Origin: Eledone cirrhosa
Taxonomy: Eukaryota
DNA: 64,000 nt
NCBI GenBank assembly: GCA_964016885.1
Contig: OZ024740.1
Coordinates: 263,128,001-263,192,000 of the forward strand
Direction of reading: 5' to 3'
The notes under the pieces are model-generated. The model was not told the DNA's origin, did not search any database, and saw only the letters and a list, made by a program, of their open reading frames with translations. The translations under genes and the position numbers were made by a program. Shown here one piece after another: positions 1 through 64,000 of this stretch; within the stretch, counting starts at the first letter, position 1, and each line of letters starts with the position of its first letter.

Positions 1-101
<101 letters not shown>

Positions 102-603
102 GCATATAAATATGCAGAGAGAGAGATTTTGTGTGGTGAGGGAAAGCGTGAGCGAGTGAAAGGAAGAGAAAGATAGATAAAGAAAAAGATGCTGTTGCTG
201 TTGTTGTCGCTGATGATGGTATCTGTTAGAATGGAAAGGATGTTGTTACGACCAAGAAAGAAAATATTTAAATGAAAAATATTAAAGAATTTTATAAACG
301 AAATGGAAGGAAAATATTTTAAATGTTCATTATAAGTGCATTGCGTGTGTATATATGTGTGAACGTGTAAGTCGTCGAACTTGTCTGTGTGTATATATGT
401 TTGTGTTTGTGCGTATGTGGGCTTGCATACGTGTATGTGTGTGTTTCTGATTGTGCGTGACTGCGAGCGTGATTAAATTTATTTCCAGTTTGCCTTTTTG
501 CCTACAATAGACTTCGTCTAACATTGTAACGCTGTTGGTAAGTTTTGAAATTCACCCATACACACGCACAAATACACACTCAAACACATACACTTACACA
601 CTC

Positions 604-650
<47 letters not shown>

Positions 651-2279
651 GAACCTATTAGTTCATAAAATTATTAGGAATTCAATTTTCTTCTCCTTCC
701 TATTATTTCCATTGCTATTTCTTTTTGTATCTTTTATTTTTAGTATAAATTTATAAAATTTAATTTAACAAATTTGAATTAGTCCGATAAGGCTTTGATT
801 AATGGAAACACGGTCACCAATACAATTTTTATGATTTGTGTTAATCTTTTTACTTTGTTGTTTTGAGTTTTCTTTGTGATTTGTTTTCTTTTTGTATAGA
901 AAGTAAACAGTAATCTTGTTGTGTGTCTTATATCCTAGGGTATAACTTCAATTATCCAACTGTTCATTGCTTAAGAGTATCCTCTCATGTCATTTGCCCG
1001 ACGGCGAAAGAACATGCAAGAGACCTCACACGAAGACAGAAACTTTTTTTTACTATGAAAAGTAAGCAATAAAAACACCAGAAATAAGAACCACAATAAA
1101 GAACAAGAAAATCAAGAAGAAGTTTAAGAAACTTAAAATACCATGATGATGATGATGATGTGTCTCAAAATTATAGAACAACGCAGAAACAGCAGTTAGA
1201 TTAACTGGAAGAATTTTTTTAAATTGGGTAAAAACAGCCTCTTAAAATAGTGCAACAAGAATAATATTGAGAAAACCAAACAATAAAAAAGCGCAAGAGC
1301 AACAACTATATACTACATTTCCCTTTATTGTTATGTTCCATTCAAATGGTTAATGTAGTTTTACTGAATTTTCCTCGTTATTCTACCCCCACAAATGTTA
1401 TACACGCTTACATATATGCGTATATTCACACATATATCATACATACAAATAATATATTCATAATTCATACATATAAATAATATATACATAATTCATACAT
1501 GCATACATACATACATGAATACATACATACATATATACTTAGGCACATTCATACATACATGCATATTACATACATACATACATGATGGCTGGAAACTCTG
1601 CTAAGAGTATTGCAATCGCTTGTAACAGATCCTGAACAAGCAATGCCTGTGCTTTGAATGCTAAATGAGGAAGGGCCTTGCACTCGACCAATCCCACTCT
1701 CTCAGCATAGAAATAACTACCCGAAAAGGAGAACTTGTCAACATCATCAGATGATTCCGAAGCCGTAGGTTTTTTTTTCAGAGTTTCCTTCTCTTAGAAA
1801 GGTGTTGTGACTACAACTGGGGGGCCTTTCACTTCAAGGTGGTAAAACGAAATGTACTATTTGGATGGCCGTTAACTCTGCTGTGTTCCTCCACTCTTTG
1901 CATACATACATACACACATAGAGACAGACATATTTTAGATAAATAACACTAGACTAAATAATTGGCTCGCAGAAAAACAGAAACACAAAATTAATGCATA
2001 GATACTTTGTGAATTATCTTAAGGTATATGCCAAGAGTGCAATAAAGAAGAACCTAGATCAGGTTTGGACATTCTCAAAAGATATAGTTGGATAGAGTAT
2101 GGCCAAGAAAAATGTTTCCATATGTTTGTAAAATGAGAGAAAACTACAAGCCAGTCTCCCAATAGATCTATTAATGGTCTCTCTACTTCTCCAATATCTA
2201 ATGAAGAACGCTACATTTACCAAGTTACGAATGAATATACATCCTATAATGAGACATGCAGCAAGAACGTAAAACCTAA

Positions 2280-2650
2280 GAATATAAAACCTAGATAAAT
2301 TTGATCTGAAGGAAACGTGGCGAAGATCATGGAATGAGCCAAAATTTATCAACCTAGTCCTCCTATATGACCCCACGTCTAACCAAGCCGACTTCAATCT
2401 TCCGAGAAAGCAATGGGTGTCCCTTAATCGGATTCGCACAACACATACCAGGACAGTCCATCATTTCCTTCGATGGAAAATGAAAGACAGTCCAGCATGT
2501 GACTGTGGGTATCCTGACTAGACAAAGCTGCATGTTGTTTGGAATTGACCACTCGGACGTTTTCTCGGTGATCTGGATGCAATCTACAATACTACAAATC
2601 ATACCTTAGTCTGACTCATCTATCTCGATGTGTCTCTCTACTCAGCGTGT
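2280..2650 (+). mobile_element. Degenerate 3' fragment of a non-LTR retrotransposon (I/Ingi/Vingi-like C-terminus)
   Basis: Broken translation FNLPRKQWVSLNRIRT...RWKMKDSPACDCG..D*T..HVV, the C-terminal zinc-finger region typical of these LINEs; it has stops and frameshifts. Confidence 0.55.
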
Positions 2651-3006
2651 ATATGTCACAAAACAAGAGAAGATCTAGATAAAAGGAATATGTTCCTCGG
2701 AATTTAGATATTTCAATGGAAAATTAAGGTTATTGATATTAAAACTATAAACTATTAAGTACCACTAGGAAAAGTCTTTATTAAGTGCCTATACCTGAAA
2801 TTATTATCAGAAGTCAGGGATTTAATATCAATTCAGGCAACCTCGGGCTACATGTTCTGACCACTAATTAGCAAAGTACTTCCATTGATCACGTCATCAA
2901 ACAAAGCAGACTCATTTAAACAAACTCATATACACACGTACCCCCCCCCCCACACACACACACATCCCCACATATATATAAATGTACATACATCCACACA
3001 TACATA

Positions 3007-3047
<41 letters not shown>

Positions 3048-3049
<2 letters not shown>

Positions 3050-3212
3050 GATGGGCTTCCACACAGTTTCCGTCTGTTAAGTTTCATTCACAAAACATTA
3101 ACCAACTGAGTCGATAGTTGAAATACTTCCCCGAGTGCTACGCTGTCGGATTACACCCAAAGCTTCGTGGTAGCGAAGTTAATACTCTAACCACACAGCC
3201 ATGCCTGTGCCT
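3048..3212 (-). mobile_element. Probable SINE relic
   Basis: Short non-coding island after a (TA)n run, with a tRNA-like head on the minus strand (GGCATGGCTGTGTGGTTAGAG). Confidence 0.35.
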
Positions 3213-5530
3213 ATTTATAAGTAAATAAATTACTGATATTGCTTACTGCTATTTAATGATAAAAACAAAACAAAGAAACAGGTTATATTTAATATAGTTG
3301 TGGGCGGGTTTCGCCTCGAGTCTAGCCTGGAAGAAATCATAGCTTCAAATCTATTGTTTTAGATCCAGCACTTATACCTTAATGTCTTGTCAGTTAGACA
3401 ATGAAAGGGGATTGGGGGAACCATTGCTTGGTTGTGCTTTGGGCATCAGTTGGCCTTAATCCGGGATCGCTCACAGTCACACACATAGACATAGATACAC
3501 ACACACATACAGACATATATATATATATATATACGCGCATGACACATAATCACACATACTCAAATATTTCAATACTCATATAAACACACGTACATACATA
3601 CACAGTCATACAAACACACTCTCTCACTTACATACCAAATCTTATATCATCTGAGTCTCAAATCGTCCCAACTGTTTACATTATTTTGAGAGCCAAAGTG
3701 GATCAAGATTTAAGTAGTACACATTCTATCTTTGGACTACTTATGACTACGATCGAGAGACACTAATATGTGAGTCTGAAGGTAATTGCTCGATCTGTCA
3801 GAAATAGCAGCCTATTCCTCATTAAATCTCACCATACATTGTTTGAATTAAAAAGGACAGTAAATATTGTAGTTTGCGAAACGAAAACAAAGGTAAGATG
3901 GTCATGGCTGGAGTGAAATTGAACAGAGTTTGGTTTAAGTGATGTAGTAAGACTGCCCGGGGCCAGGCATGCTTTTGGTGCCATTAACTTAATTAACATG
4001 CACATTTTGTGCGACATGAGACTTACGTTCTTGGACGATTCACCTTTCTCGAACTCTTTTTGCCACCCTTGTTTTCTACTCCATCGGTTAAATAACGACA
4101 ACAGCTGCTGTCAATAGTCTGTGAACTTTTAAATCCCAAGGAAAAGCCAACAGCTTATAGGTACCAATAGATAGTAAAATTGGTTCGCTATATATCCACA
4201 TAAGTCTATCTGAAACCATATCCTATAGCCTTAAAAATAAAGGACATATAGAACAGCAGAGTCTTAGATACATTGACTAAAAACAGAGAAAGGAAAGAAC
4301 GGTCACTGCCATTCGGTGAATTTCCTAATTGATCTACTCGATTAGGTTCACTTTGTGGCCACTGTATATATGAGCAGGTGTACAATTTTTATTTGTAATC
4401 TTTTTCTCCTAGGGACTGCGTCGAGCCAAGGCTATAGTAAATGACAGAAGGCCAAGGATGTTACGCTGCAGAATTGAACCCAGAAAGACCAAACATTTTT
4501 TTCTGCGCATGTATATAGTCAATTATACAGACTCAATAACTTAACTGACATGCTACTTCATGAATCTCTGGAAACTGAAATACGAAGTTAAAACTGTTGG
4601 GTTTTGAATTCAGAAAGTAAAGATATGTAACTAAATACTAAACGATATTTTCTCCGACGCTCTACCGATTATAATAGTCTGCTGCTGATTGCATTGACTA
4701 TTTCTTGTGCTCAGTTCAATCTCACCTGAGTACATATGCTGGAGAAATATATAAGGGTCCGGTACAATAAGAGCGCTAGAATATCAGTAATGCCTCTAAT
4801 ATTTGATATTAAGATTCCCATTATTGTTTAGTGTGAAACAGCGGCGAATCAGTGGCCTACCTGATTACGTTTTACTCTTTTCGTGATATAAACACAAACA
4901 CACATCATCATCATCAACCTATTCATACAAGGGTACAGAAATATTGTTGCTCTTGCCGACTGGGCGCAGCATCTTCTAATAGTTAAGATGTACGTATCGC
5001 AATGGATAGGTCCTAGGTTTCATTCAACCACGTAACATCCTTGGCAAGTGTCATTTACCCCAGTCTTGGCTCGACTCAGTCCCTGGGAGTAAAATTGGAT
5101 AAGTGAAAGCTCTGGCTAACGTATGGTCTGCACCAGTAAATCAAAGACCCACTCATGTTTCGTACAGTATTACGCTAAAACTTCTTGCGAATTACATTAA
5201 GGTTACACGTGTCTCTGGAATACTCAGCCATATATACAATAAATTCACGACCAACTGGAACGCTAATCGTCTCGGTTTCTTTACCGAGACCAACTCTGCA
5301 TTCCAACCTAGGGGTAGATAAATAAAGTACCAGTCATATTGGGGATGGGGGGATGGCGGTAAATGTATGCTCTTGTTTTGGAATCGGTAACACGATAGAG
5401 CTTCAGAAAAGCGTTAACAGGATGAGCCACATATTCTTTCAACGCAATTATGTATGGACAAGAAAGAAAATCTAGTTGGCTACTTTGTGTTAATCACTTC
5501 TCTTTGCCCAAATTATTCTGTTGTAATCAT

Positions 5531-5598
<68 letters not shown>

Positions 5599-5603
5599 GG
5601 GGG

Positions 5604-5676
<73 letters not shown>

Positions 5677-5789
5677 AAAGTTATATTTAAATTGTTGGGT
5701 TACAACTAGTAAATATTTATAACTGATATAAAAGCACTCGACAAATATTTGGAGTATATTTACAATATTAAATAAATGGAAACTATATT

Positions 5790-5888
5790 TATAAAACCAT
5801 ATTTATTTCATTATATATATTTCAGGGATAACATATTAACAATATGCTATGCCTTCCTCAGACAAAATACAATATAAACAGTTTTATA
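5790..5888 (-). ncRNA. Type I hammerhead ribozyme in the 3' pLTR of PLE1
   Basis: Minus strand reads TATTTTGT-CTGAGGA-AGGCATAGCATATT gtt AATATGTTATCCCT-GAAA-TATATATA-ATGAAATA: intact core, long stem II, pairing stem I. Confidence 0.75.
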
Positions 5889-7241
5889 GATAAATAGATT
5901 CGACATACCGTAACGACATCGACTTGTATTTGAAAAGGTTGAATTGGCAGTGAAAAAATTGTACACAGAGAGAAAGAAAGAGAGAAAAAAGAGAGAAAAA
6001 AGGAAAGAAAGACAGAAAACGAAGAAAAAAAAGAAGAAAAAGAAGAAATGCATGGAACAAAATAGAGAGATGGAAAGATAGATAAAGAGAAGAACTTCAT
6101 GTAAAGGAACAGAGAGAGAGATATATATATAGAGAGAGAGGAAATAGAGATAGATACATATATATAGAAAACTAGGTAGTGGGACGTCTGTTGAGTAAAC
6201 GTATCAATGATACATTTATTTATTTATTTAGCTCTAGTATTAATGTAAGGGAGATATATGGAGAGAAACCAGCTGTTATATATATAGAGAAAAAATATAG
6301 AGAGAGAAAAAATTTAAAAATAACCAGACATAGGCGAGGCTTAAAAAACCCTATGTTTTAATGTAGAGGTATTAGTATTTATAAAAACCAGCCACTATAT
6401 TGTAAATATCAGTATTCCTGAATGAGACATGGATCCATAAAGTGTGAAAATTAATGATCTTATGTTTAGTTTTTTAAAAAAATTCATATGTTTATGTGAT
6501 AACTACAAACATCTATGTGAATTTACATGATCAACTCTGCAAACCCTAAGTTCACGGAAAACATTCTCATTGTGGTATAAAAATTTAAGTATACATATAT
6601 GTGTATATATATACACACAGATATATATATAGAGAGTCAATATTACTATTCCTGTCTTTACTCAACAAGATTATCTATCAAGCAGAAATAGAGAGCAGAT
6701 TTCAATATACTAATAAAAATATATATCAGAAACAAAACTAAAAAATAACAATAATAATAATAAGTAATAATAAAATAGAAAACTAAAAAATATTACGAAA
6801 GAATATTACATATTAAAAATATTACATATTAAAAAATATTAAAAATAAAAATATTAGAAAATACTACAATAATAAAAAATAAAAATAAACCACAAAGATC
6901 AACCCTTCAAAATTAATTGACAATATATTGCCAAGTTCATTATAAGCATCAGAGTCGAAAAACAGATAAAGCCAAAAATTATCTATCAAATCGCATCTAG
7001 CAAAGATCATTTCAAAAAGTTTAGGATGCCCATTTGGTCTACATGTGTTCTTATATTTAATATAGAAGTTTATCTATTGTAACGTTTATTCGAAATATTT
7101 GGAGCATCAACTTTTAGGGTAGCTCAATTTTTCATGAAGAATGTTTAAATAAAAATAAAAATAAAAATAAAAAGAATAAAAAGAAGGAATCAAAGATTTA
7201 TCGGCTAGTTTCCCATATAATTATAAATCAAACTAAATATA

Positions 7242-9456
7242 CTACATTTTAAATTTAAATTTATATTTAAACGTTGAGTTTAATCTATGTTTGCAGCAAC
7301 TGAATAAATTTGTCCGTAGATTAAGGGAATTTTTAGATTTTAGTATAAAGAATATCTCCTCTGCGCAGAGGTCACATGTCTCAGAGGATGAATTAAAAGG
7401 AATCCCTCTTGAGACTATATTCCAAGCCGTCGAATATCTAACGTTATCTAGCTTAAGTTGCCAGAGTACGCCTGATAGTGCCGTTGAAGATTTTTTGCTT
7501 GGATCTGTGAAAGAATTCTTCTGGTTATTATAGCGAAGTTTAAATTCCGTCGATGTGGAACCGACGTAGTTAAAAGAATTAGAGTCAGTATTAACATTAC
7601 AATTGTATACTATATTTTTAACTAAGCAGTTGTTATTTAACGGACATTTAGATCTATCTCTACAGTTACATTTGTTAACTTTTATATTATTTATGCTATT
7701 ATCACTAGGTTTTAAGTTCCTATTATTTATTCTATTAATATTTTGTGCTAAATTTTTGGTGGATGAGTAGGTTAATTTAATTGTATGTCTATTGAAAATT
7801 GAGTGATACCTATGTGTTCTAGGGAAGCGATTATCAAGAGCTTTAAAAAATAGTTTAGCGATGTGGGTTTTAATGTTTAGTGAGAAAAGGGGGGGCAAAC
7901 CAAATTATGTTCCTAGTTCTATTTCTTTTTTGGCCTTTGGAATTATTGTAATGCTTTCTATTATAGTTGTTAAGGTTGTTGCCGTAATTAAAATAGTTGT
8001 TATTTTGTTTAGTTTGTCTATCATTATCTATGTACACAATCTTATCAGCATATCCTGCTCTAGCTAATGCTTCATTGTAGTATTGGGCTTTTTCGTCGAA
8101 AATCTTTCTATTCGACGAGATCCTAGAGATACGTTTTTGAACAGAGTTTACTATAGTGTTTTTGACAGATCTGGGGTGGTTAGAGTTAAAGTTGACATAG
8201 TTTAAGTTTTCATTCAACTTGTGAAAAGGATAGTGAAGACATGTGTTGAGATTTAATGTTATATCTAGGAAATTGACTATTCTATGGTTGTTCTCAATTT
8301 CTATTTTAAGATTAAAGTAATTAAAAAATTGTGTAATTTGTTTACATTTTCTATTTAGTTCAGAGTTATTATTATCAATAAGTAAAAGCATGTCATCTCT
8401 ATATAAACCTCCGGTAGTACCAGGTATTTTCCTATGTAGCGAATTGATTAAAAATAAGCCCACAAGGTCAGTTACCTGAGCTGAGTCGGATGATCCCATA
8501 GTAATGTCAAAATTGCTATCTCTATCTGCTCTGGTCCATAGTTGGTCATTAAATTCTATCAAAGTTTTCCTAGCCGATAATATAATATGCATTTCATTGC
8601 TAGTTAGGTCAGTATGTTTGAATGCGTAATTTAGTGCCTTATTTAATAAATTAGGGGTAATAGAAGAATAATAGTTAGCTATATCAAGTTGAATAAACTT
8701 ATTATTATTGTTATATTTAATTTGCTTAAACCACTCAACGACCTCTCCAGTTCCCTTCCACAAGCTCAGGTTAGATAAATAATCCAAGTTCTTAATTTGC
8801 TGTATCACCCTGTCAAGAATGTTTTTGCTTAATTTGCCCAGGTCCGATTTTGATGGTGCGATCAATCTAACTGGCAAGTCATTTTCAAAATTCCTCTTGT
8901 GATCCTTCATATTGATCTTCGGTTTCCTGGGCACGAAAGGTTGTGTTCTGTTCTCAATTTCCAACTCGTGCATTATACAAGATGCTTCGACATTCATTTT
9001 CTCAAGCTCGGCCCTATCTGCTACCTTGTACTTTTTCCTCAGCTCTTTCAGTATGAGGCCATTATACATGTCTTTCTGCATTCCATAGAGGTTGTTGGTC
9101 TTGTCAGATTTCACCAAGATCTTCTCAGTTTTCTCTAAGCTCTCAATGTTATCCTTAATGCCTTTCAGATATTCCTGGCCTTTGAAGTTTCTCTTGAATT
9201 TGACCCCTTGTATGATAGAAATTATATCGTTTTCAAAGTCAGATAAAAGTTTGTTAGGGGGTGGATTTCTTTTAGATTTGAAAACTTTGTTTAAGTCCGA
9301 GACATTTTCATTTATATTAGATTTATCAAAGTGGAATGCTCGCCACCTGATTCTCCTTATAAAAGAGTCAGATTTATCTATTAATTGTTTTATAAAGTCT
9401 TTGTTTCTAGGTAGAGGTATGTCTTTTAAAGAGGAAGTAATCTTAAAGAATTCCAT
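7242..9456 (-). pseudogene. PLE reverse transcriptase + GIY-YIG endonuclease, one frameshift at ~7885-7895
   Basis: RT motifs QLDIANYYSSI, TMGSSDSAQVTDLVG, LYRDD, FLDITL; EN region CNCR..CPL...CL, IVY...YVGST..FKLRY. Removing one base in CCCCCCCTTTT restores IIWFAPPFSLNIKT. Confidence 0.9.
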
Positions 9457-9620
9457 TTTTCCAGTTATAATATAAAGCGCTCAACAGTATTGGAGCAAGA
9501 TACATGGAAAGTTATATTTAAATTGTTGGGTTACAACTAGTAAATATTTATAACTGATATAAAAGCACTCGACAAATATTTGGAGTATATTTACAATATT
9601 AAATAAATGGAAACTATATT

Positions 9621-9719
9621 TATAAAACCATATTTATTTCATTATATATATTTCAGGGATAACATATTAACAATATGCTATGCCTTCCTCAGACAAAATA
9701 CAATATAAACAGTTTTATA
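9621..9719 (-). ncRNA. Type I hammerhead ribozyme in the 5' pLTR of PLE1
   Basis: Same motif as 5790-5888. Confidence 0.75.
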
Positions 9720-11012
9720 GATAAATAGATTCGACATACCGTAACAACATCGACTTGTATTTGAAAAGGTTGAATTGGCAGTGAAAAAATTGTACACAGA
9801 GAGAAAGAAAAAGAGAAAAAAGAGAGAAAAAAAAAGAAAAGAAAGACAGAAAACGAAGAAAAAAAGAAGAAAAAGAAGAAATGCATGGAACAAAATAGAG
9901 AGATGGAAAGATAGATAAAGAGAAGAACTTCATGGAAAGGAACAGAGAGAGATATATATAGAGAGAGAGAGAGGAAATAGAGATAGATACATATATATAG
10001 AAAACTAGGTAGTGGGACGTCTGTTGAGTAAACGTATCAATGATACATTTATTTATTTATTTATTTATTTAGCTCTAGTATTAATGTAAGGGAGATATAT
10101 GGAGAGAAACCAGCTGTTATATATAGAGAGAAAAAATAGAGAGAGAGAAAAAATTTAAAAATAACCAGACATAGGCGAGGCGTAAAAAACCCTATGTTTT
10201 AATGTAGAGGTATTAGTATTTATAAAAACCAGCCACTATATTGTAAATATCATTATTCCTGAATGAGACATGTATCCATAAAGTGTGAAAATTAATGATC
10301 TTATGTTTAGTTTTTTAAAAAATTCATATGTTTATGTGATAACTACAAACATCTATGTGAATTTACATGATCAACTCTGCAAACCCTAGATGTTTGTAGT
10401 TATCACATAAGCATATGAATTTTTTAAAAAACTAAACATAAGATCATTAATTTTCACACTTTATGGATACATGTCTCATTCAGGAATACTGATATTTACA
10501 ATATAGTGGCTGGTTTTTATAAATACTAATACCTCTACATTAAAACATAGGGTTTTTTACGCCTCGCCTATGTCTGGTAATTTGTTCTCTCTCTATATTT
10601 TTTCTCTCTATATATAACAGCTGGTTTCTCTCCATATATCTCCCTTACATTAATACTAGAGCTAAATAAATAAATAAATAAATAAATGTATCATTGATAC
10701 GTTTACTCAACAGACGTCCCACTACCTAGTTTTCTATATATATGTATCTATCTCTATTTCCTCTCTCTCTCTATATATATATCTCTCTCTGTTCCTTTAC
10801 ATGAAGTTCTTCTCTTTATGTATCTTTCCATCTCTCTATTTTGTTCCATGCATTTCTTCTTTTTCTTCTTTTTTTTCTTCGTTTTCTGTCTTTCTTTCCT
10901 TTTTTCTCTCTTTTTTCTCTCTTTCTTTCTCTCTGTGTACAATTTTTTCACTGCCAATTCAACCTTTTCAAATACAAGTCGATGTTGTTACGGTATGTCG
11001 AATCTATTTATC

Positions 11013-11111
11013 TATAAAACTGTTTATATTGTATTTTGTCTGAGGAAGGCATAGCATATTGTTAATATGTTATCCCTGAAATATATATAATGAAATAAAT
11101 ATGGTTTTATA
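11013..11111 (+). ncRNA. Type I hammerhead ribozyme in the inverted pLTR of PLE1
   Basis: CTGAGGA at 11040-11046 and GAAA at 11078-11081, with the same stems as 5790-5888. Confidence 0.75.
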
Positions 11112-11134
11112 AATATAGTTTCCATTTATTTAAT

Positions 11135-11185
<51 letters not shown>

Positions 11186-11259
11186 AAGGAAATGTGGAAA
11201 GGAACCAGGTGGACCATAACGCACCAAAGTACTCAATACTTAGGGTAGTAGAGTGGGTA

Positions 11260-11381
11260 ATAGGAACGAGTAGGACCCCGATGGCTGAGCTCAAGCCGTT
11301 TCGACGGCTAATTCTGGACTAATTGAGTCCAGAATTAGCCGTCGAAACGGCTTGAGCTCAGCCGTCGGGGTCCTACTCGTT

Positions 11382-11386
<5 letters not shown>
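11260..11386. repeat. ~61-bp-arm palindrome with a 5-nt loop
   Basis: Arms 11260-11320 and 11326-11386 are reverse complements with 1 mismatch. Confidence 0.9.
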
Positions 11387-11469
<83 letters not shown>

Positions 11470-11742
11470 AGTCATTTAAATTAAATCCGCTCTCGATCTT
11501 AGAATCTTTGTTCCTAAACTTTTTCTTATTCGACTTTGTGAGAGTTGAACCAAAATCGTTACATTCCTTCTTTAAACTTTCAGGGTGCACATTTCTTCAT
11601 AATTTCGTGCATGTGAACGTTAACCAGATTTACTCAGAATTTAACGAGGAGAAAGCAACCGCCGTTTTGCGTAGAACTCTTTATCAACGTATAAACGTAT
11701 ATTAGGAAAAGAATAAGAAATAAGAAAATGTATAAAACGATA

Positions 11743-11775
<33 letters not shown>

Positions 11776-12084
11776 TCTCTCTCGTTCATAACCAAATGAG
11801 ATTTACTTGGAAAGAAACAATACAGTTATCATTAAGAAGAGTTAACATTAATGAGTGCAATATGTCACAGTTCTAGCATGAATCATGTATAGTCCGCCTA
11901 TGACTGTTTAGCCGACCCTCGTATATGTATATATATGTATTAGTGTGTCTATGTGTGAATGCAGGGATAGCATTATCCGAACTAACGTGTACCCGGATAG
12001 CAGTAGGCGTGTACACATGTATAGATAATGGATACAATGCCTAAACTAAAAATATAATGGATATTAAGTACAAACTTTACTCCA

Positions 12085-12905
12085 CAGTCACAAACACACA
12101 TACACACACATTCACCCACTAAAACCGAAACAAACACTCACACACATGCAAATACACACATCCACACACCAACACACACAAACCCACTCACACACACACA
12201 AACACGCCCAAACACACACATCCTCTCTGCTTCCTTTCCTCTTTTTCTCTAATTTACATACACACACACATACATACACACACCCTCTCTCTCTCTAATT
12301 CCTTCCCTCTTCTGCACTACTTTACACCAACATATACGCACTCATGCACATACTCTTTCTTTCTCTGTGTCTCTGACTCTATACCTCTTAACTTCACAAA
12401 CACACATACACTATCCTCTCTCTCGCTCTGGCTCTCATTTTCATCTACACACACATACAAACACACTCACATACACACTCTTTCTCGCTCTCTCTCTCTC
12501 TTTGAGTCTCTATCACTTACACCCACCCACACTGCACCCACCCACACATACACACACTCCATTTCTCTCTCTGACTCTCTATCACACTCACTTACACAGA
12601 CGAGCACTCCCTCTCCCTCTTTGTCTCACTTTCTCCCTCATACACACATACATAATCGTTACTATTTTCTGACTCTCTCTCTCTCTCTCTCTCTCTGTTT
12701 CACTTGTTCTCACTGTCTCTTTCTCTCTATCTCTATCTATCTCTCTATCTGTCGCACACACTCATACACATATTAAAACTCGAACACTCGCTCTCACTGT
12801 CTGTGTCTCTTTCTTCCTCTCTCTAACACATACACTATAAATTCCTCTGTTTCCTTGTCTGTCTGTCACTTTCTTTTTGTTTCTCTCTGTCTCTCTATCT
12901 CTCTC

Positions 12906-12947
<42 letters not shown>

Positions 12948-13010
12948 CCTCTCTCTCTCACCCACCCCCACACACACACTTATTGACACTCAAACACTCT
13001 CCCTCTCTCT
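12085..13010. repeat. Degenerate (CA)n/(CT)n low-complexity tract
   Basis: Directly visible dinucleotide mosaic. Confidence 0.85.
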
Positions 13011-13167
13011 GCTTGTCTGTACCTTTATCTGGAATGAGTTTCACTCTTTTCTATCTTAGCCTGGGAATTTCTGGGTCACTGTGACACTACACTAGATTGT
13101 AAGGGGTGAATGTGAAATAAAATGTTGGACACAACACGTTGTCATATCTATTTGTTTTATCTATTTA

Positions 13168-13596
13168 CTAGCAGTGGTACCCGGCGTTGCACAGGATTAG
13201 GTATTTTGGAACGCGGGCTGCCATCGGATCTAATCGTGGAAAAACTGCATGCCTGGACAATATGTAAAGAAAATAAACCGAATACTCTGATGGCTGGATA
13301 ATCTTTGAGATTTTCCTCGATGAAGCAGGGAAAATGCTGGTTTTAACCTAATGCAGGCCCTGGGCAATAAAAAAGTTGGATTTTCTTTGCTCACTGTATG
13401 AAGAAGAGACTGACTAATACATAGTTATAATTTCAAGCAAATCGGTCTGACGTAAAGCCTAAAAAAAACCCTAAAAAGCTTAACAAACACAGTTTTTCAC
13501 CTAATGCGGGCTCTAGGTGATCAAAAAGTAATACACATGTAAAGTTTGAAAAAAATCGGTTGGGTACTTCTCGAGTTTCAGGGATTCAAACTCATA

Positions 13597-13637
<41 letters not shown>

Positions 13638-13750
13638 CCTCAGGGAAGTGACGTAATGCAGAAGCCAGACATACAGACAGATATTATAAGGGCGCGACGT
13701 TATATGTATGTATCTATCTAAAAAGAGAAAGACTAAGAATTATAGAGAGA
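13168..13750 (-). mobile_element. Non-autonomous Helitron/HINE-like element
   Basis: Minus-strand 3' end CCTGTGCAACGCCGGGTACCACTGCTAGT (hairpin + CTAG). The 5' part (GAGGATGT..TGTGTG..CCAACCGA..AAACTTT) resembles the start of the Helitron at 55234. The 5' boundary is approximate. Confidence 0.55.
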
Positions 13751-13854
13751 GAGATCGCTAAATCACCTAATGCAGTCCCTAGGGCATTGACAATTTGAAA
13801 TTTTCTTCGCTCAGAACACTCCCTGAAACATAAGTATTACAACCTGAAAGGATA

Positions 13855-14345
13855 TTTCCATACAATCCAAGAACCAGAAATACTCACCAAGTAGCTACTG
13901 AACAAAAGAGGAATGTCATTGATTGATAATAAATGTAGGCTGACAAAAAACAAAGATTGAAGATGTTTGACACATTATTGCTTATCATGAGGCATGATGC
14001 GATAGCTAGAAGTATTTGGAATACATTACGTCAGACGAAAATCAAATCAAATAGGGAGGAATATGTTGAGACTAATGCATCATAACATTACTGGTGGAAC
14101 CTAGAAATAAAGAATGCTATAAAACTAAAGCACAACTGGCCTGATATTGTTGTTTGGGACCTCATATTAAAAACATATTGTTCTAGAAGTCAGCTGCCCA
14201 CTTAATGTCAATGGGGTATGAGATTTCTAAAAGAAAAGATATTTACGGACCTTTGCTGAGGAGTTTGGAGATCCAGTATCCAGGACACACGTTCAGCTTC
14301 ATATCCGTAATTATTAGAGCTAGAGTTTGTATGCCCACTCGCCTA
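13855..14345 (+). mobile_element. Degenerate restriction-like endonuclease fragment of an R2/R4/CRE-type LINE
   Basis: Broken translation CRL...EDV*HII...MRHDAIAR...KHNWPDIVVWD...EVSCPLNVN...DIYGPL...FISVIIRA (CCHC, RH and PD-(D/E) motifs). Confidence 0.65.
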
Positions 14346-14366
14346 GACCAAATATGACTGAGCTTG

Positions 14367-14765
14367 AAGAACGGTATCGGTAAGTGAAGAACAGTGTCGA
14401 TAAGTAAAGAGCGGTTGTCGATAAGTGAAGAGCGTTTGTCTATAAGTGATGAACTGTGTCGTTAAGTGAAGAACGTTGTCTTTAAATGAAGAACGGTGTC
14501 TTTAAGTGAAGAACGGTATTGTTCGACGAAGAACGGTGTTGTTAAGTGAAAAACAGTGTCGATAAGTAAAGACCGGTTGTCGATAAATGAAGAACAGTAT
14601 CTTTAAGTGAAGACCAGTTGTCGTTAAGTGAAGAACAGTATCTTTAAGTGAAAACCAGTTGTCGTTAAGTGAAGAACAGTATCTTTAAGTGAAGACCAGT
14701 TGTCGTTAAGTGAAGACCAGTTGTCGTTAAGTGAAGACCAGTTGTCGTTAAGTGAAGGACGGTGT
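14367..14765 (+). repeat. 19-20 bp minisatellite, ~20 units (AAGTGAAGAAC[A/G]GT[T]GTCGTT)
   Basis: Direct tandem units without unique spacers. Confidence 0.9.
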
Positions 14766-15063
14766 AATTCGGTTTCTTAATTGCAATAACACTCCTTCCT
14801 TTAGAAAGGAAGGAAGAAAGGAAGGGGTGTCATGGGCTACAATCATTGTCCCCCGGAAGACAATAGTTCTATCTACCTAATGACGAACGTCTACATAGAA
14901 GATTAAAACACTGATTATTAAGCTTGTATTATATGAAACAATCTAATAATGATATCGTACTCCCGAGCAACGTCACATCTTTAAGGATCAGAGAAAACTG
15001 CACATCGTTCTCGAGGGCATTAATAGTATAAGGGAAATATATTGGTCAGAACTCTGAGGTGAA

Positions 15064-15115
<52 letters not shown>

Positions 15116-15133
15116 CTGCTGATGCTGATGCAG

Positions 15134-15195
<62 letters not shown>

Positions 15196-15247
15196 GCTGC
15201 TACTGCTACTACTACTACTACTAATACTGCTGCTGCTGCTGCTGTTT

Positions 15248-15280
<33 letters not shown>

Positions 15281-15281
15281 A

Positions 15282-15339
<58 letters not shown>

Positions 15340-15400
15340 GCTGCTCCTACTGTTGCTAATGTTCTTGCTGCTGCTGCTAATGAGGATGATGATAATGCTG
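15064..15400. repeat. (CTA)n/(CTG)n trinucleotide tract
   Basis: Directly visible; it produces the spurious poly-L/S/V ORFs. Confidence 0.95.
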
Positions 15401-15504
15401 TAGTGGTAGTAACAACACAAGTAACTGGTATTTTGTTAATCGATCTCGAAAGGGGGAAAGCCAAAGTTGACCGAATACCGCAAAGCATGCTATCCGACAT
15501 TATA

Positions 15505-16470
15505 AATGAAATAAAAAGTACCAGTAATGCACTGGGTGTTTGCTGGCCTTGTGCCTAAAGTAGAAACAATTATAAATTCCAATTTTATAATGCAATGTAT
15601 ATATTGATGGACACTTAACGGACCAATTCTAGAGTCATTATAGTGAATTGGCAGTATCGGTAGGGGTCGGACGCCATGCTTTGCAGCATAGAGTTACGGT
15701 CCCTTGCGGTCTAAGTTCAAATCCCATCGAGGTTAACTTTGTCTTTCATCCTTACGGGATCGATAAAATAGAGAACCAGTAATACAATGGGATAATTGCT
15801 GGTCTTGTGCCATAAGTAGAAACGATTATTACTGAAGGGCGGGGAATTGGCAGTATCGGTAGAGGGTAGGGCGTCATGCTTACAGCATAGAGTTACGGCT
15901 CTTTACGGTCTGAGATCAAATCACGACGAGGTTTACTTTGCCTTTCATCCTTACAGGGGTCGATAAAATAAAGTACCAGTAATGCACTGGTGTAATTGCT
16001 GGCCTTTTGCCAAAAGTAGAAACAATTATTACTGTTTTGGGTGGTGGATTGGCAAAATCGGTGGAGACACGGTGATTATGCTTTGCAGCGTAGAATTACG
16101 GCCCTTTACCATCTGAGTTCAAATCCCTCCGAGGTTAACTTTGCCTTTCATCCTTATGGTGTCAATAAAATAAAGCCCCAGTAACGTATTGGGGTCAATT
16201 TAATCAACTTTCCCCTCCCACAAAATTACTGGCCTTATGCCTATACTAGAAATCATTATAACTGTTTAGAGCGGTGGATTGGCAGTATCGGCAGAGCAAC
16301 AGACAGTTTTCTTTGCAGCATAGAGTTGTGGCCCTTTGCGTTCTGAGTTCAAATCCCGCCGAGGTTAGCCTTGCCATTCATCCATACGGGTTCGATAAAG
16401 TAAAGCAACAGTAATGCACTGGCGTAATTGCTGGTTTTGTGGCAAAATTAAAAACAATTATTACTGTTTA
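15505..16470 (+). mobile_element. Tandem cluster of ~4 (plus one partial) tRNA-derived Nin/Deu-domain SINEs
   Basis: Each ~195-230 bp unit has an A-box-like TGGCAGTATCGG, B-box GTTCAAATCC, Nin/Deu-like GCCTTTCATCCTTACGGGGTCGATAAAATAAAGTACCAG and tail GCTGGCCTTGTGCC...AGAAACAATTATT. Confidence 0.8.
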
Positions 16471-17192
16471 CAATTGTGTCTCGCATTGCGTTTGTAATTG
16501 GAACACATTTAATGATATATAACCAACTCTACATAATGAATAATATAACAGCAAAGGCCGCTTGTGGACAGAATCCTTTGAGTGTCAGCTAAAATGTCTT
16601 GCGGTATTTGCTCCTGCTCTTTTCGTTCTAATTAGAAATATGAGGTCAACAATACTTTTTATTTTCTTGAGGTCGAGGAAATGTAGTTGCATTCAAGTAC
16701 TAAGATCGAATAAATTGAATTACACTTCCTCCACTCTTCTTCACTCTTTCAGACAAAATATTCCAGCCTTCTGCCTATATTAATGTAATACCAACAGCAA
16801 CAATAATAGACTTTTCGTAGATGTACTGGTTAGGCCAGTGACTTGATTTTAGTAACTATGTTGAAACTGAAGCAATCATCATACAAGAGACATTTCAACA
16901 CATATAATCTGTTACATTAACTGAAATAGAAGCTGCGTCGTAATTATTTTGACCATAATATATTTCTATTTCAATTCAAAACTTTGCTCGCCGCGTTCCA
17001 AACATATTAGCCTTTAATTTGTTCCATGGTAGTAAAATATCATTCGTATTAACAATTACCAAACTTATCACTGACATAACTGACAATTATTGGGAAATTG
17101 TGTCAGTGACCCAGTCATAAAAACGGCAACGAAAATGTTGACACTACAACATTGCTGAAAAATTGTTTGTTTTAGAAAGGTAAAAGTATACT

Positions 17193-17253
17193 TTACTACT
17201 ACTACTACTACTACCACCACCACCACCACCACCACCACAACCACCACCACCAT

Positions 17254-17291
<38 letters not shown>

Positions 17292-17350
17292 ACAATAACA
17301 ACTACAGCAACAAAAACAACAACGAAAACAATAGCAACAATATTAACAAC
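17193..17350. repeat. (CTA)n/(CCA)n/(CAA)n compound microsatellite
   Basis: Directly visible. Confidence 0.9.
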
Positions 17351-17808
17351 AATAAAATCGACAATAATAAGCCTGAGGGGTGATGGAGTTGGCAACATCA
17401 GTGTTGATAGATTCAACTCACGAAGGAGGTATGCTAACAGGAATTCATTTACTTGACTAGTCATGTGACAAACGCCTTGCCTTCCGCAAGACATTTGTGG
17501 CCAGAAGCATGTCCGATCATTAAACAGATGAAGCCATGCAATTAGACAAAGCTTGCCTGGCCTATCTGTATGGATGGAGTACTAACTACTCTGTCTTGAT
17601 GTCTGGAGGTTTGTTTATGAATTTAGAGTCTGCGCCAAAGGCCCATGTACACCCATCAGGGAAATATCGTGTAAGGGATATTTGTCAGATGAGAATAAAA
17701 GAGAACTATTTCCGTGTCTATTAATTAATTAATATATTACTTTACTTATTTATTTCATTATCTATCTTTCTTTCTCTGTCTTGTTTACTTTCTGTTTAAA
17801 TTGCAAAC

Positions 17809-17839
<31 letters not shown>

Positions 17840-17890
17840 TATATGTGTGTGTGTGTGTGTGTTTGTGTTTGTTTGTGTGTATATATGTAA

Positions 17891-17940
<50 letters not shown>

Positions 17941-17969
17941 TAAGTGTTTCCGTAGGTTTATTGCATAAC

Positions 17970-18006
<37 letters not shown>

Positions 18007-18009
<3 letters not shown>

Positions 18010-21000
18010 TAAATAGGGAGAAAAAGACGATTATTAGAAAAAATACATTTTCTTTTTCCTTTTATTTTTTTCTCTTTTTCCTGGGTTAGAAAATGTTTAA
18101 AACAAAATATTTTAGTTTGTGTGAAGTGTTAAGGTATTAGTTAATTTATTTTTTAATTGACAATGGCATTTATATATTTATATATTTAATAATTGTCTAT
18201 TACCGGTTTCAGCATGTTATGCATTATCAAAGGGGGTAATTTGTATTGGTATAAAATATTAGAGAGAAAATAATGTGATTTTGAACATGTTAAGGAAATG
18301 GGAAAGAAAGAATAGGTTTTTTAAAAACAAGGTTTTTGAGGTAAAAAGAAAAAAGAAAAAAGAAAAAAGAAAAAAAGGGGGTGATGTGGAACATAATAAG
18401 GTAATGGGAAAGTAAGAATAATATTATTTACAGGCATAGTTCTTGAGGATAAGCAGTTCAAAAAGTGTTATTATGGCAAGAGCGCTTGGTTGGTCCATAA
18501 TGGGGGCAAATGTTAGTCTGGGGTTTGATATTTTTTCTCTTTTTAGAGAGTTAATATGCAGGGGGAGGTAATTCATGGTGGTCGGATAGGGGAGAGAGAG
18601 ATGAGAGAGATGGATGAGAGGGGGTAATTCATTTATATAAGGAACAGGGATTAGGTAGGGTGTAGGGGGATAACTCTTTAGAGAACATAGGAATTGGGGC
18701 TTTGGTTCATTGTTCGTTCCAGTTTTAGGTTAGTCCGAAGTTTAGTCCATTAAGTAGAGGTTGGAATTTGTTAATAAAGTACGTTTCCTTATTGGTACGA
18801 TGGATGAAAGAAGCGTTGTCTATGAATTTGTAAATGTGGAGAATTTTAAAATGTGGATATTGGTTAGGTGCACAATTGGCGATATGGTCACTAAAAGTAA
18901 TCTTTCTGTATTCCTGTATTTTGAGTTGTGATCTATGGACGGTCATACGTTGTCGGAGGCTGTTTTTTTGTCCGTCCAATGTAGTGCTCTTGACAACCTG
19001 AGTAGGTCAAACCATAGATTAGGTATTCAGATGCACATGTAAAGTTGTATTTAACTGTGAAATGTTGTCCTTGTTTAAAATGGAATGTTAAAACTTCTAC
19101 TAGATTTATGCATATACCACAGTTAGGCTTTCCGTAGTTTTTTTACTGTAGGGTTCATTGTGAGGGCTGGTTGGATTGTGGCTTGTGTGGGGATGTTTTT
19201 GTGGATTTAGGTTGTCTTTTGCTCTTTATGATGTTGTCTGTTTGGAGGATTTTGTTCATTCTTGGGTCTCTTTTCAGTAAAGGAATGTTCTGGAGGATGG
19301 TGTCGAATGCCTCATTGTTGAGGGGGTTGTGTGTGGAGATGTATGGTAGAGTTTTCTGTTTCGGTTCATTCCTGGGTTTGGGGTGTCTGAGTTCCTGAAT
19401 GTTGAGTTTTAGGGCACGTTGGATTCCATTGTTGATTATGGATGGTGGGTAGTTTCTGCTGATAAGTGTGTTCTTTGATTCTTCTAGTCGTGTGTAGCAT
19501 GTGTATTTATCTGAAACTAATGTGCAGATCCTTCTGGCTAGGTTACAAGGAATTGCCATTTTGGTATGGCGAGGGTGGCACGAGTTAAATGGAAGATATT
19601 GTTTGGAGTCTGTGGGTTTGTAGGATATGTCTGTTTCTATTTTGTTGTTTGTTTTCTTGATGAGGATGTCGAGGAAATGGAGTTGTTCATGGCTGTATTC
19701 CATTGTAAATTGTACGTTTGTGTTGAGTCCACTTAGAAGGGTTTTAAACTAAATCAGTCTTTCTATACTTTCATGCCAGAGAATAAAGCAGTCGTCCAGC
19801 TATCTCTTCCAGTTTTGTTCAATGTGAAGGTAGAAGTGGTTACCGTATTTGTCTAGAACTTTGCAGTAGAGAGTGGTTTCCAAATATCCCATGACAAGGT
19901 TGGCCTATGAGGGGGATGATTTCGTGCGCATGGAAGTCCCAGATTTCTGTCTGTAGTATTTGGCATCGAATTCGAAGAAGTTATTTTCCAAAATGAATTT
20001 GAGGCCCTCCAACACAAATTCTTTAGGGATGCGCTGTGGAAGTTCACTAGGGAAATTTTCCATCCAGAAATGTACTGCCTCTATACCTAGGTTGTGTGGA
20101 ATATTGGAATATAGATTGATGACATCAAAGGTTACTAGTAGTATACGTTCATTATTAAGTGTTGTTAGGAGGTGTTTGAGCATGTCAAGGTCGTCCATTA
20201 TGAAGCATTTTATGTGTTTTAGGAAAGGTTTAAGCAGAATATCTAGGAAGTTGCTTAGGCGGGGGGTTTGACATGTGGTACCTACTATTATGGGTGTTAA
20301 TTTAAGGTCATCAGGAGGGGGTATATTGATGTAAATGTCTGTGGCTTCCCAGCAGGCCCTGCCAATTACTTTGCTTTTGTGTGTCTTTGGGATAACTTAG
20401 AAAAGGCTGGTTCTGCTTTTGAAATTGGTGATGTAGTTGTATTCTTTGTCGGTAAGGCCTTCTTTGTAAAGGGTTGTTAAGGATTTTAGGTTTCTCATTA
20501 TGTTCTGTTGTGTGTAGTGTTGGGCCTTTTCGTAATATGTTTGGTTTTCTAGAGTTGAGAGTACTAGAGTTGTGTAGTGATCTGTCTCCATAAGGAACAC
20601 TGCGCTCCCTTTATATTCCACTTTAATTGTTAGGGGTTTGTCGTTCGTTAGACTGTTAAGACCATTCCATTCTTGTTTGCTTAGGTTTGGTTTTTGTTTA
20701 TATCTGTGCAGGTGGTAGTATGGGTAATTAGTAATGTGTTCGCATAATGGATCGAGAAATTTGTTCTTGCCTTTTGGTAGGGTGTAGTTGCTTCTATTTC
20801 TGGCTATTGAGTCATCCTCATTGTATTTGTCGTATAGTTGCTCGCTGAGTCTTAGTTTATACAGAATTCTCCAATGTCTTCCTTCATTTTGGGGTAGTTT
20901 GGTCGTTGGGGAGTTAGTGTAAATTTCAGACCTTTGGAGAGTATGTACATTTGGTCTGTTGTTAATTCTTTAGAGGTTAGATTAAACATTTTAATTACAT

Positions 21001-21596
21001 TTTGTGTTTCCTGCGTATATTGTGTTGTCTTGTTACCCTGTGTCTGTGTGCTGTATCTAAAAAATTAATACGGTATTTGTGGTGGTTGTTGAAGTTTGGA
21101 TGTCTCTTATGGTTGCATTGACCCCTGCTGTTGTTGTTAGAGGGTGTGTAGCTGTAGTGGTTGTTGAAGTTAGGTTTATGGTGTTGTTGTTTTGAGCCTG
21201 GCTGTTGTTGTAAGGTGTGTAGATTTGATGGACGTTGTTATAGGGTGTTTTTTTTCTATTTTCTTTTTACTTCAAAGACCTTGTTTGAAAATAATATTAC
21301 TCTTTTTTTCCCATTTCCTTAACATGTTCAACATCACATTCTTTTCATTCCAACATTTTATACTAATACAAATTCCTCCCTTTGATAATGCCTATAATGC
21401 TGAAACCGGTAATAGACAATTATTAAATATATAAATGAATGGTATTGTTAATTAATAAATACATTAAGTAATACCTTAACACTTCACACAAAGTAAAATA
21501 TTTTGTTTTAAACATTTTCTAACCCAGAAAAAAGAGAAAAAAATAAAAGGAAAAAGAATATTTTTCTTCCTAATAATCGTATTTTCTCCCTATTTA

Positions 21597-21600
<4 letters not shown>
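18007..21600 (-). mobile_element. Decayed Penelope-like element 2 (Neptune-like) with inverted terminal repeats
   Basis: Fragments LVTFDVINLYSNIPH, YRQKSGTSM, WKR*LDDCF, LHFLDILI, YKPTDSKQYL..SCHP, FTC..LIYGL...HYIG..LRQRMTVH; 18007-18340 is the reverse complement of ~21255-21600; (TA)n flanks. Confidence 0.85.
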
Positions 21601-21655
<55 letters not shown>

Positions 21656-21684
21656 CAGCACGTGTGCTCCTTCTCCAAATTTTA

Positions 21685-21732
<48 letters not shown>

Positions 21733-21735
<3 letters not shown>

Positions 21736-21783
21736 TTCTACAGGACTAGAACTGTTTCATTCTTTAGAAATCATCAGGAATCT
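21733..21783 (-). ncRNA. Minimal type I hammerhead ribozyme (copies at 23806-23856, 32758-32808, 35180-35230)
   Basis: AGATTC-CTGATGA-tTTCTaaAGAAt-GAAACAG ttctagtc CTGTA-GAATCT: perfect 6-bp stem I, 4-bp stem III, GUA cleavage triplet. Confidence 0.75.
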
Positions 21784-22065
21784 GGCTTTCTAAAAATAAA
21801 TATATATATATATATAATAATAAAGTATATATCCCTACAAGCGTCCAGGGACACATGTATAGTCCAACCATATGCCATTGTGGTTCAATGGCAGGTTAAT
21901 AAATTAACGAGCCAGAACATATATAATCAAGGTTTAGCAAATAAGAAAAAGTTTCAAAATAAATTTCAAAAAATTCACTGTACTCACTATGGTTACGTTT
22001 ACCGAATCGGTTTCGAGTCTCAAAAATAAATGGACAGTCATTGCGGCCTTCCATTGAAAAGATAG

Positions 22066-22106
<41 letters not shown>

Positions 22107-22193
22107 TATATATATACATATATACATATATATACATAAATTTATATATATAAATATATACATATATAATATATATACATATATATATATATA

Positions 22194-22244
<51 letters not shown>

Positions 22245-22263
22245 CTATATATATATATATATA

Positions 22264-22309
<46 letters not shown>

Positions 22310-22519
22310 TATATATATAATTATAAAATGTGGAGAAGGAGCACACAAGTTGGAATATATATATAAGTAAATAGGGAGAAAAAGAGGATTATTAGGAAGA
22401 AACATATTTTTTTTCATTTTATCTATTTCTCTTTTTTCTGGGTTAGAAAATGTTTAAAACAAAATATTTTACTTTGTGTGAAGTGTTAAGGTATTAGTTA
22501 ATTTATTTATTAATTAACA

Positions 22520-22553
<34 letters not shown>

Positions 22554-22872
22554 TGTTATATTGTTATAGAGATCATAGAAATGAAAATAGAATCTACACA
22601 CAGAAAAGACGCAATATTTAGACAAATCACATAGGCATATGTGACGAAAGAACTTTGACAAAATCACATAGAATGTGTGACGAAAGAACTTTGACAATAT
22701 ATGAACAATCGTCTGGTTGTGGAACCAACCAACCAACCGGAAATTTATAAATTCTTAAATTTATAAATTTAATTTATAATAAATTCGAGTGAAAGCTACT
22801 GGTGCGTGTGTTTACCATTGGCAACATGACCCTCCCAAATCATAACAATATATATATATATATATATATATG

Positions 22873-23419
22873 AATTAGAAATATAAGCTTTCACCGTATT
22901 TTTGACTAAATAAATTTTTAGCCTGATGGTGGGGTTTAGAACCCTCAGAGAAAATGGAAAAAGATGAGTATTGACGTATATTGACGTATATGGGAGTCGA
23001 ACCCACATCTTTGGTTATTCAGACCACTGTGCTACCATTACACCAACACATCACCCATCCCCTTTCATTCTAATTAGAAGCTACATTCTTAGCAAGTAAA
23101 TGACAAATAAGTATGTTATGAAACAGTGAGCGAGTTTAAAATTCGAAATATAAGCTTTCACCGTATTTTTGACTAAATACATGTTTAGCATGATAGTGGG
23201 GTTTACTTGCTAATAATGTAGCTTCTAATTTGAATGGAAGAAGATAGGTGATGTGTTAGTGTAATGGTAGCAGAGTGGGCTGGGTAACCAAAGACGTGTG
23301 TTCGACTCCCATGTACGTCAATACTTATCTTTTTCCATTTTCTCTGAGGGTTCTAAACCCCACTATCAGGCTAAACATTTCTTTAGTCAAAAATACGGTG
23401 AAAGCTTATATGTCTAATT
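22873..23419. repeat. ~220-bp-arm imperfect inverted repeat with tRNA-like A/B boxes (repeated at ~31750-32286, 34164-34700, 37000-37525)
   Basis: Arms 22873-23100 and 23202-23419; the arms carry GGTGTAATGGTAGCAC...GTTCGACTCC or a close variant. Confidence 0.75.
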
Positions 23420-23766
23420 TCTTCTCGTTCTTTGATATTCCCTGACAGATACATTTAAGGAGTGTATGTGGCAGTTAATATACATCTAGAGATTTGAAGA
23501 TGCGTGACGTAGTAATAAATATTTTCGGCTGACGATAATAAGATTGTGTTTTTGATTCCAGTAAGCACGCTATGTCTTTGAGCAAGATATCTCATTGCAC
23601 ATTATTCTAGTTCATTCAGCTGGCATGAGATAAGTTGCCCATGAAATTCAAGAAGACAGCTTTGTCACCCACAATTTCAAGCTGAATCTCGGGAACAAAA
23701 TTAGAGCCACCTGTGTCTCTTGAAATATATATTCCAGATCGTGTGCTCCTTCTCCAAATTTTATAA

Positions 23767-23808
<42 letters not shown>

Positions 23809-24597
23809 TTCTACAGGACTAGAATTGTTTCATTCTTTAGAAATCATCAGGAATCTGGCTTTCTAAAAATATATTATAATATAGTCTATATCCCTACAAG
23901 CGTCCAGGGACACATGTATTGTCCAACCATATGCCATTGTGGTTCAATGGTAGGTTAATAAATTAACGAGCCAGAACATATATAATCAAGGTATAGCAAA
24001 TAAGAAAAAGTTTCAAAATAAATTTCAAAAGATTCACTGTACTCACTATGGTTACCTTTACCGAATCGGTTTCGAGTCTCAAAAATAAATGGACAGTCAT
24101 TGCGGCCTTCCATTGAAAAGATAAACTCTCGTCAGAAGGTTCTTTTCACTCGAAAAATATAAAATTCCCGAGTTCAAATTACGAACTGGCGCTATTGAAA
24201 ATTTTTCCCGAGATGTGAATGAATGATGTGGAAGCAATTCTGTCCAGTGCCGTGTGTAAAGACAGAAGTAGAGGCAGAGAGGTCAGTCTACTACCACTAT
24301 AAATAGCAGCAGTCAAAACGACCAAATTTTATCTCGACCAAGAGGAGATAATAATAATAAAGTATATATCCCTACACGCAAAAAGCGTCCAGGGACACAT
24401 GTATGGTTCAACCATATGCCAATGTGGTTCAATGGCAGGTTAATAATTTAACGAGCCAAAACATATATAAACAAGGTTTAGCAAATAAGAAAAAGTTTCA
24501 AAATAAATTTCAAAAGATTCACTGTTCTCACCATGGTTACCTTTACCGAATCGATTTCGAATCACAAATGTACTATCCCTACGGCCTTCCATTGAAA

Positions 24598-24675
<78 letters not shown>

Positions 24676-24711
24676 GTATATATATATATATGTATATATG
24701 TTATATATATA

Positions 24712-24749
<38 letters not shown>

Positions 24750-24786
24750 GAGAGTAAAACAAAGAAGCCTTTAATACATCAAAAGT

Positions 24787-24840
24787 TTTTATTAGCCGAC
24801 AATGTTTCGTCCTGTTAAGGACTCATCAGGGCAATTAAAA
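24787..24840 (-). ncRNA. Type I hammerhead ribozyme in PLE3 pLTR (second copy 29568-29621; inverted mutant copy 30558-30611 +)
   Basis: TTTTAATTGCC-CTGATGA-GTCCT taac AGGAC-GAAACATTGTC-GGCTAATAAAA; GUC cleavage triplet. The inverted copy has GAAT instead of GAAA. Confidence 0.85.
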
Positions 24841-26660
24841 CAACAAGAAGTAATATCGGCAGATACAAGCCGGAAGCTCCGAAGAATATGGAGTGTACAT
24901 ACACTAAAGTCTTGCAAAAATATATAATAAAAATAATAAAAATATATAATAAGAATAACTAAGGATGTATATAACATTAAGAACCATATTACAAATATAG
25001 TCCAAAGCAAATAACCTAGAGCTAAACAAAGGTGGTTATATAGAACAGGAATTATATATAACATAATGTAATATAATATAATACATTATAATAATATACC
25101 TTTACCAACATTAAAATTACAATAAAAATCAAAAGGTACAATATGCACATGTATATATGTGCGCACACGCACACACACGCACACATACAACAATACGCAC
25201 ATCTATCTTCAACTACACAAATTAAACCTTATTAGGAGTTTGAATATAAAAATAAGCATGATAAGAGTGAAAATAATAATAATAATACCAATACATCTAC
25301 CCAATATACATGAGGTAATAATATGATATAATTACGAGAAACACATATAATAAATAATAAACAATAAAATTATATAATCAATATAATAGATAATCCCTGG
25401 TTAATTTACACAAACAATATAGATGTCACAATAATAATATAATAATAATATACATTAACAATGTACTAACATTTACAATAAACAATATATACAAATCGAT
25501 TCATACTGGGTTACAGAGTAAATGAGGAAAAATAAATTATACAATACTCAAAAAACATTAAGATGGTACAGAAAAAATACAGGCATCATGCATGATATAT
25601 AAAGTTTAAATATCATAATGTTACATATAATGAACAGTAAGTAATAAGGATCAATATTACAATACAATATAATATAATGTATTATATAAAATAAATTGAC
25701 ATAAAATAATATATAAATACTTATAATTACAAGGTTAGTAGACAGACATATGTGGATGTGTAAGTAAGTGCCAGGTGTGAATAGTAAATAGTAAATATGA
25801 TGCCCAGTAGTATTTCAAATAAAATATAGAATATAAAATATAGAATAAAATAAATAAATATAATCAACCGGAAATTACAAAACAAAAACAAATATATACA
25901 TTTAGGTCTCACATGCGGTTAAGTAGTTAAGTAAAAACTAAGGAAAACAATCCCTGTAAATGACTCAAAACCCTATTTGATAAATTAATATTAAAAATAT
26001 TTAAGCTATCCAATAAGGTAGTATAATATTAGCTATAGTTTAAGTCATTAAAGTTTATAAACTTTAATGTTTCGTTACAAATGTTTACAAAAAGGAAAGA
26101 AATTTTTTCTTATCATATACATAACGATATCTAAAAAACTGACTTAAGTAGAATTAAGGTAAACTAATGGGGACAGAATTGAAGAAATATATGGAGGATG
26201 CAAAGGGGCATAAAATATAGTCGATATACTATAATAAATAATAGAACGGAGCGTAAAAGAGGGGGGGGGTTCAATATAATCATAGTCAATTTGGAGGGGT
26301 TGACAATAAGTTTATGTGCGCATGTGGGGGAGGGGGGAGGGGGGAGGGGAGGGGGTATCCAAAGATGAATCTGAATAAAAATAAAAATAAAATTAAAAAT
26401 AAAATTAAAAATAAAAATAAAAATAAAAATGAAGATAATAATAAAATAAAGTAAATGGCGTAAAGTATGTAATCTTATATATATTCACAAGGTTTAATAG
26501 TGAACATTTAATGCGTAAGAAGACAGATATGGTACAGTAGCCAAATGATTATGAGAGCTAGAATAAAGAGTCATCAAAAACCAATGATAATAATGATGAT
26601 AATAATAATGTTGGCAAACACAAGAACCTAAACTAAAAAATAAGTAATGGAATATATCTG

Positions 26661-29348
26661 CTAATGGGTACAATTTGTACTACTAGAACGTTTGGGTTTA
26701 TAATAAAAGTAAGAATTAGAAATAGCGTGGAGGTAAGAAGAGAATATCTCAGACTTTCTATTAAGTAAGGATACGCTAGAGAAAATTATAGAGTGTGTCT
26801 CAAGGATACAGAGATTACAAAATTTAGTATGTGTAGAAAGGTGGTTAGAGCGTGCTACTAAACGCCAGTTAAGGCTATATGGTATATAAGCTCCCTTAAG
26901 ATCCCAGATATAATGTGCTAAAGAAGTAGAATTCTTAAACTTAACATGTTTGAAGTTAGAGATATGAGAGTTAAACCTAGTCTTAAAAGTGTTTGAAGTA
27001 GATCCTATATAAGTTCTATTAGAGGAATTAGTTATAACTTCGCAAGCGTAGACAATGTTCTTAGAAAGGCAGTTACCGTTTAAAGGGCAGTTAGCACTCA
27101 CTCTACAATTGCACTTCCGGGTGTTATTGGTTGGTTCGAGTGGTGATGTATTACACGTAGGATTTCTATTAGATAAGGACTGTTCTGGTGGTAAAGCATT
27201 GTCAGATCTGTTCAGACTAGTAGTAGGTAGAGAGGAGAATCCATCCCTAATTTTCCTATTATTAGTGCTAGCTAAATGAGAACTAATATTAGGGGTGGTA
27301 GAGAATGAGAGTTTAATAACATTTTTATTAAAAATACTATGGTATTTATGAGAAGGGGGGAAATTTTTCTCTAAGATAGTGAAGAAAGACCTAGGGATAT
27401 TAGTTGATACATCCTGATTATATGGCGGGTTAAAATAAGTATTTAATCGCCTTCTATTTTTATTCTTACCGACCCTACCTTTATTAAATGTCCCACCATC
27501 GAGACTAGGGTTACTACAAGGATTAGTTAAAGCCACATTCATAGAATCAGCCATAATTTCGTTATCTCTATTATAGTTTCTACCTCCAGTAGATCTGCTT
27601 CTGTCCGGAATCCCTTCAAAAGGATTAGGGCCAATGATAGGATCAGTAGGAGCAACATTATTAGAATAAGATCCAGCAAAACCATCACCAATGTGTGAGC
27701 GCACAGGGGTTTCAACTTGTTTCCTAGAGGTATTATATTTGCTATTACGAGTCAGGTGGGTTAACTTATGGATGGGTTCGGATACACCTATATAATTTTT
27801 ACGGTTACTATATTTGCTACTCCCATTCATGGCCATGTTATGTGATATTATGTTATTATTGTTAAAAGTAAGCGGAGACTTTCTAAGGTTACTATTATTA
27901 TAATGTATTTTACTAGAGTAACCTGAATTTGCTAGGGCATTATTGTAGTACTCCGCATGTTCATTAAATGTTCCTATGTCCTTAGAGAGTGTGGAAATCC
28001 TATTAGGTACACCCTTAATTATAGAGCTTATCATAGACTTAGGGTGGTTAGAATTGGGGCTAACATAAGAAAGAATTTCATTAGGCTTATGGAAGGGTTT
28101 AAAACTATTAGTGACCAAGTCCAAAGTCACATCTAAAAAGTTAACCGCTCTATCATTTCTATCTATCGTGATCGAAAGGTTGTAGCTTTTAAAAAACTTA
28201 TAAAGCTTCTTCTTATTATGTTCTACATTGTTGGTGCTAGAGTTAATTACAAACAATGCATCATCACGATATAGTCCGCCTATAAGGTGCGGGAAGGTAG
28301 CGTATAGTTCATTAAGGAGGAACAACCCAACAAGATCAGTAACCTGGGCCGAATCACTCGAACCCATTGTAACGTCGAAATTATTGGGCGTGCTTTTACG
28401 GGTCCAAAATGTGTCCTCAAATTTAATAATAGTTTTACGGGCTGCTAGTATAATATCTACCTGTGATCGTGTAAGGCTGGACACTCTCATGGCCAACATT
28501 AAAGCTTTATTGAGGAGGATGGGTGAAATTGATGTGTAGTAGGCATCAATATCGAATTGGATAAACTTATTAGATTCAAGTCTATTAATCCCAGAGAACC
28601 AATCTATAACTTCCCTAGTGTTCCCCCATAGGTTAAAATTAACCTTATCCCTAACATCTGGTATAATAAGGTCAAGGATTTTTTTACTGATAATGGCTAT
28701 ATCAGACTTAGAAGGACAGATGAGTCTAACAGAGGGGTTACTAATAAAATCAACCTTATGATCCTTAAGTGTGAAAGTCGGTTCTTGAGGGTAATATGGC
28801 TGGGTATACTTATCGAGGCCGAGGTCAGAGACTATTCTAAGGCCCTCACTATTGATGTGGTTCAAATTCTCAAGCGTAGTTTTTTTATAGTTTCTATATA
28901 ACTCCTTATAAATAAAGTCGCGGTAAGCACTATAGTCCATGGAGTATAGATTCTTAGTCTTATCTGCCGGGACAAGAATGGACTTATTCTCACCGAAACC
29001 CTTAACAATATTTTTAAGTCTGGACTGGAACCTATCAACGTTATTATAATTTCTATGTCTATTATTTGGCCTATACCTAATATTTTTGACCAGAGAGAGT
29101 AAGTCACTTTCAAAACTATCTAATAGAATATTGTGTGGTGGGCTCTTATAAGTTTTGAAGCCGTAGTTATTAAAATTTGTTCTATTCCTGTGGTCCTTCC
29201 TATCCTTATTATTATCGTAGTGGAAAGCACGCCATCTAATCCTTTTTACAAAGGAGTTAACACTAGCTATCAATAGTTTTTCGTAAGTATTCTTAGAGGG
29301 GGTGGGAATATTCTTCAGAGATAAAGGCAGGTAACTCTTTGTTAGCAT
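26661..29348 (-). CDS. PLE polyprotein: reverse transcriptase + C-terminal GIY-YIG endonuclease (895 aa)
   Basis: Uninterrupted ORF; ADKT, FDIDAYYTSI, TMGSSDSAQ, LYRDD, FLDVTL, SNHP, YFNPPY, CNCR..CPL.G.CL, IVY...YIGST..FKTRF..H, CNLC..E. Clearly homologous to PLE1. Confidence 0.93.
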   Translation of the reverse strand: MLTKSYLPLSLKNIPTPSKNTYEKLLIASVNSFVKRIRWRAFHYDNNKDRKDHRNRTNFNNYGFKTYKSPPHNILLDSFESDLLSLVKNIRYRPNNRHRNYNNVDRFQSRLKNIVKGFGENKSILVPADKTKNLYSMDYSAYRDFIYKELYRNYKKTTLENLNHINSEGLRIVSDLGLDKYTQPYYPQEPTFTLKDHKVDFISNPSVRLICPSKSDIAIISKKILDLIIPDVRDKVNFNLWGNTREVIDWFSGINRLESNKFIQFDIDAYYTSISPILLNKALMLAMRVSSLTRSQVDIILAARKTIIKFEDTFWTRKSTPNNFDVTMGSSDSAQVTDLVGLFLLNELYATFPHLIGGLYRDDALFVINSSTNNVEHNKKKLYKFFKSYNLSITIDRNDRAVNFLDVTLDLVTNSFKPFHKPNEILSYVSPNSNHPKSMISSIIKGVPNRISTLSKDIGTFNEHAEYYNNALANSGYSSKIHYNNSNLRKSPLTFNNNNIISHNMAMNGSSKYSNRKNYIGVSEPIHKLTHLTRNSKYNTSRKQVETPVRSHIGDGFAGSYSNNVAPTDPIIGPNPFEGIPDRSRSTGGRNYNRDNEIMADSMNVALTNPCSNPSLDGGTFNKGRVGKNKNRRRLNTYFNPPYNQDVSTNIPRSFFTILEKNFPPSHKYHSIFNKNVIKLSFSTTPNISSHLASTNNRKIRDGFSSLPTTSLNRSDNALPPEQSLSNRNPTCNTSPLEPTNNTRKCNCRVSANCPLNGNCLSKNIVYACEVITNSSNRTYIGSTSNTFKTRFNSHISNFKHVKFKNSTSLAHYIWDLKGAYIPYSLNWRLVARSNHLSTHTKFCNLCILETHSIIFSSVSLLNRKSEIFSSYLHAISNSYFYYKPKRSSSTNCTH

Positions 29349-30065
29349 ACTGTCAGATAAATATATATAAAGGCCAAAATACCAGTATATATGTGAGTAA
29401 GCTCAACCGGTCGGGAGCAGTGACAAGGATTAAAATACCGGAGCGTGTTGGAGTTAAACACCCTCTTCGTATTATAGAAATGACAGTAAAAGGTATAGCT
29501 CAATGCAGTTAAACAGAGCCGAAAAATTAAGAGAGTAAAACAAACAAGCCTTTAATACATCAAAAGTTTTTATTAGCCGACAATGTTTCGTCCTATTAAG
29601 GACTCATCAGGGCAATTAAAACAACAAGAAGTAATATCGGCAGATACAAGCCGGAAGCTCCGAAGAATATGGAGTGTACATACACTAAAGTCTTGCAAAA
29701 ATATATAATAGAAATAATAAAAATATATAATAAGAATAACTAAGGATGTATATAACATTAAGAACCATATTACAAATATAGTCCAAAGCAAATAACCTAG
29801 AGCTAAACAAAGGTGGTTATATAGAGCAAGAATTATATATAACACAATGTAATATAATATAATAAATTATAATAATATACCTTTACCAACATTAAAATAA
29901 AAATCAAAATCAAAAGGTACAATATGCACATGTATATATGTGCGCACACGTACACACACACACACATACAACAATACGCACATGTATCTTCAACTACACA
30001 AATTAAACCTTATTAGGAGTTTGAATATAAAAATAAGCATGATAAGAGTGAAAATAATAATAATA

Positions 30066-30244
30066 ATTGTTTCTACTTTTGGCACAAGGCCAGCAATTAC
30101 CCAGTGTATTACTGGTACTTTATTTTATCGACCCCGTAAGGATGAAAGGCAAAGTTAACCTCGGCGGGATTTGAACTCAGAATGGCAAGGGCCGTAACTC
30201 TATGCGTCAAAGCATGGCGTCCGACCATCTACCGATACTGCCAA
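30066..30244 (-). mobile_element. Nin/Deu-domain SINE inserted in the (AAT)n of the 5' pLTR of PLE3
   Basis: Same family as 15505-16470; absent from the 3' pLTR (~25272-25287). Confidence 0.85.
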
Positions 30245-30753
30245 ATAATAATAATAATACCAATACATCTACCCAATATACATGAGGTAATGAATATGAT
30301 ATAATTACAAGAAAAACATATAATAAATAATAAACAATAAAATTATATAATTCAATATAATAGATAATCCCCGGTTAATTTACACAAACAATATAGATGT
30401 CAAAATAATAATATAATAATAATATATATTAACAATGTACTAACTTTTACAATAAACAATATATACAAATCGATTCATAGTGGGTTACAGAGTAAATGAG
30501 GAAAAATAAATTATACAATACTCAAAAAACATTATCTGCCGATATTACTTCTTGTTGTTTTAATTGCCCTGATGAGTCCTTAATAGGACGAATCATTGTC
30601 GGCTAATAAAAACTTTTGATGTATTAAAGGCTTCTTTGTTTTACTCTCTTAATTTTTCGGCTCTGTTTAACTGCATTGAGCTATACCTTTTACTGTCATT
30701 TCTATAATACGAAGATGGTGTTTAACTCCAACACGCTCCGGTATTTTAATCCT

Positions 30754-30805
<52 letters not shown>

Positions 30806-30879
30806 GTATATACATATATATACATATATTTATATATATAAATATATATATATGATATATATACATATATATATATTAT

Positions 30880-31112
<233 letters not shown>

Positions 31113-31323
31113 ATATATATATAATTATAAAATGTGGAGAAGGAGCACACAAGTTGGAATATATATATATATAAGTAAATAGGGAGAAGAAGAGGATTAT
31201 TAGAAAGAAACATATTTTTTTTCCTTTTATCTTTTTCTCTTTTTTCTGGGTTAGAAAATGTTTAAAACAAAATATTTTACTTTGTGTGAAGTGGTAAGTT
31301 ATTAGTTAATGTATTTATTAATT

Positions 31324-31461
<138 letters not shown>

Positions 31462-31712
31462 ATATTGTTATAGAGAACATAGAAATGAAAATAGAATCTA
31501 CACACAGAAAAGACGCAATGTTTAGACAAATCACATAGGCATGTGTGACGAAAGAACTTTGACAATATATGAACAATCGTCTGGTTGTGGAACCAATCAA
31601 ACCAACCGGAAATTTATAAATTCTTAAATTTATAAATTTCATTTATAATAAATTGGAGTGAAAGCAACTGCTGCGTGTGTTTCCTATTGGCAACATGACC
31701 CTCCCAACGCAT

Positions 31713-31752
<40 letters not shown>

Positions 31753-32647
31753 TAGAAATATAAGCTTTCACCGTATTTTTGACTAAAGAAATTTTTAGCC
31801 TGATAGTGGGGTTTAGAACCCTCAGAGAAAATGGAAAAAGATGAGTATTGACGTATATTGGAGTCGAACCCACATCTTTGGTTATCCAGACCACTGTGCT
31901 ACCATTACACCAACACATCACCCATCTCCTTTCATTCTAATTAGAAGCTACATTCTTAGCAAGTAAATGACAAGTAAGTATGTTATGAAACAGTGAGCGA
32001 GTTTAAAATTCGAAATATAAGCTTCCACCGTATTTTTGACTAAATACATGTTTAGCATGGTAGTGGGGTTTACTTGCTAATAATGTAGCTTCTAATTTGA
32101 ATGGAAGAAGATGGATGATGTGTTAGTGTAATGGTAGCACAGTGGGCTGGGTAACCAAAGATGTGTGTTCGACTACCATGTACGTCAATACTTATCTTTT
32201 TCCATTTTCTCTGAGGATTCTAAAGCCCACTATCAGGCTAAAAATTTCTTTACTAAAAAATACGGTGAAAGCTTATATGTCTAATTTCTTCTCGTTCTTT
32301 GATATTCCCTGACAGATACATTTAAGGAGTGTATGTTGCAGTTAATATACATCTAGAGATTTGAAGATGCGTGGCGTAGTAATAAATATTTTCGGCTGAC
32401 GATCTTAAGATTGTGTGTTTGATTCCAGTAAGCACGTTATGTCTTTGAGCAAGATATCTCATTGCACATTATTCTAGTTCATTCAGCTGGCATGAGATAA
32501 GTTGCCCATGAAATTCAAGAAGACAGCTTTGTCACCCACAATTTCAAGCTGAATCTCGGGAACGAAATTAGAGCTACCTGTGTCTCTTGAATGCCCAGGC
32601 ACTTACCAGTAAATTTCCTGAGCAGGCAGTTCTGTTGATTGATTGAT

Positions 32648-32702
<55 letters not shown>

Positions 32703-33090
32703 CAGCTCGTGTGCTCCTTCTCCAAATTTTATAAATATATATATATATATATATATGAGATTCTACAGGACTACAACTGTTTCATTCTTTAGAAATCATC
32801 AGGAATCTGGCTTTCTAAAAATAAATATATATATATATATAATAATAAAGTATATATCCCTACAAGCGTCCATGGACACATGTATTGTCCAACCATATGC
32901 CATTGCGGTTCAATGGCAGGTTAATAAATTAACGCGCCAGAAAATATATAATCAAGGTTTAGCAAAAAAGAAAAAGTTTCAAAATAAATTTCAAAAAATT
33001 CACTGTACTCACTATGGTTACGTTTACCGAATCGGTTTCGAGTCTCAAAAATAAATGGACAGTCCTTACGGCCTTCCATTTAAAAGCTAA

Positions 33091-33154
<64 letters not shown>

Positions 33155-33322
33155 ATATATGTGTATATGTTATATATATATTCATATATATATATTAGCC
33201 GTCGAAACGGCTTGAGCTCAGCTGTCGGGGTCTTACTGGTTCCTATTACCCACTCTACTACCTCAAGTATTGAGTACTTTGGTGCGTTATGGTCCACCTG
33301 GTTCCTTACCACATTTCCTTCG

Positions 33323-33392
<70 letters not shown>

Positions 33393-33481
33393 TTACATAT
33401 ATAATATATACATATATACATATATATACTTATATTTATATATATAAATATATATATATATAATATACATATATATATATA

Positions 33482-33580
<99 letters not shown>

Positions 33581-35058
33581 TATCTATATATATATATATA
33601 TACATATGTATATATATACAATTATAAAATGTGGAGAAGGAGCACACAAGTTGGAATATATATATATAAGTAAATAGGGAGAAAAAGACGATTATTAGGA
33701 CGAAACATATTTTTTTTCCTTTTATCTTTTTATCTTTTTTCTGGGTTAGAAAATGTTTAAAACAAAATATTTTACTTTGTGTAAAGTGTTAAGGTATTAG
33801 TTAATTTATTTATTAATTAACAATATATATATATATATATTGTTACATTGTTATAGAGAACATAGAAATGAAAATAGAATCTACACACAGAAAAGACGCA
33901 ATGTTTAGACAAATCACATAGGCATGTGTGACGAAAGAACTTTGACAAAATCACATAGAATGTGTGACGAAAGAACTTTGACAATATATGAACAATCGTC
34001 TGGTTGTGGAACCAACCAAACAAACCGGATATTTATAAATTCTTAAATTTATAAATTTCATTTATAATAAATTGGAGTGAAGGCAACTGGTGCGTGTGTT
34101 TCCTATTGGCAACATGACCCTCCCAAAGCATAACACTATATATATATATATATATATATATACATTAGAAATATAAGCTTTCAGCATATTTTTGACTAAA
34201 GAATTTTTTAGCCTGATAGTGGGGTTTAGAACCCTCTGAGAAAATGGAAAAAGATGACTATTGACGTATATTGGAGTCGAACCCACATCTTTGGTTATCC
34301 AGACCACTGTGCTACCATTACACCAACACATCACCCATCTCCTTTCATTCTAATTAGAAGCTACATTCTTAGCAAGTAAATTACAAGTAAGTATCTTATG
34401 AAACAGTGAGCGAGTTTAAAATTCGAAATATAAGCTTTCACCGTATTTTTGACTAAATAAATGTTAAGCATGGTAGTGGGGTTTACTTGCTAATAATGTA
34501 GCTTCTAATTTGAATGGAAGAAGATGGGTGATGTGTTAGTGTAATGGTAGCACAGTGGGTTGGGTAACCAAAGATGTGTGTTCGACTCCCATGTACGTCA
34601 ATACTTATCTTTTTCCATTTTCTCTGAGGATTCTAAACCCCACTATCAGGCTAAAAATGTATTTAGTCAAAAATACGGTGAAAGCTTATATGTCTAATTT
34701 CTTCTCGTTCTTTGATAATCCCTGACAGATACATTTAAGGAGTGTATGTTGCAGTTAATATACATCTAGAGATTTGAAGATGCGTGGCGTAGTAATAAAT
34801 ATATTCGGCTGACGATCTTAAGATTGTGTGTTTGATTCCAGTAAGCACGTTATGTCTTTGAGCAAGATATCTCATTGCACATTATTCTAGTTCATTCAGC
34901 TGGCATGAGATAAGTTGCCCATGAAATTCAAGAAGACAGCTTTGTCACCCACAATTTCAAGCTGATCTCGGGAACGAAATTAGAGCTACCTGTGTCTCTT
35001 AAATGCCCAGGCACTTACCAGTAAATTTCATGAGCAGGCAGTTCTGTTGATTGATTGA

Positions 35059-35098
<40 letters not shown>

Positions 35099-35127
35099 CA
35101 GCTCGTGTGCTCCTTCTCCAAATTTTA

Positions 35128-35182
<55 letters not shown>

Positions 35183-36005
35183 TTCTACAGGACTACAACT
35201 GTTTCATTCTTTAGAAATCATCAGGAATCTGGCTTACTAAAAATAAATATATATATATATATAATAATAAAGTATATATCCCTACAAGCGTCCAGGGACA
35301 CATGTAATGTCCAATCATATGCCATTGTGGTTGAATGGCTGGTTAATAAATTAACGAGCCAGAACATATATAATCAAGGTTTAGCAAAAAAGAAAAAGTT
35401 TCGAAATAAATTTCAAAAAATTCACTGTACTCACTATGGTTACGTTTACCGAATCGGTTTCGAGCCTCAAAAATAAATGGACAGTCATTGCGGCCTTCCA
35501 TTGAAAAGATAAACTCTCTTCAGAAGGTTCTTTTCACTCGGAAAATATAAAATTCCCGAGTTCAAATTACGAACTGGCGCTACTTAAAATTTTTCCCGAG
35601 ATGAGAATGAATGATGTGGAAGCAATTCTGTCCAGTGCCGTGTGTAAAGACAGAAGTAGAGGCAGGGAGATCAGTCTACTACCACTATAAATAGCAGCAG
35701 TCAAAACGACCAAATTTTATCTCGACCAAGAGGAGGATAATAATAATAAAGTATATATCACTACACGCAAAAAGCGTCCAGGGACACATGTATTGTCCAA
35801 CCATATGCCAATGTGGTTCAATGGCAGTTTAATAAGTTAAGGAGCCAAAACATATATAAACAAGGTTTAGCAAATAAGAAAAAGTTTCAAAATAAATTTC
35901 AAAAGATTCACTGTTCTCACTATGGTTACCTTTACCGAATCGGTTTCGAGTCACAAAAATAAATGGACAGTCCTTACGGCCTTCCATTGAAAAGATAAAT
36001 AAATA

Positions 36006-36131
<126 letters not shown>

Positions 36132-36176
36132 CATATATATAAGCATGTATATATATGTATATATGTTATATATATA

Positions 36177-36273
<97 letters not shown>

Positions 36274-36310
36274 TATATACATATATATATATATATTTAT
36301 ATATATAAAT

Positions 36311-36413
<103 letters not shown>

Positions 36414-37885
36414 TATATATATTATATATATAAATATATGTATATATTTACAATTATAAAATGTGGAGAAGGAGCACATAAGTTGGAATATATATATATA
36501 AGTAAATAGGGAGAAAAAGACGATTATTAGAAAGAAACATTTTTTTTTTCCTTTTATTTTTTTCTCTTTTTTCTGGGTTAGAAAATGTTTAAAACAAAAT
36601 ATTTTACTTTGTGTGAAGTGTTAAGGTATTAGTTAATTTATTTATTAATTAACAATATATATATATATATATATTGTTATATTGTTATAGAGAACATAGA
36701 AATGAAAATAGAATCTACACACAGAAAAAACGCAATGTTTAGACAAATCACATAGGCATGTGTGACGAAAGAAATTTGACAAAATCACATAGAATGTGTG
36801 ACGAAAGAACTTTGACAATATATGAACAATCGTCTGGTTGTGGAACCAACCAAACCAACCGGAAATTTATAAATTCTTAAATTTATAATTTTAATTTATA
36901 ATAAATTGGAGTGAAGGCAACTGGTGCGTGTGTTTCCTATTAGCAACATGACCCTCCCAAAGCATAACACTATATATATATATATAAATATATATATATA
37001 AATTAGAAATATAAGCTTTCACCGTATTTTTGACTAAAGGCATTTTTAGCCTGATGGTGGGGTTCAGAACCCTCTGAGAAAATGGAAAAAGATGAGTATT
37101 GACGTATATTGGAGTCGAACCCACATCTTTGGTTATCCATACCACTGTGCTACCATTACACCAACACATCACCCATCTCCTTTCATTCTAATTAGAAGCT
37201 ACATTCTTAGCAAGTAAATTACAAGTAAGTATGTTATGAAACAGTGAGCGAGTTTAAAATTCGAAATATAAGCTTTCACCGTATTTTTGACTAAATACAT
37301 GTTTAGCATGATAGTGGGGTTTACTTGCTAATAATGTAGCTTCTAATTTGAATGGAAGAAGATGGGTGATGTGTTAGTGTAATGGTAGCACAGTGGGCTG
37401 AGTAACCAAAGATGTGTGTTGTACGTCAATACTTATCTTTTTCCATTTTCTCTGAGGGTTCAAAACCCCACTATCAGGCTAAACATTTCTTTAATAAAAA
37501 ATACGGTGAAAGCTTATATATCTAAGTTCTTCTCGTTCTTTGATATTCCCTGACAGATACATTTAAGGAGTGTATGTTGCAGTTAATATACATCTAGAGA
37601 TTTGAAGATGCGTGGCATCGTAATAAATATTTTCGGCTGACGATAATAAGATTGTGTTTGATTTCAGTAAGCACGTTATGTCTTTGAGCAAGATATCTCA
37701 TTGCACATTATTCTAGTTCATTCAGCTGGCATGAGATAAGTTGCCCATGAAATTCAAGAAGACAGCTTTGTCACCCACAATTTCAAGCTGAATCTCGGGA
37801 ACGAAATTAGAGCTACCCGTGTCTCTTCAATGTCCAGGCACTTACCAGTAAATTTCATGAGCAGGCAGTTCTGTTGATTGATTGA

Positions 37886-37943
<58 letters not shown>

Positions 37944-38096
37944 ATATATATATATACAAATGAATATATAAGAGGGATGAACACTGATACAAGTGTACAT
38001 GTGTTCGAACTGCAAATGACCAAGTTAGCTAGGTTGAAAAATACTAATTTAAAATAATATGGTTTGCCTGTCTCGATTTAAAATAATAAATCAATA

Positions 38097-38177
<81 letters not shown>

Positions 38178-38189
38178 ATATATATATAT

Positions 38190-38295
38190 AAAGTACCAGT
38201 CTCGCACTGGAGACGATTTAATCGTGTTTCCCCTCACCCAAATTACTGGCCTTGTGCCTATATAAGAAGCCATTATTATTATTATTATTATTATT
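38190..38295 (+). mobile_element. 3' fragment of the same SINE family with an (ATT)n tail
   Basis: AAAGTACCAGT...AATTACTGGCCTTGTGCCTAT...ATTATTATT. Confidence 0.65.
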
Positions 38296-41200
38296 TTTCT
38301 TTGACTCTCATTCATTGATGTTATTTAACTGGAAAGTTTGTTGAATTGAATATCAACCCACTACCTGCAACCTCAGACATTCAGGACGTATCGGAGTGTT
38401 ATTGCTGTTCCCAGCAAGCATGCCTTTTGAAGTGTTCCAAAAAGCGGGGCTGGACTAATCTTCTTTAACCATCCTTGGAAACTCTTTGAGATAGTACCTA
38501 GTACTCCTATGACAATCGGGACAACCTTGATATCATGGCGGTTCCAAATCCTTTTAAACTCCCACTTTAAGTCCTGGTATCTGTTAATCTCCTCCCACTC
38601 CTTTTCTTGCACTCTCGTGTCAAATAGGCAGGCCACATCTACAATCAGGCACGATCTTTTTTTCTTGTCCAAAACCACCAGGTCAGCCTATTGTGTTCTA
38701 ATTTCTTGTCCGTCTGTATCCTGAAATCCCATAGCACCTTTAATCCATCTTTCTCTACCACTGACTCTGTTTTATGCTCATACCACTTCTCAGAATGTGG
38801 TAAATTGTTTACTTTGCATAGGTGCCAGTGGATCACCCTGCCTATCACATCATGTCTCCAGCCTTTATAGTGAGTCTGGGCTAGGTGTTTCCACTCGGAT
38901 ACAATGTGAGCCACAGTCGCTTCTCTCTCTCCACAGATCCTACACAGTGAGCTAGCCTCCTCCTTGTCAATATGGTGTTTCACCCACTTCGTTCTGAGGG
39001 CTTGCTCTTGCGCATCCAGTAGCATGCCTTCTGTACCTTTTTTAAGGGCTCCTCTTTTTAACCAGTTCCATGCCTGTTGTTCTCTGAATTCCGTTTTTTT
39101 AAAGAAGGTGCTTTTGATGAAGGTTCCTCTTCCTCCTTGTTGTTATTTCCTCCTTGGACTATTTTCTTCTCCTTCAATACAATTTTGAGCATTGGCTCCC
39201 TACTGTCAGCCACATATTTTTGCAGGTTGTTTTTCCCCATCTACACACAGTCCTCTATGCTGATAAGACCTTTTCCACCTTCAGATCTCTTTACGTAGAG
39301 CCTATCAACATCACTCATCTTGTGGAACATGTTGTAGATAGTCATTAGCTTCCTAGTCTTCTTATCCGTTTCTTTTTGTTCAACAACATTCCATTTCAGA
39401 ATTCCTGCACTGTACCTAATAATAGACACAGCTCGGGAATTTACTGCACTTATGACATTCCTACTATTTAGATGTGATTTTAATATTTTCCTTACTCTCC
39501 TTATGTATTCAGATCTTAGCAATTCCTTAATTTTTTTGTTCTGCCTCCAGAACATCTAAATATTTGTATCCCCCCAGTGTCAATTCCCTTTATCATCTCA
39601 CCTGTTGGTACCTGCATTCCGTTGCTTCTGCTCAATTTACCCCCTCTTCATCACTAGGACTCCACACTTATTAACACCAAAATCCATACATATATCATTG
39701 CTGAAAATACGGACAGTGTCAACAAGTACATCCAACTCCTCACTCTTCCCAAAGAGTTTAAGATCGTCAATGAAGAGGAGGTGGTTGATGGAAAGCTCTC
39801 CTCTTCTCAACTTGTATCCTGCTCTCACTTTTCGCAATATGACGGACAGCATATCAGGGCAATGACATCAACAAAGGGGACAAACTATCTCCCTGGAAGA
39901 TATCTTCACGCCTTCCAAGGATTCTCCACCTGATGTTAACTCTGTTTCCCAAGACTTCATACTTTTGCTTAATAGCTGTCTGATTTTATCTTCCACCCTG
40001 AAGATCTCTTGGCTTTTGGTTATCCAAGAATGAGGAACCATGTCGAATGCCTTTTTGTAATCTAACCATCCCATGGCAAGACCAGTGTGTCTCCTCTTGC
40101 AATTCCTCATTACCATCTTATCAATACGTAACTGCTCCTTTGTACCACAGGACTTCTTTCGGCATCCTTTCTGTTCGTCCGGTAACAAGTTGTTTATGTG
40201 GAGGTGATACTAGATTTCCTCAGACAATGCTTGTTAACAGTTTCCACATTACGGACAGACATGTGATAAGCCTATATTTGGTAACATCATTACCCGTGAT
40301 TCGGTCTTATTTTACCAGAACTGTGTTACCTTTTTTGTGTCAACCACTCTGGTACTTCACCCTACATCAAGCAGTCATTGAACATAGTTGTCAGTTTTGG
40401 GTGGAGGAATGTTATATGTTTAATCCAATACCCGTGCATACCATCTAGGCCTGGCGATTTCCAGTTGGTTAGTTTTTTGGCCTGTCCTTTAAGAGTTTTA
40501 ACTGTGATACTCAAATCAGGTTGTTGGTGCGCTTGTTCACTAATCTCCCTTTGAACTGTCTCAATCCACACTAACTGACTATTATGTTCAAAATCCTGCT
40601 CCCATATTCCTCTCCAGAATGTCTTAGTCTGTTCCGCCTCAGGGACCACGTCGTACCCCTTTCTTTCCCTTCAAGCTGTTCAAACAACATCTTCCGGTTG
40701 TTGTCAAACATACGGTTCTGTCTATACTGACTGACTCTGTTCTCATATAGCCTAATCTTCGCACTTTTTGCTAAAATGCGCTGCTTCAATTCCATATGAT
40801 AATATTTAGCTCTTTCCCCCTAGTTTTGTATTTTATTTTCAATCTATTTTTAGTGTCTATGTTCTGTAATGTCCCATTCAGTAAAGACTCAAGCTTACCG
40901 ATGTCTTTTTTCATTTCCTTGATTTGTCCATTCAGTCGTTTATTCCAACTAGGTTCTCATCTTTCTAGTCTGTTGTTTCCTCTCGTTTTTATGCCAAGTA
41001 ATTTCCTCACCGTATTTGCGGTTGATTTGATGATATTGTTACATTGGTGAAGGTTTCTCGTCTCAAGGTATGGGATGACCTTGTTTACCTTAGGTGTTGT
41101 TTCTTTTAACTTTTTCCTGTCAACAAATCTTAGGTTCATAGGTTTTCCACTATCATTGTTCATTTCATCTACCACTAAGTTCAGGATATCAACCAAATCT

Positions 41201-41845
41201 TGTCCTAGCCCGTCAGCATTCATTTCCTCAATGGCCGTATCTTTGTTCAGGTGTTATATATTTCAGCATTCGGATCATTGTCTGCTTCGGATGCTCCCTC
41301 CGTTCTCTCAACCTCTTCGCCTTCATCTCCCACTGGCTCGTTTGTCTGATGTACTCCACTCTCTATTTCCAACTTAATCTCTCTGCTCAGTTCCTCAATT
41401 TCCAACACGCTTATCCATCCATTAGTTCTTATTACCCAAGCCTGCCCGGCCAATTTTTGTTCACCTAATTTAAATAGACCAATCTCGTTCCAGATGTTCT
41501 TTTTCCATGGGATTACTCTTCAGATAACATTTCATGACAGTTCTAGTCAATTCTTTCGTCCAGTTGGTTCTTGTCCCATTACTTCTTCTTCCCCCAATAC
41601 CAGCAGTATTTGGATGATAGCCAGGTCCCTGCTGCTGGGCCAGGGATCTCTTGCTGGGTGAGAGTCTTTCACTTGACGTTCCAGTCTCCTTTTCACCGTT
41701 ATTCGAAATGTTTATGTTCGACATTTAAACACTCATACCGAGGATTGGTGAATGTATCGTTACATAACCAACGATGATTTCACCACCACCGGTGATTTCA
41801 TCACCACCTGTGATTTTAGCGTGGTACCATCACGTTGTAGATGCA
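38296..41845 (-). mobile_element. Decayed R4/Dong-like non-LTR retrotransposon (RT + CCHC + restriction-like endonuclease)
   Basis: Fragments NWKSPGLDG, EQKGCRK, LDYKKAFDMVPH, HLLFIDDLKL, AQEQALRT, CRIC...TVAHIVS, WRHD, LWDFRIQTD, IVDVAC..EK...YQDL, VPIVIGVLG; 3' end runs into (TAA)n; many frameshifts. Confidence 0.88.
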
Positions 41846-42723
41846 AATAAATAAATAAAACATAAAAAATAAACATAAGTTTCATGGTTATTTTTTTTTT
41901 CCTTTTTGTTTTTCAAGGCCACTAACATCGGTTACAACTGTTTTTGTTGCTGCTGCTGCTGTTTTTGACTTTAGCTACGCTAAGCTCGTAGTCATAGCAA
42001 CGTGGGAGGTAGGGGTGTTGCATTTAAAACCTTTGAAATTTGTTTTTCTTTTGATGTTGCGTTTGTTTTGTTTGTGTTCTGTTCTGTAATTTTTCGACTT
42101 GTTGCTTATCATTATTATTATTATTATTTGACCAATTATTATTATTTGACATCGTTTAAACTAAACATTTTGACAATAATTATTATGGTGTTGTTGTTGG
42201 CTATGTTTGACCGGGTCACTAAATTAGTCTGTTTATATCTGTTGGTAACTTCCTAGTTTCTAGCCATGTGTAGTGGCACTACTACCTTCCCTCTCTTAAC
42301 AGGAGGTAGTGAGGGAATAGTGGTGGTATGGAGGATGGAGTTGTGACTCTGGTGATGGGGTAGTAGTACTGTGCTGATGGTGTTGTGGCTGCTGTTGGTT
42401 TGTCTCTAGCTAAACTTTGTGGTAGTGGTGGTGGTGGTGGTGTTGGGGGTGAAATTATTTGGCTGTTGTTTTCTTCCATTTGTGACAATTTGTAACCATT
42501 TTCTTTTTTGACTATAACATTTCTGATACAAAATTAAATATGTCAGCCATATGCCAGAGTGTTATGTGTTGTCACTTATGTCCCCTTTGTAATAAGAATT
42601 ATTCTATCACAATTTTTTTAAATATTTAAAAAATCAAAAGCTTACGGAGGCGATTACATAACACTCTATCCATCATGTACGTATACTTCCCTTATTATTA
42701 TTATTATCATTATTATTATTATT

Positions 42724-45700
42724 GGCGACCTACGTAGGTAATCGTATTATCGTGAGCTCCGCAAAGGTTTGTTGTTTTCAGTTGTTTCAAATTGCCAATT
42801 ATGGAAAGTGTTAGTTGTTAAGTATGTATAAGTTCACATATATTGCTTTCTGAAAAGGACACTCAATAATATCGGGGCCTTGAGCCCAAAATTTAAAGTT
42901 TTATTTATCAAACAGAATATTTCTTTGAAAAAAAACATGGACAACAAATCTCCTGTTTCTAGCAGACTGGCATCCTCCAACACCACACACATTGTGAGTC
43001 TTGCCACGGTTGCCAACACTGAAAATGTAATTATTTGAATTTGCCGCATTTCCCGCCATTACCAATATGTAATTATTTGAATTTGCGGATTTCCCGCCAT
43101 TACCAATAGCTGTACGTGGTAAAGCCGCCACCCCCACCACCACAATGTTAAAAAGAACAACCAACACCACTGATACTACTATCATCACCACCACCACAAC
43201 CACCACAGCGACAACAGAAACAAAAAATAACAATAACAACAACAGCAACAACAACAACATTAATAATAACAACAACAACATCAACACCAGCGCAAAACCA
43301 AATGGGTCGCTCGCCAAAGCAGCAAGGAAAATCGAAACAATCGAGGTAAGCCAGGATGAATTGAATAAAGCCAAGCAAATGGTAAAAAAAGATGGGTACA
43401 GGGTCAGCCTCACCCCCACCCCACCCCACTCCCATCAAATAAAATGGTGCATCGGCGCCTATGCACCATGTCATATCGGACGATAAACACAAAATCACGC
43501 CGAGTCGGAGCGGCATCCGTGTCCCAGATACAAAAAGCTTTGGGACATGTGTGGGCGAAAAGATCCTACATCAGACGTGGGCAGAACTAAGGAACCGTGG
43601 ACGTGTTCTTTGGAACCCCACAGGAAGCCAGAGAGCACTCCATTAAGAAGTGACGAGTTTACACTCGTCCCAAGCTATTGTGGTCAGAGACTCGTGAAGA
43701 TCAGGGTGACCCAGGTTCCGCCGGCTATCTAAATTCCCTGGCTAATGGCTGCCGTCCTCGCCGACATCGAGGCCAACACTAAAATAATTGAAGTAACAAA
43801 GTAAAGCAGGAACACTCGTCCGGATCTGGGATGGAGCTCCTGATTCAAGCGGACCAAAGAAACATTGAGGAAATTCCAAAGGTGATAGACCTCAATGACG
43901 CCAGCCACCTCACCGTAATCATCGAGGGTAGAAGGCCTAGGTGTGTCGTTTGTGGTGAAGGAACCCACCTAAAGGCTTTCTGCCCTCAGGCTAAAAAGTT
44001 GAGGCCAACTCTCTTACCCACCACAATGACTCAGCAATCAAAACAAGCAGCAGAAATAGCAGCAACAACCCCAGTACTAGCAGCAACGGTAGCAAAACCA
44101 AAAGCACCACCACCCACCGCCCCAGAATTGGCACCATCGCCTCCACCATCCACCACGCAAACAACCAAAACCAACGCCTGTGGAGGATTTTTCCACTCCC
44201 CAACCTATCGCAACTGGAGACAGATTGTGATGACGAAGACTGGGAAACTGTATCAGGAAAAAAAGAAAAAAAGAAAGAACGCCAAAAATAAAAAAAAATC
44301 CGCTTCCTTCCCCTTTCAAAAACAAAATAGAGGGGGAAACAAATAAACTAACATACAAAAAAGTTAGGACAGATATGCCACCACAAACACCAACACCATC
44401 ACATCATTAACCCCAACACCATCATCACGAACACCACACAAGTCACCAAAAAAGCGAAACAAAGACAAACCCACAACAAACGCAAACAAAACAAAACGAC
44501 AAAAACGATACACACTACACAGCATTAAATTTGAACGACAAACAATTATTACACTACATCCAACACAACACCAGCATCAAAGAAAAGGAGTACACAACTC
44601 CCCAAAAATTCACACCCACTCCACACATAAAAATCACACGCATCACACAGAAAACGTACAAGACACTGAAACAAAAATCCCCCAAAGACATCGGAGACTT
44701 CCGACAAACACTCTCCAGGAGGATTTTTAAGGACATCCTTCCGGAGAAGGCCACAAGCAGTGAGAAGGATGGAAAAACCATCCTCTCACTACGAAAAGTG
44801 AGGTAAGTTGTCTTTCCCATCTTTTTCCACACCTTTTCAACATGACCTCACTCAGAAATGGCAGCATAAATGCGCGTGGCTTGGGGTCGTCATGGAAGCA
44901 GGGCCACCTGCTCAACGAACTCAGGACACTAAACATAGATGTGGTGGCCATCAGCCGGACCAGAATCTCCGAAGAATGGGCCTTCGCACCGATCTTCGGT
45001 GGCTATGATGTGTGCGCATCTCCCAGCCGTCCTGGATCGGGGGTGGAGTTGCTGTACTCTTTCGGAGTGGTTTCACTCGCCATACGAGCCATCTTCCTGG
45101 ACCCAGAAGGTAAGATGGTGGTGCTGGACGTAACCAGCGGAGACGGGCATGCTTTCAGGCTCGTGGCCATCTATGCCCCGACAGGAGCAGGGCGGCCTGA
45201 TTTCTTCCGGCGTCTGGAGACCTTTCTTGGAACGTCTCGCACTTTAGTGTTAGTGGGCAACCTGAACGGGTTATTAGATGCCGCTGGGACTGAGGAGGAG
45301 GAGGGCGCAAGAGCTTCACCCACCTGCTCAGGCGTTTTGAACTGTCTGACAAGTACCGATTGGATTTCCCGAATGCGCCAATGTGGACTTGGACAAACCG
45401 TATCGGGTCATCCAGATCATATCTACATAGAGCATTTTGTAGAGAAATAGATAGGTCTAGCATAGGCTGTCCACAATTCAAGATAGTCAGCTACACGGAC
45501 CACAAATTCGATATCTGTGTGGTTGCCTTAGATAGGCTTCATAGACAAGGACCCGGCTACTGGAAGCTAAACGAGTCATTAACAGCGCGCAGGATTAGCG
45601 AACTAGTTAAGCGGGCGTTGACGGGGGCCATCGTCAATAAGTGGCGGTTTGCTCTGAACAGAGCGATTAGAATAGAGTCCATTAGGTTTAGTAAGTCTTT

Positions 45701-48426
45701 AGCAATAGAAAAAATTAGAGCAGAGGGGGAACTAGTTAGAAAAAAATAGACGAGGCGCTTATCAAAGGCATCGCGACCGACGAACCTGCGGCGAAATTGG
45801 CCCTTGACCAATTCTTCAATCAAAGCACAAAGGATGCGTTGTCAGAGCTAGGGTGCGTGCTCTCAGACAGGAGGGGTCGAAAGCCGTTCAATGGGCCCGA
45901 GTGGCGGAGGCGCGTCGTGGCAACAAAGCCACGATCCGGTGTTTGGTGGACCATGACGGGCGCATGCTACTCGATCCAGGGCAAATGTGTGAAGCTTTTC
46001 AGCGACACTTCTCTCAGCTGTTCGAGGGGACCAGCGGGGCGGATCGAGGGATGGACATTAGTGTCTCCCTCGATGGACTGCCACGGCTCTCGGACACTGA
46101 GGCGGAGTCTTGTGAAAAGCCGATAACAGCAGCTGAAATACGGAAGGCAATGACTGACTGCACAAGTGGTAAATCGCCTGGTTTGAATGGTCTGCCCTAT
46201 AAACTTTACGTACAGATGCCAGACTTGTTCGGAGGCCTATTGGCGGACGTCTACTGCAACTGGCAACAGAATAGGAGAATTCCCAGCTCTGTGAGCCAAG
46301 GAGCGCCAGCGCTGCTGAGAAAAGGTCCGAACGAGGGGGATAACATAGATAATTTCAGGCCCACAACTCTGCTAAACACAGAGTTCAATATTTTGGCCAA
46401 GGTGCTAGCAAAGAGTTTGGCGCTTGTCGTTGGTGGTCTGGTGGGAGAGGCGCAGACATGCGCCATTCCAGACAGATCCATCCACGACAACCTCCACCTC
46501 ATTCGATACATCGTGGAGAGGGTAGCTAGGGAACCTGGCACCGGTGGGTCCTTGATCAATTTAGATCAGTCGAAAGCTTTCGATAGGGTCGACCATCTTT
46601 GTCTGGCCGCAGTCCTGATGGCGGCTGGCTTTGGGCTCGTCTTCAGAGGCTGGATCGCTGCCATGCCCAGCGACATCTGCTCTGTGGTGGGAGTGAACGG
46701 TCACCTTTCGGAACCGTTCAACATCATGCGCTCGGTACGCCAAGGATGTCACCTCTCGTCCCTCCTGTACGTATTGACTCTCGAGCCATTACTGCACAAA
46801 CTGGAGACGTTGAGGGGGATCCCGCGCGAACTAGGATACGGAAGATCCGTGTCAGAATATGCGGACGATGTCACCATAGTGGTGTCGAACGCCAAACACT
46901 TCGCGGCGATCGGCACTACACTAAGAGAATACGAAGCGGTGACAGGAGCAATGATCAACCAGCAAAGTTGGTGGGCCTGCTGCTCGGCACATGGAGAGGA
47001 AGGTCCATGTCGTTCAATAGCGTCGTTGGGCGCTGGACGGACGGACCGGTTAAATTGCTAGGGGTCTGGTTCGGTCCGGACCTCCAGATGGACAAAAACT
47101 GGGACGTGATAACGAGCAGGGTGGCTTCTCTCACTCAGAAATGGACGGAGAGGAAGCTATCCCTGAAAGGTCGAGCGGGGGTGGCTAACGCGTACATCGT
47201 GTCCGCCATCTATTACCGCCTGACCGTCGTGCCTTGACCTAAGCCTCGCCTGACTGCGCTGGAGAGTTTGCTCTTTCGCTTTTAGTGGAACGGACGCGCT
47301 CCGATGGTCAGGCATTCCATCTGCTGTCAACACCTGCTACGTGGAGGGCTGGCCATGCAGTGGCTGATGATGCGCAGACACGCGCTCGCTACGACATCTC
47401 CACCTATTCCTCGACGTTGATCAGGTGTGGCTGCCGTTTGCTAGACGCGTCTTTCCTCAGCTAGTCTCCATGACGGAGCTGCAGTCCTGGGTCAAGCGAA
47501 GACCGAGAGGGAGCGCTTGGAGACTGGAATGTGTTCAGGCGCTCACAGCCCTCGACCAATCGGGCAATGTGAACGGTGGAAAGACCACCTTGGCGTTCTA
47601 TAGAGGATTAGTGGAGGGGAAGAGCGACGACGTACTTGGAGAATATTTAGGCGTTGACGCAAATCAACTAGCCAATCTCTTCGGAAGAACTTTCGGGCCG
47701 GGGCCTATGGACAACTTCCAGAAATCCCTGGCGTGGCAGTGCTACCGAGGAGCTTTGCCAGTTCGGGATAAACTCTACAGGCATGGAGGTGCCGTCAGCC
47801 GGGCATGTCCGAGATGCGCGCAGGGCGATGAAACCGTCCTGCACGCACTCGTCCAGTGTCTGAACATTGCTGACTTGTGGGTATATATCGAACACCTGCT
47901 GTCGCGTGTAGGACGGACCCATCTATCAGCTGAGTCCATCGTGAGGATTTCCCCACCCTCTTCCTTTAGCCGGGAAGGACAGGCAATTTTTATCTGTCTG
48001 GTGATGCCCTGATTAACCTTTTCAAATTTCATTTAAAAAGTAAAATCAGGGTAGAGAGGGAAGTGCTCTCTTCCCAGCATTTTGTTGAAAGATGGGTGAG
48101 AGAGGCAAGAATGGCCTGTGTGAATGGGCCTACTCTCAGTATGTGCCTGTAAATTGAAGGTGGAAAACTGGGAGAGGGCACTTGCCCTGGTGGTCAGGGT
48201 AACCGTGTCTTTTTAATGGGCTTTCTCCACGAATGTCCCTCGGAAGTGTCCCCCCTATTGGGTAATTTTTCATTGTTTATTTTTTTATGTCACATCCCCT
48301 GTTTTTTGTTTTTTTACACGCATAAATGCCCAGTTGTATAGTCCTGTATTGTCCTGTACTGTCCTTAATGTCTACTTTGTGTAAACCCTTGTGGTTAATA
48401 AAGAAAGCATTATTATTATTATTATT
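42724..48426 (+). mobile_element. Decayed L1/Tx1-like LINE (copy 1), full length
   Basis: ORF1 relics with CVVCGEGTHLKAFC; ORF2 relics (44842-48150) highly similar to 50773-54192; AATAAA plus (TTA)n tail; preceded by (ATT)n. Confidence 0.9.
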
Positions 48427-48640
48427 GAATGCCATGGTTGACGGAGGCTCGGCTCTGTAAGGTATAGTAATTTTTAACCGTTAAAACAATTGTAAATTGT
48501 TTAAAACTTGAACCAAATTGTTGATAAAGACACCCTCCTCCTCGTGAGAGGGGTCTTTCTGTCCGTTATTTGGCCCTTCGGGGCTAAATAACCAGTTATT
48601 GGGGTTTTGAACCCAATATTCATTTTAAACAAAAAACAAC

Positions 48641-50737
48641 ATGGCTACGAAAAAGAAATTTCATACGTCACTCCCACTCATTCCGTCTTCTTCTTCCTCA
48701 ATCATCACTACAGCAGAGAGAAGATTGTCTCTCTCCCTCCCTTCTTTAAATGTGTCTCTCTCCCTCCCTTCTCTTTCGCAAGTGACGAAAGAAAAGAAAA
48801 GTCTCGTGCAAAGCGTGCAAAGTTTTTCCACGACGACGACGACAGCGACGAAACAGGTGTGCGGGAAATACGAAAACCCAGTTCATTCGTCTGACGTCAG
48901 GAATAATAGCAGTAGCAGCCGTAATAACAACAGCAACAGTGACAATGAAAACAACAGTAGCAGCCGCAACAGCATCACCAGCAGCATAAAGAACAACAGC
49001 ATTAGCAGCAGCAACACCAACAACAACCACAGCAACAGCGGCGGAGGCAGTAGTCGTAGTACCTGCAGCAACAACAAAAGTACCAGCAGCTCTGACGACA
49101 ACAACAACAGCAGAGACAAACCAATCTCATTTGCAGGTATTGCGAAAAACTTGGAAACAATCCTCATAACAAATGAGGAATTAGAGGAAGCGAAGAAGAT
49201 GGTGACAAAGAACGGACACCGAGCAATCTGCAAGGCAGCGAAAAATTTTTTCGAAACCCAAGAGCACTGTACGGTCACGTACCGTACAGTAAGTACAAAA
49301 TCCCGTAGGGTGGAAAGAGCCACAGAGGCCCAAATACAAAAAGCCTTGGGGTCTGTGTGGCAGAGGAAAACGCACATCACCCGAGGCAAAAAATACGCCA
49401 CCGTAGACGTACTTTTTGCCACACCCCAGGAGGCAAAGGCCCAATCAGTAGTGACCCTAAGGAGCGAGGAAATGGTGTTGGTGCCCTCCTACTGCGGGCA
49501 AAAAATTGTGAGGGTCAAACTGACCCACGTCCCCCCCGGAATGACCCCTTCTTGGCTGGCCGCGTCTGTCCTCGTCGGAATCGAGGACAAAACAACTGTA
49601 CTGCAAGTACAGAAAAAAGTAAGAGAAGATTGGGTCGGCTCCTCCATTGAGATGCTAATCCAAACCAACCAGGAGTGCATCGAAGCTATCCCGGATGTGA
49701 TAGACTTCGATAACGGCACTCAACTGCCCATAAGTGTTGAGGGCAAACGCCCGAAATGCTTTCGCTGTGGATCGAAGACTCACCTCAGGGCCTTCTGCAA
49801 CGAGAAGACCCTGAGAAAGGAGAAAACCCCCCTCCTTCCGAATCCGGCTCCACGGCTACCAGCAACAGGACAAGCGGCAACCAGGAACGATAGGTCCGTG
49901 GCACCCATACCCACTCCACGGAAATCAAAGACAGCAGCAGCAGTGGAAATATTAACAACAACAACAGCAATACCAAATGCAGCTGCAACAGAGACTCCAG
50001 TGCAAACATCACCAACAACAACAAGTGAAAGAGTGGAGCTGGTACCCCTCCCCGACCTTACAGAATCAGACATGGAGTGTGAGGTGGGAGAGGGATGGCA
50101 AAAGGTCGCAAGAAGGCACAAACGCAGAAGCAGCGCATCGTCGCCTTTGAAAAGGGAGGAAAGAAATGAGAAAAGGGTAAAGTCTACTGCAAAGAGACCC
50201 ACAGCAGCAACACCACCAACACCATCACCACCCACACCAGCACCACCATCACCACCGGCGACAACCCCACCGCCAACAACACCTTCAACACCACCACCAC
50301 AAGCACCAACATCGCAAACACAACAACAAAACACACACACCCAGCAACAACGACAAGAAAATAGCAGAACCACACCCCACCCCCAGAAAAACAAATGCAC
50401 GGCAATAAACACACACAACAAGAAACTAATGACTTACATAATTGAACACACAGACATTTCACAACAGGACTACATAATACCAGCACCAATCAAAACGCCA
50501 ACTAACATAAGACTGCTAAAAATAGCACAGAAACAATACACAAACATTAAAACGAAATTCCCCAACGCAGTTGGTGATTTCAGGGACCTAGGAGGAACCA
50601 TCAATCGAAGAGTATATTCAGACATTCTCTTAGAAGAGCCGACGACCAGCCGAAGGGACGATTCAACGGTCCCTTCACCAGACGATCAAGTGAAAAGGGA
50701 TGTAAAAACCATCCCTCCTCTACCAAAAGTACGGTAA
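48641..50737 (+). CDS. LINE ORF1 (698 aa), gag-like nucleic-acid binding protein with CCHC knuckle
   Basis: CFRCGSKTHLRAFC, S/N-rich N-terminus, GWQKVARRHKRR, P/T-rich region; directly upstream of ORF2. Confidence 0.85.
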   Translation: MATKKKFHTSLPLIPSSSSSIITTAERRLSLSLPSLNVSLSLPSLSQVTKEKKSLVQSVQSFSTTTTTATKQVCGKYENPVHSSDVRNNSSSSRNNNSNSDNENNSSSRNSITSSIKNNSISSSNTNNNHSNSGGGSSRSTCSNNKSTSSSDDNNNSRDKPISFAGIAKNLETILITNEELEEAKKMVTKNGHRAICKAAKNFFETQEHCTVTYRTVSTKSRRVERATEAQIQKALGSVWQRKTHITRGKKYATVDVLFATPQEAKAQSVVTLRSEEMVLVPSYCGQKIVRVKLTHVPPGMTPSWLAASVLVGIEDKTTVLQVQKKVREDWVGSSIEMLIQTNQECIEAIPDVIDFDNGTQLPISVEGKRPKCFRCGSKTHLRAFCNEKTLRKEKTPLLPNPAPRLPATGQAATRNDRSVAPIPTPRKSKTAAAVEILTTTTAIPNAAATETPVQTSPTTTSERVELVPLPDLTESDMECEVGEGWQKVARRHKRRSSASSPLKREERNEKRVKSTAKRPTAATPPTPSPPTPAPPSPPATTPPPTTPSTPPPQAPTSQTQQQNTHTQQQRQENSRTTPHPQKNKCTAINTHNKKLMTYIIEHTDISQQDYIIPAPIKTPTNIRLLKIAQKQYTNIKTKFPNAVGDFRDLGGTINRRVYSDILLEEPTTSRRDDSTVPSPDDQVKRDVKTIPPLPKVR

Positions 50738-50772
50738 GTGGTCTTTCCCATCTTTTCCACTCTATTTTAAAC

Positions 50773-53700
50773 ATGACCTCACTCAGAATAGGCAGCATAA
50801 ATGCGCGTGGCTTGGGGTCGTCATGGAAGCAGGGTCACCTGCTCAACGACCTCAGGTCACTAAACATAGATGTAGTGGCCATCAGCGAGACCAGAATCTC
50901 CGAAGCACGGGCCTTCGCACCGATCTTCGGCGGTTACGATGTGTACGCATCTCCCAGCCGTCCTGGATCGGGTGGAGGAGTTGCTGTGCTTTTTCGGAGA
51001 GGTTTGGATCTCGCCATACGGGCCATCTTCCTGGACCCAGAGGGTAAGCTGGTGGTGCTGGACGTGACCAGCGGAGACGGGCAAGCTTTCAGGCTAGTGG
51101 CCGTCTATGCCCCGACAGGAGCAGGGCGGCCTGATTTCTTCCGGCGTCTGGAGACCTTTCTTGGAACGTCCCGCTCTTTAGTGTTAGTGGGCGACTGGAA
51201 CGGGATCTTAGATGCACGCTGGGACTGTGTGGGATTAGCGGATAGGGGTGGAGGGTGCAAGAGCCTCACCAACCTGCTCAGGCGTTTTGAACTGTCTGAC
51301 AGGTACCGATTGGATTTCCCGAATGTGCCAATGTGGACTTGGACAAACCGCATAGGGTCATCCAGATCATATCTAGATAGAGTATTTTGTAGGGAAATAG
51401 ATAGGTCTAGCATAGGCTGTCCACAATTCAAGATAGTCAGCTACACGGACCACAAATTCGTGACCTGTGTGCTTGACTTAGATAGGCTTCATAGACAAGG
51501 ACCCGGCTACTGGAAGCTAAACGCGTCCTTACCAGCGCGCAAGGCCTACAGAGACCGGATTAGCGAACTAGTTAAGCGGGCGTTGACGGGGGCCATCGTC
51601 AACAACAAGTGGTGGTTTGCTCTGAAAAGAGCGATTAGAATAGAATCGATTAGGTTTAGTAAGGCTTTAGCAATAGAGAAAAATAGAGCAGAGGGAGAAC
51701 TAGTTAGAAAATTAGACGAGGCGCTTAGCAAAGGCATTGCGACCGACGTGCTTGCGGCGAAATTGGCCCTTGACCAATTCTTCAATGCAAAGCACGAAGG
51801 CTGCGTTGTCAGAGCTAGGGTGCGTGCTCTCAGACACGAGGGGACGAAAGCCGTTCAATGGGCCCGAGTGGCGGAGGCGCGTCGTGGCAACAAAGCCACG
51901 ATCCGGTCTTTGGTGGACCACGACGGGCGCATGCTACTCGATCCCGGGCAAATGTGTGAAGCTTTTCAGCGACACTTCGCTCAGCTGTTCGGGGGCAGCG
52001 GGGGGCCGGGTAGAGGGATGGACTTTAGTGTCTACCTCGACGGACTGCCGCGGCTCTCGGCCACTGAGGCGAAGTGTTGCGAAAAGCCGATAACAGCCGC
52101 TGAAGTAAAGGAGGCAATGACTGGCTGCACAAGGGGTAAATCGCCTGGTTTGGATGGTCTGCCCTATGAACTTTACGTACAGATGCCAGACTTGTTCGGA
52201 GGCCTCTTAGCGGACGTCTACTGCAACTGGCAACAGAACGGGAGAATTCCCAGTTCTGTGAGCCGAGGAGCGGTGGCACTGCTGAGAAAGGATCCGAACA
52301 AGGGGGATAACATAGACAATTTCCGGCCCATAACTCTGCTAAACACAGAGTTTAAGATTTTGGCCAAGGTGCTAGCAAAGAGGTTGGCGCTTGTCGTTGG
52401 TGGTCTGGTGGGAGAGGCGCAGACATGCGCCATTCCCGACAGATCCATCCACGACAACCTCCACCTCATGCGATACATCGTAGAGAGGGTAGCTAGGGAA
52501 CCTGGCACGGGTGTGTCCTTGATCAATTTAGATCAGTCGAAAGCTTTCGATAGGGTCGACCATCGTTACCTAGCGGCAGTCCTGAGGGCGGCTGGCTTTG
52601 GGCCCGTCTTCAGAGGCTGGATCGCTGCCATGCACAGCGACATCTGCTCTGTGGTGAGAGTGAACGGTCACCTGTCGGAACCGTTCAACATCATGCGCTC
52701 GGTCCGCCAAGGATGTCCCCTCTCGTCCCTCTTGTACGTATTGACTCTCGAGCCATTACTGCACAAACTGGAGACGTTGAGGGGAGTCCCGCGCGAACTA
52801 GGATGCGGAAGATCCGTGTCAGCATATGCGGACGATGTCACCGTAGTGGTGTCGAACGCCAAACACATCGAGGCGATCGGCACTACACTAAGAGAATACG
52901 AAGCGGTGACAGGAGCAATGATCAACCAGGAAAAGTCAGTGGGCCTGCAGCTCGGCACCTGGAGAGGCAGGTCCATGCCGTCCAACAGCGTCGTCGGGCG
53001 CTGGACGGACGGACCGGTTAAATTGCTAGGGGTCTGGTTCGGTCCGGACCTCCAGACGGACAAAAACTGGGACGAGGTGACGAGCAGGGTGGCTTCTCTC
53101 ACCCAGAAATGGGCGGAGAGGAAGCTATCCCTGAAAGGTCGAGCGGAGGTGGCTAACGCGTACATCGCGTCTGTCATCTGCTACCGCCTAACCGTCGTAC
53201 CTTGTCCTAAGCCTCGCCTGACTGCGCTGGAGCGTTTGCTCTTTCGCTTTTTGTGGAAGGGACGTGCTCCGATGGTCAGGCGGTCCATCTGTTGTCAACA
53301 CCCGCTACGTGGAGGGCTGGGCATGCCGTGGCTGATGATGCGCAGGCACGCGCTCAGGCTACGACATCTCCACCTCTTCCTCGACGGTGATCAGGTGTGG
53401 TCGCCGTTTGCTAGACGCGTTTTTCCCCAGCTCGTTTCCTTGACGGAGCTGCAGTCCTGGGTCAAGCGAAGACCGAGAGGGAGCGCCTGGAGACTGGAAT
53501 GTCTTCAGGCGCTCACAGCCCTCGACCAATCGGGCAATGTGATCGGTGGAAACTCCACCTCGGCGTTCTATAGAGGATTAGTGGAGGGGAAGAGCGACGA
53601 CGTACTTGGGGAAACTCTAGGCGTCGACGAAAATCAACTAGCCAATCTCTTCGGAAGAACTTTCGGGCCAGGGCCTATGGACAACTTCCAGAAATCTCTG

Positions 53701-54192
53701 GCCTGGCAGTGCTACCGAGGAGCCTTGCCAGTTCGGGATAAACTCTACAGGCATGGAGGTGCCGTCAGCCGGGCATGTCCGAGATGCGCGCAGGGCGACG
53801 AAACCGTCCTGCAAACACTCGTCCAGTGTCCGAAAATTGCTGACTTGTGGGTTTATGTCGAACACCTGCTGTCGCGTTTAGGACGGATCCAGCTATCATC
53901 TGAGTCTATCGTGAGGATTGCCCCGCCCTCCTCCTTTAGCCGGGAAGGGCAGGCAGTTTTTATCTGTCTGGTGGCCATGGCGAAAGAGATAGTATGGTGG
54001 ACACGTTTGAAAGGGCTGAAGACGAGCACTTACCTCTTCGGTGATGCTCTGATTGACTTTTTCAAATTTCATTTGAAAAGGAAAATCAGAGTAGAGAGGG
54101 AAGTGCTCTCTTCCCAGCATTTTGTTGAAAGATGGGTGAGAGAAGCAAGAATGGCCCGAGTGAATGGGCCGACTCTGAGTATATATCTGTAA
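50773..54192 (+). CDS. LINE ORF2 (1139 aa): APE endonuclease + reverse transcriptase + C-terminal zinc finger
   Basis: APE motifs SINARGL, ISET, VYAPT, GDWN, SYLDR, TDH; RT motifs KSPGLDG, FRPITLLN, LDQSKAFDRV, VRQGCPLS, YADD; C-terminal CPRC...ETVLQTLVQC. Confidence 0.95.
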   Translation: MTSLRIGSINARGLGSSWKQGHLLNDLRSLNIDVVAISETRISEARAFAPIFGGYDVYASPSRPGSGGGVAVLFRRGLDLAIRAIFLDPEGKLVVLDVTSGDGQAFRLVAVYAPTGAGRPDFFRRLETFLGTSRSLVLVGDWNGILDARWDCVGLADRGGGCKSLTNLLRRFELSDRYRLDFPNVPMWTWTNRIGSSRSYLDRVFCREIDRSSIGCPQFKIVSYTDHKFVTCVLDLDRLHRQGPGYWKLNASLPARKAYRDRISELVKRALTGAIVNNKWWFALKRAIRIESIRFSKALAIEKNRAEGELVRKLDEALSKGIATDVLAAKLALDQFFNAKHEGCVVRARVRALRHEGTKAVQWARVAEARRGNKATIRSLVDHDGRMLLDPGQMCEAFQRHFAQLFGGSGGPGRGMDFSVYLDGLPRLSATEAKCCEKPITAAEVKEAMTGCTRGKSPGLDGLPYELYVQMPDLFGGLLADVYCNWQQNGRIPSSVSRGAVALLRKDPNKGDNIDNFRPITLLNTEFKILAKVLAKRLALVVGGLVGEAQTCAIPDRSIHDNLHLMRYIVERVAREPGTGVSLINLDQSKAFDRVDHRYLAAVLRAAGFGPVFRGWIAAMHSDICSVVRVNGHLSEPFNIMRSVRQGCPLSSLLYVLTLEPLLHKLETLRGVPRELGCGRSVSAYADDVTVVVSNAKHIEAIGTTLREYEAVTGAMINQEKSVGLQLGTWRGRSMPSNSVVGRWTDGPVKLLGVWFGPDLQTDKNWDEVTSRVASLTQKWAERKLSLKGRAEVANAYIASVICYRLTVVPCPKPRLTALERLLFRFLWKGRAPMVRRSICCQHPLRGGLGMPWLMMRRHALRLRHLHLFLDGDQVWSPFARRVFPQLVSLTELQSWVKRRPRGSAWRLECLQALTALDQSGNVIGGNSTSAFYRGLVEGKSDDVLGETLGVDENQLANLFGRTFGPGPMDNFQKSLAWQCYRGALPVRDKLYRHGGAVSRACPRCAQGDETVLQTLVQCPKIADLWVYVEHLLSRLGRIQLSSESIVRIAPPSSFSREGQAVFICLVAMAKEIVWWTRLKGLKTSTYLFGDALIDFFKFHLKRKIRVEREVLSSQHFVERWVREARMARVNGPTLSIYL

Positions 54193-54451
54193 ACTAAAGG
54201 TGGAAAACTGGGAGAGGGCACTTGCCTTGGTGGTCAGGGTCATTGTGGCTTTTTACTGGGCTTTCTCCACAAATGTCCCTCCGAAGTCTCCCCCCTATTG
54301 GGGAATTTTTCATTGTTATTTTCATTGTTATTTTTGTTACATCCTCTGTTTTTGTTTTTTACACGCAGAAATGCCCATTTGTACCGTCCTGCATTGTCCT
54401 GCACTGTCCTTAATGTCTACTTTATGTAAACCCTTGTGGTTAATAAAGAAA

Positions 54452-54493
<42 letters not shown>

Positions 54494-54572
54494 TATTATT
54501 ATTAAATTATTATTAAAGTACCAGTAATGCACTGGGTAATTGCTGGCTTTGTGCCTAAAGTAGAAATAATTA

Positions 54573-54666
<94 letters not shown>

Positions 54667-55195
54667 TGTATAAATACTATAATCGTAATATTAATGGTTT
54701 ACTGATTTACAGGTTAATCTATAGCTTAATGCAGTAGTGGTAATCTTTTTCATCTCCTTTTTGAACTGTTTTTTAAAACTTTTAAACTTGGAAAGGTCAT
54801 TTTTTGTATTGGGTGTTCCTATTGTTTATCTTTGCGAATGAATTGTAAGCATTTTAATAAACTCCTATTAAACCTGTCATTCCAAAGAGGCAGAAACGGC
54901 TGTCAGTTCAAAATTGCGTCAAATCTTTGGTGCCATTTAAATTTTAATGTATATTTATATCAGCTCCTGATTATTACTGGAATTCTATAAGAATTCAGCC
55001 TCTATAATTCTCGGAAAAGGTAACTGAGTCTGTGGTCTTGATAAACGCTCACAAGCAAGAAACAGACTGTCCGTCGGCTGCTCTCTGTTGTTTTTGCTGA
55101 GAATAAGTGATATAGTCACTACTTTAAAACTCACAGTAAATGGTTTTCTAAATGTTTTTAATCAAACATACAGTATAAAATATACTATAAATGCA

Positions 55196-55233
<38 letters not shown>

Positions 55234-55236
<3 letters not shown>

Positions 55237-56990
55237 TTATATATATAAAGGCGAGGATGTGTGTGTGTCTGTGTACAACTTTGAATACGTAATGCTTTTA
55301 CAATTACCAACCGAATTTGACCAACTTTTCTGTGCCCGTTGCACAGGTCGCTAAAATGGTCACATCTTAGCGACCCACGTTGAGCAATAAAAAATCGATA
55401 TCAAAATTATCGGTAGCAAAATTGATGTAAGGGAGATAACCAACTTTATTGACAATCCTCATGAAAAAAGGGAGATAACCAACTTTATTGACAATCCTTA
55501 TAAAGAGAGTGAGATATGAAGACGTTCGTTTTCAATTTTAAAACAACAATCATCGTCGGACGAAAATTCAGAAATATAAACATCAGATTCATTTGAAGAT
55601 AAATCACTAATATTATCGTTTGTTTCTTGTTTATTCTTTGTTGCACTTACAAAGTTAAAAAAACACTTGTTGTTTTAAATTGTTTCACTATATTAAATGT
55701 TAATTTTCGCGTTAAGGGCCTAATCTCGCAGCAGTCTCCATTTGACGAGATTTTGATGATGGTTTGTTTATTTTTAGAACAATCCTTATGGAACTTTTCA
55801 TTCAAACCATTGGAACTACAGTTTTTATATTTTTAAAGTAATTTCGTCCACAGTAATTTCGTCCATTTTTAAAGTAATTTCGTGAGGCAGGAATTATCTA
55901 CGCTTCCAGCTGTATTCGTACACATCAAACTTTTTTGACAATGAAGGAACATACTGAACATGATTCTTCCTGGATGTTCACGGATATATAAATCTATTGA
56001 TACTGTATGTGATCCACAGGATGCGGTCAACTATCCAGTTGAATTTCTAAATCCTTTAAATCCTCCTGGTTTACCTTCTAATACATTGGTTCTGAAAGAG
56101 GGAAAGCCAGTTATTTTGCTGAGAAATATCACTCCTCCAAAACTATGCAATGGTACACGCCTTGTGGTTAAAAAACTGTCTCCACTTAGTATTGACGCTA
56201 CCATTCTATCCGGATGTGGAAAAGGCGAGGATGTGATAATAACAAAAATTAGCCTGACTACATCAGGCGTTGATACTCCCTTCTCCTTTCGCCGAACCCA
56301 ATTTCTCCTTCGTGTTGCCTTTGCGATGTCCATTAACAAGTCGCAAGGTAAAACTCTTTCCGTCACTGGAATTCACTTGGATGAACCTTGCTTTTCGCAC
56401 GGACAATTCAACGTTGCCTGCTCACGAGTTGGCACTCGAGATAATCTCTTTGCGTTTGTTCCGAAAAGAAAAACAAAGAATATTGTCTATCCTGAAGTGC
56501 TTTAGTGTTAACAAAAAAACTTATTACAGCTCTGCCTTGACTTCACCATACTCATTACAAAACAGACCAATGAATATGTCATGCAGGATATTTTGGATTA
56601 TAAGTTCAAAATTTGACCATACACAGCAAAGGTTGCTCTCAAAGAATAGATGTTCTCTTATTCAAATCTCATTGTTTTTTTTTTGTTTGTATACTAATCT
56701 GCTTTCATTACAACTTTTTGTACTTTAGCAAAACTGCCTGTTTTTTTACTGATTTGCAACATGTATTGACTTTGATCATTTGTATAACTACATCCTGTTC
56801 AGTGTTTTCCTTCATTATCAACATAGTTTTATGTGTACAAAGATTGCACCAAATATATTCGTTTGCATTAAGTATTGAAGACTTCTGCTTATTTTGACAG
56901 GTTGGGGACAAATAATGTTCTTCTTTTACTTCCTAGCTGTATATTCTTAGCATAATTTCAAACCCCGAAAAACGCCGGGTAAATCTGGTA

Positions 56991-56991
<1 letters not shown>
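55234..56991 (+). mobile_element. Internally deleted Helitron carrying a PIF1-like helicase C-terminus
   Basis: 5' TC(TTTATATATATAAAG) after (TA)n; 3' hairpin ACCCCGAAAAACGCCGGGT followed by GTAG (CTAG variant); helicase fragment inside. Confidence 0.75.
55960..56505 (+). pseudogene. Helitron RepHel PIF1-like helicase C-terminal fragment
   Basis: YPVEFLN.L.PPGLP..L.LK.G.PVILLRN...LCNGTRL, QF.LRVAFAMSINKSQG.TL, FSHGQ..VA.SRV, TKNIVYPEVL. Confidence 0.88.
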
Positions 56992-57025
<34 letters not shown>

Positions 57026-57076
57026 ACCCCTTTACCTGTTCCAGCCATCCGGCTGAGGCCATGCTGTGTCACAGCT

Positions 57077-57136
<60 letters not shown>

Positions 57137-57141
<5 letters not shown>

Positions 57142-57429
57142 CTTTCTTCCCCATTTCCTTAACATGTTCAACATCACCAACATTTTACACCAATACACAT
57201 TCCCCCCTTTGATAATGCATAAAATGCTGAAACCGATAATAGACAATTATTAAATATATAACTAAATAAATAAATGCCATCGTTAATTAATAAATAAAAT
57301 AACTAATACGTTAACACTTCACACAAAGTAAAATATTTTGTTTTAAGCATTTTCTAACCCAGAAAAAAGAGAAAAATAAAAGGAAAAAACTATATTTTTC
57401 TTCCTAATAATCGTCCTTTTCTCCCTATC

Positions 57430-57432
<3 letters not shown>
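57137..57432 (+). repeat. Solo copy of the PLE2 terminal repeat; partial inverted copy at ~60198-60302
   Basis: Similar to 21295-21600. Confidence 0.75.
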
Positions 57433-57482
<50 letters not shown>

Positions 57483-57488
<6 letters not shown>

Positions 57489-60167
57489 ATAAATGCTCTG
57501 AAATAGCGATATATATGTGAGTATAGACATAGAATATTCGAAAATATTCTGTATGTTTATAATAAACATTTTGAAGACCTAATCGCTATAGAATAGAATA
57601 CGTCACGTATTACAATTAGATTCTCGATAAAAGCAAGGGAAGTAATCTACGCGTTTCATTCTTGTTAGAATTCATCAGGACTACATATCCAGTGCTTTTA
57701 TCGAGAATGACACAGCTAGAGACTTATAGAATACTTAGCTGTGTACTGGAACTGGTTTGAAAGAGCGGTTGCCGGTCCGGCAGAAATTAGAAATTGGAAT
57801 AAATGCTCTGAAATAGCGATATATATGTGAGTATAGACATAGAATATTCGAAAATATTCTGTATGTTTATAATAAACATTTTGAAGACCTAATCGCTATA
57901 GAATAGAATACGTCACGTATTACAATTAGATTCTCGATAAAAGCAAGGGAAGTAATCTACGCGTTTCATTCTTGTTAGAATTCATCAGGACTACATATCC
58001 AGTGCTTTTATCGAGAATGACACAGCTAGAGACTTATAGAATACTTAGCTGTGTACTGGAACTGGTTTGAAAGAGCGGTTGCCGGTCCGGCAGAAATTAG
58101 AAATTGGAATAAATGCTCTGAAATAGCGATATATATGTGAGTATAGACATAGAATATTCGAAAATATTCTGTATGTTTATAATAAACATTTTGAAGACCT
58201 AATCGCTATAGAATAGAATACGTCACGTATTACAATTAGATTCTCGATAAAAGCAAGGGAAGTAATCTACGCGTTTCATTCTTGTTAGAATTCATCAGGA
58301 CTACATATCCAGTGCTTTTATCGAGAATGACACAGCTAGAGACTTATAGAATACTTAGCTGTGTACTGGAACTGGTTTGAAAGAGCGGTTGCCGGTCCGG
58401 CAGAAATTAGAAATTGGAATAAATGCTCTGAAATAGCGATATATATGTGAGTATAGACATAGAATATTCGAAAATATTCTGTATGTTTATAATAAACATT
58501 TTGAAGACCTAATCGCTATAGAATAGAATACGTCACGTATTACAATTAGATTCTCGATAAAAGCAAGGGAAGTAATCTACGCGTTTCATTCTTGTTAGAA
58601 TTCATCAGGACTACATATCCAGTGCTTTTATCGAGAATGACACAGCTAGAGACTTATAGAATACTTAGCTGTGTACTGGAACTGGTTTGAAAGAGCGGTT
58701 GCCGGTCCGGCAGAAATTAGAAATTGGAATAAATGCTCTGAAATAGCGATATATATGTGAGTATAGACATAGAATATTCGAAAATATTCTGTATGTTTAT
58801 AATAAACATTTTGAAGACCTAATCGCTATAGAATAGAATACGTCACGTATTACAATTAGATTCTCGATAAAAGCAAGGGAAGTAATCTACGCGTTTCATT
58901 CTTGTTAGAATTCATCAGGACTACATATCCAGTGCTTTTATCGAGAATGACACAGCTAGAGACTTATAGAATACTTAGCTGTGTACTGGAACTGGTTTGA
59001 AAGAGCGGTTGCCGGTCCGGCAGAAATTAGAAATTGGAATAAATGCTCTGAAATAGCGATATATATGTGAGTATAGACATAGAATATTCGAAAATATTCT
59101 GTATGTTTATAATAAACATTTTGAAGACCTAATCGCTATAGAATAGAATACGTCACGTATTACAATTAGATTCTCGATAAAAGCAAGGGAAGTAATCTAC
59201 GCGTTTCATTCTTGTTAGAATATTCTATGTCTATACTCACATATATATCGCTATTTCAGAGCATTTATTCCAATTTCTAATTTCTGCCGGACCGGCAACC
59301 GCTCTTTCAAACCAGTTCCAGTACACAGCTAAGTATTCTATAAGTCTCTAGCTGTGTCATTCTCGATAAAAGCACTGGATATGTAGTCCTGATGAATTCT
59401 AACAAGAATGAAACGCGTAGATTACTTCCCTTGCTTTTATCGAGAATCTAATTGTAATACGTGACGTATTCTATTCTATAGCGATTAGGTCTTCAAAATG
59501 TTTATTATAAACATACAGAATATTTTCGAATATTCTATGTCTATACTCACATATATATCGCTATTTCAGAGCATTTATTCCAATTTCTAATTTCTGCCGG
59601 ACCGGCAACCGCTCTTTCAAACCAGTTCCAGTACACAGCTAAGTATTCTATAAGTCTCTAGCTGTGTCATTCTCGATAAAAGCACTGGATATGTAGTCCT
59701 GATGAATTCTAACAAGAATGAAACGCGTAGATTACTTCCCTTGCTTTTATCGAGAATCTAATTGTAATACGTGACGTATTCTATTCTATAGCGATTAGGT
59801 CTTCAAAATGTTTATTATAAACATACAGAATATTTTCGAATATTCTATGTCTATACTCACATATATATCGCTATTTCAGAGCATTTATTCCAATTTCTAA
59901 TTTCTGCCGGACCGGCAACCGCTCTTTCAAACCAGTTCCAGTACACAGCTAAGTATTCTATAAGTCTCTAGCTGTGTCATTCTCGATAAAAGCACTGGAT
60001 ATGTAGTCCTGATGAATTCTAACAAGAATGAAACGCGTAGATTACTTCCCTTGCTTTTATCGAGAATCTAATTGTAATACGTGACGTATTCTATTCTATA
60101 GCGATTAGGTCTTCAAAATGTTTATTATAAACATACAGAATATTTTCGAATATTCTATGTCTATACT

Positions 60168-60177
<10 letters not shown>
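57483..60177. repeat. 310-bp hammerhead-containing tandem array (retrozyme-like): ~5.6 units (57483-59221), then ~3.1 inverted units (59218-60177)
   Basis: TTGGAATAAATG recurs at 57484, 57794, 58104, 58414, 58724, 59034; units look identical; flanked by (TA)n. Confidence 0.95.
59359..59447 (+). ncRNA. Type I hammerhead ribozyme of the 310-bp unit (also 59669-59757, 59979-60067 +; 57620-57708, 57930-58018, 58240-58328, 58550-58638, 58860-58948 -)
   Basis: ATTCTCGATAAAAGCA ctggatat GTAGTC-CTGATGA-ATTCT aaca AGAAT-GAAACGCGTA-GATTAC ttccct TGCTTTTATCGAGAAT; predicted cleavage after 59419. Confidence 0.9.
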
Positions 60178-60202
<25 letters not shown>

Positions 60203-60715
60203 ATAGGGAGAAAAAGACGACTATTGAGAAGAAAAAAATATTTTCTTCCCTTTACTTCTTCTCTTTTTTATGGGTTAGAAAATGTTTAAAACAAAATATT
60301 TCTATATATATATATATATATATACACTCAAACTCAAGAGTATAAACAAAGAAAGGACAAGACAACGAATGGAAACAAAACAAAACGAAAAACTAAAATA
60401 CAAACAAAAGACATAGAACTGCATGGTTATCGGCCGTTGTGATGGACTTGAGCAGTTTCAACCCCAAACAACTGTACTGCTGGTCCGGGGTCATAGTGCC
60501 TGACATAAGCCAAATGTTGTCCAGTAGAGTAAGCGACGAGAGACAAAATATTAATTTACAGATATTAAGCTACAAAACACAGAATTTTGTGTGACGCCAG
60601 GGAAAAATCTGGTGCACGGGATATGAATGAAAAAAAATGTAAACCTTTGCAAGATAAACATGTAGGTCACATTAGTAGATAAACGTAAGAAAATTGGCAA
60701 AGAAAGGACAACACA

Positions 60716-60763
<48 letters not shown>

Positions 60764-60796
60764 AATGGCGTGCTGTGCTTGTTGCGAATGAGATAC

Positions 60797-61473
60797 TTAT
60801 GAAGTAAAAATTAGAAAGAGATCCCGAAGCCTGGACTATCCTTCATCAGTGATCTACTGGCCATCATAGGTATTTCTTCGCATTAAAGATCATATACCTC
60901 TAGCCAGCGCGAACAATAACTAAATAAAGTTATTGGGATAAAAGAATTGGATGGAGAAAGAGAGACAGGTGAACAAACAAAAATGGTAAGGCAACGTAAA
61001 GAAAAGAAAAAAAATGCGAAATTCAAGTCAGTGATTCATTTGAACATAAGAACTTGCGAACACTGACGAGAAGACGAAAGACCCATCTGTACCTTGCGAA
61101 AAGTCAGTGAGAAAAGAATTTCGCACGGTGCGGACGTTGGAGGAAGTAATAGAGGGTGAGTAACAGAGAGTGAGTGAGTGAAAGTGTGAGGAAGAGGCTA
61201 GCCGAGAGAGGGTGACTAGCAGAGGGGGAGGATGAAAGTAAGAGGGAGAAGGAGACAGAAAGAGGATAGCAGAAACGGAAGAGAAAAAAGCAGGTCACAG
61301 CGAAGGGGAAAAGCATATATGAATGAAAAATGGCGTGTTCACCTGTCTCTCTTTCTCCACCCAATTCTTTTTATCCCAATAACTTTATTTAGTTATTGTT
61401 AGCGCTGGCTGGAGGTATATTATATTTAATGCGAAGAAATACCTTCGGCTTTTCTTTCTAATTTTTTCTTCAT
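60797..61473. repeat. Imperfect inverted repeat (60797-60975 vs 61336-61473), probable PLE pLTR relic
   Basis: Visible reverse-complement arms; the left arm has CTGATGA-a-GGA tag TCC on the minus strand but no GAAA. Confidence 0.55.
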
Positions 61474-61659
61474 ATATATATATATTATATATAGAGGGAT
61501 TGTAAAGTCCAGTAACTGAAGATTCATCAGAGTGAGCACTCGATGCTTAGTTTTCAGTAAGTATAGAAGGTGTAATACTTAGCAGAATGTAATAATAATA
61601 AAAAATCAAAAAGGACGATTCATTACATCGGACGAGCTTTTGATTCCAGATTCGGGATA

Positions 61660-64000
61660 AATCGATACACATGATGACAACGACGTAAAAGTTGAGAGGA
61701 GGGTTACGGCGAACACAGAAATTGATACAACAAACACCACCACAAACAACGTGAGCAAAGACAGCAATGGCACCAACACTGAGAACACTAATTTTGAAAA
61801 ATATGACCACACCAACCACAACAGTTACAGCGACAACCAAAATACAGACAACAGAAAAAATGACAACAAATGCAACAACAATATTAACACAACTAACATG
61901 AAAACAAATAGCAGCAACAATACCCACTGCACCGAGAACAACAACAACAACAACGGCGGCAACAAAGATATAACCAACTTCAACAGTGATAACAGCAACA
62001 ACGACAACAACACCACCTACAACAACAAGAAGAACACTTTAGCAGCGGCAGCAGCCAAAAAGATGCCATACTTCAGCATGGACTTCTCGAACAAAGATGA
62101 AAAGTTAGCACAGGCCTGAAAGCTCATGAAGCAAGAGCAAACCTGGGCCAACTTAACTGTCCCAGTAGAAGCTATTGAAGCAGTGGAGCGCAGAACGGTG
62201 CATTACAGATGCATCTCAGCAGAAACTAAGAGGGCAGCTTTAATTCCACAAGTTGATGCCGAAGTGGCGCTGAGGTGCATCAGGAATGACACCGAATACA
62301 TAGCAAGGGGCAGACAATACGGCATCATTACGGTGCTGTTTAAATCAGAAGCCCTCGTTATGAAACATGCTATGACACCTAGCAAGACCAGCAAGGTCAT
62401 AATGTACACCTCCAAAAAAGAACAGCCCGTCTCCGCATCCCCAGAATCCCACCAGGACTTGACATGTGGTGGCTTCTGGGATATGTGATTGTGGAGGGGA
62501 CGGATACCGTCCCTATAGAAGTGACAAGAACTGCGAAAGTGGACTGGTCCGGCATTGACCTGGAGATACTTCTCTAGATCAGGCCGGAGAATGTCAAAAC
62601 AATCCCGGACCACATCCGTTTTCAGAACGGGACGGTAATTTACATTATGATTAAGGGTAAAAGGCCGATTCTTTCGTTTGTGGGGAAAAAACACATTTGC
62701 GAACCTTCTGACCTCAACTGCTGAAAGATGCAAGGGGTTTAAGGGCTCCACTGCTGCGACACCGGGGTGAGGGCCATAACCAACACCAGCACCGGCAAAA
62801 CACCCAGTAACAACACACCACCACTAACATTGACCGACAGTGGGAAAACGAGGAAAGTTATCAACCCCCCCCCCCCCAAAAAAAAAAATACACACATCAA
62901 TAAAAACATAAACACACATACAGACACAGACACACTTACAGACACAGACCCCTCATCTACCAGTAGTGAAGATGAGGGAAAACCAAAATATCCCAAAATA
63001 AAAAATGGAAACATAAAAAGAAAAGAAAATCAACAAAACCCACAATAAGAAAGTGCAGACACCACCCATGCAAACATCTCCGCAACAGCACCAACATCAA
63101 CACCACCATCACCATCACCAGAGGCCCCCAAACGCAAACAACCTAAACAGACGCAAGAATAAATACACACATACATCTGAAACCACAGTCACCGCACTCA
63201 CAACATACACAGACACACCCGAAACAACAACATCAAAACCATCAGCACCAGTCACGCAAACAAATAAAATCACACCAACAAAACATACAAAACTTCGTGC
63301 TCGTCAGAAGTGCCAACATGTAACTGATGACCCTCGTAACACATAGTAAAGAAATACAAAAAGAGGGACACATTTTAAATCAAGCATATTTCGCGTACCG
63401 GAAGATTTGTTTCTGGTACGAATGTCGCTCGTTTTATACAAAGAGATATGAGACAGCTTTCCTCGACATTTTCGACGACTATCAGATCTTCGCATCTGTT
63501 AGTCGGCCGGGAATGGGAGGTGGGGTGACAGTGCTATTTAGGAAAGGCCTGGATATCTCGGTACGCTCGATTTTCCGGGCCTTTAGACTGGCCGCCTAAT
63601 GGGGCAGGACAGCCGGATATCTTTAGACGCCTGGAAGCATTTCTGGGTACGTCTCGCCCTTTACTCTTGGCGGGGTACTGGAACAGCTTCTTAGACGCAC
63701 ACTGGGACTGTGTGGGAGTATGAGATATGAGCGGGGGTTGCAAAAGACTCAAGTACCTGATCAGCCAGTTCCAACTGTCTAACAGGTACCGACAAGATTT
63801 TCCTAATGTGCCAGTGTGGTCTTGGACCAATCATATAGGGTCATATAGATCATATAGAGAAAGGATATTCATTAGGGAAATAGACAGAAATAGTGTAAGC
63901 AGAGGCGCAGGGTGGTAATAAAACCACAATTCGGTCTTTGTCGGACCAAGAGAATGTGTGAGGCCTTTCGCCAACATTTTGCTCGGTTGTTCGGGTGGAG
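61660..64000 (+). mobile_element. Third, more diverged and decayed L1/Tx1-like LINE (ORF1 relic + start of ORF2), cut by the window end
   Basis: N-rich N-terminus, RTVHYRCIS..EYIARGRQYG (compare TVTYRTVS..THITRGKKYA), FASVSRPGMGGGVTVLFRKGLD, DFPNVPVWSWTNHIGSYRSY. Confidence 0.8.

Follow-up and report, generated by a model that had tools for sequence, protein, structure and literature searches.

Non-LTR retrozymes were defined by Cervera and de la Pena (2020, PMC7229834), who reported RNA circles in coral, mussel and axolotl and proposed, as a hypothesis, that circRNAs serve as templates and that Penelope-like elements (PLEs) mobilize them. In that work and in Li et al. (2026, bioRxiv 10.64898/2026.07.22.740005), metazoan members are described as head-to-tail tandems of non-coding 150-450-bp units with one type I hammerhead each, a GC content under 50% and a self-paired fold. 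Li et al. (2026) also report co-occurrence with PLEs and pLTR homology, and favor local tandem expansion; in their in vitro assays, one of nine Xenopus retrozyme dimers cleaved. Insertions of Naiad and Hydra PLEs carry an inverted 5'-truncated copy and, in many cases at just one of the ends, a 30-40-bp tail, and they lie in (TA)n targets; their insertion mechanism is called undefined by the same authors (Craig et al. 2021, PMC8557442). The protein of the anole Poseidon PLE, a predicted dimer, nicks or cuts AT-rich DNA and extends both strands, and its cDNA starts at two adjacent internal RNA sites that bound the tail (Frangieh et al. 2024, PMC11167929).

We analyzed a stretch of 64,000 nucleotides from Eledone cirrhosa (the window), in which a 310-bp hammerhead unit is repeated without a single difference between any of the copies, as had been predicted from the letters of the window. 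The original prediction took these copies for a single tandem array. We found instead two arms of opposite orientation that meet head-to-head (Table 1), and this inversion, absent from the prediction, is the most informative feature of the locus. Units were numbered from window position 59420, the first base after the predicted hammerhead cut. The 26-bp tail at the left end of the array matches the PLE tail lying between two reverse-transcription start sites. The flanks outside the (TA)n tracts are mutually inverted copies, 90% similar across 131 bp, of an older repeat that is dispersed, likewise (TA)n-ended and present at least six further times in the window; the array is inserted between two (TA)n ends of this repeat.

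Table 1. Coordinates of the array, its hammerheads and neighboring elements in the window
Feature	Position	Strand	Details
Left arm	57483..59221	minus (ribozyme strand)	5.61 units of 310 bp, all identical
Left-arm outer end	57483		RNA 3' end = unit position 165 (site B)
Right arm	59218..60178	plus (ribozyme strand)	3.10 units, all identical
Right-arm outer end	60178		RNA 3' end = site A (unit position 139; imprecise owing to shared TA bases)
Head-to-head junction	59218..59221		4-bp overlap of arms; inner ends = unit positions 287 and 109
Tail	57483..57508	minus	26 bp, unit positions 140-165, left end only
(TA)n target, left	57433..57484
(TA)n target, right	60171..60198
Older repeat in flanks	57133-57460 and 60171-60301		mutually inverted copies
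Type I hammerhead	59359..59447	plus	core 59389-59419, stem I (16-bp extension, 59359-59374 pairing with 59432-59447), 5-bp stem II, minimal palindromic stem III
Other hammerhead cores	59699, 60009	plus
Other hammerhead cores	57678, 57988, 58298, 58608, 58918	minus
PLE with Hydra-clade motifs (P0001)	24747..30753	minus	913-codon frame 26661-29402
P0001 hammerheads	29579-29610 and 24798-24829		inverted arm ends at 30753
Second Hydra-type PLE (P0002)	7242..9480	minus	split over two frames in the window
Second (TA)n-flanked element, ~330 bp	21732-22060, 23803-24120, 32775-32802, 35197-35224	minus	type I hammerhead
LINE-type RT frames	45808-47061 and 50578-54192	plus	RVT_1, zf-RVT; second adds an endonuclease domain

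The unit measures 310 bp, with a GC content of 34.5%. Each of the eight complete units holds a complete hammerhead with an intact core (three on the plus and five on the minus strand), and one further core is interrupted by the arm junction. The 16-bp extension of stem I, the predicted cut after GUA at 59419 and all four additional hairpins listed in the original prediction were recovered, the hairpins in the predicted fold of the unit; its palindromic stem III was found as well, reduced to a short palindrome. Newt and axolotl hammerheads have a similarly weak palindromic stem III and cleave as dimers (PMC7229834). The Rfam covariance-model check that had been suggested returned nothing at the gathering threshold; the best match, Hammerhead_HH9, aligned to the unit over the full length of the model, with a score of 23 bits against a cut-off of 52 (E 0.003). 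Searches of the unit detected neither a hammerhead core on its antisense strand nor a pol III A or B box. As a linear molecule the unit has a predicted fold more stable than 100 of 100 shuffled sequences (z -4.4), and as a circle it reaches z -4.1, with equally stable shuffles in 0 of 50. The expected absence of an ORF held up, with 30 codons for the longest ATG frame when four joined units were scanned; without an ORF, the unit is to be regarded as a passenger and not as an autonomous PLE. The outer array ends pass directly into (TA)n, and there are no LTRs.

Variation among copies respects this structure in most cases. Fixed changes within predicted stems keep pairing in 9 of 11 cases and none affects the invariant core bases, while a free core position varies in 19 loci. 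The most common haplotype opens the basal pair of stem II (64 loci), and the base of stem II is likewise open in one axolotl motif (PMC7229834). With its non-coding tandem units, single type I hammerhead, low GC content and self-paired fold, the element resembles the metazoan non-LTR retrozymes (PMC7229834; 10.64898/2026.07.22.740005) and, on every sequence feature tested, is one of them.

To place the array in its family, we searched the 3.0-Gb assembly. A pattern in which the unit gives way to (TA)n close to position 165 (the B end) had 819 matches on the plus strand, and its reversed control had none. Because the minus-strand count of B ends is inflated by a variable gap, we doubled the plus-strand number to ~1,640 insertions. 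The other (A) end, searched in one form only, gave 334 + 342 = 676 pattern matches. From the doubled B-end count and a mean insert size of 3.07 kb, the arithmetic yields ~1,600 dispersed insertions and about 5 Mb for the family, so that dispersed copies in (TA)n, one of the predicted properties, occur genome-wide and not at a single locus. The exact variant of the window is a minority haplotype with 113 candidate places.

A total of 117 insertions were analyzed in three sets. Set 1 comprised 41 insertions, namely the window, 39 places found by identity to the window and one older adjacent copy, and is partly biased toward long arrays. Set 2 was drawn from the first 37 B-end matches of contig C1, 36 of which had not already been sampled, and set 3 consisted of 40 consecutive A-end matches on C1, beyond the loci already sampled. 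One-unit differences inside loci amounted to 197 in 364,130 bases, and with so few of them the burst must be very young; the predicted young retrozyme agrees with this and with the sequence features tested.

Two arms were present in 108 of the 117 insertions. Three of the nine single-armed ones are broken by an N gap or by the edge of the fetched sequence, so the inverted copy is a feature of 108 of 114 informative insertions. In all 108 two-armed insertions the minus arm lies on the left and the plus arm on the right, with the ribozyme-strand 3' ends pointing outward, a uniformity that is expected when antisense cDNA is primed from both 3' ends of a cleaved target. The (TA)n threshold was reached at 218 of 224 outer ends, and the remaining six begin with shorter TA runs.

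The outer ends fall into two zones of the unit. Zone A ends lie mostly at 130 and 139 (range 115-139) and zone B ends mostly at 165 and 167 (range 163-172). One A end (~126-139) is combined with one B end (~163-172) in 107 of 108 two-armed insertions. This coupling was seen in 37 of 38 loci of set 1, which were not chosen by their ends, and also held for the partner end in set 2, chosen by the B end (A in 33/33), and in set 3, chosen by the A end (B in 37/37). Five end assignments (L066, L071, L076, L097 and L086) were set by hand, since a nearby mutation or the edge of the fetched sequence had misled the script. The exception, L036, has ends at 139 and 115, and its arms also differ in haplotype. 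The spacing from A to B is 24-48 nt, with modes at 35 and 26 (n=65). Site A overlaps a TA-like (AU) run of the unit, and many A ends stop earlier, at 126-131. An older relative of the family (L050:1177-2037) has 17 fixed differences, yet it is two-armed with A and B ends and its arms share variants; the end rule therefore predates the recent burst.

The inner ends behave differently from the outer ones. They are scattered along the unit (n=140; Rayleigh p 0.35, chi-square p 0.04), so that of the arrays of varying phase that had been anticipated, only the variation of the inner ends was found, the outer ends being at two fixed positions. Junctions could be scored in 98 of 107 loci, with filler bases in 25 and blunt or overlapping arms in 73; overlaps of at least 2 nt occurred in 44 of these 73, against 13.6 expected. 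Arm lengths within a locus correlate weakly and inconsistently (rho 0.07, n=65; rho 0.26, p 0.03, n=68), and this correlation was discarded as an indicator of simultaneous synthesis.

Some loci and data sets depart from the simple dispersed form. At G000:C14:25.02-25.32 Mb (L181-L192) the unit recurs on one strand within a larger amplified block, in which some pieces have diverged; this cluster is a secondary, satellite-like amplification. The long arrays L082, L086, L087 and L156 contain mosaic variants spanning several units, a pattern typical of tandem amplification at a later stage. In runs X4, X5 and X6, by their codes from other organisms, the unit appears as one 340-base contig with 2-3 differences and a depth of 18-34, and could come from relatives, diet or contamination; because a DNA tandem assembles in the same way, we did not count this contig as a circle.

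We then compared variants between arms and loci. The 70 fully covered loci of sets 2 and 3 hold 26 haplotypes, 18 of them seen once, and the arms of one locus share their haplotype in 63 of 69 cases, compared with a chance value of 0.142 when the arms come from different loci. With the sets combined, strict agreement of the arms was found in 99 of 107 loci. Among the eight flagged loci, six show single differences at a site that one arm covers once, and L036 and L099 are the only two with real disagreements. Thirteen private variants, each limited to a single locus, occur in all covering units of both arms, up to 21/21. Haplotypes shared by both arms and these private variants support the monomer, circle-like step that had been placed in the life cycle. 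From such sequence comparisons, a single template molecule for both arms appears likely; the matching arms could also be explained by one active source locus per germ cell.

The copies cross the predicted cut site 1,206 times. Stray variants there number two (3.8 expected), and of 196 inner ends not one falls at unit positions 1-3, where no pile-up is seen. Because neither errors nor ends are enriched at the cut site, a cut linear monomer is rejected as the template, as is a linear monomer copied with template jumps. We infer that the template behaved like a monomer circle. Two loci do not fit a monomer circle and point to an occasional multimer template or to gene conversion: L127 has a one-unit variant at the matching template place in both arms, and in L157 such a variant is shared between the arms one unit apart. 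In the remainder, 78 of 80 testable one-unit variants (L036, L086 and L099 excluded), the variant is not shared between arms, a test that is weak if most variants arose after insertion.

Several further details of the variants were recorded. At one stem I site of L099, the B arm has A in its four outer units and G in its two inner units, and the A arm has G in all seven; if a change of template took place while copying was under way, the B arm was made first in this one case. One-base insertions two bases past the predicted cut, present in all units of both arms in L070, L077, L130 and L132, are possibly scars of circle ligation or repair. Relative to the window unit, fixed variants are A>G at 11 sites and T>C at 2, an excess that could reflect RNA editing or selection on stems; its polarity is uncertain, and it was not used as proof.

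Two PLEs lie in the window, 28 and 48 kb from the array. The translations of P0001 and P0002 contain RWK-like and DKT motifs, a CxCX5C linker and, at the C terminus, GIY-YIG, and both elements target (TA)n; their assignment to the Hydra type was made by reading motifs against the published description. Pfam searches with P0001 and P0002 and a solved-structure search with P0001 gave no match, and among their protein-atlas neighbors GIY-YIG, RVT_1 and HTH_animal are annotated on some members. P0001 ends in (TA)n, 52 and 153 nt beyond the ribozyme cut, and has 95,121 candidate places in the genome, with open frames in many of the 50 that were scored. The P0002 family is young, with copies 95-99% identical and many 745-codon open frames elsewhere. 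Both ends were available for 12 of 20 P0002 loci and, counted from the hammerhead-like core, all 12 pair an end at +107 with one at +188 to +193; seven of the remaining eight show one of these two standard ends and one ends elsewhere. As all 12 obey the either-or rule, the rule is common to an autonomous PLE and the 310-bp family. The end spacings of the two tested PLE families are 86 and ~100 nt, versus ~35 nt in the 310-bp family.

Against 27 loci of these two PLE families, the unit had no significant match (best E 0.24), and in this it differs from the Xenopus retrozyme families, which have pLTR homology (Li et al. 2026, 10.64898/2026.07.22.740005). Besides the two families compared, there are tens of thousands of PLE candidates in the genome. 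A search for the same hammerhead with an altered stem III gave 31 pattern matches, and the 20 inspected were all copies of the unit, with no PLE among them. Mobilization by PLEs, as suggested in the original prediction, is likely in view of the PLE-type ends; the PLEs of the window are of a suitable type, but neither family has sequence in common with the unit. The two LINE-type frames upstream showed no link to the array. The second, ~330-bp element of the window ends 8 nt past a type I hammerhead whose stem III is complete (4 bp) and whose stem II resembles that of the array; its four copies in the window sit in a larger composite repeat with tRNA-like copies.

Metazoan retrozymes have been described as head-to-tail tandems, whereas nearly all insertions of the family studied here are two-armed, with coupled fixed ends in (TA)n (PMC7229834; 10.64898/2026.07.22.740005). 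Inverted arms, tails and (TA)n targets are absent from both main texts, and the supplements might show such loci; the main text of PMC7229834 lacks the words "inverted", "orientation" and "microsatellite", and that of 10.64898/2026.07.22.740005 lacks "tail" and "orientation" and has "inverted" only in a reference title. Passages of a 2024 review (PMC11722881) have nothing on a two-armed shape. Titles and abstract openings, a search that lay mostly outside the subscription literature, gave no description of a two-armed retrozyme architecture.

The closest resemblance is to insertions of Hydra-clade PLEs, which share the inverted copy at the 5' end, the one-ended tail, the (TA)n target and hammerheads near the ends (PMC8557442). 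The 310-bp family differs from them in having no ORF, in that each of the two arms copies one 310-nt unit over many turns, and in that the inversion is near-universal, compared with frequent in PLEs (PMC8557442). Because of this multi-turn copying, every locus reveals its template and the two start sites. The anole Poseidon PLE likewise uses two start sites, and the spacing of 24-48 nt seen here fits its tail; in vitro, however, it showed no strand difference in start site, as opposed to different sites in 107/108 insertions here, and its template was an uncut linear RNA, as opposed to the circle-like template here (PMC11167929).

A further parallel is provided by the L1 retrotransposon. In twin priming, reportedly proposed by Ostertag and Kazazian in 2001, one L1 RNA is said to be primed by both target ends, giving a 5' inversion and a join by microhomology. 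Twin-primed L1 insertions have a poly(A) end, a target duplication and non-overlapping segments. The 310-bp family is alike in that both target ends would prime, in the inversion and in the microhomology joins; it is unlike L1 in the lack of poly(A), in the absence of a visible target duplication (any would be masked by (TA)n), in its fixed second site and in arms that repeat the same sequence many times. As both arms cover the same sequence repeatedly, a single pass along a linear RNA is insufficient to account for them.

Taken together, the array represents a single insertion from a young family of 310-nt hammerhead repeats, and we consider it likely that it was made by a PLE reverse transcriptase that would prime at either end of a broken (TA)n tract and go many times round a predicted monomer circle; the enzyme was probably that of a Hydra-clade PLE. 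By analogy with known retrozymes, the hammerhead would cleave array transcripts, probably in dimeric form, and ligation would close a 310-nt circle. A PLE RT-GIY-YIG protein, likely acting as a dimer, would cut both strands of the (TA)n in which the insertions are found. Presumably by priming, one 3' end would start cDNA at ~165 with little pairing and the other at ~130-139, in the AU run of the RNA, which would give the end positions and the coupling observed. Both cDNAs would then run on through the cut site, in keeping with the median of 3-5 and maximum of ~23 units per arm that we observed. These cDNAs of the same polarity would be joined by repair through the 2-4 nt of microhomology or short filler present at the junctions, and second strands would then be filled in. 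In a minority of events, an uncut multimer may have been the template. The single rolling-circle cDNA of the original prediction gives way here to two opposite cDNAs per insertion, with outer ends at two fixed positions. As a tentative extension, about which we are divided, one PLE dimer may hold both cut target ends on one 310-nt circle, at sites ~35 nt apart, so that both subunits copy it repeatedly.

PLE twin priming could instead have acted on an uncut linear multimer, with the hammerhead incidental and haplotypes fixed by occasional monomers or by homogenization of the source. The anole PLE inserts uncut RNA in vitro, with no need for cleavage (PMC11167929), long single-orientation blocks that might be source arrays exist (L082, L156 and the C14 cluster), a clean cut site is expected on a multimer too, and the one-unit variant shared at the matching place in L127 would follow directly. 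We nevertheless regard this as unlikely: such a template would require frequent monomer bottlenecks to yield 18 of 26 haplotypes seen once and each fixed in all units, arrays should shrink with every round whereas arms reach 13.6 perfect units in the youngest haplotype, and the one-unit variants unshared between arms (78/80) argue in the same direction, weakly if most arose after insertion. A single primed cDNA that folds back or switches to an antisense copy, its second end being captured on (TA)n through an AU-rich patch, would explain why site A overlaps a TA-like run and why some junctions lie in hairpins or in the long stem, as in L069 with its 16-nt overlap. Under this scheme the second arm could not exceed the first, yet the longer arm may be either one (31 versus 34 of 65; 32/68 in a second count), which excludes fold-back on the first cDNA. 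Symmetry of the inner phases is at chance (14/98 within 20 nt versus 13 expected), the antisense strand has no hammerhead core, and the many A ends at 126-131 fall short of the TA run; we consider the whole scheme very improbable.

An origin from DNA only, by rolling-circle copying or by capture of circular extrachromosomal DNA at (TA)n breaks, or by satellite expansion through unequal exchange, suits the few long arrays with mosaic multi-unit variants (L156, L086, L087, L082). A double-stranded template has no strand preference, however, and polarity is the same in 108/108 insertions; the ends are fixed and coupled like those of the resident PLE, and the fixed changes are compatible with how the ribozyme strand folds, so that such an origin is no less improbable than fold-back. 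Chimeric fold-back reads or collapsed repeats in the assembly are hardly credible as a source of the pattern. The window's own junction is unbridged among the short-read contigs listed for X1-X3 (688 further pieces lie outside that list), but more than 100 loci have distinct junctions, flanks and asymmetric arms and still follow one strict end rule, and short-read contigs of another sample leave the unit and enter (TA)n at positions 167 and 170, which belong to site B.

Nearly every insertion of this family bears the full and strict PLE signature, with arms that copy one variant for many turns, and this is what is new here. It bears on which elements mobilize animal retrozymes and on the circle as template, questions left open in the main texts of PMC7229834 and 10.64898/2026.07.22.740005, and also on the origin of tandem and inverted PLE insertions and of their one-sided tail, left open in PMC8557442. 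Strand, the two start sites, turn number and template variant can be read from each of the ~1,600 young insertions. As the either-or end rule holds for a resident autonomous PLE (12/12), it constrains the mechanism of PLEs in general, and the RNA of the unit, non-coding, 310 nt long and mapped for two start sites, offers a minimal substrate for in vitro work and for finding the recognition signal of the PLE reverse transcriptase. If twin priming on a rolling circle is the true mechanism, the tail and the 5' inversion of PLEs would be the obligatory product of a two-site geometry, and ribozyme circRNAs of animals would be actual templates of genomic insertion.
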